Assembly (NCBI GenBank): GCA_963747235.1 | Contig: CAVVEU010000024.1 | Coordinates: 768,364-832,363, forward strand | Origin: an uncultured Candidatus Rokubacteria bacterium | Lineage (GTDB): Bacteria > Methylomirabilota > Methylomirabilia > Rokubacteriales > CSP1-6 | DNA: 64,000 nucleotides | Direction: 5' to 3' | Shown: positions 1 through 64,000 of the stretch, piece by piece | How positions within the stretch are numbered: position 1 is the first letter of the stretch | Layout of the letters: each line of letters begins with the position of its first letter | The notes under the pieces: generated by a model | Databases searched by the model: none | Seen by the model: the letters and a program-made list of their open reading frames with translations, nothing else | What the model was told of the DNA's origin: nothing | Position numbers and translations under genes: made by a program

Positions 1-861
1 AACCCGGGCGACGAGGTGCTGATCCCGAGCCCCTACTGGGTCTCGTACCCGGAGCAGGTGCGCCTGCTGGGCGGAGTGCCGGTCCCGGTGATGACGCAGG
101 AGGCGACCGGCTTCGATCTCGACCCCGCCGCGCTCCGCCGGGCGGTGACGCCGCGGACGAGGATGGTCGTGCTCGACAGCCCGGGCAACCCGACCGGCGC
201 GGTGTTCTCCCCGGACGCGCTGGCCGCGGTGGCCAAGCTCGCGGTGGAGCGCGATCTGTGGATCGTCTCGGACGAGTGCTACGAGTCGCTCACCTATGAA
301 GGCCGGCACGTGTCCATCGCCTCGCTGTCCTCCGAGGTGAAGGCGCGCACCATCGTGGTCAACACGTGCTCGAAGGCCTACGCGATGACCGGGTGGCGCA
401 TCGGGTACGCGGCCGGCCCCCGGCCCGTCATCAAGGCGATGACCGACGTGCAGAGCCAGGTCACGTCCAACCCCACCTCGGTCGCCCAGTGGGCCGCGGT
501 GGAGGCGCTGAGCGGCCCGCAGGACGAGGTGGCCAAGATGGCGGGCGAGTTCGATCGGCGCCGTCGCGTGATCATCGAGGCGCTCAACGCGATCCCGGGC
601 GTGACCTGCGTGATGCCGAAGGGCGCGTTCTATGCGTTTCCCAACGTCTCCGGGCTCTTCGGCAAGCGCGCGAAGGCCGGCGTGCTCCGCGGCTCCGCGG
701 ACGTGTGCGCGTTCCTGCTGGACGAGGCGCGCATCGCGACGGTGGCGGGGGTGGACTTCGGCTCCGACGCCCACATCCGTCTCTCGTACGCGACGGGGCT
801 CGACACCATCAAGGAAGGGCTGCGACGGATGGCCGCCGCCGTGCGCACGCTCGAGGGCTGA
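1..861 (+). CDS. PLP-dependent class I/II (aspartate) aminotransferase, 5' end outside window
   Basis: NPGDEVLIPSPYWVSY, PGNPTG, SDECYE and SKAYAMTGWRIGY PLP-lysine motif. Confidence 0.92.
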   Translation, partial: NPGDEVLIPSPYWVSYPEQVRLLGGVPVPVMTQEATGFDLDPAALRRAVTPRTRMVVLDSPGNPTGAVFSPDALAAVAKLAVERDLWIVSDECYESLTYEGRHVSIASLSSEVKARTIVVNTCSKAYAMTGWRIGYAAGPRPVIKAMTDVQSQVTSNPTSVAQWAAVEALSGPQDEVAKMAGEFDRRRRVIIEALNAIPGVTCVMPKGAFYAFPNVSGLFGKRAKAGVLRGSADVCAFLLDEARIATVAGVDFGSDAHIRLSYATGLDTIKEGLRRMAAAVRTLEG

Positions 862-862
862 C

Positions 863-1309
863 ATGAAGATCGAAGGCTCCGCCGACATTCCGGCCCCGCG
901 CGAGAAGGTGTGGGCCGCCTTCCTCGATCCCAATATCCTGGCGCAGGCCCTGCCCGGCTGCGAGAAGCTCGAGGCGATCGGGCCGAACGAGTACAAGGCC
1001 ACCATGAAGATCGGGGTCGCCGCCATCAAGGGCACCTTCGAGGGCAAGGTGAAGCTGAGCGACCTCGAGCCACCCAACCGCTACCGCATGGCGGTCGAGG
1101 GCAGCGGCGGGCCGGGCTTCGTCCGCGGCGCCGCGGGCATGCAGATGTCCGACGTGGACGGCGGCACCAAGGTGAGCTACGACGCCGACGTGCAGGTGGG
1201 CGGCCTCATCGCGAGTGTCGGGCAGCGGATGCTGGGCGGGGTCACCAAGATGATGCTCGATCAGTTCTTCACCAAGATGACCGAGCTGCTCACGTCGAAG
1301 CCGGCCTAG
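863..1309 (+). CDS. coxG: CoxG / SRPBCC (START) domain protein
   Basis: MKIEGSADIPAPREKVWAAFLDP...LPGCE...ADVQVGGLIASVGQRML; ATG 1 nt after the upstream TGA. Confidence 0.85.
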   Translation: MKIEGSADIPAPREKVWAAFLDPNILAQALPGCEKLEAIGPNEYKATMKIGVAAIKGTFEGKVKLSDLEPPNRYRMAVEGSGGPGFVRGAAGMQMSDVDGGTKVSYDADVQVGGLIASVGQRMLGGVTKMMLDQFFTKMTELLTSKPA

Positions 1310-1940
1310 CTGCTGTTCACGCTGCCCCCGCTCCTGCTGGCCGGCCTGCTCTCCATCGCGGCCGCCTCCTCGCCCCAGCCCGTGGCGGGCGACTGCGCGG
1401 GACCCGGCGGGGAGCAGCCCTCCCGCTGCCTCTACCGCTCCGCGTTCCCCAGCACCGGCCTCGTCGCCACCTGCCGCACCGACCACGACTGCAACGTCGG
1501 CTACTACTACGGCGACCCCGAGAAACCGGTCTGGCTCGACCCACCCCCGAACCAGCGGACCTTGCCGAAACCCGAAGTCATCTGGCGCGCCGCCACCTTC
1601 GCCGAGATCCGCTTCCCCTGCGGCCCCACCTGCCACATCAGCTACTTCTTCGAAGCCAAGCGCCGCCGCCTCTCCCCCCCAAGAGATCAAACTCTGGACG
1701 TGGACCTCCGCCGCCTCCTCGTAGCCCAGGAAGACGGCAAGTCCATCGCAGTCCGCCAGATATTTTCAGGCCGAGAAGTCGCCCGCATCACCCGCGACTG
1801 GACCCCAAGCCCATCTCTCGCCAGGCATTCTCACCGAGATCCACTTCGACCCAGACGGCCGCCTCACATTCACCTGGCTAAGAAAAAACGATCGAACGCC
1901 GGTGACGGAGCGCGTGTCCATCCCCAGCATCCCACGGTAG
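1310..1940 (+). CDS. Hypothetical exported protein, Cys-containing, frameshifted near 3' end
   Basis: Hydrophobic LLFTLPPLLLAGLLSIAAA in frame with ORF 1382-1984; FPCGPTCHISYFF; probable true end VTERVSIPSIPR-TAG at 1940; start codon uncertain. Confidence 0.5.
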
Positions 1941-2113
1941 GCGCGCGGCGGCGCGGGCGGGGGGGCGGCACGTGGGCCGGGTGACCCGTCCCCCGCCAAC
2001 GGAAGCCCGGAACCGCACGATCCCAGATTGGGAACTCTCCAGGGCACAAGACGAGTAAGCGTGTCGTGGTCAGAGGCCCACGTGCCGCCCCCCCGCCCGC
2101 GCCGCCTCGCGCC
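1940..2113. repeat. 39-bp inverted repeat (1 mismatch) around a ~95-bp core; REP/MITE-like palindromic unit
   Basis: 1940-1978 ggcgcgcggcggcgcgggcgggggggcggcacgtgggcc versus 2075-2113 ggcccacgtgccgcccccccgcccgcgccgcctcgcgcc, between convergent genes. Confidence 0.85.
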
Positions 2114-2135
2114 GGGCCAGGACGCCAGTACGACG

Positions 2136-3350
2136 CTACGCGGAGTGGGACGCCGCGACGGTGACCGGCGCGGCGCGGAGAGGCAAAGTGAAGGGCAGCG
2201 TGAGGAAGACGACGGAGCCCACGACGGAGAGGGTGAGCCGGACGCCGCCCCAGTCGCTGAGCAGCCCGTACATGAAGGGCGACAGCGCCGACGCCCCGAT
2301 GCCGAGCGTGTAGAAGATCGCGTAGCTCCGCGCCCGCCGCTCGCTCGACACCAGATCCGCCACGCTGCCGTAGAGCACCGACGACGTACCGTTGAGCGCC
2401 ACACCCAGAACGGGCAGCGCGACGAGACAGGCGCCCAGCGGCAGCGTCAGCAGGAAGAGAATGCCCGCGCCGGTGATGACCTCCGTGACCACCACGGTGC
2501 GGATCACGCCGACCCGATCCGCGAGGGCCCCGCACGCGAACTTCCCCACCGCGCCGCCGATGAACACCAGCATGAGCGCGAGCCCCACCGACTGCACCGT
2601 CGCGCCCTTGCCGATCAGCAGGAAGGGCAGGAAGGTGAGGAACCCGGTGCGCGTGGAGTTGTCGATGATGTGGATCGCGGACATCGCGGTGAAGGCGCGC
2701 ACGTCGCGGATGCCCGAGCCGCTGCCACGCTCCGGTGCCGCGCCGGTCGGCGCCGGTGCCGGGCGGAGCCCCGCGCCGAGACGGCCGAGCAGCACGAGGA
2801 TCACCGCGGCCGCCAGGAGCCCGACGACGCCGTAGACGCCCACCGCGCCCCGCCAGCCGAGCCAGGGCAGGGCGAGCGCCACCGCGGCGGGCACCGCGAC
2901 CTTGCCGAGATCGCCGGAGAAGTTGTAGGTGCCCAGGGCCGTCCGGCGCGGTCCGGACTCGTAGGCGCGGGCCACCAGCGAGGACGAGAGCGGGTGCTGG
3001 CAGCCCGAGCCGAGGCCGGCCACCACGAGGCAGGCGAGCAGGGCGACGAAGCTGCCGGTCAGGCCGGCCACCACGAAGCCGAGGGCGGTGACCGCGGTGC
3101 CCGCCACCAGCAGCCGCGCTTCGCCGCGGCGCTCCGCGAGAATGCCCGCGGGCACCTGGAAGGAGGCCATGCCGCCGGTGTAGAGCGTCTTGAGCAGCCC
3201 GACCTGCGCGAAGCTCAGGCCGAACTCGGTCGCCCACACCGGCAGGAGCACGTACAGGATGTCGGAGAAGCCGTCGTGGATGAAGTGCGCCCCGCAGGCG
3301 ACGGCGAGGACGGCGCGGGCGCGGCGAGTCATCGCCCGCGATTGTTTCAT
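2136..3350 (-). CDS. MFS transporter (Fsr-like)
   Basis: AHFIHDGFSDILYVLLP, GILAERRGE, GALADRVG; about 12 hydrophobic segments. Confidence 0.88.
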   Translation of the reverse strand: MKQSRAMTRRARAVLAVACGAHFIHDGFSDILYVLLPVWATEFGLSFAQVGLLKTLYTGGMASFQVPAGILAERRGEARLLVAGTAVTALGFVVAGLTGSFVALLACLVVAGLGSGCQHPLSSSLVARAYESGPRRTALGTYNFSGDLGKVAVPAAVALALPWLGWRGAVGVYGVVGLLAAAVILVLLGRLGAGLRPAPAPTGAAPERGSGSGIRDVRAFTAMSAIHIIDNSTRTGFLTFLPFLLIGKGATVQSVGLALMLVFIGGAVGKFACGALADRVGVIRTVVVTEVITGAGILFLLTLPLGACLVALPVLGVALNGTSSVLYGSVADLVSSERRARSYAIFYTLGIGASALSPFMYGLLSDWGGVRLTLSVVGSVVFLTLPFTLPLRAAPVTVAASHSA

Positions 3351-3388
3351 ATCCGTGACGCCGCGGGCAAATGCGGAGCCGCGGCGGG

Positions 3389-3862
3389 TCAGCGCGGGTG
3401 GCGGACCAGCATCCGGAACATCATGACGTGCGTGACCACGAGCGCCGGCACGATGAAGGTGGGGATGAAGTAGGCCGCCCCGAGCTGCACGTCGCGGGTG
3501 AGCCCCTGGTAGAACGCGTTGACCAGGTCCAGCAGGCCCACCACGTTGAAGAGCCACGTGAGGGGCAGCGCGATGGTGGAGCGCGCGCGAAGCGCCACGA
3601 GGGCGGCAAGGGCGAGCAGGCCGGCCAGGAGATCTCCGTAGGCGGCCGGGACCGCGAACGCGGCCGGGAGCGCGGGGCCGACCACCGTCGGCACGAGAAA
3701 GACCATTCCGAGGTAGCGCGCGGCGTGGAGCACGAGCAGCGGTTGCAGCGCGGCACGCAGCTGCAGCGAAGCCAGCCGGGGGGTCACGTACCACTTCGCC
3801 ACCAGGCCGTAGACGACGAAGCTCAGCAGGACCTGGAGTCCGAAGATCTGCTGGGTCTTCAT
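3389..3862 (-). CDS. Hypothetical membrane protein
   Basis: MKTQQIFGLQVLLSFVVYGLVAKWYV..., five hydrophobic segments, GAGGA RBS. Confidence 0.75.
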   Translation of the reverse strand: MKTQQIFGLQVLLSFVVYGLVAKWYVTPRLASLQLRAALQPLLVLHAARYLGMVFLVPTVVGPALPAAFAVPAAYGDLLAGLLALAALVALRARSTIALPLTWLFNVVGLLDLVNAFYQGLTRDVQLGAAYFIPTFIVPALVVTHVMMFRMLVRHPR

Positions 3863-3936
3863 GGTCCTCACGGTGCGGGCGGCGACCACGGCCGGCAGCA
3901 CCTGCAGGTGGCGGCAACAGTCTCATCGAGCCGAGG

Positions 3937-4119
3937 TCAGGCCGCCAGAGCTCGTCCCGACTTCGCGCGCCGCGGCGGTCGCGCCGAGGAGCCGCCGTGA
4001 CGCCGCCGCACGGCGTGGTAGCGCCAGGGCGTGGCGTAGTGGATGGCGCCGTACACGTGGTGAATGCTCGTCAGCGCCAGGACGGCGCAGGCCGCGACGA
4101 GGGCGCGCGTACGGGTCAC
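3937..4119 (-). pseudogene. Short or truncated membrane protein
   Basis: MTRTRALVAACAVLALTSIHHVYGAIHYATPWRYHAV overlaps the MATE stop (GTGA) and then loses coding character. Confidence 0.4.
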
Positions 4120-5522
4120 GATCGCCCCGGCGCGCGGGCGCGCCAGGCGCCCAGCCGGACCGCCGCGACGTTGATGACGCCGAACACCACGAGCGCCGCC
4201 GCCATGGCCGCGAAGATCCCGGAGAGGCCGCCCCCGAGCCAGCGCGTGGCGAGCCAGCCGCCCACCGCCGCGATCAGGAGCCGGGTGAATCCGGCGAGGA
4301 GCGGCCAGAGCAGGCGGCCCGCGCCCTGCGAGGCGAAGTAGAGCGCGAGCCCCGCGCCGAAGAAGCCGTAGAACGGGCCCACGATCGTGAGGTAGCGCGT
4401 GCCCGCGGCCAGCACGCCCGGGTCGGTGGTGAAGAGCCCGAGCCAGGCGAGCGGGAACAGCGCGGCCAGGATCCCGATCACGCCGGTGATACCCGCCGCC
4501 ATCGCGGAGCCGACCCAGGCGACGCGCACCGCGCGCGCGCGATCGCCCGCGCCGATGCTGGTGCCGACCATGGTGACGAGCCCGGACCCTAGCCCGAAGA
4601 CGATCGGGATCTGGAGATACTCGAGCCGCGCGCCCAGGCCGTACCCGGCCAGCGCCGTCACGCCGAAGGGCCCGACCAGCGCGGTCAGGACCACGACGGT
4701 GAGATTCGTCAGGATCGTGTTGAGCGACCCGGGGGCGCCGACGCGCAGGATCTCCCAGAAGAGGCGACGCCGGAGACCCTGGCCGCGCAGCGCGGGCCGC
4801 ACCAGGCTCCGGCCCGAATAGAGAAACCCGAGCAGCACCAGGCTGCCGAGGCCGAAGGAGAACACGCTCGCGACGGCGGCGCCCGCGATGCCCAGGCGAG
4901 GCAGCGGGCCCCAGCCGAGGATCAGGGCGGGGGAGAGCCCCAGGTAGACGATGCCGGTCGCGACCATGACCGAGGCGGGGACCGCCATGTTGCCGCTGCC
5001 GCGGATCGCGCTGCTGAGCGTGTTGAAGAGCCAGTAGGCGACCGCGCCCCCGAAGAGCACGCGGGAGTAGGTCACCGCGGCGGTGAGGACCTCGTCCGTT
5101 CCGCCCATCGCGTGGAAGAGCGCGGGTCCGGCCAGCTCGAGGATGAGCGTGAACGCCCCGCCCATGACCAACGCGATGACGATCGCGTGGATCACGAGTG
5201 CGTCGGCGTCGGCGCGCCGGCCCCCGCCGAGGGCGCGCGCCACCGCGGAGGCCACGCCGCCGCCCATCCCGCCCGCGGACATCGTCTGCATCAGCATGAC
5301 CAGCGGGAACACGATCGAGACGCCGGCCAGCGCCGCCGACCCGAGCCAGCCGACGAAGACCGCGTCGAGCGTGCTCACCGCCGCCTGCAGCACCATCACG
5401 AGCACGTTGGGCGCGGCGAGCACGAGCAGGGTCCGCGCCACCGGGCCCTCGAGGAGCAGGCGGGTGCGCGGCGACAGCGGGGCGGCGGCGACCGGGGCCA
5501 CCGCGGCGACGGCGTGGCTCAC
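4116..5522 (-). CDS. MATE family efflux transporter
   Basis: LLEGPVARTLLVLAAP, ALAGVSIVFP, IRGSGNM, ALAGYGLGARLEY, VGTSIGAG. Confidence 0.92.
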   Translation of the reverse strand: MSHAVAAVAPVAAAPLSPRTRLLLEGPVARTLLVLAAPNVLVMVLQAAVSTLDAVFVGWLGSAALAGVSIVFPLVMLMQTMSAGGMGGGVASAVARALGGGRRADADALVIHAIVIALVMGGAFTLILELAGPALFHAMGGTDEVLTAAVTYSRVLFGGAVAYWLFNTLSSAIRGSGNMAVPASVMVATGIVYLGLSPALILGWGPLPRLGIAGAAVASVFSFGLGSLVLLGFLYSGRSLVRPALRGQGLRRRLFWEILRVGAPGSLNTILTNLTVVVLTALVGPFGVTALAGYGLGARLEYLQIPIVFGLGSGLVTMVGTSIGAGDRARAVRVAWVGSAMAAGITGVIGILAALFPLAWLGLFTTDPGVLAAGTRYLTIVGPFYGFFGAGLALYFASQGAGRLLWPLLAGFTRLLIAAVGGWLATRWLGGGLSGIFAAMAAALVVFGVINVAAVRLGAWRARAPGRS

Positions 5523-5961
5523 TAGCGCCCCTCGGCCTGCTCGCCCCGGAGCGTCATGCAGGTGCTGGAGGCGCGCGCGACGAGGCGGTCCTTCTCGTCC
5601 ACCACGTCGCACTCGAGCAGCCCGACCGTGCGCCCGCCCTTGACCAGGCGGCCGGTGGCGATCAGCCGCCCCGTCCGCACCGGCTTGAGGAAGTTGATCT
5701 TGAGCTCGAGCGTGGTGAAGGTCTCGCCCTCGTCGAGGCCGGCCGCGTAGGCCATGCCCATGGCCGCGTCCGCGATGTCGCACAGCACCCCGCCGTGCAG
5801 CGTGCCCATCGGGTTGGCGTGGCGGGGACCCGCGTCGAGCGTGACCACCGCCCGGCCGGGCTCGCACCTCGGTGAGCGTGAAGCCGATCAGGTCGGCGAT
5901 CGGGGGCGGGGCCGCTTCCCCGCGCTGCACCATCCGGATGAGAGTCGAGCGCCTTGGTCAT
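5522..5961 (-). CDS. PaaI family thioesterase (frameshifted)
   Basis: HANPMGTLHGGVLCDIADAAMG and TTLELKINFLKPV; N-terminus MTKALDS...PPPIADLIGF lies in other frames. Confidence 0.85.
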
Positions 5962-6000
5962 AGTGACTAGTAAAATACTAGTCACTTGCTTTCGTGTCAA
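5962..6000 (-). promoter_or_regulatory. Sigma70 promoter overlapped by a perfect palindromic operator (probable HxlR site)
   Basis: Minus strand TTGACA-N17-TATTTT; palindrome agtgactagta-aaa-tactagtcact at 5962-5986 abuts the PaaI ATG. Confidence 0.8.
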
Positions 6001-6021
6001 GACCCCTGCTATCCTGACCCC

Positions 6022-6480
6022 ATGGCGAAGGAATACAACCAGTCCTGCCCGGTGGCGAAGACGCTCGAGGTCATCGGCGATCGCTGGACGCTCCTGGTGG
6101 TGCGCGACCTGCTGCGCGGCACCCAGCGCTTCCAGGATCTGCTCGGCAGCCTGCCCGGCATCGCCCCCAACATCCTGTCCGCGCGCCTCAAGCTGATGGA
6201 GGAGCACGGGCTGATCCGCCGCACGCTCTACTCGGATCACCCGCCGCGGGCCGAGTACGCGCTCACCGACCGCGGCCGGGAGCTCGGGATGGTGGTGGGC
6301 GCGCTCGCCGCGTGGGGCGGCCGCCACGTGCACCGCGAGACCCAGCTCGTGCACTCCGGGTGCGGGCACCCGGTGTCGGTCGGCTACTACTGCCCGGACT
6401 GCAAGGAAGGCGTCCGCGGCGCGGACGTCGCGGTCACGCGGGTTCGAGCGCGTCGAGGAAGTCCAGCACCGCGCGGTTGA
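6022..6480 (+). CDS. HxlR family transcriptional regulator
   Basis: CPVAKTLEVIGDRWTLLVVRDL...PPRAEYALTDRG, C-terminal HSGCG/CPDC. Confidence 0.92.
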   Translation: MAKEYNQSCPVAKTLEVIGDRWTLLVVRDLLRGTQRFQDLLGSLPGIAPNILSARLKLMEEHGLIRRTLYSDHPPRAEYALTDRGRELGMVVGALAAWGGRHVHRETQLVHSGCGHPVSVGYYCPDCKEGVRGADVAVTRVRARRGSPAPRG

Positions 6481-7249
6481 AGTCCTCCGGCTGATCCCGG
6501 TTGGCGAAGTGGCCCGCCGGGGAGAGCAGCACGAAGCGGGACGGCTTGATCTTCTTCTCCATCACCCGCATCGGCTCGAGCGAGGGATCCTCGTCGCCGC
6601 AGATCAGCAGGGTGGGCACGCTGATCTCGGCCAGCCGCTCGGTGATGTAGTCCATCTGCAGCAGCGCGCGCAGGGCGTTCGCGTAGCCGATCGGGGTCAG
6701 CTTGCGGTAGTACTCGAAGATCTCCTGGCGCGCCCCCGGGTCCAGCTTGAGCCGGCCCGCCACGTTCGGATTCGACGCGATGGCGAACTCGGCCATGGCG
6801 TCCATCCCGCCCTTGAGCGTCACCTCGATCGACTTGGCGCGCATCACCACGTTCTCCACCGAGAGCGGCAGGCCCGCCGCGGACGACGAGTCCACCACGA
6901 CCAGGGCCCGCACCCGCTCGGGGTGCGCCAGCGTGAAGCGGGTCGCGATGCCCCCGCCGAGGGAGAGGCCGCCCACCACCGCGTGGACCAGGCCCAGGTG
7001 GCCCATCAGGTCGCGCAGATCGAGCACCCAGTGGTCGAAGGTGACCTTGGTGGGATCGGCCGGGCTCTCCGAGCGGGCGTGGCCCCGCGGCTCCCAGAGG
7101 ATCAGCCGGTGCCGCTCGGAGAGGGCATGGATGTTCGGCTGCCACATCCCCGCGTTGCCGCCGATGCCGTAGGCCAGGAGGAGTGGGTCGCCGGTGCCGT
7201 GCGACTCGTAGTAGATCCGGACGCCGTCGCTGGTGGTGAAGTGCGCCAT
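6434..7249 (-). CDS. Alpha/beta hydrolase
   Basis: PRGHARS, GLSLGG nucleophile elbow, GDED, AGHF. Confidence 0.9.
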   Translation of the reverse strand: MAHFTTSDGVRIYYESHGTGDPLLLAYGIGGNAGMWQPNIHALSERHRLILWEPRGHARSESPADPTKVTFDHWVLDLRDLMGHLGLVHAVVGGLSLGGGIATRFTLAHPERVRALVVVDSSSAAGLPLSVENVVMRAKSIEVTLKGGMDAMAEFAIASNPNVAGRLKLDPGARQEIFEYYRKLTPIGYANALRALLQMDYITERLAEISVPTLLICGDEDPSLEPMRVMEKKIKPSRFVLLSPAGHFANRDQPEDFNRAVLDFLDALEPA

Positions 7250-7289
7250 GGGCTCCTCCTTCCGGGAGGTTGTGATACAAGAGGGTCCT

Positions 7290-9389
7290 ATGGAACGGTC
7301 GTTCGCCGAGGAAGTCAAGCAGCTCGCGCTGGGGGACGGCCAGGTGCTCCGGGGCGAGGGGATCCTCGCGATCACCAAGGCGCTGCTGCAGTCCGGTGTC
7401 TCCTACGTGGGCGGCTACCCGGGCGCGCCGGTCTCTCATCTCCTGGATGTCCTGGCCGACGCCAACGAGTCGCTGTTGAAGCCGATGGGCGTCTACCTGG
7501 ACGCCTCCGCCAACGAGGCGGCCGCCGCCGCGCTGCTCGGCGCCTCCATCAACTACCCGATGCGCGGCGCGGTGACGTGGAAATCTATCGTGGGCACCAA
7601 CGTGGCCGCGGACGCGCTGTCGAACCTGGCCTCGGCCGGCGTCATCGGCGGCGCGCTGATCGTGGTCGGCGAGGACTACGGCGCCGGCGCCAGCGTCATC
7701 CAGGAGCGCACGCATGCCTTCGCGCTCAAGTCGTCGCTACCGCTCATCGACCCGCGCCCGACCCTGCAGAACCTCGCGCGCATGGTGGAAGAGGGCTTCG
7801 CCCTGTCCGAGGCCTCGAACCTCCCCACCGTGATCAGCCTGCGCATCCGCGCCGCGCACATGCGCGGGAGCCTGGTCTGCCGCGACAATGTCCGGCCGGC
7901 CGTCTCCATGAACACGCGGCTCGAGCGCCACTCCTTCGACTACGGCCGCCTGAGCCACCCGCCGTCCACCTACACCCAGGAGGCGCAGAAGTTCGAGCGG
8001 CGGCTGCCCGCGGCCCGGCGCTACATCGTCGCGCGCGGCCTCAACGAGGTGATCCCCGGCGAGGAGAAGGCGCTCGGCATCATCCTCCAGGGCGGGCTCA
8101 CCCCGACCGCGCTGCGGGCGCTCGAGCTGCTGGGCATGGCCGACCCGTTCGGCGCCTCCCGCATCCCGATGCTGGTGCTGAACGTGATCCACCCGCTCGT
8201 GCCCGAGCAGCTCGTCTCCTTCCTCGAGGGCAAGCAGCGCGTGCTCGTGCTGGAAGAGGGCATGCCGAGCTTCATCGAGCAGGAGCTGAAGGCGCTCGCC
8301 TACGAGCACGGGCTCACCACGCGCATCCACGGCAAGGACGTGGTGGCCGCGCAGGGCGAGTACGTGCCCGAGGTGGTGCTGGCCGCCCTCGCGCGCTTCC
8401 TGGGCGGCGACGCGGAGCGGCGGCGGCAGGCGCTCACCGAGCACGTGGGGCAGGGCCGCGCGCTGCTCCAGGCGCCGCTGCCCAAGCGCCCGCCCGCGTT
8501 CTGCACCGGCTGCCCGGAGCGGCCGGTGTTCAGCGCGCTCAAGATCGCCCAGCGCGAGCTCGGCGAGACCCACGTGGCCGCCGACATCGGCTGCCACGCC
8601 TTCGCGACGCTGCCGCCGTTCAACCAGGGCAACACCATCCTGGGCTACGGGATGAGCGTGGCCTCGGCCAGCGCGGTGGCGCCCCACTTCGACAAGCGCG
8701 TGATCTCGATCCTGGGCGACGGCGGCTTCTGGCACTCGGGTCTCACCGCGGGGGTGGCCAACGCGGTCTTCAACAAGCAGGACTCGATCGTGGTGGTGCT
8801 GGAGAACTTCTACACCTCGGCCACCGGCCAGCAGGCCAATCCCTCGTCGGGCAAGAACCCGCGTGGCGACATCGTGAAGATGTCCATCGCCGACACCATC
8901 CGGAGCCTCGGGGTCTCCTGGATCAAGACCGTGAATCCCTACCGGGTCGAAGCCACGTTGAAAGTCGTCAAGGAGGCGATGACCACCGCCGCGGGCGGGC
9001 TCAAGGTGATCATCGCCCGCGCGGAGTGCCAGCTCGAGCGCCAGCGGCGCGTGAAGCCGGAGACGGCGGCGCGCCTCAAGGCGGGCGCGCGGGTCGAGGT
9101 GCCGCGGTTCGGCGTGGACCCCGACGTCTGTACCGGCGACAAGTCGTGCATGCGCTTCAACGGCTGCCCGTCGCTCACCTTGAAGGACAATCCCGACCCG
9201 CTGCGCGACGACCCGATCGCCCACGTGGACGCGAGCTGCGTGGGTTGCGGCCTCTGCGGCGAGGTGGCCCACGCCGCCGTGCTGTGTCCGTCGTTCTACG
9301 AGACGCGCGTCGTGCACAACCCGGGTGCCGGCTCCCGCGCGCTCGACGGGCTGCGGCGCCGCCTCATCGGCTGGCTCCAGCCCGCGTGA
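7290..9389 (+). CDS. iorA: Indolepyruvate/arylpyruvate:ferredoxin oxidoreductase alpha subunit
   Basis: GGYPGAP, RPPAFCTGCPERP, DIGCH, GDGGFWHSG (TPP), C-terminal CVGCGLC ferredoxin. Confidence 0.92.
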   Translation: MERSFAEEVKQLALGDGQVLRGEGILAITKALLQSGVSYVGGYPGAPVSHLLDVLADANESLLKPMGVYLDASANEAAAAALLGASINYPMRGAVTWKSIVGTNVAADALSNLASAGVIGGALIVVGEDYGAGASVIQERTHAFALKSSLPLIDPRPTLQNLARMVEEGFALSEASNLPTVISLRIRAAHMRGSLVCRDNVRPAVSMNTRLERHSFDYGRLSHPPSTYTQEAQKFERRLPAARRYIVARGLNEVIPGEEKALGIILQGGLTPTALRALELLGMADPFGASRIPMLVLNVIHPLVPEQLVSFLEGKQRVLVLEEGMPSFIEQELKALAYEHGLTTRIHGKDVVAAQGEYVPEVVLAALARFLGGDAERRRQALTEHVGQGRALLQAPLPKRPPAFCTGCPERPVFSALKIAQRELGETHVAADIGCHAFATLPPFNQGNTILGYGMSVASASAVAPHFDKRVISILGDGGFWHSGLTAGVANAVFNKQDSIVVVLENFYTSATGQQANPSSGKNPRGDIVKMSIADTIRSLGVSWIKTVNPYRVEATLKVVKEAMTTAAGGLKVIIARAECQLERQRRVKPETAARLKAGARVEVPRFGVDPDVCTGDKSCMRFNGCPSLTLKDNPDPLRDDPIAHVDASCVGCGLCGEVAHAAVLCPSFYETRVVHNPGAGSRALDGLRRRLIGWLQPA

Positions 9390-10924
9390 TGGCCTCGCGC
9401 CGCCCCGTCTCGATCCTGATCGCCGCGCTCGGCGGGCAGGGCGGCGGCGTGCTCACCGAGTGGCTCGTGGGCGCGGCGGGCCACGCCGGCTACCCGGCCC
9501 AGGCCACCTCGATCCCGGGCGTGGCCCAGCGCACCGGCGCCACCACCTACTACGTCGAGGTGTTTCCCGAGCGGGTGGAAGCGGGCGGCGCGGAGCCGAT
9601 CTTCTCGCTCTACCCGACGCCGGGCGACGTGGACGTGATCATCGCGTCCGAGCTGCTCGAGGCCGGGCGCACCATCGAGATGGACTACGTCTCGCCCGGC
9701 CGCACCACCCTGGTCGCGAGCACGCACCGGCTCTTCTCGATCGCCGAGAAGTCGGTGCCGGGCGACGGGATCTACCCGAGCGAAGGCCTGGAGGCCGCCG
9801 CGCGCAAGCTCAGCCGTCGCTTCGTGGGCTTCGACGCCCTGACGGCCGCGCGCCAGCACCAGACCGAGGTCAACGCGCTGCTGCTGGGCGCGCTGGCGGC
9901 CACCGGCGTGCTGCCGATGACCGCGGCCGACTTCGAGGCCGCGATCCGCGAGGGCGGCGTCGCGGTGGAGCGCAACGTGCGCGGCTTGAAGGCGGGCCAG
10001 GAGCTGGTGGCGGCCGGGCAGCCGGGGACGGAAGCGCCGCCGGCCGAGCGCCCGTGGCCGGCCGTGAAGGCCGAGCGGGCGGCCGCGCTCGGTTCGCGAG
10101 GCGCCGCGTTCCTGGCGCTGGCCGCGCGGACCGAGGCCGAGTTCCCGGACACGCTCCATGCGACGCTCGGCGAAGCGCTCGCGAGGCTGATCGATTACCA
10201 GGACGCCCGCTACGCGGAGCTGTTCCTCGAGCGCGTCCGCCGGGTCCGCGCGCTCGACCCGGACGCGCGCCTGACGCGCGCCTTCGCCCGACGCCTCGCG
10301 GTGTGGATGACCTACGAGGACGCCATCCGGGTGGCCGACCTCAAGACGCGCCGCGCCCGCTTCGAGCGCATCCGCCGCGAGAACGCGGCGCCCGAGGGCT
10401 CGGTGGTCGTGGTCACGGACTATCTCAAGCCCGATCTGGACGAGCTCTACGGCATCCTGCCCGCCGCGATCGGCGCCCCCATCGCGCGCTGGGCGGAGCG
10501 GCGGTGGCCCGACGGCCGCCCGACGATCGGCCAGCACGTGAAGACCACATCGGTGGCAGGCTTCCTGCGCGTCTGGCTGCTCGCCCAGCTCCGCTGGCTG
10601 CGCCCGTCATCGCTCCGCCGCCAGCGCGAGTTCGCGCTGATGCGCCGCTGGGAGGACACGGTGCTCGCGGCCGCCGCGCTCGACCCGGCCCTGGCCGCCG
10701 AGGCCGCGGAGCTGGCCAATATCGTGAAAGGGTATGGTGAAGTGCGCCGCCGCCTCTCCGGCGCCCTCGAGCGCTTCCTCGACGACACGGTGCGCCCCGC
10801 GATCGAAGCCGACCGCCGCGCGGGCGCGGGCTACGCCCGCGCGACCGAGCTCGTCCGCGCCGGCCGCCACCGCCTCCTGGCCGACGAGAACGCGTCTTCT
10901 CTTACCCCTCACGGGAGAGGATAG
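9389..10924 (+). CDS. iorB: Indolepyruvate oxidoreductase beta subunit with extended C-terminal domain
   Basis: ALGGQGGGVL, TSIPGVAQRTGAT, LIDYQD..YA, WMTYEDAIRVADLK, IVKGYG; TGATG coupling. Confidence 0.88.
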   Translation: MASRRPVSILIAALGGQGGGVLTEWLVGAAGHAGYPAQATSIPGVAQRTGATTYYVEVFPERVEAGGAEPIFSLYPTPGDVDVIIASELLEAGRTIEMDYVSPGRTTLVASTHRLFSIAEKSVPGDGIYPSEGLEAAARKLSRRFVGFDALTAARQHQTEVNALLLGALAATGVLPMTAADFEAAIREGGVAVERNVRGLKAGQELVAAGQPGTEAPPAERPWPAVKAERAAALGSRGAAFLALAARTEAEFPDTLHATLGEALARLIDYQDARYAELFLERVRRVRALDPDARLTRAFARRLAVWMTYEDAIRVADLKTRRARFERIRRENAAPEGSVVVVTDYLKPDLDELYGILPAAIGAPIARWAERRWPDGRPTIGQHVKTTSVAGFLRVWLLAQLRWLRPSSLRRQREFALMRRWEDTVLAAAALDPALAAEAAELANIVKGYGEVRRRLSGALERFLDDTVRPAIEADRRAGAGYARATELVRAGRHRLLADENASSLTPHGRG

Positions 10925-10935
10925 GGCAGGGCACC

Positions 10936-11664
10936 ATGGCCGGCAACGCGCTTCTGACCCGCGACGGCCCCATCGCCACCGTCACGCTCAATCGCCCCGA
11001 TCGCCGCAACTCGCTGAGCGACGAGATGCTCGCCGAGCTGGGCGCGGCCTTCGCCGAGCTGCGCGACGACGCCTCGACACGCGTCGTCATCGTGACCGGC
11101 GCGCCGCCGGTCTTCTCCGCCGGGGCCGACGCCGGCCATGCCAAGGCCGCGACGCCGGAGGAGCGCCGCAAGCTCTTCCTCTCGCGCAAGTCGCAGTTCC
11201 GCCGCCTCTTCGAGCGGTCGAACGCGCTGCTCGAGAACCTCGAGCAGGCCACCATCGCCGCGGTGAACGGCCACGCGGTGGGCGGCGGCTGGGGCCTGGC
11301 GCTCGCGTGCGACTTTCGCATCGCCGCCGCGGAAGCGCAGTTCTGGATCCCGGAGGTGGACCTGGGCGTGCCGCTCGGGGTGGGTACCACCACGCGCTTC
11401 GTGCGGATGGTCGGGCCGGCGCGCGCCAAGGAGATCATCATGGGGTGCGCCCGCTACTCGGCGGCCGACGCCCAGGCCTGGGGACTCGTGAATCGCGTGG
11501 TGCCGGGGACCGAGCTGGCAAGGGCCGCGCGCGACTACGCGGAGCTCCTGGCCAGGAAGCCGGTCAAGCCGCTCGCCGAGGTCAAGGCCCGTATCAACGC
11601 GATCGCGCGCACCGGCATCCCCGAGGTCAACGCGATGACCGAGGGGTTCCTCGACCGCGAGTGA
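10936..11664 (+). CDS. Enoyl-CoA hydratase/isomerase family protein
   Basis: TLNRPDRRN, FSAGAD, AAVNGHAVGGG, LACDFRIA, PEVDLG. Confidence 0.92.
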   Translation: MAGNALLTRDGPIATVTLNRPDRRNSLSDEMLAELGAAFAELRDDASTRVVIVTGAPPVFSAGADAGHAKAATPEERRKLFLSRKSQFRRLFERSNALLENLEQATIAAVNGHAVGGGWGLALACDFRIAAAEAQFWIPEVDLGVPLGVGTTTRFVRMVGPARAKEIIMGCARYSAADAQAWGLVNRVVPGTELARAARDYAELLARKPVKPLAEVKARINAIARTGIPEVNAMTEGFLDRE

Positions 11665-11989
11665 CCGCGGCGGCCCACCGGGCCGACCAGGCGACCAGCG
11701 GCAGGAACTGCTCGATCAGCTCGCGCCCCAGCGGCGTGAGGCCGTAGCCCGCCGCGCCCGCCGACTCGAGCAGCCCGCTCTCCCGCAGCTCGCGCAGCCG
11801 CTCGTTGAGCACGGTGGGGCTCACGCCGCCGCAGGCCTCCTGGAGCGCGCGGAAGGTCAGCCGGCCCCCGCGCAGCTCCCAGATCACCCGCAACGTCCAG
11901 CGCCGGCTCAGCAGGTCCAGGAGGGCCATGATCGGCCGCCCCGTCCGTGAGCCCCGCACCGGCCGTCCCGGCCTCGGCGTCCCGGCCAT
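11627..11989 (-). CDS. HxlR family transcriptional regulator
   Basis: RGSRTGRPIMALLDLLSRRWTLRVIWEL...LNERLREL...YGLTPLG. Confidence 0.88.
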   Translation of the reverse strand: MAGTPRPGRPVRGSRTGRPIMALLDLLSRRWTLRVIWELRGGRLTFRALQEACGGVSPTVLNERLRELRESGLLESAGAAGYGLTPLGRELIEQFLPLVAWSARWAAAVTRGRGTPRSSR

Positions 11990-12006
11990 CGCGCGCCTCC
12001 TCTTGT

Positions 12007-12052
12007 GCTACTGAATACGTAGCGGTAGGATGTCTGCTACGGAAACGATAGC
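12007..12052. promoter_or_regulatory. Pair of GCTAC-N7-(G/A)TAGC operators between divergent HxlR and CMD genes
   Basis: gctac-tgaatac-gtagc (12007-12023) and gctac-ggaaacg-atagc (12036-12052). Confidence 0.65.
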
Positions 12053-12076
12053 ACAGGCTCACGGAGGATCGACGCC

Positions 12077-12688
12077 ATGACCGCCGCCCGCATCGCCCCC
12101 CTCGAGGGTCCGTACTCCCCGCCGGTCCAGGAAGCGCTGGACCGCATCATGCCGGCCGGCGTGCCGCCGCTCGCGCTCTTCCGTACCCTCGCGGTCAACG
12201 AGCGGGTCTTCCTCCGCCTGATGGCGGGCGGCCTGCTGGACCGGGGCTCGATCAGCCTGCGCGAGCGCGAGATCGTCATCGACCGGACCTGCGCGCGCTG
12301 CGGCTCGGAGTACGAATGGGGCGTGCACGTGGCCTTCTTCGCCGAGCGGGTCGGCCTCACCGCCTCACAGGTCGCCGCCACCTGCGCGCCCGAGGCGGAG
12401 GCCGGGGCGTTCCCGGAGCGCGAGCGCCTCCTCATCCGCCTGGTGGACGCCCTCCACGACGAGGCGCGCGTCGACGACGCGCTCTGGGCCGCGCTGCGGA
12501 TGGAATGGAGCGAGCCGCAGCTCATCGAGCTGATCGCGCTGGCCGGGTTCTACCACCTGATCGCGTTCGTCACCAACGCGCTCAGGATCCCCCCGGAGCC
12601 CTACGGGGCGCGGTTCCCGCGAGCGGACGGGCCGGGCGCAGCCGGTGATGGACGTTCTCCCCGCGCGTCTCCTTCAACAGGAGGCTGA
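12077..12688 (+). CDS. Carboxymuconolactone decarboxylase / AhpD-like protein
   Basis: REREIVIDRTCARCGSEYEWGVH; GGAGG RBS. Confidence 0.85.
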   Translation: MTAARIAPLEGPYSPPVQEALDRIMPAGVPPLALFRTLAVNERVFLRLMAGGLLDRGSISLREREIVIDRTCARCGSEYEWGVHVAFFAERVGLTASQVAATCAPEAEAGAFPERERLLIRLVDALHDEARVDDALWAALRMEWSEPQLIELIALAGFYHLIAFVTNALRIPPEPYGARFPRADGPGAAGDGRSPRASPSTGG

Positions 12689-13917
12689 TCGCGGCGCCCG
12701 TGAGCACGAAGAGCACGCAGAGCGCGAACGCGCCGCGGTAGGACGCCACCGGGTACACGCGGGCGCCCTCCACGAGGGCGCCCGTCCACCCCGCGTCCAG
12801 CACGGCGCCCACCGGGCCCTGGGTGAGCGCGGCGCCCACGAAGCCGCCCAGGTTGGTGACCGCCACCGCGCTGCCCGCGAGCTCCGGCGGGTTCACCTCG
12901 GCGCCCATCGGCCAGGTCGAGCACGAAGGCGCCGCCCGTGACGCCGAGGAGCACGAAGAGCGCACAGACGCCGGACAGCGGCAGGGTGCCGAGCGTCAGC
13001 ACGAACGCGAGCCAGACCAGGAACTGCCCGGTGACCAGGACGATGTAGGGGAGCTTGCGGCGGTGCAGCACGCGGTCGGACAGGTAGCCGGTGAGCGGAG
13101 CGGAGACGAGCAGCGCGAGCGAGGGCAGCGAGGCGTAGAGCGCGGCCTTCGTGGTCGTGAGGCCGTAGACGTCGCGGAGGAAGGGCACGCTCCACAGGAA
13201 GAAATTGCCCATCGCGGCGTAGAGGAAGAAGAAGCAGAGGAAGGGCGGCCAGGTGTGCGGATTGCGCAGCACCCGGAGCGTGCCGGCCAGCACGACCCGG
13301 AGCGACGCCCCGTGGGGGGACGCATGCGCGCCGGCGGGCCGGTCGCGGACGGCCGCCGCGCAGAGGAGCGCGGCCGCCAGCGTCGCCGCGCCGATGATGA
13401 TGAGGGCGCCGCGCCAGGACACGCTCGCGGCCAGCGCGGCGAGGGGCGCGCTGCCGACGAGCGCGCCGAGTACGCCCACCGTCGCGGTCAGCGCGGACAT
13501 CATCCCGAACTGCGAGCGTGGAAACCAGTTCGCTGCGATCTTCAGGGCCCCGGTGAAGGTCACGGTGGCGCCGAGGCCCACCAGCAGGCGGCCGGCGAAG
13601 AGAACGGCGGGGCTCGCGGCGAGCCCCATGGCGAGCGAGCCCACGCCCATGACCGCCCCGCCGCCCGCGATCACCCAGCGCGGGCCGACGCTGTCGATCA
13701 GCACCCCGCCCGGGACCATGAACCCCGCGTAGGAGTAGAAGTACATCGCGGAGAGCAGGCCCACCACGGTGCCGGTGATGCCGAACGCCTGCATCAGCTC
13801 CTTGGCGAGCACGCCGGGCGCCGCGCGGTGCAGGAAGGCGATCAGGAAGATGAGGGCCGGGATGCCCCACATGAGCCACCGGCGGGCCGCCGCGGCGGCC
13901 GGATCGGCGGTGGTCAC
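12582..13917 (-). CDS. MFS transporter (frameshift near 12915)
   Basis: FLIAFLHRAAPGV, PGGVLIDSVGPR, GYLSDR; C-terminus EVNPPELAGSAVAVTNLGGF in ORF 12582-12965. Confidence 0.85.
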
Positions 13918-14681
13918 GCGCCGCGGGTCCAGAAGCCGGCGGGGTCGCACTCGCGGACGATGGCGAGCTCCGCGGCGGTCGGCGTCGGCGTCGGCCCCAC
14001 GTCGGGCGCGGTCCGGAGCGTGAACCCGGTGGCGGCCCGGACGCTGTCCACGCTCTGGCCCGGATGATAGGAGGCCAGGTACATCTCGCAGGTCGCGGGA
14101 TCGAAGCGGAAGACGCCCAGCGTGGTGACCACCGCGGCGGGCCCGCCGCCGGTGAGCCCGACCCGCGCGCGCCAGCCCGGACCCTCGCCGAAGCCGGGCG
14201 AGGTGATGTAGTCCACGCGCTCGCGGAAGCGATGCTTCTCCTGCGGCATGATCACCACGAAGCGCCGGGCCAGGCTCGCGATGTCGCCGCCGCCGCCGCT
14301 GCCGGGCAGCCGCACCGTCGGCCGGCGCCAGTCCCCGATGTAGGACGTGTTCAGGTTGCCGAACCGGTCGATCTCGGCGCCGCCGATGAAGCCCAGGTCC
14401 ACCAGCCCCTGCTGGAGGAACGCCATGATCTCGATCGTGCCGGTGCACCACAACGCGCCCGGGATGTTCGGCGTGTCGCTCATGGTCATCAGGGTCTCGG
14501 GCGCCGGTTGATCGCGCACGATGCCGTTCTCGAAGAGCCCGGTGGCCCCGGGCGCGTGCGTGCGCTTGGCGTAGGCGAACGCGATCAGCGGCAGCCGCAT
14601 GCCGACGAAGACCACGTCCTGATCGCGGATCTCCCGGGCTGCCGCGATGACCATGAGCTCGCGCTCGGTGAAATCTGTCAC
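13914..14681 (-). CDS. Family I CoA-transferase beta subunit (GctB/PcaJ-like)
   Basis: VVFVGMRLP, FENG catalytic Glu, GGAEIDRFGNLN, RLPGSGGGGDIA. Confidence 0.9.
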   Translation of the reverse strand: MTDFTERELMVIAAAREIRDQDVVFVGMRLPLIAFAYAKRTHAPGATGLFENGIVRDQPAPETLMTMSDTPNIPGALWCTGTIEIMAFLQQGLVDLGFIGGAEIDRFGNLNTSYIGDWRRPTVRLPGSGGGGDIASLARRFVVIMPQEKHRFRERVDYITSPGFGEGPGWRARVGLTGGGPAAVVTTLGVFRFDPATCEMYLASYHPGQSVDSVRAATGFTLRTAPDVGPTPTPTAAELAIVRECDPAGFWTRGA

Positions 14682-15796
14682 GGGCGGAGGTCGAAGATCT
14701 GGGCGTTGCCCTTGACGAAGGGGTGGCGGCGGAGGGCTTCGGGGTTGAGCTCGACGCCGAGGCCGGGACCCTTCGGCACCTCCATCCAGCCGTCGCGCGC
14801 CTGGATCGGCCGGGCCAGGAACGGGGTCTCCTGGTCGCCGGTCGGGAACTCCACGGGCAGGGGCCCGCCGAAGGTCGCGGCCACGTGCAGGGTCGCGGCC
14901 AGCCCGGGGCCGAAGTAGAACGAGTGCGGCGCGATCGGCAGGTTCGCGGCCTGGGCGAGCGCGGCGATCTTCTTGAACTCCGAGATGCCGCCGACCTTGG
15001 TGACGCTCGGCTGCAGCACGTCGCCCGCCCGCTGCCGCACGATCTCGTTGAAGCCGTAGAGCGTGGATTCGTTCTCGCCCAGCGCGATCGGGGTCTCGGT
15101 GGCGGCGGCGACGCGCGCGAGGCCGGCGTAGTCCTCCGGCGGCCACACCGGCTCCTCCAACCAGAAGAGGCGGTAGGGCTCGAGCGCGCGGGCCATCGCG
15201 ATGGCCTCGAAGGGCGTCCAGGGGCAGTTGGTATCGAGCATCAGCTCCACGTCGGGTCCCACCGCGTCCCGCGCGGCGCGCACCGAGGCCACGTCGGTCT
15301 GGTGGAGCTTGAGCATGCGGAAGCCCTGGGCGACGAACTGCCGGCAGGCGCCCGCCACCGCCTCCGGCGTCTCGTAGCGCAGGAGGCTCGCGTAGGCGGG
15401 CAGGCGCGGCCGCCGGGCGCCGCCCAGCAGCTCGTACACCGGGGCGTTGCGCACCTTGCCGAGGAGATCCCACAGCGCGATCTCGATCCCGCTGATCGCG
15501 AACATGCCGAGCCCGCGCCGGCCGTAGATCATGGTGCCCCGGTGCATCACGTCCACCACCGCCTCGATCGCGAGCGGATCGAGCCCGATGACGAGCGGGG
15601 CCAGGCTCTCCTCGATGACGCTCACGACCGCGAGCGGCGCCCCGTAGGCGAAGGCCTCGCCGAGGCCGGTGACGCCCTCGTCGGTGTGCACGAGCACGTA
15701 GATCTGCTTGCGCGTGCCGCCGGTCCAGGGCGACGGCGGCGTCATCGGCTTGAGGGGAATGGCGAGCGGCACGGCCTCGATGGCGGTGATCTTCAT
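14678..15796 (-). CDS. Mandelate racemase / muconate lactonizing enzyme family protein
   Basis: TDEGVTGLGE, ALWDLLGK, MLDTN, WLEEP, LGENE, PGLGVE. Confidence 0.9.
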   Translation of the reverse strand: MKITAIEAVPLAIPLKPMTPPSPWTGGTRKQIYVLVHTDEGVTGLGEAFAYGAPLAVVSVIEESLAPLVIGLDPLAIEAVVDVMHRGTMIYGRRGLGMFAISGIEIALWDLLGKVRNAPVYELLGGARRPRLPAYASLLRYETPEAVAGACRQFVAQGFRMLKLHQTDVASVRAARDAVGPDVELMLDTNCPWTPFEAIAMARALEPYRLFWLEEPVWPPEDYAGLARVAAATETPIALGENESTLYGFNEIVRQRAGDVLQPSVTKVGGISEFKKIAALAQAANLPIAPHSFYFGPGLAATLHVAATFGGPLPVEFPTGDQETPFLARPIQARDGWMEVPKGPGLGVELNPEALRRHPFVKGNAQIFDLRP

Positions 15797-15799
15797 GGG

Positions 15800-16720
15800 T
15801 CAGGCTCCGTAGTCGAGTGGCTCGGACGGCAAGGGGTGGGTGACCCGCACCGCGTCGAGGACGCCCGCGTCGAGCCGGGAGAGGAAGGCCTTCCAGTCGG
15901 GCGCTCCGTGGACCCAGTGGCCGAGCCACTGCCGGAAGCCCTCCGGGGTCCGGCTCTCCTCGTGGAAGCGGTGGTAGAAATCGTGACGGCGACCATAGTA
16001 GCCCTGCACCGGCGAGGGAAACGCGCCCCACGGCTCGTGGACGACCGCGGCCACCTTGAGCGCGGGGGTGAGCACGAGGCCCGGGTCGCTCAGGATGCGC
16101 GCGCGCGGCCGGATCTCCTCGGCCACGATGATCACGCGCTTCGCCGCGAAGGCGGCCTGCCGCGTCACGCCCAGGGTGCCCCAGACGTGCGCGTGGCCTT
16201 CCTCGTCGGCGCGCTGCACGTGGAGGATGGCCACGTCGGGCGCGATCGCGGGCACCAGCAGGAGCGGGGCGCCGGACCAGGGGTCGGTCGCCGCCTTGAA
16301 GGTCGGGTTGGAGTTCGGCAGATCGGTCCCGAGGAGCGAGCGCGTGGGCAGGTAGGGCACGCCGAGGGCCGCGGCCTGGAGCGCGAAGGCGATGGTGAGG
16401 TTCGAGTGATCCTCCACCTCGATCGGCCCGGGCACGCGCTGCTCGACGGCGCGGCGGTAGTTGTAGCCGAGGCCCGCGCTGACGTTGCCGACCCAGGCCG
16501 CGATCACCCGGCGCACGCAGCCCGCGCCGATGAGCTGGTCGAAGAGGATGTCGGAGATGGGGCCGATCAGGGTGAGATCGCGCCGGCGCTGGCGGATCAG
16601 CTCGTGGCCCGCCGCGAAGGGGATGAGGGCCTCGAGCGCCGTGCCCATGCAGATCGAGGCGCCGTCCGGCACGAAGCGGGCGATGGCATCCCGCATGGAC
16701 ATGAGCTTGGGCGGCGGCAC
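15800..16720 (-). CDS. Family I CoA-transferase alpha subunit (GctA/PcaI-like)
   Basis: AGHELIRQRRRDLTL, AAALGVPYLPTRSLLGTD, PDVAILHVQRAD, PSPVQGYY. Confidence 0.9.
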   Translation of the reverse strand: MPPPKLMSMRDAIARFVPDGASICMGTALEALIPFAAGHELIRQRRRDLTLIGPISDILFDQLIGAGCVRRVIAAWVGNVSAGLGYNYRRAVEQRVPGPIEVEDHSNLTIAFALQAAALGVPYLPTRSLLGTDLPNSNPTFKAATDPWSGAPLLLVPAIAPDVAILHVQRADEEGHAHVWGTLGVTRQAAFAAKRVIIVAEEIRPRARILSDPGLVLTPALKVAAVVHEPWGAFPSPVQGYYGRRHDFYHRFHEESRTPEGFRQWLGHWVHGAPDWKAFLSRLDAGVLDAVRVTHPLPSEPLDYGA

Positions 16721-16729
16721 CCCGGTATC

Positions 16730-17675
16730 TTACTTCAGAGCGCGGCGGCGTACCTCTGGGGATCGGCGTCGAACAGCTCCTTGCAGCGCAGGCAGCAGAA
16801 GTAGACGGAGCGCCCGGCCCAGTCCGACTGGTGGCGCGCGGTGGCGATCTCCACCGTCATGCCGCAGATCGGATCCTTCGCCTCGGCGGTCGGCCGGCGG
16901 CTCGAAGCCGGCCGCCTCGACGTGGTCCGTCTTGCGGCTGTGCCGCGACGTGAATGATCTCGGCCAGGATGCTGACCGCGATCTCCTCGGGCGTCACCGC
17001 GCCGATGTCGAGGCCGGCGGGCGCCTTGAGGCGGCCGAGGTGCTCCTGCGGGACCCCGCGCTGGTGAAGCGTGGCCAGGACGCTCGCGGCCCGCTTGCGG
17101 CTGGCCACCAGGCTGATATAGCCGGCGGGCGTGGCGAGCACCTGGGTCAGCGCGTCCTCGTCGAGCTCGCCGTGCGTGGCCACCACCACCGAGGAGTCCG
17201 GCCCGAGCGCGAGGCCGCGCAGGGCGGCCGCCACCGCCTCTCCCGGCAGCGTCGCGACGTCATAGCCGGCGCTCCTGCGCGAGCGTGGCGAGCGTCTCGA
17301 TCACGGGCCCGTGGCCCACCAGGACCAGCAGCGCCTTCGGCAGGAACGGCTCCACGTAGATCTCCAGCGTGCCCCCGCTGTGGCACGTCATCGGATAGTG
17401 CACGATGCCTTCGGTCCGCGCCGGGTCGCGGCCACCGTCGCCCACCAGGACGACCAGACGCGGATGGCCGTCGCGCAGCGCCGCGAGCGCCTCCCGCGCC
17501 ACCACCGGCTCGGCGCACGCGCCCCCCACCCAGCCGGCGACGCTGCCGTCCGGCCGGATCAGGGCCTTCGCGCCGGGCTTGGCCGACGTCGGCCGCTCGC
17601 ACCGGACGACCGTGGCGAGCGCGAAGGCTCGCCACGGCGCCGGAGGTCTGCGGCCAGCGCGAGCAGATCTTGCAA
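16730..17675 (-). CDS. XdhC/CoxF family Mo-cofactor chaperone with C-terminal YHS domain (several frameshifts)
   Basis: FALATVVR..PTSAKPGAKA, GWVGGACAE, MTCHSGGTLEIYVEP, VVATHG, APAGLDIGAVTPEEIAVSILAEI, KDPICGMTV...VYFCCLRCK. Confidence 0.85.
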
Positions 17676-17678
17676 GCG

Positions 17679-20051
17679 CTACTCGGTGACGCCGTTCGTC
17701 GCGCAGGAGGCGCCAGACTTTGGGCGGCGTGATGGGAATGTCCACGTGGCGGACGCCGAGATGCCAGAGGGCGTCGACGACCGCATTGGCGATGGCGGCC
17801 GGGGCGCCGACCGTGGCGGACTCACCGACACCCTTGGCGCCGAGGGGGTGATGCGGCGACGGCGTCACCGTGTGGCCGGTCTCCCACTTCGGCGTCTCCA
17901 CCGCGGTGGGCACGAGGTAGTCGATGAAGCTGCCGCCCTGGATATTGCCGATCTCGTCGTAGGAGATCTCCTCGAAGAGCGCGGGCGCCAGCCCCATGGT
18001 GAGCCCGCCGTGCACCTGCCCCTGGACGATCATGGGGTTGATGATGTTGCCGCAGTCGTCGATGGCCACGAAGCGGCGCACCTTGACCTCGCCGGTGCCC
18101 TTGTCGATGTCCACCACGCAGATGTAGCTGCCGAACGGGTAGGTGAGATTCGGCGGGTCGTAGTAGCTGACCGCCTCGAGCCCGGCCTCCATCCCCTGCG
18201 GATGGTTGGTGTAGGCCGCGAAGGCGATCTCCTGGATGGTCTTGGCGCGATCGGGCGCGCCCTTGACCGAGAACTTGCCCGGCTCCCAGACCAGGTCTTC
18301 CGGCGCGGCCTCGAGCAGGTGCGCGGCGATCTTGCGGGCCTTGTCCTGGATCTTGCGCGAGGCCATGGCGGCCGCCGCGCCCGCCACCGGCGTCGAGCGG
18401 CTCGCGTAGGTGCCGAGCCCGTAGGGCGCGGTGTCGGTGTCGCCCTCCTCGACCTTGATGTCCTTGGTCGGGATGCCGAGCTCCTCGGCCAGGATCTGGG
18501 CGTAGGTCGTCTCGTGCCCCTGACCCTGCGACTTGGTCCCGAAGCGGGCGATGGCCTTGCCGGTCGGGATGGATCCGGATCTCGCAGCTGTCGAACATCT
18601 TGAGCCCGAGGATGTCGAAGTGCTTGGACGGGCCGGCGCCGACGATCTCGGTGAAGCTCGAGATGCCGATGCCCATCAGCTCCCCGCGCTTGCGCTTCTC
18701 GGTCTGCTCGCGCCGCAGGTCGGCGTAGCCGATCGTGTCCATGGCCTTGTGCAGGGCGCCCGCGTAGTTGCCGCTGTCGTACTCCCAGCCGAGCGCCGAC
18801 TTGTAGGGGAACTGCTCCGGCTTGATGAAGTTCTTCATCCGGAATTCGGCCGGGTCCGTGCCGAGCTGGTGGGCCATGATGTCCACCATGCGCTCGATCG
18901 TGTGCACGGCCTCGGTGACGCGGAAGGAGCAGCGATAGGCGATGCCGCCGGGCGGCTTGTTGGTGTAGACGCCGTCGACCTCGACGTGCGCGGCCTTCAG
19001 GTCGTAGGACCCGGTGCAGACGTGGAAGAGCCCGGCCGGGAACTTGGACGGATTCGCGGCCGCGTCGGTGTAGCCGTGGTCGGCCAGCGTCTTGATCCGC
19101 AGCGCGGTGAGCGTCCCGTCCTTCTTGGCGGCCAGCTCCGCGGTGATGTGGTAGTCGCGCGCGAAGGAGTCCGCCTGGAGATTCTCCATGCGGTCCTCGA
19201 TCCACTTCACCGGCTTGCCGGTGAGCACCGAGGCGGCCACCGCGATCACGTAGCCCGGGTAGACCGGCACCTTGCCCCCGAACCCGCCGCCGATGTCCGG
19301 GGAGATGATGCGGATCTTGTGCTCTTCGCAGCCCCACGTGGCCGGCCACCAGCGCGAAGACCGTCCGGATCGCGTGGGGGGCCTGCGTGGTCATCCACAC
19401 CGTGAGCTTGTCCTGGACCTTGTCGCAATGGGCGACGCAGCCGCACGTCTCGATGGAGGCCACGTGGATGCGCGGGATGTAGATGTCCTCCTTGACCGTC
19501 ACGTCGGCCTCGGTGAAGGCGCGGTCGGTCTCGGCCCGGTTGCCCCACTCCCAGTGCCAGATGTGATTGTCCTTCTTGTCCTTCTTGTCGGTGCGGAGCA
19601 CCGGCGCGCCCGGCTCCAGCGCCTTCTTCGGGTCCACCACGACCGGCAGGGGCTCGTACTCGACCTCCACCGCGGCCACGCCGTCGGCGGCCGCGTAGCG
19701 GCTCGTGGCCAGCACCGCCGCCACCTCCTGAGCCTGGTACATGACCTTCTCGACCGGCAGCACCATCTGGGTGTCCGACATGAGGGTCGGCATCCAGTGC
19801 AGGTTGTACTTGGCGAGATCCTGGCCGGTGATCACCGCGAGCACGCCCGGGATGGCGAGCGCCTTCGTGCTGTCGATCTTCTTGATCTTGGCGTGGGCGA
19901 ACGGGCTGCGCACGATGTCGAGGTAGAGCATGCCGGGCAGCACCACGTCGTCCACGTACGTGCCCTTGCCGCGGATGAAGCGCGGGTCTTCCTTGCGCTT
20001 GATGGAGTGCCCCATCCCACCGACTTCGGGCGATGTCCGGAGTGCCATCAT
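17679..20051 (-). CDS. coxL: Aerobic CO dehydrogenase large subunit, form I (frameshifted near 19330, 18560 and 17700)
   Basis: [21 protein letters not shown], active-site [15 protein letters not shown]. Confidence 0.95.
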
Positions 20052-20518
20052 GCGCCTCCCTGGAGCGTGACCGCCGCGTGCTGGACGGCCTTGACGATGT
20101 TGACGTAGCCGGTGCAGCGGCAGAGGTTGCCGGAGATGGCCCGGCGGATGTCATCCTCGGTCGGCTTCGGATTCTTCTTGAGGAACGCCACGCTGGTCAT
20201 CAGCATGCCCGGCGTGCAGTAGCCGCACTGCAGCCCATGCTCGGCGATGAAGGCGTCCTGCACGGGATGGAGCTTGCCGTCCTGCTCGAGCCCCTCCACC
20301 GTGGTGATCTCGCGCCCGTGCGCCTGGACCGCGAACATGGTGCAGGACTTGATCGGCCGGCCGTCGAGCAGCACCGTGCAGGCCCCGCAGTGGCTCGTGT
20401 CGCAGCCGATGTGGGTGCCGGTGAGCCGCAGGTTCTCCCGGATCAGGTGGACCAGGAGGAGCCGCGGCTCCACCTCCGCCTCGTGCTTCTCCCCGTTGAT
20501 CGCGACCTTGACGAGCAT
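20048..20518 (-). CDS. coxS: CO dehydrogenase small 2Fe-2S subunit
   Basis: [29 protein letters not shown]. Confidence 0.95.
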
Positions 20519-20522
20519 GGGC

Positions 20523-21399
20523 TCAGCCTCCTCTCTGCGCGCGCTCGATCGCCTTGCGAAGCGCGCGGCCGGTCAATACCCGCACCAGGTCCTTCTTGTA
20601 CTCGACCGACCCGCGCAGGTCGGCTTCGGGCTGCGCCGCGTCCGCGGCGAGCTGGGCCACTTGCTTGATGGTTGCCTCGTCCGGCCGCTTGCCCCGGAGC
20701 GCGGCCTCGGCCTGCGTGGCCTTGATCGGGACCGAGCCCACGTTGGTGAGCCCGATGCCGACCTGCTCGCAGGTGCCGTTGGCGGCCAGCGTGAGCTGCA
20801 CCGCTACCGCCGCGGTGGCGAAGTCGCCGACCTTGCGCTCCATCTTCACGTAGGCGCCGCCGCTGCCCGGCTTGGGCGCCGGCACCCGGATCTCCACCAC
20901 GATCTCGTCCGGCTTGAGCGCGGTGGTGAGCGGCCCCGTGAAGAACGACGTGATCGGGATCTTCCGCTCGCCGCCCCCGCCGACCGCCACGATCTCGGCG
21001 CCGAAGGCCAGCATGGTCGCGGGATGGTCGTTGGCGGGGTCGCCGTGCGCGAGGTTGCCGCCGATCGTGGCCAGGTTGCGCACGATGGGATCGGCGATGA
21101 CCTTGCAGGTGTCCGCGAGCAAGCGGGTAACGAGAGCGCACCAGGTCCGACTCCTCGAGATCCACCTCGCGGGTCAGCCCGCCGATGCGCAGCGCGCCGC
21201 CGTCCTCGCGCACGTAGGCGAGGCCGGGGAGGCCGTTGATGTCGATCAGATGTCGCGGCGAGGCGAGCCGGAGCTTCATCAGCGGGATGAGGCTCTGCCC
21301 TCCCGAGAGGATCTTGGCGTCGTCGCCGAGCCTGGCGAGCAGCGCGGTGGCCTCCCCGATCGAGCTGGGTGCGTGGTACTCAAATGTGCCCGGAATCAT
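20523..21399 (-). CDS. coxM: CO dehydrogenase medium FAD subunit (frameshift near 21120)
   Basis: [58 protein letters not shown]. Confidence 0.93.
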
Positions 21400-21886
21400 C
21401 GTGGTGACTCCCTTCTGGATCTGCCCGGCGCGGGAGCTCGCGAACGCGAGCCCGGCGCGCTTCAGGGCGACCCGGAGCGATTCCAGCGACAGCGCGGGCA
21501 CGACACCGGCCTGGACGAGGTACTGCCGGAGCCTGGCCAGGCTCCACCGCGTCCCCGGGATGCCCAGATCCCGGGGCCGGGCGCTCACGACCATGGAGAT
21601 GTGACGGAGTGCGTCGGACGAGATCCTGGCGGGCCGGCCGGCGCGCGGGCGATCCAGCAATCCGGCGATGCCCGATCGCTCGAACCGGCGCAGCCAGTGA
21701 GGTGACGGTGGGGCGGGAGAGGCCGAGGCGCCGGACGATCTCCGGAATCGCGACCCGAGCCGCCGAGAGCAGGATCACGTCGGCGCGCGGGCGAGTTCCC
21801 GCGGGGCCCGCGTCCCGGAGCCGGATCAGCTCCGAGCGCTCGGCCGGGGTCGGCTGCCGGACGAACCGACTCGGGACGTCTGCCAC
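21400..21886 (-). CDS. IS630/Tc1-type N-terminal HTH domain without DDE domain, in frame with coxM (1-nt indel near 21700)
   Basis: RADVILLSA..IPEIVRRLGLSRPTV.HWLRRF..SGIAGLLDRPRAGRP...PRDLG...RWSLARL; GGAGAGG RBS. Confidence 0.75.
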
Positions 21887-22008
21887 CCATCACCTCTCCC
21901 TTGAGGGATGCCGGGAGAATCATGCCAAAGGACTTTCCGGTTGCCCGCAAGTCCCTGACGGCCGGCACGGTACGACCGCGCCGCCGCCCGCTGTCAAGAG
22001 GCGGTGAG

Positions 22009-22588
22009 TTAGATCGGCTTGAGCGGCGGGCGCTCCCCGGCGGGCAGGGGATGGCGGTCCACGTTCAGCACCATCGAGACGATCGAGTAGTAGCCGGAGG
22101 CCGCGATCAGGTCGATGACGCCCTGCTCGCCGAAGCGGTCGACGGCGGCCTTGAACGTGGCGTCGGACACCGCCTTGTCGCGGAACAGCTCGGTGCAGAA
22201 GTCGTGGACGATCCGCTGGTCGTCGCTCATCGTGCGACGGGCGGCGGCCCTCCGCGATCGCGTCGATGATCGCGTCGGGGAGGCCGGCGGTGCGCGCGAG
22301 CTGGCTGTGGGCCCAGAACTCGTACTGCGCGCCCCAGAAGCGGCCGGTGATCAGGATGGCCATCTCGTTGAGCGCGGCCGGGATCGTGGACTGGAAGCGG
22401 ATGTACTCGCCGATCTTCTGCACGCGGTCGGCCACCTCGGGACTGCGCAGCAGCGCGTTGAAGGGCCCGCGGGCTCCCTTGCGCGGGCCCGACACGATGG
22501 CCTGGTAGCTCTCGCGCTGGCGCGGGGTCATGGTGGCGTCGGTGAGCAGCGCGAAGCGGCGGCCGTCGGTCGGGTTCTCGGGGGTCAT
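22009..22588 (-). CDS. Carboxymuconolactone decarboxylase family protein (frameshift near 22240)
   Basis: RGPFNALLRSP, EMAILITGRFWGAQYEFWAH, FGEQGVIDLIAASGYY. Confidence 0.85.
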
Positions 22589-22794
22589 CGGTATCTCCTT
22601 GCTCGTGAGTGAGTGGCGGCACAGCATACCGCGGCACCCGCAGGTCTCTCAGGCACGCACCAGTACCCCTCAGTAACGAATACCGAGTCCGATCTATCCG
22701 ACGTGCACCGGCCGCTGCTGGCGCGCGACCGATCAAGGGCCCCTGGACGCCCGGTTCATCTCGCTGCCGGGACTCTTTCCCGAGTCCGTTCCGA

Positions 22795-22810
22795 CGGCAC
22801 ATCCCTTGCT
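22795..22810 (+). promoter_or_regulatory. Sigma54 (-24/-12) promoter
   Basis: CGGCAC-ATCCC-TTGCT, about 45 nt before the ATG at 22855. Confidence 0.7.
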
Positions 22811-22854
22811 CTGACTATTCCGCCCGCGAACGTCGGGCCAAAAGGAGAAGGACC

Positions 22855-23100
22855 ATGGGAATCATAGGCATGGATCATCTTTGGACTCATCGTGGGTCTC
22901 GTTGCCAAGTTCTTGATGCCGGGCCGTGACCCGGGTGGCTTCATCATCACGGCCGTCCTCGGCATCGTCGGCGCGGTCGTAGGCGGGTTCTTGGGGCGCG
23001 CCATCGGCTGGTACGGCCCGAGACGACCCGGTTGGGTTTGTCATGCGTCCGACGGATGGCGCTCCCGGTGCGACTTCCCGTGGCGTACCGCCTGCGGCGC
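22855..23100 (+). CDS. GlsB/YeaQ/YmgE stress-response membrane protein (frameshifted or decayed)
   Basis: MGII.WIIFGLIVGLVAKFLMPGRDPGGFIITAVLGIVGAVVGGFLG; AGGAG RBS; 3' end approximate. Confidence 0.75.
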
Positions 23101-23359
23101 CCACGCCACGACCAGTCGGGCCCTGGACCCTCAGACCCACACGGTCTGCTTCCGCGACGAGCCGGCGCTCGACCGCGATCTTCGCCCCGGGAGCGAGACC
23201 GAGCTCCTAGCGAGGCCAGCCGGAGGGAGGCCTGACGTCGACGATGACCTGGTGCAATGGTGCATGCCCGGACCTGATCACGAATCGCCACGGCGACGAA
23301 TCCGGGGCGAAGCGATGGCGGTGAGCGCCCGAGCTCGAGGAGTGCGTTAAGCTCTCCGG

Positions 23360-24130
23360 GTGGACCCTCGACTCGACGCCATGGTGGAGGCCGCCCGCGC
23401 GGGCGGCGCGACGGCGCTCGAGCACTACCGGCGGCAGGGGTTCTCGGTCTCGCTCAAGGCGGACCGGTCGCCGGTGACCGAGGCCGACCGCGCGGCCGAG
23501 GCCGCGATCCTCGACGTGCTGCGCGCCCGCTGTCCCGATCACGGCGCGCTCGGCGAGGAGCTGGGCGAGTCGGGCCCGCGCGCGCGGCGCTTCATCGTGG
23601 ACCCGATCGACGGCACCCGGAACTTCGTGCGCCGCATCCCCACCTGGGCGGTGCTGATCGGGCTCGAGGAGGACGGCCAGGTGGTCGCGGGCGTGGTCTA
23701 CCAGCCGGTCACCGGCACGCTCCACACCGCGTGGCGGGGGCAGGGCGCCTACCGCGACGGCGCGCGGATCCGCGTGTCCCCGGTGGACGCGCTCGAGCGC
23801 GCGCTGGTCGTGCACTCCTCGGTGAACTTCCTGCGGCGGAGCGCCTACTGGGACGGCTTCCTCCGCCTGGCCGATCGGACGCAGGTCCAGCGCGGCTTCG
23901 GCGACTTCTCGGCCTACCTCTGGGTGGCCGAGGGGCAGGGGGAGATCGCGCTCTCGACCACCGTGAAGGCGTGGGACGTGGCCGCGCTGAAGGTCGTCGT
24001 GGAGGAGGCGGGCGGCCGGCTCACCGATCTGGACGGCGGCGCGGGTATCTACGGCAGCACCGTCTTCGCCAGCAATGGCCTGCTGCACGACGCGGCGCTC
24101 GCCGCAATGCGAAAGGAGGAACGCGCGTGA
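23360..24130 (+). CDS. Inositol monophosphatase family protein (HisN-like)
   Basis: SPVTEAD, LGEE, VDPIDGTRNF, WDVAA. Confidence 0.9.
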   Translation: MDPRLDAMVEAARAGGATALEHYRRQGFSVSLKADRSPVTEADRAAEAAILDVLRARCPDHGALGEELGESGPRARRFIVDPIDGTRNFVRRIPTWAVLIGLEEDGQVVAGVVYQPVTGTLHTAWRGQGAYRDGARIRVSPVDALERALVVHSSVNFLRRSAYWDGFLRLADRTQVQRGFGDFSAYLWVAEGQGEIALSTTVKAWDVAALKVVVEEAGGRLTDLDGGAGIYGSTVFASNGLLHDAALAAMRKEERA

Positions 24131-24969
24131 AGACGTTCCGGGATCGGGTCGCGGTGGTGACGGGTGCGGCGAGCGGGATCGGACTCGCGCTCGCCCAGCG
24201 CTTCGCCGCCGACGGCGCGAAGGTCGTCATGGCCGACATCGAGGCGTCGGCCCTCGAGACCGCGGCCGAGGGGCTGCGGCGGAAGGGCGCGCGGCTGCTG
24301 GTCTCGCGGGTGGACGTCTCGCGCTCCGAGGACGTGGAGCGGCTGGCCCGGGAGACCTACGACGCCTTCGGCGCGGCGCACGTGCTCTGCAACAACGCGG
24401 GCGTCGCGGTGATCGGCGCGGTGCACGAGCACACCCTGGCCGACTGGCAGTGGGTCATCAACGTGAACCTGTGGGGCGTCATCCACGGGGTCCGCGCGTT
24501 CCTGCCGCGCATGCTGGGCGGCGGCGACGAGGGGCACATCGTCAACACCGCGTCCATGGCCGGGCTCACCACCGCGCCGTTCATGTCGGTCTACGACGTC
24601 ACCAAGCACGGCGTCGTGGCGCTGTCGGAGTCCATGTACAAGGAGCTCCAGGTGACCGGCGCGCCGATCGGGGTGTCCGTGGTCTGCCCCGGGCTCATCG
24701 ACACCAACATCATGCGGTCGTCCCGCAACCGGCCCGAGGATCTCGCCGAGGCGGGCAAGGCGGGCCCGATGGCCGAGGCGTTCGGGCAGGCACTGTCGGA
24801 CCGGCTCGCGGACGGCTACCCACCGTCCGAGGTGGCCGAGCAGGTGGTCGAGGGCATCCGCGCGGGCCGCTTCTACATCGTGCCCGCCCAGCCGGAGGTG
24901 AAGAGCGCGATCGGGGTCCGCGCGCAGGACCTGATCGAGCTCAAGAACCCGACGCTGCGGCGGGGCTAG
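24127..24969 (+). CDS. Short-chain dehydrogenase/reductase
   Basis: TGAASGIG, NNAG, YDVTK. Confidence 0.92.
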   Translation: MKTFRDRVAVVTGAASGIGLALAQRFAADGAKVVMADIEASALETAAEGLRRKGARLLVSRVDVSRSEDVERLARETYDAFGAAHVLCNNAGVAVIGAVHEHTLADWQWVINVNLWGVIHGVRAFLPRMLGGGDEGHIVNTASMAGLTTAPFMSVYDVTKHGVVALSESMYKELQVTGAPIGVSVVCPGLIDTNIMRSSRNRPEDLAEAGKAGPMAEAFGQALSDRLADGYPPSEVAEQVVEGIRAGRFYIVPAQPEVKSAIGVRAQDLIELKNPTLRRG

Positions 24970-24973
24970 GGTC

Positions 24974-25373
24974 ATGATCGCCGGCCTCGACCATGTGGTC
25001 ATCGTGGTGGCGCGACTTCGAGACCGCGCTGGCCTTCTACACCGGCGCGCTCGGCTGCGAGCCGCTCGGCGTGGACGAGTGGCGAGAGGGTCGGCGACGC
25101 TTTCCCTCGCTCCGCGCGGGGCGCACCATGATCAACGTCCACCAGGCGGGGCGCCCGGTGGGGCTGGATGCGGTCAACATGCAGGTCGGATCGGAGGACC
25201 TCTGCTTCGAATGGAGCGGCCCGATCGAGGGCGCGGTCGAGCGCCTCCGCGCGCACGGCGTGGCGATCGAGGTGGGGCCGGTCAAGCGCTTCGGGGCCCG
25301 CGGGCGCGAGGGGACCTCGGTCTACTTCCGCGACCCCGACGGCAACCTGCTGGAGCTCATGAGCTACGACTGA
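24974..25373 (+). CDS. VOC/glyoxalase family protein (frameshift near 25010)
   Basis: MIAGLDHVVI...GPVKRFGARG..TSVYFRDPDGNLLEL. Confidence 0.85.
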
Positions 25374-25377
25374 CGCG

Positions 25378-25956
25378 TCAGGGGAGTACGTCGCGGACGC
25401 GGATGCTTGCGCTGGAGCACGCCAGCGGCGAAACGAAGGCCTCGTCCCGGAGCACCTCGACCGACCGGTAGCGCCAGCCGAACGGCGCGGCCGGATCCGC
25501 TTCGGGATCCCGATACACCTCGAGGGTCTGCTCCGCGAGATTCACGATCCAGTAGTCGGCGACGCCGGCGCGGGCGTAGAGGCTCCCCTTGTGGTCGCGG
25601 TCCAGCGCGAGGCTCGACTCGCTGATCTCCACGACGAGCACCGGGCGCGAGGGGTGCCCGGCCACGTAGTCACGGAAGCTTCCCGGCACGACGGCAACGT
25701 CGGGCTCCGGCTCTGATTCTTCGTCGAGCGCCAGGGGTCCTTGCCCGCGTATCTGCCACCCCCGGCCGAATGCCGTCCGCAGGGCTTCTTCCATGGCCTG
25801 GACCGCGGCGAAGTGCCGGCTTCCTTGCGGCTCCGCCACGATGAGCTGACCGCCGACGAGCTCGACCGGATCGCCCGGCCGGAAGAAACCGGTCTCGATC
25901 AACCGCTCGTACTCGACCCGCCGCCACCGGTGCGTCTTGACGTTCACGTGAGCCAC
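25378..25956 (-). CDS. Uma2 family PD-(D/E)XK endonuclease-like protein
   Basis: VELVGG, SEPEPDVAVV, LVVEISESSLALDR..KGSLYARAGVADYWIVNL. Confidence 0.92.
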   Translation of the reverse strand: MAHVNVKTHRWRRVEYERLIETGFFRPGDPVELVGGQLIVAEPQGSRHFAAVQAMEEALRTAFGRGWQIRGQGPLALDEESEPEPDVAVVPGSFRDYVAGHPSRPVLVVEISESSLALDRDHKGSLYARAGVADYWIVNLAEQTLEVYRDPEADPAAPFGWRYRSVEVLRDEAFVSPLACSSASIRVRDVLP

Positions 25957-26027
25957 TGGCGAGCGTAGCGATCTCGAGGGGGCGGGTCAATGTCCTCGGA
26001 GCGAGACACTTGACACCCCTCCCATGA

Positions 26028-26125
26028 CTTTAGTAATAATGAATCGGAGTTTCATCATCAAGTAACTGGAGCCCAATCTTTAGTAATAATGAATCGAAGT
26101 TTCATCATTAAGTAACTGGAGCCCA
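26028..26125 (+). promoter_or_regulatory. Tandem 48-bp AT-rich duplication (period 50), each copy carrying a palindromic operator
   Basis: 26028-26075 and 26078-26125 differ at 2 nt; TAATAATGAA-N7-TTCATCATTA; TTGACA at 26010-26015. Confidence 0.8.
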
Positions 26126-26130
26126 GCGCG

Positions 26131-26612
26131 GTGCCCACGCTCCTGACGCTCAAGATCAACGGGGAAGCGCGCGATGTCCTCGCGCCGGCGCACAAGACTC
26201 TGCTCGAGGTGCTGCGCGAGGAGCTGAACCTCACCGGCACCAAGCACGGCTGCGAGCTGGGCGAGTGCGGCACGTGCACCGTGCTGCTGGACGGCGAGCC
26301 CGTGCTCTCCTGCCTGGCGCTGCCCGTCGAGTGCCAGGGGCGCGAGATCAAGACCGTGGAGGGCATGGCCGAGGGCGGCCGGCTCCACCCGCTGCAGCAG
26401 GCCTTCGCGGAGCTGGGCGCCGCCCAGTGCGGCTACTGCACGCCCGGCATTCTCCTCACCGCCGAGGCCCTCCTGGTGGACATCCCCACCCCGACGCGCG
26501 ACGAGATCAAGCACGCGCTCGCCGGCAATCTCTGCCGGTGCACGGGCTACACGAAGATCCTCGACGCCGTCGAGCTCGCCGCCCTGCGGATGAAGGCGGA
26601 CTCAGCGCATGA
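26131..26612 (+). CDS. hcrC: 2Fe-2S small subunit, 4-hydroxybenzoyl-CoA reductase gamma-like
   Basis: [30 protein letters not shown]; stop probably the ATGA overlap at 26609-26612 after an indel. Confidence 0.75.
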
Positions 26613-29018
26613 AGAAAGACCGGTTCTCGATCATCGGCCAGTCGCTGCCCAAGATCGACGCGTGGGCCAAGGTCATCGGCGAGACCAAGTTCGCCGACGA
26701 CATGGTGATGTCGCGGATGGCCCACGGCAAGCTGCTGCGCAGCCCGCATCCGCACGCGCTCATCAAGCGCATCGACACGACGCGCGCCCGCGCGCTGCCC
26801 GGCGTCTACGCGGTGATCACCGGGCACGACCTGCCGCGCGTGAAGTTCGGCATCCTGCCGGTGTCGCAGGACGAGGAAGCGCTCTGCGTGGAGAAGGTGC
26901 GCATGGTCGGCGACGCGGTCGCGGCGGTGGCCGCGGTGGACGAGGAGACGGCCGAGCGCGCGACCGAGCTGATCGAGGTGGAGTACGAGCCGCTGCGCGC
27001 CCTCATGTCCATCGAGGATTCGCTGAAGCACCCGGAGGTGCGCATCCACGAGTACGGCGACCGGCCGAACGTGCACAAGGCGGTGTCGCTCCAGTTCGGC
27101 GACGTGGAGGCGGCGTTCGCGGCGGCCGACCTCGTCCGCGAGGACGTCTTCTACTTCGAGGGCAACACGCACCTGCCGATGGAGCAGCACTCGGCGCTGG
27201 CCCAGTGGGGCGCCGACGGCAAGCTCACGCTCTGGTCCTCGACCCAGACGCCCCACTACGTCCACCGGCTGCTCTCCAAGATCCTCGACGTGCCGCAGGC
27301 GCACATCCGCGTGGTGGCGGCGCCGGTGGGCGGCGGCTTCGGCGGCAAGCTCGACCCGTTCGCCCACGAGATCGCGGCGTGCAAGCTCTCCCAGCTCACC
27401 GGGCGGCCGGTCAAGTTCACGCTGACGCGCGAGGAGGTCTTCTACGTCCACCGCGGCCGGCATCCGGTGCTGATGTGGGTCAAGACCGGCTTCACGAAGG
27501 ACGGCGCGATCACCGGCATGCACTTCCGCTCCTGGCTCGACGGCGGGCGCCTACGGCTCCTACGGCGTCGCCTCCACCTTCTATACCGGCGCGCTCCAGA
27601 CCGTCACCTACAAGATCCCGGTCTACAAGTTCGAGGGCGCGCGCGTGTTCACCAACAAGCCGCCCTGCGGGCCCAAGCGCGGGCACGGGACGCCCCAGCC
27701 GCGCTTCGCGATGGAGTGCCAGATCGACAAGGCGGCCGAGCAGCTCGGCCTCGATCCGGCCGACATGCGGCGGCGCAACCTGGCCGAGCCGTTCGTGAAG
27801 ACCGCGAACCACCTGACCGTGACCACCATCGGCCTCGGCGAGTGCATCGACCGCGTGGTGGAGGCCTCCGGCTGGCGGGAGAAGCGCGGGAACCTGCCCC
27901 CGGGCAAGGGGATCGGCATCGCGTGCTCGTCCTATCTCACCGGCGCGGGCACCGCGATCTACTGGAACGACATGCCGCACTCCGGCGTGGTCGTCCGCGC
28001 CGATCGCAGCGGGCTCGTGGCGGTGCTCTGCGGCGCCACCGACATCGGCCAGGGCTCGGACTCGATCCTGGCCTATCTGGTGGCGGAGGTGCTGGGCATC
28101 GAGCCCAAGGACATCCGCGTGCATCCGGCCGACACCGACCTCACGCCGGTGGATCTGGGCTCCTACTCCTCGCGCGTGACGCTGATGGCGGGCAACGCGG
28201 CGATCCAGGCCGCCGAGCGGCTGCGCGAGAAGATCTTCGCGGCCGTCGCGCGGAAGCTCGAGGTGCCGGCCGAGCGGCTCGCGGTCGGCGAGCGCCGCGT
28301 GTTCGTGCAGGACGATCCCGAGCACGGCGTCTCGTTCGCGGAGGCGGTGGTGCTGGCCGAGAGCATGTGGGGCGTGCTCGCCTTCCCGGGCTCCTACGCG
28401 CCGCCCAAGCGCGCGGGCAAGTACAAGGGCGGCGGCGTCGGGCCCTCGCCCTGCTACTCCTACTCGGCCTGCGTGGTCGAGGTGGACGTGGACGCCAGAC
28501 CGGCGAGGTCACGCCGACCGAGGTGTGGATCGCCCACGACGTCGGCCGGGCGCTCAATCCGCTGCTCGTGGAGGGCCAGGTCGAGGGCTCGATCTACATG
28601 GGCCTGGGCGAGGTGCTGATGGAGGAGCAGGTCTTCCGCAAGGGCGTGCACAAGATCCCCTCGCTGCTCGAGTACAAGAGCCCGACCACGCTCGAGACGC
28701 CGGAGATCCACACCATCCTCGTGGAGACCGACGATCCGGAAGGGCCGTTCGGCGCCAAGGAGGCCGGGCAGGGGCCGCTCCTGCCGGTGATCCCGGCGGT
28801 GGCCAACGCGGTCTACGACGCGGTCGGCGTGCGCATCGACGAGACGCCGATCACGCCCGAGAAGGTGACGAAGGCGATGGACAGCAAGCGCCAGGGGAAG
28901 TCGGCGCGGCTCGGGCCCGACCGGCTGCCCGTGTTCACGTTCCCGGAGCCCAAGATCGTCGAGTCGGCCTTCGGGCAGCCCGCGGAGAACATCGCCGTGA
29001 GGCCGTTCGGCGTCATGA
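26609..29018 (+). CDS. hcrA: Molybdopterin large subunit, 4-hydroxybenzoyl-CoA reductase alpha-like (two frameshifts)
   Basis: LRSPHPHA, STQTPH, VGGGFGGK, HRGRH, PPCGPKRGHG, DIGQGS, DLGSYSSRVT, VEGQVEG, GAKEAGQGP. Confidence 0.75.
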
Positions 29019-30018
29019 TGCGGCTGCCGCCGTTCACGTATCTGGCGCCGGTGTCGGTGGCCGACGCGGTCAAGCTCATGGCCGATCACGGGCCCGAGGC
29101 CATGCTGGTGGCCGGCGGCACGGATCTCTACCCGAACATGAAGCGTCGCCAGTTCGAGCCCACGGTGCTGGTGGGGCTGCGCGGCGTCCGCGACCTGGCC
29201 GGCGTGCGGCAGCCGGGCGCGGGCGCGCTCGCGATCGGCGCGGGGACGACGCTCACCGCGGTCGCGCGCCACCCCGAGGTGCGCGCGCAGCTACGCGGCG
29301 CTGGCCACCGCGGCGGGCGCGGTCTCCACGCCGCAGCTCCGCAACATGGGCACGCTCGGCGGCAACGTGTGCGTGGACACGCGCTGCAACTACTACAACC
29401 AGTCGTACCAGTGGCGGAAGGCGGTCAACTTCTGCATGAAGAAGGACGGCGAGATCTGCCTCGTGGCGCCGGGCAGCCCGCGCTGCTGGGCCGTGTCCTC
29501 GTCGGACACCGCGCCCACGCTCTGGAGCCTGGGCGCGAGCGTGCGGCTGGCCGGCCCCGCCGGCGAGCGCATCATCCCGATCTCGGCGCTCTACCAGGAC
29601 GACGGCATCCAGTACCTGACCAAGCAGCCGGGAGACATCGTGACCGAGATCGTGCTGCCCCCCGCCGACGGCGCCCGCTCCATCTATCTCAAGCTGCGCC
29701 GCCGCGGCTCGTTCGACTTCCCGGTGCTGGGCGTCGCGGCCACGCTGCACATGGACGGCGACACCGTGCGGCAGGCCCGCATCGTGCTGGGCGCGGTGGC
29801 GTCGCAGCCGCGCGAGGCGCGTGGAAGCCGCCCGCGTGCTGGTCGGCGAGCGCCTCACGCCCGAGCTGATCGACCGCGCGGCCGATGCCGCGTACCGGCC
29901 CGCGAAGCCGCTCGACAACACCGATCTGACGCACCCGTACCGCAAGAAGATGGTGCGCGTCTACGTGGCGCGCGCGCTGCGACGCCTGGCCGGCCTGCCG
30001 GACGAGGCGGAGGCATGA
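29015..30018 (+). CDS. hcrB: FAD subunit with 4Fe-4S insert, 4-hydroxybenzoyl-CoA reductase beta-like (frameshifted)
   Basis: AGGTDLYPNMKRR, GTLGGNVCVDTRCNYYNQS..WRKA..FCMKKDGEICLVAPGSPRCWA, KLRRRGSFDFP. Confidence 0.8.
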
Positions 30019-30563
30019 CCGCGCTCGGCCAGCGCATCAAGGCCTTCCGCGCCGAGCGGGCGCTCCAGCAGCGCCAGCTCGCCGAGAAGGCCGGCCTCAC
30101 CGCGAGCATGCTGTCGCAGATCGAGTCGGGGCGCCTGACCCCGTCGCTGCCGACCCTGGGCAAGCTCGCGGCCGCCCTGGGCGTGTCCATCGGCGCGCTC
30201 TTCGAGCCGGCCCCGGCCGGGCGGCTCCTGGTGAGCCGGAAGGCCGACTACCCGGTGGTGTCCTTCGACGGCACCACCGAGAAGTGGCACGTGTTGGGGG
30301 CCGGGCTCTTCCAGGGTAAGATCCGGGCGGTGATGTCCACGCTCGGGCCGCGGTCGCGGGGCGTGAAGACGGACAAGGTGGTCATCGAGCCGGGGCAGAT
30401 GAAGCTCTTCTACGTGATCGAGGGCAAGGTGGCCCTGCAGTACAACGGCGACAGCCACGTGCTCGAGGCGGGCGACAGCGCCTATCTCGACGGCGGCACC
30501 ACGCACGGCTGGGAGAACGTGGGATCCAGGATCGCCAAGGTGCTGTGGGTGATCCTCGGCTAG
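30015..30563 (+). CDS. XRE-family HTH + cupin transcriptional regulator
   Basis: LGQRIKAFR..QLAEKAGLTASMLSQIESGRLTPSL; cupin LEAGDSAYLDG..HGWEN. Confidence 0.9.
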   Translation: MTALGQRIKAFRAERALQQRQLAEKAGLTASMLSQIESGRLTPSLPTLGKLAAALGVSIGALFEPAPAGRLLVSRKADYPVVSFDGTTEKWHVLGAGLFQGKIRAVMSTLGPRSRGVKTDKVVIEPGQMKLFYVIEGKVALQYNGDSHVLEAGDSAYLDGGTTHGWENVGSRIAKVLWVILG

Positions 30564-30573
30564 AGGAGAGGTC

Positions 30574-32248
30574 ATGGGCGACGGCGCGCGCGTGGTGGTC
30601 GACTTCCGGACGGACCCGAGCCGGTACAAGCACTGGAAGCTGTCCTTCGACGGCCCGGTGGCGACGCTCGCCATGGACGTCAGGGAGGACGGCGGGCTCG
30701 TGCCCGGCTACGAGCTCAAGCTCAACTCCTACGATCTCGGGGTGGACATCGAGCTCTACGACGCCATCCAGCGGCTGCGCTTCGAGCATCCCGAGATCGG
30801 CGCGGTCGTCCTCACCTCCGGCAAGGAGCGGATCTTCTGCGCGGGCGCCAATATCCGGATGCTGAGCCAGTCCTCGCACGGCTGGAAGGTGAACTTCTGC
30901 AAGTTCACCAACGAGACGCGCAGCGCGATCGAGGACGCCACCACGAGCTCGCGCCAGGTCTGGCTCACCGCGGTGAACGGGCCCTGCGCGGGCGGCGGCT
31001 ACGAGCTGGCGCTGGCCACCGACTGGATCATCATGTCCGACGACGGCTCCACCACGGTGGCGCTACCCGAGGTGCCGCTGCTCGCGGTGCTGCCGGGCAC
31101 CGGCGGCCTCACGCGGCTGGTGGACAAGCGCCGGGTGCGCCGCGACCGCGCCGACTTCTTCTGCACGCTGGAGGAGGGCATCAAGGGCCAGCGCGCGGTG
31201 GAGTGGCGGCTGGTGGACGAGGTGGTGCCGCGCTCGCGCCTGGCCGAGGCCACGAAGGCGCGGGCGGGCGAGCTGGCCGCGCGCACCGACCGCCCCGCGG
31301 GCGCGCGCGGCATCGCGCTCGCGCCGCTCGAGCGCGCGCATCGAGGGCGATCGCATCGCGTACGCCCACGTCGCCTGCGCGATCGACCGCGAGCGGGGCG
31401 TGGCCGAGATCACGGTGGCCGCGCCCGCGACGCCGCCCCCGGCGGACCCGGCGGGCATCCACGCCGCGGGCGGGAGCTTCTGGCCGCTCGCGGTCGCGCG
31501 GGAGCTCGACGACCTGATCCTGCACCTCCGCGCCAACGAGGAGGAGATCGGCCTCTGGGTGCTGCGGACCACCGGCGCCGCGGATCTGGTGGAGGCCCAC
31601 GACCGGGCGCTGGCTGCAGCACGAGGCGGACTGGCTCGTGCGCGAGATCCGGCTCTACCTCAAGCGCACGTTCAAGCGTCTGGACGTCTCGTCGCGCTCC
31701 ATCTTCGCGCTGGTCGAGCCCGGCTCCTGCTTCGCGGGCACGCTGCTCGAGCTGGCGCTGGCCGCCGACCGCACGTTCATGTTCGACGGCGAGCGTCGAG
31801 GGCGACGCGCAAGGCCCCGGCCGCCGTGCGGCTGACCGCAATGAACTTCGGGCCGTATCCCACGGTGAACGGCCTCACCCGCCTGGCGAGCCGCTTCCTG
31901 GACGAGCCCGGGCGCGTGGACGATCTCAAGGGCCGGATCGGCGAGGACCTCGACGCGGCCGCCGCGGCGGAGGCCGGCCTCGTCACCTTCACGCCGGACG
32001 ACATCGACTGGGCGGACGAGGTGCGCATCGCCATCGAGGAGCGCGCCGCGTTCTCGCCGGACGCGCTGACCGGCATGGAGGCCTCGCTGCGCTTCGGCGG
32101 TCCCGAGACACTCGAGAGCAAGATCTTCGCGCGGCTGTCGGCCTGGCAGAACTGGATCTTCCAGCGGCCCAACGCGGTCGGCCCCAAGGGCGCGCTCAAG
32201 GTGTACGGCACCGGTGAGCGGGGCGATTTCGACCGCAGGAGAGTGTGA
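30574..32248 (+). CDS. boxC: 2,3-epoxybenzoyl-CoA dihydrolase (frameshifted)
   Basis: YKHWKL, LKLNSYDLGVDIELYDA, HGWKVNFCKFTNETR, SPDALTGMEASLRF, WQNWIFQRPNAVG. Confidence 0.93.
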
Positions 32249-33667
32249 TGGCGGGCATCGACTACAGCGAGCGGATCCCCAACAACGTGAGCCTCACGGA
32301 GGACCGCCGGCTGCTGCGGGCGCTGGAGGACTGGCAGCCGAAGTTCCTCGAGTGGTGGCACGACATGGGGCCGGAGGGCTTCCAGTCCAAGGACGTCTAC
32401 CTGCGCACCGCGGTGAGCGTGGACGCCAAGGGCTGGGCCCAGTTCGGCTACGTGAAGATGCCCGAGTACCGCTGGGGCATCTTCCTCGCCGAGCCGGAGG
32501 CCGACCGCCGGGTCAACTTCGGCGACCACCAGGGCCAGCCCGCGTGGCAGGACGTGCCGGGCGAGTATCGCGGCGACGCTCCGTCGCCTCATCGTCACCC
32601 AGGGCGATACCGAGCCCGCGTCGGTGGAGCAGCAGCGGCACCTGGGCCGGACCTGCCCGTCGCTCTACGACCTGCGCAACCTCTTCCAGGTCAACGTGGA
32701 GGAGGGGCGGCACCTCTGGGCGATGGTCTACCTGCTCGACGCCCACTTCGGCCGCGACGGGCGCGAGGAGTCGGAGGCGCTGCTGCAGCGGCGCTCGGGC
32801 GACCACGACAAGCCGCGGATCCTGGGGGCGTTCAACGAGAAGACCCCGGACTGGCTCTCGTTCTTCATGTTCTGCTTCTTCACGGATCGCGACGGCAAGT
32901 ACCAGCTCGCCAGCCTCGCGGAGAGCGGCTTCGACCCGCTCTCGCGCACCTGCCGCTTCATGCTCACGGAGGAAGCGCACCACATGTTCGTGGGCGAGGC
33001 CGGGGTGGGGCGCATCGTGCAGCGGGCCTGCGAGCTCATGCGCGAGCACCGGACCGACGACGTGCGGAAGCACGGCGGGATCGACCTGCCCACCCTGCAG
33101 AAGTACATCAACTTCCACTGCTCGGTCTCGCTCGACCTCTTCGGCTCCGAGGTCTCGACCAACGCGGCCAACTTCTACACCGCGGGGCTCAAGGGGCGCT
33201 TCGAGGAGACCAAGAAGGCCGACGATCATCGCCTGAAGGGCGGGACCTACCCGGTGATCGGGCTCGACGGCGAGAAGATCGTCACCCGCCAGGAGGGCGC
33301 GCTGGTCTCGCTCAACGAGCGGCTGCGCGACGACTACGTCGCCGACTGCCAGCGCGGGGTGACCCGCTGGAACGAGATCATCAAGAATCACGGGGTGGAC
33401 TTCACCCTCACGCTGCCGCACCGCGCCTTCCGCCGGGCCATCGGGGCCTTCGCGGAAGTGCGGGTGTCGCCCGACGGCCGCGTCATCAGCCAGGCCGAGT
33501 GGGACGCGCGGCATCGCGACTGGCTGCCGACGGATGAGGACGCGGCCTACGTGGGCAGCCTGATGAAGCCGGTGACCGAGCGCGGCAAGATGGCCGACTG
33601 GATCGCGCCGCCCGCGCGCGGCATCAACAGCCAGGCCGAGGATTTCGAATACGTCCGGTTGAGCTGA
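32248..33667 (+). CDS. boxB: Benzoyl-CoA 2,3-epoxidase diiron subunit (frameshift near 32575)
   Basis: ERIPNNVSL, YLRTAVSVD, QGDTEPASVEQQRHLG, EEGRH, EEAHH, LNERLRDDY. Confidence 0.95.
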
Positions 33668-33680
33668 CGGAGGAGGTGCC

Positions 33681-34185
33681 ATGCCCCCCACCATACCCAC
33701 GGTCGTCACACCGAAGCGCTTCGGTCCCCCTCTCGGGATGTACTCGCACGGCATGGTCGCCCCGGGCGGCGAGATCGTCGTGGTCGCGGGGCAGGTCGGG
33801 ATGGACGAGCGGCGCGCGGTCGCGGTCGGGGACGTCGGCGCGCAGACGAAGCAGGCCCTGGAGAACGTGCGCGCCATCGTCGAGGCCGCGGGCTGCACGA
33901 TGGGCCACATCGTGCGCCTGCAGACCTTCCTGACCCACGCGGAGGACATTCCCCGCTTCATGGCGGCCCGCGGCGAGGTCTTCCCGAAGTACTTCCCGAA
34001 CGGCGCCTACCCGCCCAATACGCTCCTCGTGGTCAGCCGCCTCGTGCAGCCCGAGCTGCTGGTCGAGATCGAGGCCATGGCGGTCAAGCCCGCGCGCGGC
34101 CGCCGTCGCGAAGCGGCCCGCGGCTCGGCCCAAGGCCGCCAAGCCCAAGGCCGCCGCCAAGAAGGCCTCGCGGAAGCGCCGATGA
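33681..34185 (+). CDS. RidA/YjgF family protein with Lys/Ala/Arg-rich tail (frameshift near 34100)
   Basis: GMYSHG, AGQVG, YPPNTLLVVSRLVQPELLVEIEA; tail KAAKPKAAAKKASRKRR ends at the ATGA overlap. Confidence 0.82.
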
Positions 34186-35725
34186 TCGAGGTGCCCGCGC
34201 GCTTCAACGCGGCGACCTTCTTCGTGGACCGGCACGTGGCGGAAGGCCGCGGCGCCAAGGTGGCCTTCTTCCACGACGAGGGCTCGATCACCTACGCGGG
34301 GCTGCAGGAGCTGGTCAACCGCACCGGCAACGCGCTGCTCGATCTGGGCGTGCGCCCGGAGCAGCGGGTGCTGTGCCTGCTGCTCGACTCGCCCGAGTTC
34401 CTGGGCGCGTTCTGGGGCGCCATCAAGATCGGCGCCGTCCCGATCCCCGCGAACACGATGATGCGGGCCGACGACTACCTGTACTTCCTCGACGACAGCC
34501 GCGCGCCGGTCGCGATCGTCTCGGAGGCGCTGCTGGCGGAGGCGGGGCCGGCGCTCGCGAAGGCGCGCTATCTCCGGCACGTGATCGTCGCGGGGCGCGC
34601 GTCCGGGACCCAGATCGCCTTCGAGAGCTGGGTGGCCAAGGCGTCGCGCGCGGCTCGAGCCCTTCGACAGCTCGAAGGACGATGCCGCCTTCTGGCTCTA
34701 CTCCTCGGGCTCCACGGGCCGGCCGAAGGGCGCGGTGCATCTCCAGCACGACATGGTGGTGTGCTCGGACACCTACGCGCTCCAGGTGCTCGGCATGACC
34801 GAGGCCGACCGCACCGTCTCGGCCGCGAAGCTCTTCTTCGCCTACGGCCTCGGCAACAACGGGTACTTCCCGCTGCGCGTGGGCGGCCAGGGCGTGCTCT
34901 ACCCGCACCGCCCGACGCCCGACGCGATGTTCGAGCTGATCCAGCGGCACCGCCCGACGCTCTTCTTCGGCGTGCCCACGCTCTACGCCGCGATGCTGCA
35001 GGTGAAGGAAGCGGAGAAGCGCTACGACCTCTCGTGCCTCCGCTTCTGCGTCTCCGCGGGCGAGGCGCTGCCCGAGGAGCTCTACCGGCGCTGGCGGGAG
35101 CGCTTCGGCGTGGAGATCCTGGACGGGATCGGCACCACCGAGATCCTGCACATCTTCCTGTCGAACCGCCCCGGTCGCGCGCGGCCCGGGTCCACCGGCT
35201 TGGCGGTGCCGGGGTACGAGGCGATCGTCGTGGACGACGAGGGCCGCCCGATGCCCGCCGGGGAGATCGGCAACCTCCGGGTCAAGGGCGACTCGATCAT
35301 GGCCTACTACTGGAACCAGCACGAGAAGACGAAGGACGCGCTGATCGGCCACTGGATGCAGACCGGGGACAAGTACTACCAGGACCCGGACGGCTACTTC
35401 TGGTACTGCGGCCGCGCCGACGACATGCTCAAGGTCGGCGGCATCTGGGTGTCGCCGGTCGAGGTGGAGAACACCCTGATGGGCCATCCCGCCGTCCTGG
35501 AGACCGCGGTGGTGGGCCACGCGGACACGCGACGAGCTGATCAAGCCGAAGGCCTTCGTGGTGCTGAAGGACGGGCACGCGGCCTCCGCGGCCCTCGAGG
35601 CCGAGCTCAAGGCCTTCGTGAAGGACAAGATCGCGCCCTACAAGTATCCGCGGTGGATCGAGTTCGTGCCGGAGCTGCCCAAGACCGCGACGGGCAAGAT
35701 CCAGCGCTTCAAGCTGCGGCAGTGA
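34182..35725 (+). CDS. Benzoate-CoA ligase family protein (two frameshifts)
   Basis: FWLYSSGSTGRPKG, SAAKLFFAYGLGN, CVSAGEALP, LDGIGTTEILHIF, PKTATGKIQRFKLR. Confidence 0.92.
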
Positions 35726-35761
35726 GCCTGTGCTAGCATTCGACCGGAAGGAGACCCGGGC

Positions 35762-36307
35762 ATGCGTGAGCTCCTGATCGCGTCCGTGATCGTCGGTCTT
35801 CTCCTGCTGGCCGGTCCCGCGTCCGTGATGGCGCAGCAGAGCGCCCCGAGCGCGGAGCTCAAGCGGGTCGTCGGGCGCGTGGAGCTGCTCTCCAAGGGCC
35901 AGACCCAGTGGATCCCCGCGGTGGTCGGCGCGCGACTGGCCGAGGGCGATGACATCCGCTGCTACGCGGGCGCCGCGGCCGAGCTGGCGCTGCCCGACAC
36001 GAGCACGGTGGTGCTCTCCGAGAACAGCCGGCTCCTGTTGACGAAGATGGAGTACGACCCGCAGAGCCAGAGCCGGCTCGTGCTCCTCCACCTGGTCGTC
36101 GGGAAGGTGAAGGCGACGGTCGCCCAGGCCGCCGTCACCCTGGCCCGGGTCCGCCAGTCGAACTTCGCCATCTCCACGCCGACCGCGGTGGCGGCGGCGC
36201 GGGGAACCATCCTCTGGGTCTTCACGGACGGCCAGAAGAGCATGATGGCGGTGGAGCCCGAGTTCGGCTTCACCGAGGGCAGCTCCCAGGGCGTCTGGAG
36301 ACAATAG
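35762..36307 (+). CDS. Secreted FecR-domain protein
   Basis: Signal peptide; L.EGDDIR..A.AAAELALPD.STVVLSENSRL; F.ISTPTAVAAARGT. Confidence 0.8.
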   Translation: MRELLIASVIVGLLLLAGPASVMAQQSAPSAELKRVVGRVELLSKGQTQWIPAVVGARLAEGDDIRCYAGAAAELALPDTSTVVLSENSRLLLTKMEYDPQSQSRLVLLHLVVGKVKATVAQAAVTLARVRQSNFAISTPTAVAAARGTILWVFTDGQKSMMAVEPEFGFTEGSSQGVWRQ

Positions 36308-36309
36308 CG

Positions 36310-36946
36310 GTGCGGCCCGCGCTGGCCGTCGTGCTCCTGGCAGTCCTCGGCGGCTGCGCCACCGCCCCCGCGCCGCCCGCCCGGCCGTCGACCCTGTCCG
36401 AGCTGCTCCTGGCCCTGGACGCCTCCGAGAAGATGGGTGGGGACCCGCGCTGCCGGAGTCGCACCGTGAGCACGACGGAGGTGCTCGTACCCGTCGAGCT
36501 CGCCGCCCAGGGCGTCTCCGGCCGCTGGACCGAGCGCTGGACGGTGGATCGCTGCGGCGTGGCGGTGCCCTATGTGGTGAAGTTCGACCGGGCCCGGGAC
36601 GGAGACCTCGACGTGAGCATGCAACGCGAGGTGTCCGACGCGGAGGCCCCGACGGTTCCCGGCGGCACCATCGCGGACCGCGTCCTCCAGCGCGATGCGC
36701 TCGCATTTCTCGCCCAGCGGGATCTGTGGGAAGCCGGCCCGGAGGCGCGCTGCCGGACCCGGAAGATCGTCGCGACGGAGGTGCTGGTGCCCGTGGACGG
36801 CGGGGAGGTCGAGGCAGGCTCGGCCCATCGCGGGCCGGTGGATGGAGCGCTGGACCCTCGATCGGTGCGGCGCGCCGGTCGACTACGTGATTCGCTTCAA
36901 TACCACCCGGAAGGGCACCACGTTCCTGGCCGACCCGCAGCGCTGA
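36310..36946 (+). CDS. Lipoprotein with two internal repeats (frameshift near 36820)
   Basis: Lipobox LGGC; repeat CR.R....TEVLVPV...GRW.ERWT.DRCG..V.YV..F occurs twice. Confidence 0.72.
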
Positions 36947-36952
36947 GGGAGG

Positions 36953-37936
36953 CTACCGGCGAGACCTCGAGACCGGAAGCTCGTTCCGGTCGAACGTCAG
37001 CGTGTCGATCTCGCGCCCCTGGGCGTCGTACTGCCACCGGATGATGGCCACGCCCTGGCGCCGGTCGGCCTTCAGGCGCTGATCGGTGCCCAGGTAGCGC
37101 TCCTCGAGCGTGTTCCGGTTGTTGTCGTACTGCCAGCGGACGATCGCCACGCCTCGGTTCCGGTCCTCTCGCAGCTGCCCGTCCGGCCCGAGGTAGCTCT
37201 CTTCGACCGTCTTGCCGTTCGAGCCATACCGCCACTGGACCGCCGCCACTCCCCGCAGCCAATCCACCGTGGGGCGGCCATCCGCGCCGAAGTAGCTCTC
37301 GGCGACGGTGTTGCCGTCCCGGTCATACTCCCAGCGCACGATGGCCACGCCCAGCCGCCGGTCCGCCTTGAGCTGCCCGTTCGCGCCGAAGTGCTGCACC
37401 TCGATGGCCTGCCCGTGCGCATCGTACTTCCAGCGGAACATGGCCAGGCCCGAATCGTTCGCCTCCTTGAGACGATCGCCGGGCCCGAGGTTCCGCCATT
37501 CGACCGGCGCGCCCTGGCCATCGTACCGGAGGAGGACGGCGGAGAGCCCCATGTGGTTGGCGACGGGCTTGCCGGCGGCGTCGAGGAAGACCCGCTTCTC
37601 GGCCCCGTCCACATGCTCGAGATGGATGGTGGCGACGCCCGACGTCGGGTCCGGCGTCAGCGCCCCGCTTCGGCGGTAGTCCACGCGCACGAGCCGGCTA
37701 TTCTGGTAAGCGAAGTGATAGCAGTTGCCATTCGACAGCGTCGCTCCCGATTCGCGCGAGGTACCCTGGATCGCGTACCGGGAATCCAGAAAGATGTAGG
37801 GGTAGCAGTCGGCCTGGGTCGCGGCGGTCGTCGCGCATCCCGGAAGGACCGCCGCCGCCAGCCCGAGGGCCGTGAGCAGACCGCGGTAACCGTGTTGGCG
37901 TTGCACTCGCTGGCTCCGTTGGCGCCTATGATACAC
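36953..37936 (-). CDS. Lipoprotein with YD/RHS-like beta-hairpin repeats
   Basis: Lipobox LPGC; repeats GVAIVRW.YD..GNT.EE.Y.G.DG.L..DR; start uncertain. Confidence 0.78.
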   Translation of the reverse strand: MYHRRQRSQRVQRQHGYRGLLTALGLAAAVLPGCATTAATQADCYPYIFLDSRYAIQGTSRESGATLSNGNCYHFAYQNSRLVRVDYRRSGALTPDPTSGVATIHLEHVDGAEKRVFLDAAGKPVANHMGLSAVLLRYDGQGAPVEWRNLGPGDRLKEANDSGLAMFRWKYDAHGQAIEVQHFGANGQLKADRRLGVAIVRWEYDRDGNTVAESYFGADGRPTVDWLRGVAAVQWRYGSNGKTVEESYLGPDGQLREDRNRGVAIVRWQYDNNRNTLEERYLGTDQRLKADRRQGVAIIRWQYDAQGREIDTLTFDRNELPVSRSRR

Positions 37937-37970
37937 GGCGCCGGGTAGCGGGCCCTAGAGGTTGAGCCAG

Positions 37971-38237
37971 CTACGGAACGGCGGTGCGGGCCAGCTCGAC
38001 GATCAGGACGGGAAGCCCGGGCACCGCGCCGGCGCTGACGACGTGGCCGCCGGCCAGGCCCTGGCCGCGCCGGTCGCCGCGCCGGCGCTCCGGATCGTAC
38101 GAGGTCTCGCTCCGGCGTCGCTCGGCATGTCGTCGGTCGACCAGCACCTCGACGTCCGGGTTGGCGGCAAACTGCTGCCGGAGATCTTCATAGAGGTGGT
38201 CGTCGCCCCGCGCCACGATGAACAGCCGGTGCGCCAT
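37971..38237 (-). CDS. Small Arg-rich protein with DRR..ERR motifs
   Basis: MAHRLFIVARGDDHLYEDLRQQFAANPDVEVLVDRRHAERRR...ERRRGDRR. Confidence 0.7.
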   Translation of the reverse strand: MAHRLFIVARGDDHLYEDLRQQFAANPDVEVLVDRRHAERRRSETSYDPERRRGDRRGQGLAGGHVVSAGAVPGLPVLIVELARTAVP

Positions 38238-38302
38238 GCCCTGGGCCCCCCTCGGTCCGCGGTGGTCGCGCTCGAGCGGTCGGAAGGTCGGAAAGTTGAG
38301 GC

Positions 38303-38332
38303 ACTTTAGGCGGCGGCGCGGCCTCTTGTCAA
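38303..38332 (-). promoter_or_regulatory. Sigma70-type promoter
   Basis: Minus strand TTGACA-N18-TAAAGT upstream of the ORF starting at 38237. Confidence 0.55.
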
Positions 38333-38343
38333 GCGCGACGGCT

Positions 38344-38688
38344 CTAGCGGTGGAACGCGCCTTCGGTCCGGTGGCGCTCCTCGTGGGCCACGCACGCGAC
38401 ATCCTCATCCGAGCACACGATGATGTGGCGCACGGTGTGGCAGCCGGCGACGCGGCCCGGCTGGATGGTGCGCCCTTCGTCGGCGGCCCACCGGCCCTCG
38501 GCGCGCGCGACGTCCCCGCCCAGCGAGGCACACAGGTTCCGGCCCACGTTCCCGCTGCGGGCCATGACGTAGAGCGTGTCGCCCCTGGCGTGGAGGCGCA
38601 CGTCCTCGCCGGAGAAGCCGGCGGAGGTGCAGCCGGTGGCGGCGAGGAGGAGGGTGCAGCCGAGGGCGGTCGTACGCAGGGACATCAT
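38344..38688 (-). CDS. Small lipoprotein with HExxH motif, downstream of riboswitch
   Basis: Lipobox ATGC; CVAHEERHRTEGAFH; AAGGAG RBS. Confidence 0.75.
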   Translation of the reverse strand: MMSLRTTALGCTLLLAATGCTSAGFSGEDVRLHARGDTLYVMARSGNVGRNLCASLGGDVARAEGRWAADEGRTIQPGRVAGCHTVRHIIVCSDEDVACVAHEERHRTEGAFHR

Positions 38689-38725
38689 GAGAGGTCTCCT
38701 TCTGCGGGAGACCTCCTCAACCCTT

Positions 38726-38810
38726 CCTTCGGTAACCCGGCTGTCAGGCGTCTACGGCCTGATCCGTGGCTTTGCGTCCCCACCTCACAGTGGGTTTGCC
38801 CTTGTCGGGA
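38726..38810 (-). ncRNA. c-di-GMP-I (GEMM) riboswitch
   Basis: Minus strand AAGGGCAAACCCACTGTGAGGTGGGGACGCAAAGCCACGGATC...GACAGCCGGGTTACCGAA matches the GEMM-I consensus, with a GNRA (GUGA) loop in P2. Confidence 0.92.
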
Positions 38811-38840
38811 AGGTCTGCCGCTCTTGTAGACTTACAGGGG

Positions 38841-38855
38841 GCAACCCTTGTGCCA
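38841..38855 (-). promoter_or_regulatory. Sigma54 promoter of the riboswitch transcript
   Basis: Minus strand TGGCAC-AAGGG-TTGC. Confidence 0.8.
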
Positions 38856-38919
38856 GGTAGACCGGTCACCCCGGAGCGGGGAGTGCGCCGCGAAATCAGC
38901 CAGTTAGGGGCCTTCAGCG

Positions 38920-39285
38920 ATGGGAAACAAGAGCCGCGGCGGTCCGGTTGTCCACCGGTTGACACCGGGACTGCCCAAAACCGGCCCGTGGAGAGGGCTG
39001 GCGATCCGGATCGCCGCCGCCGGCGCCCTCGGCCTTGCCCTCTCCGGGTGCGCCGGCCTCTCCTGCCAGCCAACGTCGATCACGGTGGCGAAGAAGGAAG
39101 AGCGCGGACGCCTCGAGACGGTTCCACGCGGCTACACGACCGAGACGGGCCGGCTCGAAGAGCGCCGCCGGCCCGAGATCGTGCGCGACTACTGGGTGCA
39201 GGACGCGGCGGGCACCTGGCACCGGGTCTCCCTCGAGCAGTACCGCGCGGCCGAGGTTGGCCGGCCCCTGGAGCTCTGCCGGTAG
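38920..39285 (+). CDS. Hypothetical lipoprotein
   Basis: ALGLALSGC lipobox; start probably downstream of 38920. Confidence 0.6.
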   Translation: MGNKSRGGPVVHRLTPGLPKTGPWRGLAIRIAAAGALGLALSGCAGLSCQPTSITVAKKEERGRLETVPRGYTTETGRLEERRRPEIVRDYWVQDAAGTWHRVSLEQYRAAEVGRPLELCR

Positions 39286-39631
39286 AGGCGGTCTCTATGC
39301 TCGTGTGCGCGGCCTCTGACGAAGACGAGCCACCCGCCGACGGAGCCGACGTGCCGCTACCCGCGCCATCGCCCGTCGCGCCGCCTGGACCACCCGATCT
39401 AGCACGCTGGACACACCGCAGGCATCGTGCCAGGCACCGAGTGAGCCACGAAGCGGTGGGCCCGCGCGAACTTAGCAGCCGCGCGCCCTGCTGGTGCTCG
39501 TCATCTGCAAGTTTTTCAGGTGCGGGCCGTACCCGAACTAGCGACGCCATGGTCACACCTCGGTAGTTGCCCCCCGGCGCAGAAGCGCTTCACCGCGCGC
39601 AAGCCCGCGAGAAAGTTACGCAGCCCCCCAC

Positions 39632-39647
39632 TGGAACGCGGCTTGCT
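39632..39647 (+). promoter_or_regulatory. Sigma54 promoter
   Basis: TGGAAC-GCGGC-TTGCT; predicted +1 near 39658. Confidence 0.68.
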
Positions 39648-39660
39648 GTGTTTGGACGTC

Positions 39661-39807
39661 ATGGACATCGCGCAGCTGGCCCTCATGGTTGGTCCACTGC
39701 TCGGGGCCGCCGCCGGGTATCTGGTGGACGGCATCACCGGCGCGACGGCGGGCTTCGTGATCCCGACGGGGCCGCTGGTTGTGGCATGGCTCTTCGGGGG
39801 ACGCTGA
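39661..39807 (+). CDS. Small membrane protein (48 aa)
   Basis: MDIAQLALMVGPLLGAAAGYLVDGITGATAGFVIPTGPLVVAWLFGGR directly after the sigma54 motif. Confidence 0.55.
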   Translation: MDIAQLALMVGPLLGAAAGYLVDGITGATAGFVIPTGPLVVAWLFGGR

Positions 39808-39862
39808 CGATGCGCTCCGACTGTCGGGAGCGCGGCATCGCCCGTCTGAGCCGAGCGCCTCG

Positions 39863-40346
39863 ATGACCACGGGCTTCTGGACCGAGCCGGCCGCGCTGGT
39901 TCTGCTCGGAGGCCTCCTCTTGGTCGCCGGGGTTCTCTGGGCGCGGTGCGGGCGGGGTGGCCACGTGCGGCGCCGCCGGCGTACCCGTTGACCCTGGAAC
40001 AGACGAACAGCTCGCCATCAATTCCGTGATCTGGGTATGGGGGCTCGCGGGTGGCCTCCTACTCGGCACTGTGCTCGGCGTCGTGTTGGCCAGGCGGCAG
40101 TACCGTCGGCGCGAGCAACGAGACCCCGGCGGCAGCGTGACCGACTGGGGCCAGAGCCGCGCGCTCGTCTACGCGCTGCGCAGGGAGATCAAGCGGCTGG
40201 GCCAAGCGAATGAGCGACTGCAGGTCGACCGAACGGAGTTGCTCGCGATCTTGACCCGCGTCGCTGACTTCCTGGAGCGACAGGCAAGACGCCGTCCAGT
40301 GCAGTCCATCCAGCCGCATGACCCGGACGGGCCACCACGCCCGTGA
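39863..40346 (+). CDS. Hypothetical membrane protein with coiled coil (probable frameshift near 39960)
   Basis: Two hydrophobic segments, then LRREIKRLGQANERLQVDRTELL. Confidence 0.5.
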
Positions 40347-40449
40347 GCGCCGCGGGCGCGTGGAGCCGGTGGGGCTTGTCCGGACGTCCCTCTCCCCGCA
40401 TACTTGGGCGCCACTCTTGAGCGCTCCAGATCATCGCGGGAGGAGATGA

Positions 40450-40875
40450 ATGACGGGATCGCCCGCTCCGCACGGCCGCGCGCGGCTCGTGGCCCTCACC
40501 CCCGAGTCCAGGATTGCCCTCGGTGCGCCGGAGCGAGAGATCACCCTCCCGTATCGGGTCGGCCGCGAGTCTCGCGGGACGCAGCGAACAGCCGACGGAG
40601 TCATCGGTGAGCGCCGCAGTCCCGGATCCCGGCCCAGCAACGACCTGTACCTGGTCGAGCCCGAGGAGCCGCTGAATGTGAGTCGCGCGCACTTCGAGAT
40701 CGACCGCGGAGAGGCCGGGGTCATCCTCGTGGATCGCGCGAGCACCTGCGGCACGATCGTCGAAGGCCAGACCGTGGGCGGCGATACCCGCGGCGGCACC
40801 CTCTCCCTGCACGACGGGGACGTGATCATCGTCGGCACCTCGCGCAGCCCGTACGTCTTCAAGTTCCGGATGTGA
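40450..40875 (+). CDS. Stand-alone FHA domain protein
   Basis: RVGR, VSRAHFEI, DRASTCGT.VEG, LHDGDVIIVG; GGAGGAG RBS. Confidence 0.88.
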   Translation: MTGSPAPHGRARLVALTPESRIALGAPEREITLPYRVGRESRGTQRTADGVIGERRSPGSRPSNDLYLVEPEEPLNVSRAHFEIDRGEAGVILVDRASTCGTIVEGQTVGGDTRGGTLSLHDGDVIIVGTSRSPYVFKFRM

Positions 40876-40878
40876 CGC

Positions 40879-42132
40879 TCACCCGCCCGCCTCGGCGGCG
40901 GCCGCTCGTGCCTTGGCCTCGATGCGGTCGATCTTGATCAGCGGAACCAGGAGCCAGCCCACCGCGGTGAAGGCCGCCGAGATCAGCACCAGGGCTGTGT
41001 AGCCCAGCCAGTCGTAGAGGTAGCCGCCCACCATCTGCGAGCCCTGGTTGCCGGCGTTGAAGACCGCCATGAGCAGGGCGAAGAAGGTCGCCTCCACGCG
41101 GCGCGGACAGGCCTTGGCGGCCAGGTCGAGAAAGGCGAGCTGGGTGAGCATGCCCACGCAGCCGAAGACGATGTCGATGACGATGGCCGACCAGGCGTCC
41201 CGATAGAGCAGGTAGGCGAGGAGGCCCGCCACGCCCGCGCCGATCGAGACGTTGATGAGCGGCTTGAGCGGCACGCGGCGGGACAGGGGGGCGTAGATGA
41301 TGGTACCGGCCACGGCGGCAAGGGAGCCGAGCGCGCCCAGGTGGCCGATGAACTGCTGGCTGAACCGGAGCACGTCGGTCTGATAGTAGAGCAGCGCCGG
41401 GCCGAAGGACGGGCTGAAGGTCCAGAAGAAGATGAAGCCGGCGACGATCCACAGATCGCGCTCGCCGAGCGCCCGGCGAATCGCCCCCAGGGCCCGGTGG
41501 AAGGCCTCGCGGCTGACGCGGGCCGGAGGATCGTGAACCACGAAGAGCGTCATGCAGAACGAGACCAGCGGGAAGAGGGCGGCCACCACGAACGCGGCCC
41601 TGAGGCTCCGTCGCTCGGCGAGAAACCCGCCCACCACGCCGACGAGGACGGCGGCCGAGTAGATGGCGCCCCACTGCACGGCCTGGAACGCCCCCGTGAG
41701 GCCGCGGGGCTTGCCGTTCTCGACCATGAGCGCGTCCACCAGCACGTCGGTGAAGGCGAGCCCCAGTCCCATCACGGTGAACAGCCCGACCAGCCACCAG
41801 TAGCTGTGCGGTGCGGCGAGTCCCATCGCCAGGCCGGCGCCGGCGGCCAGCGCGGAGGTCAGGAGCAGGTAGCTCCGGCGGCGCTGGCCGAAGAGCGGCA
41901 CGCAATCCGACAGGAGCCCGTAGGCCGGCTTGATCAGCCAGGGGATGACGCTGAAGCTGAAGAACGTCGCGACCTGGCCGGCCGACATCCCGCGCTCCTT
42001 GAGCGTGATGGTCAGGGTCTGGTTCGGCAGCGACCACATGCCCTGCGCGAAGTAGACGACGGCGAAGAGGATCGCCAGGCGCTGCGCGTCGGGGGACTGA
42101 AACGGGTGCAGCCGCCTCAGACGGTCAAGCAA
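40879..42132 (-). CDS. MFS transporter, BT1/folate-biopterin-like
   Basis: VYFAQG, PWLIKPAYGLLSD..PLFGQRRRSY, DVLVDALMVE, CP...EATFFALLM. Confidence 0.88.
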   Translation of the reverse strand: MLDRLRRLHPFQSPDAQRLAILFAVVYFAQGMWSLPNQTLTITLKERGMSAGQVATFFSFSVIPWLIKPAYGLLSDCVPLFGQRRRSYLLLTSALAAGAGLAMGLAAPHSYWWLVGLFTVMGLGLAFTDVLVDALMVENGKPRGLTGAFQAVQWGAIYSAAVLVGVVGGFLAERRSLRAAFVVAALFPLVSFCMTLFVVHDPPARVSREAFHRALGAIRRALGERDLWIVAGFIFFWTFSPSFGPALLYYQTDVLRFSQQFIGHLGALGSLAAVAGTIIYAPLSRRVPLKPLINVSIGAGVAGLLAYLLYRDAWSAIVIDIVFGCVGMLTQLAFLDLAAKACPRRVEATFFALLMAVFNAGNQGSQMVGGYLYDWLGYTALVLISAAFTAVGWLLVPLIKIDRIEAKARAAAAEAGG

Positions 42133-42272
42133 AGTGGCGAGAGCGTAGTCTCCGGGTCGGGAGGGGTCAAGGCCCAGCCTGAGTAGGTGATTCGTTACCC
42201 ATAGTCGCGACTTGCTCTTGCCGGCTCGCGCTCCCCGCTCCGTAAGTGCTTGCGGCTACGAGCATCCAGGAT

Positions 42273-42288
42273 TGGAACGCGCCTTGCT
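42273..42288 (+). promoter_or_regulatory. Sigma54 promoter
   Basis: TGGAAC-GCGCC-TTGCT, about 22 nt before the ATG at 42310. Confidence 0.68.
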
Positions 42289-42309
42289 CGTAGCAGGCCC
42301 AGACCCGTC

Positions 42310-42525
42310 ATGTGCGTCGCCTGCAAGGCCGATACGTCGTGCAATCATGTGCTGAAGGATTGCGCCGCGATCGACGGCGGGTACTGCATCGTCTGCCATC
42401 ACGACTCGACGATGCCGAACCTCGCCGTCCGCAGGCCCGGGCGGCTTGGTCCGCGGAAGGCCCGGCCGACCCTATCTGCGCTCCTCCGGGAGATTCGGCA
42501 GCGCCGAGGACGCCGCCGAGCCTGA
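42310..42525 (+). CDS. Small Cys/His-rich metal-binding protein (71 aa)
   Basis: MCVACKADTSCNHVLKDCAAIDGGYCIVCHH plus a basic tail. Confidence 0.55.
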   Translation: MCVACKADTSCNHVLKDCAAIDGGYCIVCHHDSTMPNLAVRRPGRLGPRKARPTLSALLREIRQRRGRRRA

Positions 42526-43559
42526 ACATCCTGCTGCGGGGGCTGGGTCAGCTGTTCTCGGAGGACCTCGCCGTCGATCTCGGCACGGCCAACACGCTGG
42601 TCTACGTCCGCGGTAAGGGCATCGTCCTCGATGAGCCCTCCGTCGTCGCCCTCAGCCACCGGGATCACTCGCTCCTGGCGGTCGGCGAGGAGGCCAAAGC
42701 CATGCTGGGCCGGGCCCCCGGCTCGATCGACGTCCTCCGCCCCCTGCGGCATGGGGTGATCGCCGACTTCGATGTCGCGGAGAAGATGCTGAACTACTTC
42801 ATCCGCAAGGCCCACCGCCGTCAGCGCCTGGTCCATCCCCGCATCGTGCTCACGGTCCCATCGGAGATCACGCAGGTCCAGAAGCGCGCCGTGCGGGACT
42901 CCGCGCGGCAAGCGGGGGCCCGCGAGGTGTACTTGATCGAGGAGCCCATGGCGGCCGCCATCGGGGCCGGTCTCCCGATCGAGGCTCCGGGCGCCCACAT
43001 GATCGTGGACATCGGCGGGGGCACGACCGAGGTGGCGATCATGTCGCTGGCCGGGCTCGTCTATGGCAAGTCCATGCGAATCGCCGGCGACGAGATGAAC
43101 GAGGCCGTCGTCCAGCACATGCGCCGAACCTACAACCTGCTGATCGGGGAGCGGCAGGCGGAACAGGTCAAGATCCAGCTGGGCTCCGCCGCCCCGTCGG
43201 ACGGCGAAAGCGAGAAGATGGAGGTCAAGGGGCGAGACCTCATCGACGGCTTCCCCAGGCGCATCACCGTCACCGGCGATGAGATCCGGGAGGCCCTGCG
43301 GGAGGCGGTCGGGGCCATCGTGGCGGCGATCCGTAACTGCCTCGAGCAGGTCCCGCCCGAGCTGGCCGCGGACCTGGTCGACACCGGCATCACGCTGACG
43401 GGCGGGGGCGCGTTGCTGCGCGGCCTGGATCGGCTGCTCCGGGAGAAGACGGCCCTGCCCATCACGGTCGGCGTCGATCCGCTGACCTGTGTCGTCCGGG
43501 GTGCCGGCAAACTGCTCGACACGCTCGACCTGCTCCGGCGGGTGGCGATTCCCACCTAA
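42522..43559 (+). CDS. mreB: Rod shape-determining protein MreB (orphan copy, probable CTG start)
   Basis: DLGTANTLVY, RPLRHGVIADF, EEPMAAAIGAG, DIGGGTT, PPELAAD, LTGGGALL. Confidence 0.93.
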   Translation: MNILLRGLGQLFSEDLAVDLGTANTLVYVRGKGIVLDEPSVVALSHRDHSLLAVGEEAKAMLGRAPGSIDVLRPLRHGVIADFDVAEKMLNYFIRKAHRRQRLVHPRIVLTVPSEITQVQKRAVRDSARQAGAREVYLIEEPMAAAIGAGLPIEAPGAHMIVDIGGGTTEVAIMSLAGLVYGKSMRIAGDEMNEAVVQHMRRTYNLLIGERQAEQVKIQLGSAAPSDGESEKMEVKGRDLIDGFPRRITVTGDEIREALREAVGAIVAAIRNCLEQVPPELAADLVDTGITLTGGGALLRGLDRLLREKTALPITVGVDPLTCVVRGAGKLLDTLDLLRRVAIPT

Positions 43560-43690
43560 TCGCAACCTTCGATCGGGTCCTCCTGAACGCTCCCGGGCGG
43601 TGGTCGGGCATCGTTCATGCGCGAGCACACGATCACGGTGCCAAACAGACCGAGCAGCAAGAACGCGATACCGAGTGCAATCAGCTCCAC
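43556..43690 (-). CDS. Small single-TM protein
   Basis: GAGGAGG RBS, then GTG-ELIALGIAFLLLGLFGTVIV. Confidence 0.45.
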   Translation of the reverse strand: MELIALGIAFLLLGLFGTVIVCSRMNDARPPPGSVQEDPIEGCD

Positions 43691-43846
43691 GCCTTGGCCC
43701 TCCTCGCGATCGTCCGGGCTCGTGCCCGTGTCTGGCCGCACTCCTACGCCAATCGCCGCAACACGTCAAGCTAAAAGTACCAGGGCTTGGGGTGCCGGAT
43801 CCGTCAAGGTCGAGATGTAGTGGGCGCAGATCTGGGAGGGGGCCGC

Positions 43847-45646
43847 GTGACCTATACTCGATCCGTGGGTTTCGCGCCCCTCTCGTCGGTCCGGCCCTGG
43901 GCGGCCCGGCTGGTGCTGATCGGCTACGTCGGCCTCCTGGCGACTTCGATGCTCGTGCCGGGCGGGCGCGCGGGAGTCGCCGGGGCCGGCTTCTTCGACC
44001 TCAGCACCGGCTCCCGCTTCCGCGCGGTTGTCGTCGCCCTGGCCGTGTCCGTGCTGCTGGAGACGGTGCGCTTCCTGCCGGTGGGCGCGCTCGCCGTACT
44101 TTCGCTGCCCTGGACGCGCGCCGATCGGTGGCGGATGCTCCCTGTCGCCGCCACCGCCGGCGCGGGTAGCCTCCTCATCGCCGTCGGCGTCGTCGTACTC
44201 GAGATCGGCCCGCCGTGGCAGTGGCCGGGGCCGTCGGATCTCTTGCTCCCGGCCGTCGGCGGGGTCCTCGGTGTCGGCGCAACTCTCATGGTGTTGGCCG
44301 GTCGCGGGCCGCGCCGCCGCCTGCTGCTCGTCCTGGGCGCGACCCTCCTGGCCGCGCCGATCTTGATTGGCCTCGTCCTGCTCGGTGCGGCCGAGCAAGA
44401 GCCGCTCGTACGGGAAAGCCCCGCCGTGACGTCCGACGAGAAGCGTCGGCTGTATGACCTCTTCCGAGACAAGAATCCCAAGACGCTGGAAGCCGGAGCA
44501 ATGCGCTCCATCAGTCTCGAGAGCCGCGACATCGACCTGCTCCTGGCCTGGGGGCTTCCCGTCGTGCTCGGCGACGGGCGGGGGAGGGCCCACGTCGAGC
44601 TCATGGCATCGCGGCGGGCGCGAGTGTCGCTGACCCTGCGCTTCGCTACTCCCACGGGCCGGGCCCGCTACCTGAACATCGTGGCCGGGGCGCGCGTGCA
44701 GATCGACCGAGGCCGGGCGAGCGTGGCCGACCCGACCCTGCGGCTCGGGCGGCTCGCCCTGCCGGACCAACCCTTGCGGTGGCTGGCGCCGGTCATCAGC
44801 GTCCTGGTCCAGACCGAACGGCGCGCGCGCCCAGTCCTGGCCGGCGTGGAGAGCCTCGACATCGGCCCCGGGCGCGCGAGCCTCGTCTACCGCCGCATGG
44901 AGCTCCCGTCGGGCCTGCTCGCCAGCTTCATCTGGGGGGCCGGCTCGAACGAGGCGATGCAGCTCGCCGTCCGGGCGCACGTCGAGCGGTTGCTGGAGGC
45001 AGTTCCGAGCCTACCCCACGGCGAGCCCCGTCTCGGGGCCGCGGTGGAGGTGGCCTTTGCCCGAGCCCGGGAACGGTCCGCGGCGAGCCCGCCCGTGCTC
45101 GAGAACCGGGCGGCCCTCCTCGCCCTGGGCCTCCTGCTCGGGCATCGGCGCCTCGAGGACGTCGTGGGCCGGGTCCTGGACGAGCGGGACTGGCGGCGTG
45201 CCGCGCCGTTGGCCCGGACCACGCTCCGAGGCCGCGAGGACTGGACGAAGCACTTCTTCGTCAGTGCGGCGCTCACCGTGCTGTCGGCCCAGGCGCCGAG
45301 CGACGCCATCGGCGTCTTCAAGGAGGAGCTGGATGCCGGGGGCGGCAGCGGGTTCTCGTTCGGCGATCTCATGGCCGACCGGGCCGGCACCACGTTCGCC
45401 CTCCTGGCCACCCGCGACGACGCCGCGGCGCGGGCGCTCCAGGCGCGCCTCGCCGCGGGGTTTCGCGTCGACGACTTCTTCCCGGAGGCCGCCGATCTCC
45501 CCGAGGATATCCAGGCCGCCGAGCTCGAGGGGCGCTACGGCGGCGTGGGCGGGCGCCTGTTCCGGCAGTACGCCGCGGAGGTGGAGCGGCGGCTCTGGAG
45601 TTGCCCGGCCTACCGGGCCCTGGCGCCCACCGCCGCGACCAACTAG
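43847..45646 (+). CDS. Large hypothetical membrane protein (VanZ-like N-terminus, YfiM-like C-terminal motif)
   Basis: About 5 TM segments; LRGREDWTKHFFVSAAL..GVFKEELDA..GSGFSFGDLMADRAG. Confidence 0.7.
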   Translation: MTYTRSVGFAPLSSVRPWAARLVLIGYVGLLATSMLVPGGRAGVAGAGFFDLSTGSRFRAVVVALAVSVLLETVRFLPVGALAVLSLPWTRADRWRMLPVAATAGAGSLLIAVGVVVLEIGPPWQWPGPSDLLLPAVGGVLGVGATLMVLAGRGPRRRLLLVLGATLLAAPILIGLVLLGAAEQEPLVRESPAVTSDEKRRLYDLFRDKNPKTLEAGAMRSISLESRDIDLLLAWGLPVVLGDGRGRAHVELMASRRARVSLTLRFATPTGRARYLNIVAGARVQIDRGRASVADPTLRLGRLALPDQPLRWLAPVISVLVQTERRARPVLAGVESLDIGPGRASLVYRRMELPSGLLASFIWGAGSNEAMQLAVRAHVERLLEAVPSLPHGEPRLGAAVEVAFARARERSAASPPVLENRAALLALGLLLGHRRLEDVVGRVLDERDWRRAAPLARTTLRGREDWTKHFFVSAALTVLSAQAPSDAIGVFKEELDAGGGSGFSFGDLMADRAGTTFALLATRDDAAARALQARLAAGFRVDDFFPEAADLPEDIQAAELEGRYGGVGGRLFRQYAAEVERRLWSCPAYRALAPTAATN

Positions 45647-46770
45647 CCCGCGACCTCGGCCAGCACCGTCATCACCCCGTCGGTATGCCGGGCGATGGAG
45701 AAGGTCCGCTGCGCCCATTCCTTGCCGTTCCCGCCCAACCGGGCCCGCAGGGCCGGATCCCCGTACAGACGGTCGATCCGCTCCGCGAGTGCTGCCGGGT
45801 CGCCCGGCGGATAGAGCAGCCCGTTCCACCCATCCCGAATCAGCTCCCGCGTCCCGCCGCTGTTCGCCCCGATGACGGGGAGCCCGAACTTCATCGCCTC
45901 CACCGTCACGCGACCGAACGCCTCCGATCGTGAGCACATCAGGGCGGCGTGCGCCTGGATGAAGTAGCGATCACGATCCTCGGTGAAGTCGATGAAGTCG
46001 ATCACGTCCTCCGCGCCGACGCATGCCGCCAGCTCGCGCAAGCGGAGCCGGTCCGGCTTCGAGCATTCTCCGACCAGCGCCAGCCTGACCTCGCGCCCTC
46101 GCTTGCGCAGCAGGCCGACGGCCCGGATGGCGTCCTGCTGCCCTTTGGACGGCGTCATGACGCCGACGAGGACCAGTCGCAAGGGCCTGTCCTCGGTGCG
46201 GGGGATGTCGCCGAGCCCGTTCGCCACGTCGGCCGCGCAGTAGACGAGGCGCAGCTTGCGGGCCGGGAGCGACCGGGCGAACTCATCGAACAGCGCCTGA
46301 GAGTTGACGATGATTCGGGCCGACAGCCAGTTGATGAGCCGAACACTGGTCGCGAAGCCGAGATCGAATGTCAGGCCGTGGTCTTTCTCGCCAAACTCGT
46401 GCAGATACCAGATGTGCGGGATCCGGAGAACCTTCGCGGCGACGGCGGCAGTTGGAATCGTGAGGGTGTTCGTCACGACGATGTCGGGTGCCAGCCGCTT
46501 CAACAGAGACATGGTCGACCACCCACCGGCCACGTTGTGGTAGGCGCGGCGCATCCCCGCCTCCCAGGACCAGGCCGGAGACACCCACCACTCGTACGCC
46601 AGGCTCCACGTCCGCGCTCCGGCGGCTTCGAGCCGTTGCCCGAGGATGCCGGGGGCCGGCAGAATCACGTCGACCGTCACTCCACGATCGGCGAGCCCTC
46701 CCGCGAGCTCGAGGAGCACGAGCTCGGCTCCTCCGATGGCCGCGGAGTGCGACACGAGCGCGACTTTCAA
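45643..46770 (-). CDS. Glycosyltransferase family 4
   Basis: IGGAE, KGQQD, SEAFGRVTVEAM, GGTRELI. Confidence 0.92.
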   Translation of the reverse strand: MKVALVSHSAAIGGAELVLLELAGGLADRGVTVDVILPAPGILGQRLEAAGARTWSLAYEWWVSPAWSWEAGMRRAYHNVAGGWSTMSLLKRLAPDIVVTNTLTIPTAAVAAKVLRIPHIWYLHEFGEKDHGLTFDLGFATSVRLINWLSARIIVNSQALFDEFARSLPARKLRLVYCAADVANGLGDIPRTEDRPLRLVLVGVMTPSKGQQDAIRAVGLLRKRGREVRLALVGECSKPDRLRLRELAACVGAEDVIDFIDFTEDRDRYFIQAHAALMCSRSEAFGRVTVEAMKFGLPVIGANSGGTRELIRDGWNGLLYPPGDPAALAERIDRLYGDPALRARLGGNGKEWAQRTFSIARHTDGVMTVLAEVAG

Positions 46771-46803
46771 GAATCGCGGCGGCCGGGGGTGAACAGCCGC
46801 GGG

Positions 46804-47793
46804 TCAGTCACCCTGCGAGCCTCGGCGGCCGCGGACGAGCCACCGGTTGAGTCTGCCCTCGGCTTGGGCCAGCCGGTGGGCGAGCGAGAGACCAGTTCGG
46901 GTGCGCAGGAGGCGCGCGAGAATCGAGCTGGGTGGCAGCAACGCCTGGCGCCGCCACCAGGTCCACTCCTTGAACTGCTTGGCGAGGGCCGGGTCGTCTT
47001 CGGCGAGCCGCCACTTGTCCCGGAAGTGATCGAGCGAGGCCCGGTTCCAGGCGTCACTCCACCGCAAGAGGAAGTATCGCAGGTCCGACCAGGCGAGGGG
47101 CGGGGGCGGAAGATAGGTGACGAGGGCCGCGGGCTCGAAGTAGATGTCGCCGCCCGCCTGGCGCACGCTCATGCAGAAGTCGGGATTTTCTAGCGCACTC
47201 TTCAGCCCCTCGTCGAACGGCCCCAGCCGTCGGAGGACGTCCGAGCGCACCAGCATGCAGTGGAACTCCATCATCCCGCAGGGCTCACGCCGGAGTAGTG
47301 GCCGGACCTCGTGCAGCGGCCGGCCCCAGAACTGGAGGTCTTCATGGAACCGGCGGACCCCAGCCTCGTCGACGATGTCGGCGTGTGCCCCCGTCATGTG
47401 GATCACCCCACGCTCGAGCTCGCCCTGGCAATACAAGGGCCCGACGACCCAGGCTCCGGTCTCCTCCGCACACCGCACCAGTGCCTCGAGCCAGCCCGAC
47501 GTGACGAGCACGTCGTTGTCCACGAAGACGATGTAGCGAGTCGCCGCCTCCGAAGCCCCAAGATTCCGAGCCTGGTTGGGCGCCAGGTACCGCTCGGTGC
47601 GGACCAGCCGGAACCCTCGCGCGCGCGCCTGGCCTTCCAGGTAGCGCCTGGTTGGCGCCGGAGAGCCGCCATCCACGTAGACGAGCGTGAACGGGAAGGT
47701 GGTCGTGGCGTAGATGCTCTCGAGTGATCGGCGGGTCATCTGGAAGCGCTCGCGCGGAACGACGACGATCGTGACATCGGGCGCGGTCGTCAT
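46804..47793 (-). CDS. Glycosyltransferase family 2
   Basis: VYVDGGS, ARNLG, VFVDND, GPFDE. Confidence 0.9.
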   Translation of the reverse strand: MTTAPDVTIVVVPRERFQMTRRSLESIYATTTFPFTLVYVDGGSPAPTRRYLEGQARARGFRLVRTERYLAPNQARNLGASEAATRYIVFVDNDVLVTSGWLEALVRCAEETGAWVVGPLYCQGELERGVIHMTGAHADIVDEAGVRRFHEDLQFWGRPLHEVRPLLRREPCGMMEFHCMLVRSDVLRRLGPFDEGLKSALENPDFCMSVRQAGGDIYFEPAALVTYLPPPPLAWSDLRYFLLRWSDAWNRASLDHFRDKWRLAEDDPALAKQFKEWTWWRRQALLPPSSILARLLRTRTGLSLAHRLAQAEGRLNRWLVRGRRGSQGD

Positions 47794-48049
47794 TGGTCCG
47801 ACCCCTTCCTGAACTCCGGTTGACAATCACCGCGGAGGGCTGACCAGTACCACGGCTCGACCTCCGCCGGCAACCTATCTCTGGAGGAGACCGGGTCGAA
47901 CGGCTCGGGTCCCCCTGGCGCCGGCCGCACCTCGTGGCTAAGGTCCAATAGACACGTCGGATGACGCGCCCCATACTCGGTGACGGAACGATCCCGCGAC
48001 ACGGGCCATTGCGGCACCCGCGATCGACCCGAGCCGGAAAGGAAACATC

Positions 48050-48394
48050 ATGAGACGATTTGGACTGGTCATCGTGCTGGTATTCCCGCTCTCGCTGCTC
48101 GCGTCCGACTTCGCCTTCGCGGCCGATGATGCGAAGGTGAAGGCCGGGATGGAGCAGGTCGAAAGCGGAGCGAAGAAGATCCCCAGTAGCAAGATCGGGG
48201 AGGGCGTCGAAGAGACCGCCAAGGGCATCGGTACGACGGTGTCCGAAGGCGCAAAGTACAGTGGCGAGAAGCTGAAGGAAGCGGGTCAGGCCGCGGAGCC
48301 ACCGGCGAAGACCGCGTGGGGCAACGCGCGCGATAGCGCCGTCGGGTTCGGGCACAGCGTCAAGGGCTTCTTCACGAAGCTCTTCTCGAACTGA
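48050..48394 (+). CDS. Secreted Lys/Glu/Ala-rich hypothetical protein
   Basis: Signal peptide ending AFA; AAGGA RBS; amphipathic low-complexity helices. Confidence 0.75.
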   Translation: MRRFGLVIVLVFPLSLLASDFAFAADDAKVKAGMEQVESGAKKIPSSKIGEGVEETAKGIGTTVSEGAKYSGEKLKEAGQAAEPPAKTAWGNARDSAVGFGHSVKGFFTKLFSN

Positions 48395-48499
48395 CGGACG
48401 GTAGTTCTCGCGGGTACTCCCCGCTGAAGAAGCGTGCAATGCGGTTGCGACCTCCCTCGCGCAACGAATTCTGTATCTCTGATCTGAACGGAGGCCGCC

Positions 48500-51400
48500 A
48501 TGGCCGAGCACAGCTCCGCCTCTCGTGACGGCGACGCCGGCAAGGCGGAGGCCAGCCCCGAAGTCCGACGCGAAGCAGCCCTGCTCAAGACGGGGGCCTT
48601 GCAAGACGCGATTTTCAACAGCGCGAACTTCTCCAGCATCGCGACCGACGAGAAGGGCGTCATTCAATTGTTCAATGTCGGCGCCGAGCGGATGCTGGGC
48701 TACACCGCCGCCGAGGTGCTGAACAAGATCACGCCGGCCGACATTTCCGATCCGCAGGAAGTGATCGCGCGCGCCAAGGCGCTCAGCGTCGAGCTCGGGA
48801 CCCCGATCACCCCGGGCTTCGAGGCCCTGGTCTTCAAGGCCGCGCGCGGGATCGAGGACATCTACGAGCTGACGTATATCCGCAAGGACGGCAGCCGGTT
48901 CGGGGCGGTCGTGTCCGTCACGGCGCTGCGCGACGCTCAAGAAGCAATCATCGGCTATCTGTTGATCGGCACCGACAACACCGCGCGCCAGCAGGCGGAA
49001 GAGGCGCTGCTCCAGGCGGGGGCCCTGCAGCGCGCGATTTTCAACAGCGCCAACTTCTCGAGCATCGCGACCGACGAGAAGGGCGTCATTCAGATCTTCA
49101 ATGTCGGCGCCGAGCGGATGCTGGGCTACACGGCCGCCGAAGTGATGAACAAGATCACGCCGGCCGACATTTCCGATCCGCAGGAAGTGATCGCGCGCGC
49201 CAAGGCGCTCAGCGTCGAGCTCGGGACCCCGATCACGCCGGGCTTCGAGGCCCTGGTGTTCAAGGCCTCGCGCGGGATCGAGGACATCTACGAGCTGACC
49301 TACTTCCGCAAGGACGGGAGCCGGTTCCCGGCGGTGGTGTCCGTCACGGCGCTGCGCGACGCGCAGGACGCCATCATCGGCTATCTGCTGATCGGCACCG
49401 ATAATACCGCGCGCAAGCAGGTCGAAGCGGATCAGAAGCAGCTCGATCAGCGCCTGCGCGACCAGCAGTTCTACACGCGCTCGCTCATCGAGTCGAACAT
49501 CGACGCGCTGATGACCACCGATCCGTCCGGCATCATCACGGACGTCAACAAGCAGATGGAGGCGCTCACCGGTTGCACGCGCGACGAATTGATCGGCGCG
49601 CCGTTCAAGAATTACTTCACGGATCCGGAGCTGGCCGAGACGGGTATCAAGCGGGTCCTGAGCGAGAAGAAGGTCACCAACTACGAGCTCACCGCGCGCG
49701 CCCGGGACGGCAAGGAAACCGTGGTGTCCTACAACGCGACCACGTTCTACGATCGGGATCGGCGTTTGCAGGGCGTGTTCGCGGCCGCGCGCGACGTCAC
49801 CGAGCGCAAGCGCCTGGATCAGATTCTGCAGGAGAAGAATGTCGAGCTGGAGAGCGCCAGGTCCGCGGCGGACAAGGCCAATCGGGCGAAATCGGATTTT
49901 CTCGCCCGCATGAGCCACGAGATCCGGACGCCGATGAACGCCATCATCGGCATGGCGGACCTGCTGTGGGAGACCTCGTTGGCCGCGGAGCAGCGCGAGT
50001 ACGTCCGCATCTTCAGGAAGGCGGGGAGCCAGCTCCTGGACCTGATCAACGACATCCTGGACCTGTCCAAGGTGGAGGCCGGCCATCTGGTGCTCGAGAG
50101 CCTCGACTTCGATCTCGGCGAGGTCCTCGACAAGACGCTCGAGATGATGGCGATTCGCGCCCACGAGAAGGGGCTCGAGCTGGCGCTTTGCATCGCGCCG
50201 GAGATCCCCACCACGCTGGTCGGCGATCCGGCGCGGCTGCGGCAGGTGCTCATCAATCTCATTGGCAACGCCATCAAGTTCACCGAGCGCGGCGAGGTGA
50301 TCGTGCGGGTCGAGCGTGATCCCGAGAACGCCGCCCCTGGCGCCCTGCGGTTCGCGGTCTGCGACACCGGGATCGGGGTGCCCGAGGAGACCCGCGAGCT
50401 GATCTTTGCCCCCTACGCCCAGGTGGACACCTCCACGACGCGCAAGTTCGGCGGGAGTGGCCTCGGACTGGCCATCTCGCGGGAGGTCGTCGAGCTGATG
50501 CAGGGGCGGATCTGGGCGGAAAGCCGCATCGGAGCCGGCAGCACGTTCTACTTCACGGCTCGGTTCGGGGTCGGCAGCAAGCTTCCGCTCAGGGCCCTCT
50601 CCGGGCTGATGGATCTGAAGGGCGTGAAGACCCTGGTCATCGACGACAACACGACGAACCGGCTGATCCTCCGGGAGATGCTCTCGCGCTGGGGCGCCGT
50701 GGTGACGGAAGCGGACGGGGGCGAGCAGGGGCTCGCGGAGCTGCGGCGGGCCCAGCAGGCCGCGGTCCCGTATGCCCTGGTGTTGCTGGACTGCCGCATG
50801 CCCGCCGTCGATGGGTTCCAGGTGGCCGAGCAGATGCATCAGCATCCGACCATGGCCCGGACGACGATCCTGATGCTCACGTCGGACAACCGCGCCGGGG
50901 ATTTCGCCCGCAGCCGCGACCTGGGGGTGGCGGCGTACCTGGTGAAGCCGGTGAAGCGCGCCGAGCTCCTGGAGGCGATCCAGCAGGCCCGCGCCGGCGC
51001 GGCCGCTCTGGTGGAGCGCGCCGCGCCGGGAGGCGTGCTGGAAGACGCGCGAGGGCTGCGGATCCTCCTGGCCGAGGATTCCCTGGATAATGTGCTGCTG
51101 ATCCAATCGTACCTGAACGCCAGCGGGTGCCGCGTGGATCTGGCCTGCAACGGCGACGTCGCGCTGCAGATGTGCATCGCCGGCACGTACGACGTCGTCC
51201 TCATGGATGTGCAGATGCCGATCATGGACGGGTACTCCGCCACCCGCGGGATCCGCCAGTGGGAAGGCGAGCACCGCGCTCGGCCGGTGCCGATCCTGGC
51301 CCTGACCGCTCACGCGCTGCCGGAGGAGGTCCAGAAGAGCCTCGAAGCCGGCTGCACGGCCCACCTCACCAAACCCATCCGCAAAGCGACGCTCCTGCAC

Positions 51401-51718
51401 GCCATCGAAGCGCACACCCTGGGACGCGTCCGCGTCCGGGTGGACGCGGCTCTCGCGGAGCTGATGCCCGGCTTCCTGGAGAACCGGCGGAGGGACGTCG
51501 AGGCGATCGCCGCCGCGCTCGCCCGCGCGGACTACGAGAACATTCGCATCCTGGGCCACAACATGAAGGGATCAGGCGCCGGCTACGGCTTGGACCGGAT
51601 CACGGAGATCGGCGCATCGCTGGAGCAGGCGGCCGGACGCCGGGCGCCCGAAGAGATTCGCGCGCGGGCCGCGGAGCTGGCCCGGTATCTCGACGGTCTC
51701 CAGGTGGACTACGAATAG
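48500..51718 (+). CDS. Hybrid histidine kinase PAS-PAS-PAS-HisKA-HATPase-REC-REC-HPt
   Basis: MSHEIRTPMN, NLIGNAIKFT, DTGIG, GSGLGL, two receiver domains, GHNMKGSG. Confidence 0.95.
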   Translation: MAEHSSASRDGDAGKAEASPEVRREAALLKTGALQDAIFNSANFSSIATDEKGVIQLFNVGAERMLGYTAAEVLNKITPADISDPQEVIARAKALSVELGTPITPGFEALVFKAARGIEDIYELTYIRKDGSRFGAVVSVTALRDAQEAIIGYLLIGTDNTARQQAEEALLQAGALQRAIFNSANFSSIATDEKGVIQIFNVGAERMLGYTAAEVMNKITPADISDPQEVIARAKALSVELGTPITPGFEALVFKASRGIEDIYELTYFRKDGSRFPAVVSVTALRDAQDAIIGYLLIGTDNTARKQVEADQKQLDQRLRDQQFYTRSLIESNIDALMTTDPSGIITDVNKQMEALTGCTRDELIGAPFKNYFTDPELAETGIKRVLSEKKVTNYELTARARDGKETVVSYNATTFYDRDRRLQGVFAAARDVTERKRLDQILQEKNVELESARSAADKANRAKSDFLARMSHEIRTPMNAIIGMADLLWETSLAAEQREYVRIFRKAGSQLLDLINDILDLSKVEAGHLVLESLDFDLGEVLDKTLEMMAIRAHEKGLELALCIAPEIPTTLVGDPARLRQVLINLIGNAIKFTERGEVIVRVERDPENAAPGALRFAVCDTGIGVPEETRELIFAPYAQVDTSTTRKFGGSGLGLAISREVVELMQGRIWAESRIGAGSTFYFTARFGVGSKLPLRALSGLMDLKGVKTLVIDDNTTNRLILREMLSRWGAVVTEADGGEQGLAELRRAQQAAVPYALVLLDCRMPAVDGFQVAEQMHQHPTMARTTILMLTSDNRAGDFARSRDLGVAAYLVKPVKRAELLEAIQQARAGAAALVERAAPGGVLEDARGLRILLAEDSLDNVLLIQSYLNASGCRVDLACNGDVALQMCIAGTYDVVLMDVQMPIMDGYSATRGIRQWEGEHRARPVPILALTAHALPEEVQKSLEAGCTAHLTKPIRKATLLHAIEAHTLGRVRVRVDAALAELMPGFLENRRRDVEAIAAALARADYENIRILGHNMKGSGAGYGLDRITEIGASLEQAAGRRAPEEIRARAAELARYLDGLQVDYE
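48608..49417 (+). repeat. Near-identical tandem PAS duplication, period 426 nt
   Basis: gcgattttcaacagcgc at 48608 and 49034; the two translations are almost identical. Confidence 0.85.
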
Positions 51719-51735
51719 CGGACCCTGGCGCGAGT

Positions 51736-53058
51736 ATGCGCGTACGATTCTGGGGCACCCGGGGGTCGATCGCCACGCCAGGCCCGGGCACCGTCCGTTT
51801 CGGGGGCAACACCTCGTGTGTGAGCGTGACGACGAGCGGGGGCGCCTGCTTCATATTTGACTGCGGGACGGGCGCTCGCCCGCTCGGCGCGGAGCTCATG
51901 GCGCACACCCCACCACCCGTCTCGGCCACGATCCTGCTCAGCCACACGCACTGGGATCACATCCAGGGTTTTCCCTTCTTCGCCCCGCTCTTCGTTCCCG
52001 GGAACCAGATCACGGTCTGCGGGCCGGAAGGCAGCGGCCATTCTCTGCGCGACGTTCTCTCCGGCCAGATGGAGTTCACGTACTTCCCCATCGAGATCGG
52101 CCAGCTTCCGGCGACCATCACCTTCCGAGAGCTCGGAGAAGGCACGCACGAGATCGGCGGCGCGCGGATCGTCGCGCAGTACCTCCATCATCCGGCCATG
52201 ACGCTGGGCTACCGCGTCGAGGCCGACGGCGCGGCGGTGGTGTACCTGTGCGACCACGAGCCCTTCTCCGAAACGCTCTGGCACGAGCACCCCGCGTCCA
52301 GCCACGCCGAGTCCATCGTGCACGCGGGGGACCGGCGCCACGCGCGATTCATGGCCGGCGCGGGCCTGGTGATTCACGATGCGCAGTACACGCCGGAGGA
52401 GTACCTGTCCAAAAAGAATTGGGGCCACAGCACCTACGAGTATGCGGTGGGCCTGGCCGCCGCGGCGGGGGTGCGTCAACTCGCGCTCACCCACCACGAT
52501 CCGACCCACGACGACGCGTTCGTCGAGGCGATCGAGCAGCGCGCCCGCGGGTACGCCGAGCAGCTTGGTTACGCGGGGCGGGTGTGCTGCGCCTACGAGG
52601 GCCTCGAGCTGGCCGTCGAGCCCCACAGCGTCCGGCAACTCGCCGGCCCGCCGCTGCCTCCGCACGCGGCTCGGGACGCCCGGCGCGGGTGCCGCGTCCT
52701 GGTCGTGGACGACGACCCGGACCTCCGGGCTCTCGTGCGCAAGGCCCTGAGCCAGGACGGCCACATCGTAAGCGAAGCCTCCACCGGCCAGGAGGCCCTC
52801 GCGTTGATCGACACGCAGGCCCCCGATCTGCTGGTGCTGGACCTGCTCATGCCGGAGCAAGGCGGCCTGGAGGTGCTCACGGTGCTTCGCTCCAGGTCGG
52901 CGACGGCGGCGCTGCCAGTCCTCGTGTTGACGGCACAGGATGACGAGGGCAATACTCGTGCCGGCTTCGAGCTCGGAGCCAGCGATTACCTGACCAAGCC
53001 CTTCTCGCTCCCGCAGCTCGCGGCGCGCGTGCGTGCCTGTCTCGCGCGCCGCGGATGA
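51736..53058 (+). CDS. MBL-fold (RNase Z-like) metallohydrolase fused to a C-terminal receiver domain
   Basis: FWGTRGSI, GGNTSC, SHTHWDHIQG, WGHST, THHDP; REC VVDDD..LDLLMP..LTKPF. Confidence 0.9.
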   Translation: MRVRFWGTRGSIATPGPGTVRFGGNTSCVSVTTSGGACFIFDCGTGARPLGAELMAHTPPPVSATILLSHTHWDHIQGFPFFAPLFVPGNQITVCGPEGSGHSLRDVLSGQMEFTYFPIEIGQLPATITFRELGEGTHEIGGARIVAQYLHHPAMTLGYRVEADGAAVVYLCDHEPFSETLWHEHPASSHAESIVHAGDRRHARFMAGAGLVIHDAQYTPEEYLSKKNWGHSTYEYAVGLAAAAGVRQLALTHHDPTHDDAFVEAIEQRARGYAEQLGYAGRVCCAYEGLELAVEPHSVRQLAGPPLPPHAARDARRGCRVLVVDDDPDLRALVRKALSQDGHIVSEASTGQEALALIDTQAPDLLVLDLLMPEQGGLEVLTVLRSRSATAALPVLVLTAQDDEGNTRAGFELGASDYLTKPFSLPQLAARVRACLARRG

Positions 53059-53205
53059 GGAATTTTCTGTGATTCGTCGCGTCAACGCGGGACTAGGCCT
53101 GGGCGCAGGGCGGGCTGGTGTTCCGACGGGGCTGTTAGCCTCATCTGTAAGGATGCAGTCGGCTGGAGCAGCAACGCATCCCATCGCATTCCGGAGGACG
53201 CCCCC

Positions 53206-53562
53206 ATGCGTGCACGGCCCGGATCTGGAACAGATGGTTCTCCTGCTACACTCCCTGTCCACAACGTGTCGTGGCCCGTTGTGGTGGAGGCCGGGAAGCG
53301 TTTCTTTCTCCTCCGGGCCGTCAATGTGAGTGGCCGAGGGGCGAAGGTGATTCCGATGGAGCGGCTCGGCGAGGGCAGCGTCGCTCAGCTGCACTTCCAC
53401 CCGCCCGACGGGTCGTCGCTCGATGTCGAAGCGATCGTGTGGCGCGTCGACCGAGATGGGCTGGCCTTCTTCTTCACCGCCGACCATCGGCGACGCCTGG
53501 CCACCCTGCTCGCGCAGGTCGCCGGGGCTCCCCCGGCGTTGGGGGCGTCCACGCTGAACTAG
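53206..53562 (+). CDS. PilZ-like domain protein
   Basis: NVSGRG (D/NxSxxG motif), VEAIVWR...GLAFFF; no clear N-terminal RxxxR. Confidence 0.65.
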   Translation: MRARPGSGTDGSPATLPVHNVSWPVVVEAGKRFFLLRAVNVSGRGAKVIPMERLGEGSVAQLHFHPPDGSSLDVEAIVWRVDRDGLAFFFTADHRRRLATLLAQVAGAPPALGASTLN

Positions 53563-53645
53563 GCAGCATGCCTGTTCGCACGCATGAACCTGGTCTAGGT
53601 AGGGCCGCTCGTGCGGTTGTGGCCGCCATCGCGACGGTCGGACTC

Positions 53646-53790
53646 TTGCATCACGCCAACATCACGGCCGGCTGAAGGCGAGGTATTTTCTGAGCATTCG
53701 CAGCCACCACCTCGTCCATCACCATTGCCCCGATAGGAACTTCGGGTTGACGACGACACTTTGGGATTGGGTCTTCGGAACGCACTACTT
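53646..53790 (+). pseudogene. Remnant of a fatty-acid hydroxylase / sterol desaturase gene
   Basis: RYFLSIRSHHLVHHHCPDRNFGLTTTLWDWVFGT, preceded by LHH...stop. Confidence 0.7.
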
Positions 53791-53857
53791 ATCGGCACGA
53801 GACCTGCGCACGGGCGAAGCGGGCAGCCGAATGAGCCGCGCAGCGGCGCGCCCGAGA

Positions 53858-55195
53858 TTACGTCGTAATACCCTGGGTCAGCGTGTCGATGGTCTTTTTG
53901 AATTTGGGGTCGTCCTGCAGCAGGGTCTGGATCTTGTCGACGGCGTGCAGCACGGTGGTGTGGTCCTTGGCGAAGGCGCGGCCCACCTCGGCCAGTGAGG
54001 CGTGGGTGAGCTGCCGGGCAAGGTACATCGCGATCTGGCGTGGGAAGGCCACCGCTTTCGTGCGGCCCTTGGCGCGCATGTCGGCGAGCCTGAGGCCGAA
54101 GAACGCCGCGGTTTTCTCTTGGATGTGCTCGATGGTGATGGTCTTCTCGTCCTCGCCCCAGAGGCCGGCGAGCACGTCTTGGGCGAGCTCCACGGTCATG
54201 TCGCGGCCGCTGAGTGCGCCGAAGGCGATCAGGCGGGTGAGCGAGCCTTCGATCTCGCGGATGTTGGCTTTGATGCGGCTGGCGATCAGGTAGGCGACGT
54301 CGTCGGGCAGGCGGACTCCCTCGATCTCGGCTCGCTTCTTGAGGATGGCGACGCGGGTGTCGAAGTCGGGCGGCTGGATGTCGGCGATGAGGCCCCACTC
54401 GAAGCGCGAGCGCAGGCGCTCCTCGAGCTCGGGGATCTCCTTCGGGGTGGAATCGGAGGAGACGACGATCTGTTTGCGGGCGTCGTACAGATCATTGAAG
54501 GTGTGGAAGAACTCCTCCTGCGTGCGCTCCTTGCCGGCGATGAACTGGATGTCGTCGATGAGCAGCAGATCGAGGGTGCGATATTTCGCGCGGAACTCCC
54601 CGGTGCGGTCATAGCGGATGGCATTGATGAGCTCGTTGGTGAAGCGCTCCGAGGAGAGATAGAGCAGGCGCAGGGCGGGGGAGCGGCGGCTGATCTCGTG
54701 GCCGACCGCGTGGAGGAGGTGGGTCTTGCCGAGGCCGACGCCTCCGTAGAGGAAGACCGGGTTATACGCCCTCCCGGGCGCCTCGGCGACGGCCTGGCAG
54801 GCCGCCTGCGCGAACTGGTTGGAGGGGCCGACCACGAAGGACTGGAAGGTGTAGCGCGGCGTGAAATCGGGGGACGGGGCGCTGGGGGCGGTCTCGCGCG
54901 ACGGGAGGGCGGCGCGCTCAGGCTCTGGGTCGATCTCGATGGAGACGCGCGGGGTCCCGCCGAGCACCGTGCGGGCGGCGGCCTGGATCGTGTCGACGTG
55001 ATGTTGGCCGACCCAGTCGCGCGTGAAGGCGTTGGGCGCGCCGACGCGGAGGTGGTCGCCGTCCAGCCTGATGAGCCGGCACGGACGCAGCCACGATTCC
55101 AGGGCGGTGTCGGGGACCTGCCCCTCGAGGGCCGCAAGCAGGCGCGCCCACAGCGCGTCAAGCACGAGGCGGCGCCACCGCGCGACGACCGCCAC
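53858..55195 (-). CDS. dnaA: Chromosomal replication initiator DnaA (no dnaN neighbour)
   Basis: YTFQSFVVG.SN, GGVGLGKT, LLIDDIQF, TQEEFFHTFN, RLRSRFEWG, NIREIEG, RQIAMYL, KDHTTV. Confidence 0.95.
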   Translation of the reverse strand: MAVVARWRRLVLDALWARLLAALEGQVPDTALESWLRPCRLIRLDGDHLRVGAPNAFTRDWVGQHHVDTIQAAARTVLGGTPRVSIEIDPEPERAALPSRETAPSAPSPDFTPRYTFQSFVVGPSNQFAQAACQAVAEAPGRAYNPVFLYGGVGLGKTHLLHAVGHEISRRSPALRLLYLSSERFTNELINAIRYDRTGEFRAKYRTLDLLLIDDIQFIAGKERTQEEFFHTFNDLYDARKQIVVSSDSTPKEIPELEERLRSRFEWGLIADIQPPDFDTRVAILKKRAEIEGVRLPDDVAYLIASRIKANIREIEGSLTRLIAFGALSGRDMTVELAQDVLAGLWGEDEKTITIEHIQEKTAAFFGLRLADMRAKGRTKAVAFPRQIAMYLARQLTHASLAEVGRAFAKDHTTVLHAVDKIQTLLQDDPKFKKTIDTLTQGITT

Positions 55196-55331
55196 ATCTC
55201 ATATGAGTCCGCCGTGAACGCACGCGCATCGTCTCGCGCCTCCCAATGGTTCTCCGCCGATACCGTGGAGTGCTGCGCGAGGAGCGCTCGAGGGAGCTGC
55301 GGGCTCACGCAGACGATCCCCCCGAGGGGCC

Positions 55332-55360
55332 ACCGTAGGTGCGCGGCTCCACCGTGTCAA
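55332..55360 (-). promoter_or_regulatory. Sigma70 promoter of dnaA
   Basis: Minus strand TTGACA-N17-TACGGT. Confidence 0.6.
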
Positions 55361-55521
55361 TGCCACGTTTCGACGCCCGACGAGCGGGCTCACGCAGGTG
55401 GCGACCGCGGACCCCGCGTCAATGGCGGACGGCGCGACCGGCTCCTCGCCATCCGTAGGCAGGCCGTCACGTATCTCAGGTCCCGGCTGTCAAGCCGCGC
55501 CAGCGCGTCCACTTTTTGTGT

Positions 55522-55548
55522 TGTGGATGAGTGTGGATACGGGGATAA
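55522..55548. promoter_or_regulatory. Three adjacent DnaA-box-like 9-mers
   Basis: tgtggatga, tgtggatac and cggggataa versus TGTGGATAA (1, 1 and 2 mismatches). Confidence 0.65.
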
Positions 55549-55713
55549 CCGCGAGGCCGCGAGCAAGACACGGAGCCGGGTCCGGACCCGCACGGTCCGA
55601 CGGAGGGTCGGACAGAAGTAAAGCTAGACGCCAAGGGTGGACGGGTGCAAACCCTGATTTTCCTGAGCGGTGCTCGATCGCCGGGCCGGGACCGTGGGGG
55701 AGAGAGTATATTC

Positions 55714-55838
55714 AACGCAGGCGGTCAGTGGTCGGACCCGGAGGTGCGGTGGACGGTAACCTCATCACCTAGCGAAAGCCGGACGACCTGCCGGCGTTCT
55801 GCCGGGAGATCATCCGCGCGCTGGCCAAGACCGCGTAG
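55714..55838 (+). pseudogene. C-terminal remnant of a PfpI/DJ-1 family gene
   Basis: NAGGQWSDPEV/VDGNLIT/RKPDDLPAFCREIIRALAK with indels. Confidence 0.7.
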
Positions 55839-56086
55839 TCCTCTGGTGCCCACGCCGCGACTGTCCCTCCTCCTCCCTGGGCGCAGGGGAGGGGGAGGGC
55901 GAAGGCTCATCACATCATCTTAACGATGTCGCGACGGTCGTCCTTGATGCAGGCCACTCGTTGAACGTGCGAGGTAGGTCCCCAGAACAGGTCGTAGTGG
56001 ACTTTGGTCCACTATCCAGGCCGGAGCGTGCCTCGCTACACTCGACGCCGAACTCACATATTTCCCGGAGGGCCAGGAGGCATCTC

Positions 56087-56452
56087 ATGCAAGCGCTGCG
56101 CGCATCGCTCAAGCCAGGGATCTGGGGTGTAGTCATCGGCAGCATTCTCACCATGATCGTGGGGTTCAGCTGGGGAGGCTGGACGACGAGCAGCACGGCA
56201 CGCCAACAGGCGATGATACAGGCCGATACCGCGGTCACCACGGCGCTGGTACCGATCTGTCTCGCCGGGAAGAGAGCGGATGTGGCCTACGCCAAGAAGC
56301 TCGGCGAGCTCACGGCCATCACGTCGTCCTACGAACAGACCGAATTCGTGATGAAGACCGGATGGGCGACGTTCCCCGGGCAGGCGGACCCCAATCGAGC
56401 GGTGGCAGAGGCCTGCGCCTCCGCACTCCTCAAGACCGCCGCGGCGAAGTAG
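56087..56452 (+). CDS. Hypothetical membrane-anchored protein
   Basis: AGGAGG RBS; TMIVGFSWGGW..ALVPIC...GWATFPG...VAEACA. Confidence 0.75.
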   Translation: MQALRASLKPGIWGVVIGSILTMIVGFSWGGWTTSSTARQQAMIQADTAVTTALVPICLAGKRADVAYAKKLGELTAITSSYEQTEFVMKTGWATFPGQADPNRAVAEACASALLKTAAAK

Positions 56453-56602
56453 CGCCTCGGATCTCCGCTCGCCCGCGATGGCACAGCCTCGCGGGCGGGC
56501 GAACTGCCAGCTCGTTCGCGGCAACGTTGCGGTGACAAGGCACCCCGCTGATCGGGATCACCCACCAAGTTCTACCCCTTACCATCAGGAGGCGCGAGAA
56601 CC

Positions 56603-56891
56603 ATGAAGATTCGTCCATTACATGACCGCATCCTCGTCAAACGCGAGGAGGAGAAGGAAGTGCAAGAAGGGCGGCATCATCATTCCGGATACCGCGAAGG
56701 AGAAGCCCCAGGAGGGCAAGGTCATCGCGGTGGGCAACGGGAGGGTGAACGAGGACGGCAAGAAGATCGCGCTGGACGTGAAGGCCCACGATCGCATCCT
56801 CTTCGGCAAGTACTCGGGCTCCGAGGTGAAGGTCGACGACCAGGAGTACCTGATCATGAAGGAAGAGGACGTGCTCGCGATCATCGAGTAG
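56603..56891 (+). CDS. groES: Co-chaperonin GroES (1-nt insertion near 56663)
   Basis: [14 protein letters not shown] / [16 protein letters not shown]...LFGKYSGSE. Confidence 0.93.
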
Positions 56892-56967
56892 GCAGAGCCG
56901 CACGCCACCAACCCGACCGGGCCCGACGGCCGGTCCATTCGATCGTACGATCGAGGAGGAGCACCAG

Positions 56968-58587
<1,620 letters not shown>

Positions 58588-58612
58588 GTCCGGGCACTCG
58601 GATCCAGGCAGT

Positions 58613-58642
58613 GCGGCCCTTGCCGGCAACGGCAGGGGCCGT
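58613..58642 (+). terminator. GC-rich hairpin after groEL
   Basis: gcggcccttgccg-gcaa-cggcaggggccgt; weak U-tract. Confidence 0.55.
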
Positions 58643-58798
58643 GCGTTGTCCGGGGATCAGAAGCTCGAGATCCGGTCCGGACGCCGACGGAGCACCGGGG
58701 GAAGGCGGGAGCGTCGTAGTGTGACTACTGGCGGCAGCGCTGATGGCGCGTCCCGCCAATTAAGAGGTAGGTGGGCGCGGCGAACAAGGAGGTGCGAC

Positions 58799-58948
58799 AT
58801 GCCCAAGGTTTTGGTGTGCGTCTTCTGCTCCGAGGAGATCGAGGAAAAGGAGAAGTGGCTCGACGTGCCCGGCAGAATGAACGAACTAGCTCATTTGAAA
58901 TGCTGGAAAGAGAGCAATCGTCCCGAGGTCCGGAGTCGTAGCACCTAG
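58799..58948 (+). CDS. Small CxxC...HxxC zinc-finger-like protein (49 aa)
   Basis: AGGAGGT RBS; CVFC...HLKCW. Confidence 0.65.
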   Translation: MPKVLVCVFCSEEIEEKEKWLDVPGRMNELAHLKCWKESNRPEVRSRST

Positions 58949-59020
58949 ATTGGGTTCCCCTTACGCGAACCGGCCAGGCCCGCGCGGTGCGGTCGAATCG
59001 ACGCAACATTGGGAGTAGAT

Positions 59021-59054
59021 CACCTAGACTAAGAACCTAGGCACCTAGACTAAG
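59021..59054 (+). repeat. 13-bp direct repeat CACCTAGACTAAG, period 21
   Basis: 59021-59033 and 59042-59054 identical, with an extra ACCTAG between them. Confidence 0.75.
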
Positions 59055-59215
59055 GTCCAACTGGGCAGGGCCGGGCGGGCCAAGTACTCTCTACGTGCCT
59101 TCTGCGGGCTCTCTGGGGTTGGCGCACGTTGGCGCCGGAACCTGTGGCATCTGGCTTGATCCCCCGCTCCACAATGCGCGCTGCTGTTGCAGGCGGGCGT
59201 GTCGAGGATGCCAAG

Positions 59216-59557
59216 ATGCCTGACGAGTCCATTCTGCGTCGGCCGGAACAAGCGGCCTCAGTGACTTTCGCGGCCTCCGACGATGAACGGAGACGGCAGA
59301 TACGCGCCTGGTTGTCCGATGGCCGTTTGGGCTCTGTCGATGGCGTGTCCAAGTCCCATCGAGGGACCGGCCGACCTTGCATCGTCTGCCGCCGCACGAT
59401 AGAGCCTACCGACGTCGAGCGCGAAGTGGAAGGCCCAGGGATGTTCTTTCACGCGCATGAGGCGTGCTACAAGCCCTGGCGCGAGGAGTCAGTTGCACGC
59501 CGTGCAGCCACCGGACGTGAACTAGGACGGGAGCGAGCCCGAAGGAGTAGCCTCTAG
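59216..59557 (+). CDS. Small CxxC...HxxC zinc-finger-like protein
   Basis: GTGRPCIVC..TI...EREV...HEACY..W; upstream TGGCAT-CTGGC-TTGA at 59145. Confidence 0.65.
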   Translation: MPDESILRRPEQAASVTFAASDDERRRQIRAWLSDGRLGSVDGVSKSHRGTGRPCIVCRRTIEPTDVEREVEGPGMFFHAHEACYKPWREESVARRAATGRELGRERARRSSL

Positions 59558-59634
59558 AGGCTCAGTGACTACTAGCTTCTATAGCTCGACCCTTTGCGTC
59601 AGAACAGTAGCGCAGGAGAACGTAGGAGGTGGCT

Positions 59635-60159
59635 ATGGAGATCGACCCACGCATGCGCTTGCCTTTCCATGATCCTGATGAAACCGAGCAGTCATACGTT
59701 GGCGCGGCCGAGCCTTCCGGCGATGCGCAGCTACGGCATCTGCAGCGAGTTCCGCTCTTCAGCGGGTTCAACGAGGACGAGCTTCGCCGGGTCGCCGAAC
59801 ATTCGAGGATCGTCGACGCTCAGGCGGGAACTGTGATCACTCAGATAGGCGACGCGGGTGATTCATTCTTCATCATCATCGACGGCACGGCGGCAGTGCG
59901 GACTCCGGTCGGCGCTGGTAGCCAGTTACAGCCAGGGGATTGTTTTGGCGAGATGAGCCTGGTGGATGGGGAGCCCCGATCCGCGACGATCGTGGCGACA
60001 ACCGATCTCCGTCTGCTCGTCGTGGATCGCTCCCATTTTTGGCGACTGCTGGATGAGACCCCGGAGCTGATCCGGCGGATCCTCACGATCTTGTCGCGTC
60101 GCGTGCGACGCCTGGAGCAGACTATACGCGCGATACTTCAGGGCCCGAATCCGACCTAA
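59635..60159 (+). CDS. Stand-alone cyclic nucleotide-binding domain protein
   Basis: LQRVPLFS, GDAGDSFFII, GDCFGEMSL..EPRSATIVA. Confidence 0.9.
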   Translation: MEIDPRMRLPFHDPDETEQSYVGAAEPSGDAQLRHLQRVPLFSGFNEDELRRVAEHSRIVDAQAGTVITQIGDAGDSFFIIIDGTAAVRTPVGAGSQLQPGDCFGEMSLVDGEPRSATIVATTDLRLLVVDRSHFWRLLDETPELIRRILTILSRRVRRLEQTIRAILQGPNPT

Positions 60160-61291
60160 CGTGGGCCGAGGCCGTGGGACGGCGCGCCAACATCCGCTCG
60201 GCAAGGGTGCCAAACCAGCCGACCAGTCGCTTCTGCTCTTTGACTTTGTCTACGACGGCCTGTGTTTAGCGTCCCCGGCCGGAAGGGGGACGCCGGTTTA
60301 GTGGCAAGCACCGTGTTGTACGCGTTGCCAAAAACGAACCCCTTCGAGGTGCGCCAAATGATCCACTCCAATTCCACGAATGTCCGCATCTTGAGCCGGT
60401 ACTTCCACAAGAGCATGTGACGAATGAAGTTCCAAGTGAGGCCCCACAGGCCCAGAACGGAAGTCGCCGATAGCGGATCGGGTCGAATCCGAGTCCGCGC
60501 GCCTTGTAGACGAGAAGATTGGAGCCGAGGAAATTGTAGCGCCAGTTGTCGAAGAATGCGGTGACGCTGCGGAAGTCCTTCTCACGGCGACAATGATCCA
60601 GGGACCCTGGTGAGCGGATCAGCAGGCGTCCTCCCGGTTTGAGCATGCGCCAGCAGCCCGCCAACCACGCGTCCACGTCCTTGGTGTAGCCGATCGATTC
60701 GAGGGCATAGATGGCGTCAAAACTCTCGCTCGGGAGATCGAGAGTGTCGAAGTCGGTGACGATCACGTGCCCGCGCCCGCCAAACGTCGCAAGTGTCCGG
60801 CGGCAGATGTCCGCTTGCACTGAGGAATTGGTCACGCACACGATCTCGATGTTGTACCGGCTGGCGAGGTAGTAGGCCGCCGCGCCCGATCCACAGCCGA
60901 GTTCCAGCAATCGCATCCCGTCCCGCGGCTTGAGAAGAACGCATTCGGCTTCGTAAGGATGCGTGAATGGCGTACGGGGGAACACGCACGTGCTGTAGTT
61001 CGCATCCTTGTTGCGATATGGGCCGAAGACGTGGTGTTCGTAGGTGCGATTCTCATCATCATGCTTGAGAAAGTCGTCCATGCGCGGGGTCCACTCGACC
61101 AGCTGACGCTCCTCGAATTCGTTCAATTGGTGGCCGATATTATTGCGTCCTTCGGATGCGTGACAAGGAAAAACAGGACGTAGTGAAGAAGGTTGTATGC
61201 CGCGAAGACAGCGGCGAAGAGCGGCGCTACGAATAGGAGTATCGAAGCAGGGATCTCCACGATCTGCTCCCTGGAACCGGGGACGGGCCAT
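60156..61291 (-). CDS. SAM-dependent methyltransferase (cyclopropane synthase / sterol methyltransferase-like), frameshifted
   Basis: LLELGCGSG, VTNSSVQA, FDAIYALES, LKPGG; C-terminus in ORF 60156-60416; 5' end uncertain. Confidence 0.75.
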
Positions 61292-61540
61292 CGGGATGGT
61301 GCCAGTCGTTGCTCGTCATTTTAGACATTGTTCCCGGGATCAGAGGGTTTGCGCGAACAGGCAAACCTGCCTCATTGCCAAGTATCCGTATGGAATACCC
61401 TAATAGTCCCTTTAAAGATCAAGCAACGAGATTGGTGGTCGATCTATCGTAGCCGCGGTCGAGCCGAATCTGCCGCTCACCAATGTCCGCTCTGCAAGCC
61501 TGGGCTTTCTGGCGCGGCCGTGCCCCCGCGGGCTCTTACG

Positions 61541-61906
61541 TCATTTGCTCAAGAGCACACGTACCATGTGTCGAACAACGTCCAGGCTAAACGGCTTCTC
61601 CAACATCGGCTCAGTTGTCCCTCGGAGAAAGGCGGCGTACTCCCCGCCTCCCACGTTGCCTGTCATGAAGATCACGCGGGGAATAGCGGGGGGCGCGATG
61701 GTCCGAAGGGACCCATAGAGGGATGGGCCGTCGAGGCCGGGCATATTTCGGTCACTGAGGATGAGGTCATAGTGGTTTTGGTTGAGCAGTGCCAAGGCGT
61801 CAATCCCGTTGCTGGCCGTATCTACTACACGTCCCTCTTGGCTCAGAATGGCCGCGAGCAAATCTCTGAGGTTGTCGTCATCATCGACGACCAAGATGCG
61901 CTTCAT
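61541..61906 (-). CDS. Single-domain response regulator
   Basis: ILVVDDD, LSDRNMP, FMTG, LEKPF. Confidence 0.88.
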   Translation of the reverse strand: MKRILVVDDDDNLRDLLAAILSQEGRVVDTASNGIDALALLNQNHYDLILSDRNMPGLDGPSLYGSLRTIAPPAIPRVIFMTGNVGGGEYAAFLRGTTEPMLEKPFSLDVVRHMVRVLLSK

Positions 61907-61981
61907 ATTAGTAGCCGCGTGGCTCATCTCGGGCACGGAGGGTCGAATGATCGTTCATGGCGGCGCCTCGTTTCCTGTGAG

Positions 61982-61996
61982 GCAAAGGCCGTGCCG
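61982..61996 (-). promoter_or_regulatory. Sigma54 promoter
   Basis: Minus strand CGGCAC-GGCCT-TTGC upstream of the REC gene. Confidence 0.7.
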
Positions 61997-62161
61997 AACT
62001 GAAACCGAACTGAAACCACTGGAATACCTGACGATCCGGCTCCCCAATGGGCAGGGAATGGTTCAGGCGGGGTCGGTAGGGCTTACCCAGAGGCATATCC
62101 TTCCCGGCCATTCGGAGTCACCGCCGTGCAAGGTGAGCTGAATGCGCGGCGAGCGGCGGGG

Positions 62162-62426
62162 TCATCGGGGCGCTTCGGCAGTCCAACCACGCGCTTCCAT
62201 GCACGTCTTGTAGAGCCGCTTCGGGTCGGTGGCCGCGCCGACCAGTTCCAGTGCCACCCAACAGACGTGCGAGGGTCTTGCGTGCCGGCGTAGCTATCCT
62301 GCTTCCAGTCCATCTCACTAGAACCCGGCTTGCTGTAGCTGTAGGTGGGGCCTGCGCAGCCACTGAGCAGCACCCACGCTGAGAAGACCAGGGCGGCGAA
62401 TGGTGGACGTGGGATTCCCCCTGCAT
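62162..62426 (-). pseudogene. Small lipoprotein, frameshifted or decayed
   Basis: LLSGC lipobox, YSKPG...WKQDSY, LYKTCMEARGW; upstream TGGCCT-CGCTC-TTGC at 62438-62452. Confidence 0.55.
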
Positions 62427-62577
62427 CGCCTAGGGGAGCAAGAGCGAGGCCACGAGCGCAGTCCTAACACATTCAATGGCTTGCAGGCGGTCGGAGTCTC
62501 GGACCACTGACGCCGGGCACGGTCGGATTCGGTGACTACCGTCCGGCCATCGCCCGCGCTCTTCTCATCGGACCGGT

Positions 62578-62740
62578 TGCTCCTGAACGAGCCGTCGCAG
62601 GGCTGGCGCCCCTGGTGATGGAGACGGTCATGGGGACCGTCCGGGAGCTCAAACGCGAGCACGTGAGCATGCTATTGGTCGAGCAGAACGCCGAGAGGCG
62701 CTGGGGCGCGCGGACCGCGTCTACATAATCGACCGCCTGT
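62578..62740 (+). pseudogene. Fragment of a LivF-like ABC ATPase
   Basis: LLNEPSQG/LAPLVM...SMLLVEQNA...ADRVYII. Confidence 0.7.
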
Positions 62741-62779
62741 CTTCGGGAGACTCCGCCCGCTAGACGCCGAAGGGGCGGC

Positions 62780-63061
62780 TCATGACAGCCCCGCGAGCCG
62801 AAGGGCCAGGCGCAGGTTGTCGCCGGCTACCGCACAGGCCGAGGCCCTCGCGTCGCCCCGGACGCTCAGGATTGGGGGGGGGGTCCGCACCTCAGCGGCC
62901 GCGCAGCGCACGGTGCAGTACGCAATGCCGAGGGCGTGACGGGGGGCGCGCTTGATCGCGGCTCGCGAGGCCGAACGGAGAGCGGCCCCGCCCGTGTTCG
63001 GACCGAGCGCGACCTCGCACGCCTCCACGGGCAGGTCGATGGGTATGGGTATGAGCGCCAT
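62780..63061 (-). CDS. Hypothetical protein
   Basis: MALIPIPIDLPVEACEVAL...; ATG falls at the predicted +1 of a weak GG-N10-GC motif (63073-63087). Confidence 0.4.
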   Translation of the reverse strand: MALIPIPIDLPVEACEVALGPNTGGAALRSASRAAIKRAPRHALGIAYCTVRCAAAEVRTPPPILSVRGDARASACAVAGDNLRLALRLAGLS

Positions 63062-63251
63062 GTGGAATTGTAGCCCGCCGAGTGCCGACTTGCGAAGCGA
63101 ACGACGGACGGGGGGCCTCAGTCTGCGCCAGGCGAGCGGTTCCGGCCGCTGTGCGCCCATTCGACTCGAGCTTGTAGGATTTACACGACAGTCTTACCCG
63201 GAAGTTCCAGGGCCTTTCTCGTATGTTCGCGCTATCTCGTCAAAAGCCTTA

Positions 63252-63267
63252 CGGCACGCGGGTTGCG
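63252..63267 (+). promoter_or_regulatory. Sigma54 promoter
   Basis: CGGCAC-GCGGG-TTGCG. Confidence 0.72.
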
Positions 63268-63332
63268 TGCTCAACGGAGGGACTCTCTTATGGAGCCGTT
63301 GTAATGGTGGTTGTCATAGGAGGTTGGCAACC

Positions 63333-63599
63333 ATGAAGGAGACCTGTAACTGCGGGAGTCCGTTTCTGCGCCTGTTCGACGATCTCGGCTGCGCGGGGTG
63401 CGGGCATCAATGCTGCTGGGGCTGTGCTGTTGTCCTCGAATCGGTTGCCTATTGTGTCCGCTGTGCCGAGGTACTCTTCGAAGGGCGTTCTTCCGGCGCG
63501 CGACTGACTATTCTACGATCCCCTCGAACACTCGGTCCACTCGTCCGGCCAGTGCGGTCGGGAGTGTCACGCCAAAGGCCTGGAGAGTCTTACGGTTGA
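63333..63599 (+). CDS. Small Cys-rich zinc-finger-like protein
   Basis: AGGAGG RBS; CNCG...CAGCG..CCWGC...YCVRC. Confidence 0.7.
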   Translation: MKETCNCGSPFLRLFDDLGCAGCGHQCCWGCAVVLESVAYCVRCAEVLFEGRSSGARLTILRSPRTLGPLVRPVRSGVSRQRPGESYG

Positions 63600-64000
63600 T
63601 GGTCAATTCGATCCGGTTGACGCCTCCCACGGGCAGGTCCGCCGGCCGTGCTCCTCGCAGAATCTTCGCCACCAACCGCGCCGCCTGCACACCTTCGGCG
63701 TAGGTATCGACCCCATACGATGCCACACCGCCAGCCTGGGACCCCGACGGACGACGCGAAGATGGCAGGAGCGACCCGGTAGAGATTGAGGTTCAAGATG
63801 AGTTCCATGATGTTGAGATTCATCGTCGCGGGCGCCAGAGGACATCCCGGGCACTCGCGGTTTTCAGCTCGCGCACCGCCTCCTCCTTTGTCCGGACCGC
63901 GCGGACGACGACGTTCAGCTTCAGGCTCGGGAGCCGTCTCCTGCGCCTTTCGAGCGGCGGCCGCCGATTCAGAATCCTGCGCGTCATACACCACGAGCAC
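63508..64000 (-). pseudogene. 3' part of an ABC substrate-binding protein, multiply frameshifted
   Basis: SYGVD....GVQAARLVAKILRGARPADLPV....IELTINRKT. Confidence 0.7.

What the first reader, a model, noticed from the sequence alone, without database searches (positions are those of the whole stretch)
26131..35725. Hybrid operon: Hcr-like molybdoenzyme coupled to the aerobic Box pathway, without boxA or boxD
Seen: one tightly packed, largely ATGA-coupled run hcrC-hcrA-hcrB-XRE-boxC-boxB-rid-benzoate-CoA ligase. Known: Hcr is the anaerobic 4-hydroxybenzoyl-CoA dehydroxylase; BoxB needs O2 and the reductase BoxA; BoxD oxidises the BoxC aldehyde product. Neither boxA nor boxD is in the window. 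Inference, three alternatives: (a) microoxic funnelling of 4-hydroxybenzoate into Box; (b) the Mo/FAD/FeS complex replaces BoxA as electron donor; (c) it oxidises the semialdehyde and recycles electrons to BoxB, replacing both.
Basis: partly seen in the sequence, partly recalled or inferred. Interest (0 to 1): 0.78.

Follow-up and report, generated by a model that had tools for sequence, protein, structure and literature searches.

The report
Altered molybdenum enzyme feeding benzoate ring-opening
An uncultured bacterium keeps, in one operon, the oxygen-using enzymes that open benzoate's ring and an uncharacterised molybdenum enzyme that lacks its family's catalytic glutamate, and that enzyme more probably prepares substituted aromatic acids for ring opening than supplies electrons to the oxygenase.

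Summary
The operon is real: hcrC-hcrA-hcrB-XRE-boxC-boxB-rid-benzoate-CoA ligase. Its many 1-bp frameshifts are absent from intact relatives, which are Ca. Rokubacteria. hcrB lies beside boxB in 27 of 31 boxB-positive relatives. No boxA or boxD was found in this 88%-complete genome. The Mo enzyme is not ordinary Hcr: it falls below the three family cut-offs, keeps the [4Fe-4S] loop, and has Gln for catalytic Glu726.

Profiling weakens the 'replaces BoxA/BoxD' ideas. BoxA and PaaE are missing lineage-wide, also where the Mo enzyme is missing. The Gln enzyme occurs with anaerobic benzoyl-CoA reductase and no epoxidase in three genomes. It sits beside aldehyde dehydrogenases, and it often travels with a second CoA ligase.

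Best reading (0.5): an aroyl-CoA reductase, 4-hydroxybenzoyl-CoA likeliest, feeding benzoyl-CoA to whichever ring-attacking system is present, with ferredoxin reducing BoxB. Electron donation to BoxB remains possible (about 0.17). The scan had noted this pairing and the Glu-to-Gln change on other DNA; ten paper searches found no description.

The parts
26010..26047 (+). sigma-70-like promoter (TTGACA at 26010-26015; TAGTAA/TAATAA -10 region) overlapped by an AT-rich near-palindrome, probable operator of the XRE-cupin
   Evidence: The same TTGACA-spacer-TT[T/C]AGTA layout lies upstream of hcrC in most of the 37 Rokubacteria loci printed; the operator role is inference
26028..26125 (+). 48-nt direct repeat (two copies, 96% identical, spacing 50) of the -10/operator segment
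   Evidence: a single copy in the relatives shown; may be an assembly artefact
26131..26612 (+). hcrC-like 2x[2Fe-2S] subunit
   Evidence: TIGR03193 189.9 bits, cut-off 257.8
26609..29018 (+). hcrA-like Mo-cofactor subunit (1-bp indels near 27544, 28492 and 29010)
   Evidence: intact relative scores 857.5 vs cut-off 994.55; best PDB match 1rm6_A, E 1e-188
27675..27677 (+). Lys codon (PKRGHG) at the place of Hcr Met357, next to the conserved cofactor Arg
28769..28771 (+). Gln codon (CAG) at the place of the catalytic Glu (Hcr Glu726; GAKEAGQG vs GAKEASEG)
   Evidence: the other 21 of 22 readable XDH-type large subunits in the genome have Glu
29015..30018 (+). hcrB-like FAD subunit with the four-Cys [4Fe-4S] insertion (29385-29486); indels near 29289 and 29821
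   Evidence: four Cys invariant in 20 of 20 aligned relatives; TIGR03195 at most 311 bits vs cut-off 404.55 in 41 genomes
30015..30563 (+). XRE helix-turn-helix plus cupin regulator (PuuR-like; not BoxR)
30574..32248 (+). [quoted passage not shown]
   Evidence: intact relative 910 bits vs cut-off 712
32248..33667 (+). boxB, diiron benzoyl-CoA 2,3-epoxidase (indel near 32572)
   Evidence: intact relative 867 vs 499 and matches 3per_A at E 9e-232
33681..34185 (+). Rid-family protein with a low-complexity tail
   Evidence: missing from many order-level relatives
34182..35725 (+). benzoate-CoA ligase family protein (indels near 34646 and 35529)
   Evidence: intact relative 672 vs 375

Best explanation
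The operon is a CoA-thioester funnel. Shown by sequence: a ligase, BoxB and BoxC of the ordinary Box type, and an Hcr-shaped Mo/FAD/FeS enzyme with intact cofactor motifs and an altered active site (Glu726 to Gln, Met357 to Lys). Inferred: the Mo enzyme works on a substrate upstream of BoxB. It reductively removes a ring substituent from an aroyl-CoA and yields benzoyl-CoA; 4-hydroxybenzoyl-CoA is likeliest (about 0.35 overall), an amino- or other substituted benzoyl-CoA less so (about 0.15). Electrons would enter at the [4Fe-4S] loop from reduced ferredoxin, and the new Lys may take over proton delivery from the lost Glu. BoxB then epoxidises benzoyl-CoA with O2, reduced by a free ferredoxin or another housekeeping carrier instead of BoxA. 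BoxC opens the ring, and a general aldehyde-oxidising enzyme stands in for BoxD.
For: (1) In a 160-genome Acidobacteriota sample, 25 of 28 genomes with the Gln enzyme have a candidate benzoyl-CoA sink: BoxB or short BoxB-like 15, divergent PaaA 7, bcrB 12; G124, G160 and G172 have bcrB and no epoxidase. The intermediate shared by Box and Bcr is benzoyl-CoA (established knowledge). (2) 18 of 21 bcrB genomes have exactly one Hcr-like gene, either Gln-type (12), Glu-type (5) or unread (1), never both. (3) The enzyme avoids canonical phenylacetyl-CoA PaaA: 0 of 15 Chloroflexota with canonical PaaA only, against 22 of 25 with the divergent PaaA type, although both lack PaaE. (4) A second, PaaK-like CoA ligase recurs next to it: 51 of 192 loci, redundant set; 14 of 80 metagenome loci. 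The T. aromatica 4-hydroxybenzoate ligase is listed as a 48-kDa monomer (PMC8388817, table passage), the PaaK size class. (5) In the tree, canonical HcrA (P0139, 1302 bits) nests among epoxidase-linked lineages, with a bcr-adjacent lineage outside. (6) Gln occurs almost only with the new Lys: K/Q 36, K/E 11, non-K/Q 1, non-K/E 40, unread 1, of 89. (7) No pobA in 0 of 5 Rokubacteriales; 2-oxoacid:ferredoxin oxidoreductases in 5 of 5; an FdxA-like ferredoxin in this genome and one in a box operon (L227).
Against: The Glu is described as essential in XO-family hydroxylases and in the Ucd dehydroxylase model (passages of PMC10420851, PMC11760930), so Gln may abolish dehydroxylation. Ucd dehydroxylation was fully blocked aerobically, which sits badly with co-transcription with an O2-using enzyme. 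This genome lacks the co-travelling ligase at >=45% identity over its length and has no bcrB. 3 of 28 Gln genomes have no sink found. Outside Rokubacteriales the enzyme is mostly not adjacent to the epoxidase. Kin are not independent, so the contingency counts overstate significance. No substrate-specific gene was found among recurrent neighbours. The substrate of the divergent PaaA and short BoxB-like proteins is assumed, not shown.
Confidence: 0.5

Rival explanations
1. One reading: the Mo/FAD/FeS complex replaces BoxA or PaaE. It oxidises some donor at Mo (or takes NAD(P)H at FAD) and passes electrons through the surface [4Fe-4S] cluster to the diiron centre of BoxB or PaaA.
For: Tight operon with boxCB in 27 of 31 relatives and no boxA. 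The module is found beside three different diiron proteins: BoxB, a 370-aa BoxB-like protein and a divergent PaaA. 25 of 25 Chloroflexota with the clade have a PF05138 protein vs 27 of 136 without. BoxA itself delivers electrons through [4Fe-4S] clusters and binds BoxB only transiently (PMC4498308 passage). Loss of the Glu would fit a role without C-O chemistry.
Against: BoxB persists with neither BoxA nor this enzyme in 6 of 27 Acidobacteriota with full boxB and in the Nonomuraea gerenzanensis record. 17 canonical-PaaA genomes have neither PaaE nor the enzyme. Three genomes have the enzyme with bcrB but no epoxidase. Other reductase candidates sit by boxB in some loci: ferredoxin in L227, NuoF-like in L235. 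The Mo subunit is highly conserved, which a pure NAD(P)H-to-BoxB wire would not need (inference).
Confidence: 0.11
2. One reading: the enzyme oxidises the BoxC semialdehyde (or the formate that BoxC releases) and recycles the two electrons to BoxB, replacing both BoxD and BoxA.
For: No boxD-type aldehyde dehydrogenase in the genome; the stoichiometry matches (established pathway knowledge); hydride transfer from formate to Mo=S would not need the Glu base (inference).
Against: Aldehyde dehydrogenase genes lie in the same gene run as the Gln enzyme in L314, L327, L328 and with a Glu sister in L294. XO-type aldehyde hydroxylation needs the Glu. 21 other Glu-type XDH subunits in the genome could oxidise the aldehyde. 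The enzyme also occurs with Paa-like and bcr-only systems, where no formate is expected.
Confidence: 0.06
3. Metabolite repair: the enzyme removes oxygen from the arene oxide/oxepin, or from 2- or 3-hydroxybenzoyl-CoA formed when the epoxide rearranges, and returns benzoyl-CoA.
For: Explains the association with several epoxidase types and needs only oxygen removal from an aroyl-CoA. Epoxide deoxygenation is known for PaaAC and proposed for BoxB (PMC5489048 passages).
Against: The same DFT paper finds epoxide-to-phenol isomerisation unfavourable and lets BoxB deoxygenate on its own. It does not explain the bcr-only genomes or the extra CoA ligase.
Confidence: 0.1
4. An ordinary 4-hydroxybenzoyl-CoA reductase used only under anoxia, co-located with box genes because both respond to aromatic acids.
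For: Nearest solved structure for all subunits tested is 1RM6; gene order and [4Fe-4S] loop are Hcr-like; Aromatoleum forms aerobic and anaerobic pathway proteins under both conditions (PMC9765128 passages).
Against: Below all three family cut-offs, Glu726 replaced, and bcrB over cut-off in 0 of 18 Rokubacteriales tested and absent here, so there is no anoxic sink for the product.
Confidence: 0.06
5. A different reaction on an aromatic or ring-cleavage intermediate not listed above, for example oxidation of an aromatic aldehyde or heteroaromatic CoA ester, or a step of the lower pathway.
For: Altered active site; recurrent neighbours include CoA-transferase subunits, crotonases, thiolase and Rid; many loci have no aromatic neighbour.
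Against: No specific substrate is indicated; the position in the tree is among Hcr lineages.
Confidence: 0.17

Closest known systems
4-hydroxybenzoyl-CoA reductase HcrCAB of Thauera aromatica (PDB 1RM6/1SB3; TIGR03193-03195)
   Same: Gene order gamma-alpha-beta, three-subunit Mo/2x[2Fe-2S]/FAD layout, four-Cys [4Fe-4S] loop, cofactor residues at Gln214 and Arg358, GQG and SYSSRV motifs
   Different: Below all three cut-offs; Glu726 to Gln, Met357 to Lys, GARTE to GKLD; operon with boxCB; no bcr in the genome
Box pathway of Aromatoleum/Azoarcus evansii and Burkholderiales (BoxABC, BoxD, BoxR; PDB 3PER)
   Same: BoxB, BoxC and benzoate-CoA ligase all above cut-off in the intact relative; boxC-boxB order as in Mycetohabitans
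   Different: No boxA, no boxD, an XRE-cupin instead of BoxR, and the Mo enzyme in front
Phenylacetyl-CoA epoxidase PaaABC(D)E
   Same: Diiron aryl-CoA epoxidase logic; in other phyla the Mo enzyme co-occurs with a divergent paaA-D-B-C cluster
   Different: Those PaaA score 106-148 bits vs cut-off 280 and no PaaE was found; canonical PaaA does not co-occur with the Mo enzyme
Urolithin 9-dehydroxylase UcdCFO (Enterocloster)
   Same: XDH-family reductive dehydroxylase of phenols (PMC11760930 passages)
   Different: Ucd keeps the Glu (E741), lacks the [4Fe-4S] loop, uses NAD(P)H and is O2-inhibited; no sequence comparison with Ucd was run here

Membership tests
4-hydroxybenzoyl-CoA reductase (Hcr) | three subunits in gamma-alpha-beta order, best match to TIGR03193/4/5 | tested here: met
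4-hydroxybenzoyl-CoA reductase (Hcr) | four-Cys [4Fe-4S] insertion in the FAD subunit | tested here: met
   E. coli PaoB also aligns in one stretch, so the loop is not unique to Hcr (that PaoB holds such a cluster is recalled)
4-hydroxybenzoyl-CoA reductase (Hcr) | score above the curated cut-offs | tested here: not met
   alpha 857.5/994.55, beta at most 311/404.55, gamma 189.9/257.8
4-hydroxybenzoyl-CoA reductase (Hcr) | active-site Glu726 | tested here: not met
   Gln in the window and 20 of 20 relatives; Gln in 86 of 86 readable among 91 further loci, partly redundant
4-hydroxybenzoyl-CoA reductase (Hcr) | Mo-cofactor motifs intact and maturation factor present | tested here: met
   XdhC-like gene on contig C20
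4-hydroxybenzoyl-CoA reductase (Hcr) | reduces 4-hydroxybenzoyl-CoA with low-potential ferredoxin | not testable with these tools
   needs an enzyme assay
4-hydroxybenzoyl-CoA reductase (Hcr) | part of the anaerobic benzoyl-CoA route (bcr in genome) | tested here: not met
   no bcrB here; over cut-off in 0 of 18 Rokubacteriales; bamB not searched
Box pathway | BoxB above cut-off with diiron motifs | tested here: met
Box pathway | BoxC and benzoate-CoA ligase | tested here: met
Box pathway | BoxA reductase | tested here: not met
   positive control; genome 88% complete
Box pathway | BoxD aldehyde dehydrogenase | tested here: not met
   2 Aldedh loci, SSADH-like and PutA-like; relatives not searched for boxD
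Box pathway | BoxR regulator (XRE plus shikimate-kinase domain) | tested here: not met
   XRE-cupin; NF006015 39.5 bits vs 204
Diiron-epoxidase reductase (BoxA/PaaE role) | present wherever the epoxidase lacks BoxA/PaaE, absent where no epoxidase exists | tested here: not met
Diiron-epoxidase reductase (BoxA/PaaE role) | anti-correlation with boxA across boxB genomes | tested here: inconclusive
   no boxA-bearing genome in the samples; Pseudomonadota could not be sampled with the genome tool
Diiron-epoxidase reductase (BoxA/PaaE role) | electron transfer to BoxB | not testable with these tools
   needs reconstitution

The most novel reading that the evidence does not exclude
The Glu-less Mo/FAD/FeS complex is the missing reductase of BoxB and of related diiron aryl-CoA epoxidases. 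It oxidises a pathway product (formate or the ring-cleavage semialdehyde) at Mo and wires the electrons through its [4Fe-4S] loop straight to the diiron centre, making ring opening independent of NADPH. It would be the first molybdoenzyme serving as a monooxygenase reductase that I know of (recalled, not searched exhaustively).
Probability: 0.17. Interest if true: 0.88.

Novelty: new variant of a known kind. Interest (0 to 1): 0.62.

Why it matters
This gene set is common in abundant uncultured lineages: beside boxB in 27 of 31 Rokubacteriales, with the Gln form in 28 of 160 Acidobacteriota and 21 of 161 Chloroflexota sampled. Databases label it '4-hydroxybenzoyl-CoA reductase', a marker read as anaerobic metabolism. 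If the best reading holds, plant-derived phenolic acids are stripped reductively and then ring-opened with O2 in one operon. It would also mean a xanthine-oxidase-family enzyme works without the catalytic glutamate, which a Gln-to-Glu and Lys-to-Met mutant pair can test. Either way the data expose an open question: what reduces BoxB and PaaA in the many phyla that have neither BoxA nor PaaE.

Tried and rejected
HcrB-BoxB complex prediction with paired 20-row alignments: no answer, score 0.19 against a mark of 0.32, controls not folded; used neither for nor against binding. An early idea of mine, that the enzyme is a general substitute for BoxA and PaaE, was dropped. The formate-recycling idea was set back by the Paa-like and bcr-only contexts. 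An hcrA-hcrB fusion was rejected as a 1-bp error. No plasmid record holds the clade: best identity 38% among 155 matching records. A metagenome scan with P0125 found nothing. ESM Atlas gave only generic XDH and BoxB cluster names. A true boxA anti-correlation test was not possible because no boxA-bearing phylum could be sampled. The PaaE model had no positive control over cut-off. Fisher values are not used as significance because kin are not independent. Paper searches found no description of the hcr-box operon or of the Gln clade; most subscription papers are outside the library, two requested papers were not held, and no supplements were read. A diiron 4-hydroxybenzoyl-CoA hydroxylase with NIH shift (PhgA, recalled) could be what the 370-aa BoxB-like proteins are; this was not tested.


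Full report
Observation. The eight genes are present in the order given, on the + strand, 26131-35725. They are tightly coupled: four ATGA overlaps, one TGATG overlap and two gaps of 10 and 13 nt. The window lies on contig C24 of a 5.57-Mb, 88%-complete assembly. Its nearest named relatives in GTDB are Candidatus Rokubacteria/Methylomirabilota MAGs at 90-100% identity to the query. Six of the eight genes are broken by 1-bp indels against the intact relative L068 (93% DNA identity). Relatives are mostly intact and unrelated genes of this genome are split likewise, so I read these as long-read errors. Upstream sits a TTGACA promoter with an AT-rich near-palindrome, conserved in relatives; here a 48-nt segment of it is duplicated.

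Conservation and missing genes. boxB is over cut-off in 32 of 41 genomes of the order, own included. By the coordinates, hcrB lies within 4 kb on the same contig in 27 of the 31 relatives; in the other four, boxB is within 2.7 kb of a contig end or cut off. All 20 fetched regions show hcr genes directly before boxC-boxB. boxA is over cut-off in 0 of 40 relatives and absent here by HMM and by tblastn with a real BoxA (control). The genome has two aldehyde-dehydrogenase loci, SSADH-like and PutA-like, no bcrB, no PaaE over cut-off, and a lone paaK-paaA pair on C8.

The Mo enzyme is not ordinary Hcr. Its best structural match is T. aromatica Hcr, and it keeps the cofactor motifs and the four-Cys loop. 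All three subunits fall below the family cut-offs. The alignment to 1rm6_A puts Gln at Glu726. This holds in 20 of 20 relatives and in 86 of 86 readable among 91 further, partly redundant loci, while 21 of 22 readable XDH-type subunits of this genome keep Glu. The equivalent Glu1261 activates the Mo-hydroxide in xanthine oxidase (PMC10420851 and PMC4334109, passages) and is called essential in the Ucd dehydroxylase model (PMC11760930 and PMC13753352, passages). A Lys replaces Met357, and Gln appears almost only with it (36 K/Q, 11 K/E, 1 non-K/Q, 40 non-K/E, 1 unread, of 89). In a FastTree tree of 89 sequences (my selection of loci and representatives), Gln and Glu forms are interleaved (L209 Q is sister to L212 E, support 0.996). 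Canonical HcrA nests among epoxidase-linked Glu lineages, and a bcr-adjacent lineage lies outside. No topology test was run.

Profile outside the order. Acidobacteriota, 160 genomes after leaving out one unpublished genome: 57 have an Hcr-like hit at E<=1e-170, 28 of them with Gln read. BoxB or a 370-aa BoxB-like protein is found in 33, of which 27 have an Hcr-like gene. A divergent PaaA type is found in 13 (one of them by its PaaC-type hit only), all with an Hcr-like gene and none with boxB. bcrB is found in 21 at E<=1e-120, 18 with an Hcr-like gene. Of the 28 Gln genomes, 15 have BoxB-type, 7 divergent PaaA, 12 bcrB, 3 bcrB only and 3 none. Chloroflexota, 161 genomes: 25 carry the clade (21 Gln, 3 Glu, 1 unread), and all 25 have a PaaA/PaaC-family hit against 27 of 136 others. 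22 of 25 genomes with the divergent PaaA have it, against 0 of 15 with canonical PaaA only. In some loci the link is physical: hcr genes, PaaK-like ligase and paaA-D-B-C in L140, L142, L144; hcr genes with the short BoxB-like protein in L057, L058, L100, L101, L121 (Gln) and L241-L244 (Glu). In most Acidobacteriota it is genome-level only. These genomes are kin, so the counts describe a pattern and are not independent trials.

Alternative (b) rested on the absence of boxA. That absence is lineage-wide: boxA is over cut-off in 0 of 40 outside genomes, including six with full boxB and no Hcr-like enzyme. The Nonomuraea gerenzanensis record has boxB and boxC with neither. PaaE is over cut-off in 0 of 76 genomes, 17 of which have canonical PaaA and no Hcr-like gene (no positive control reached the cut-off). 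So these epoxidases run on some other reductant. A ferredoxin sits in one box operon and a NuoF-like gene follows boxB in another, and this genome has ferredoxin-reducing oxidoreductases and an FdxA. Three genomes hold the Gln enzyme with bcrB and no epoxidase. Alternative (c) meets the same objections; in addition, aldehyde dehydrogenase genes run with the Gln enzyme in L314, L327 and L328. Alternative (a) fits best. The enzyme tracks systems that consume benzoyl-CoA, shown for BoxB and Bcr and assumed for the two divergent diiron types. Gln and Glu forms exclude each other in bcr genomes. A second, PaaK-like CoA ligase is among its commonest neighbours. pobA was found in 0 of 5 Rokubacteriales. 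Against (a): the lost Glu, the O2 sensitivity of a related dehydroxylase, and the absence of that ligase from this genome.

How it most likely works. Shown: ligase, BoxB and BoxC are regular members of their families; the Mo enzyme has a full cofactor chain and a changed active site; BoxA and BoxD were not found. Inferred: substituted benzoate to its CoA ester; reductive loss of the substituent at Mo, with electrons from ferredoxin through [4Fe-4S], FAD and 2x[2Fe-2S] (direction by analogy with Hcr; the ferredoxin donor is recalled, the 'inverted electron flow' was seen only as a cited title); benzoyl-CoA to the epoxide by BoxB, O2 and ferredoxin; ring opening by BoxC; aldehyde oxidation by a general enzyme. 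Confidence 0.5. Rivals: BoxA replacement 0.11, semialdehyde or formate recycling 0.06, epoxide repair 0.10, ordinary anoxic Hcr 0.06, other chemistry 0.17.

Comparison with what is known. It works most likely like Hcr upstream and like Box downstream. It is not filed as Hcr (cut-offs and Glu726 not met) and is not a complete Box cluster (BoxA, BoxD and BoxR not met). Box clusters lacking boxA or boxD are in print: SAR324 bins with boxB, boxC, no boxD and a separately noted Hcr annotation (PMC4782131, passages), and a Burkholderiales-centred survey (PMC10803450, passages). BoxA is described as a transient [4Fe-4S]/FAD partner of BoxB (PMC4498308, passages), and PaaE as dispensable in some strains (PMC13186573, passages). 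PMC5489048, PMC9765128 and PMC8388817 were read as passages, the last also section 7. No whole text or supplement was read. Ten searches found no paper on this operon or clade, within an open-access library.

Earlier scan notes had recorded the Glu-to-Gln clade and the hcr-box pairing on other DNA. I had found both before reading them. One note prompted the bcr test, and another prompted the Lys count.

Verdict. Observation confirmed; interpretation partly supported; new variant of a known kind; interest 0.62. The boldest reading, a molybdoenzyme acting as the epoxidase's reductase, is not excluded (0.17) and would deserve 0.88.

Noticed in passing
window 17900-21400 (-): coxM-coxS-coxL run; CoxL carries the AYRCSFR motif near 18958 and matches TIGR02416 best, i.e. 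a probable form I CO dehydrogenase; coxG-like gene at 860-1300 (motif meaning and coxG label recalled)
   Followed up: partly
window 6443-16708: Hydrolase, indolepyruvate:ferredoxin oxidoreductase-like alpha and beta genes, crotonase, MFS, enolase-family gene and two CoA-transferase subunits; the CoA-transferase pair recurs near hcr-like genes in 18-23 of 192 loci across phyla
   Followed up: partly
window 26028-26125: 48-nt tandem duplication of the promoter/operator segment, not seen in relatives
   Followed up: partly
window 21139-21886 (-): Short transposase-like ORF pieces running into the coxM start (read by eye)
   Followed up: no
G000:C8:752500-754600 (L156): Lone paaK-paaA pair without paaB, C, D or E, also seen at the matching place in four relatives
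   Followed up: partly
L140, L142, L144, L284-L303: A divergent paaA-paaD-paaB-paaC cluster, never found with boxB among 13 Acidobacteriota and in two loci followed by the same crotonase that accompanies the short BoxB-like protein; possibly a second kind of benzoyl-CoA epoxidase
   Followed up: partly
L057, L058, L100, L101, L121, L241-L244: 370-aa BoxB-like diiron protein (223-237 bits, cut-off 499) with a single-domain crotonase instead of BoxC
   Followed up: partly
L235:9856-10828 and L227:6465-6740: NuoF-like gene with a small Cys-rich ORF directly after boxB in one genome, and an FdxA ferredoxin at the end of a box operon in another: candidate BoxA substitutes
   Followed up: partly
Acidobacteriota sample: bcrB over cut-off in 20 of 161 genomes; many of these also have boxB, so both benzoyl-CoA routes coexist
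   Followed up: partly
L333 (Nonomuraea gerenzanensis record): boxB and boxC flank a PaaX-like regulator, with no boxA match in the record
   Followed up: partly
L059, L060: Short BoxB-like genes in G028 without hcr-like neighbours; in L060 near benzoyl-CoA-reductase-like or 2-hydroxyacyl-CoA-dehydratase-like genes
   Followed up: no
window 53861-58548: dnaA-like gene (-) and groES-groEL, in a stretch where GC falls from about 0.70 to 0.59-0.65 toward the contig end (labels read by eye)
   Followed up: no
G000 whole genome: At least 22 XDH-family molybdenum large subunits
   Followed up: no
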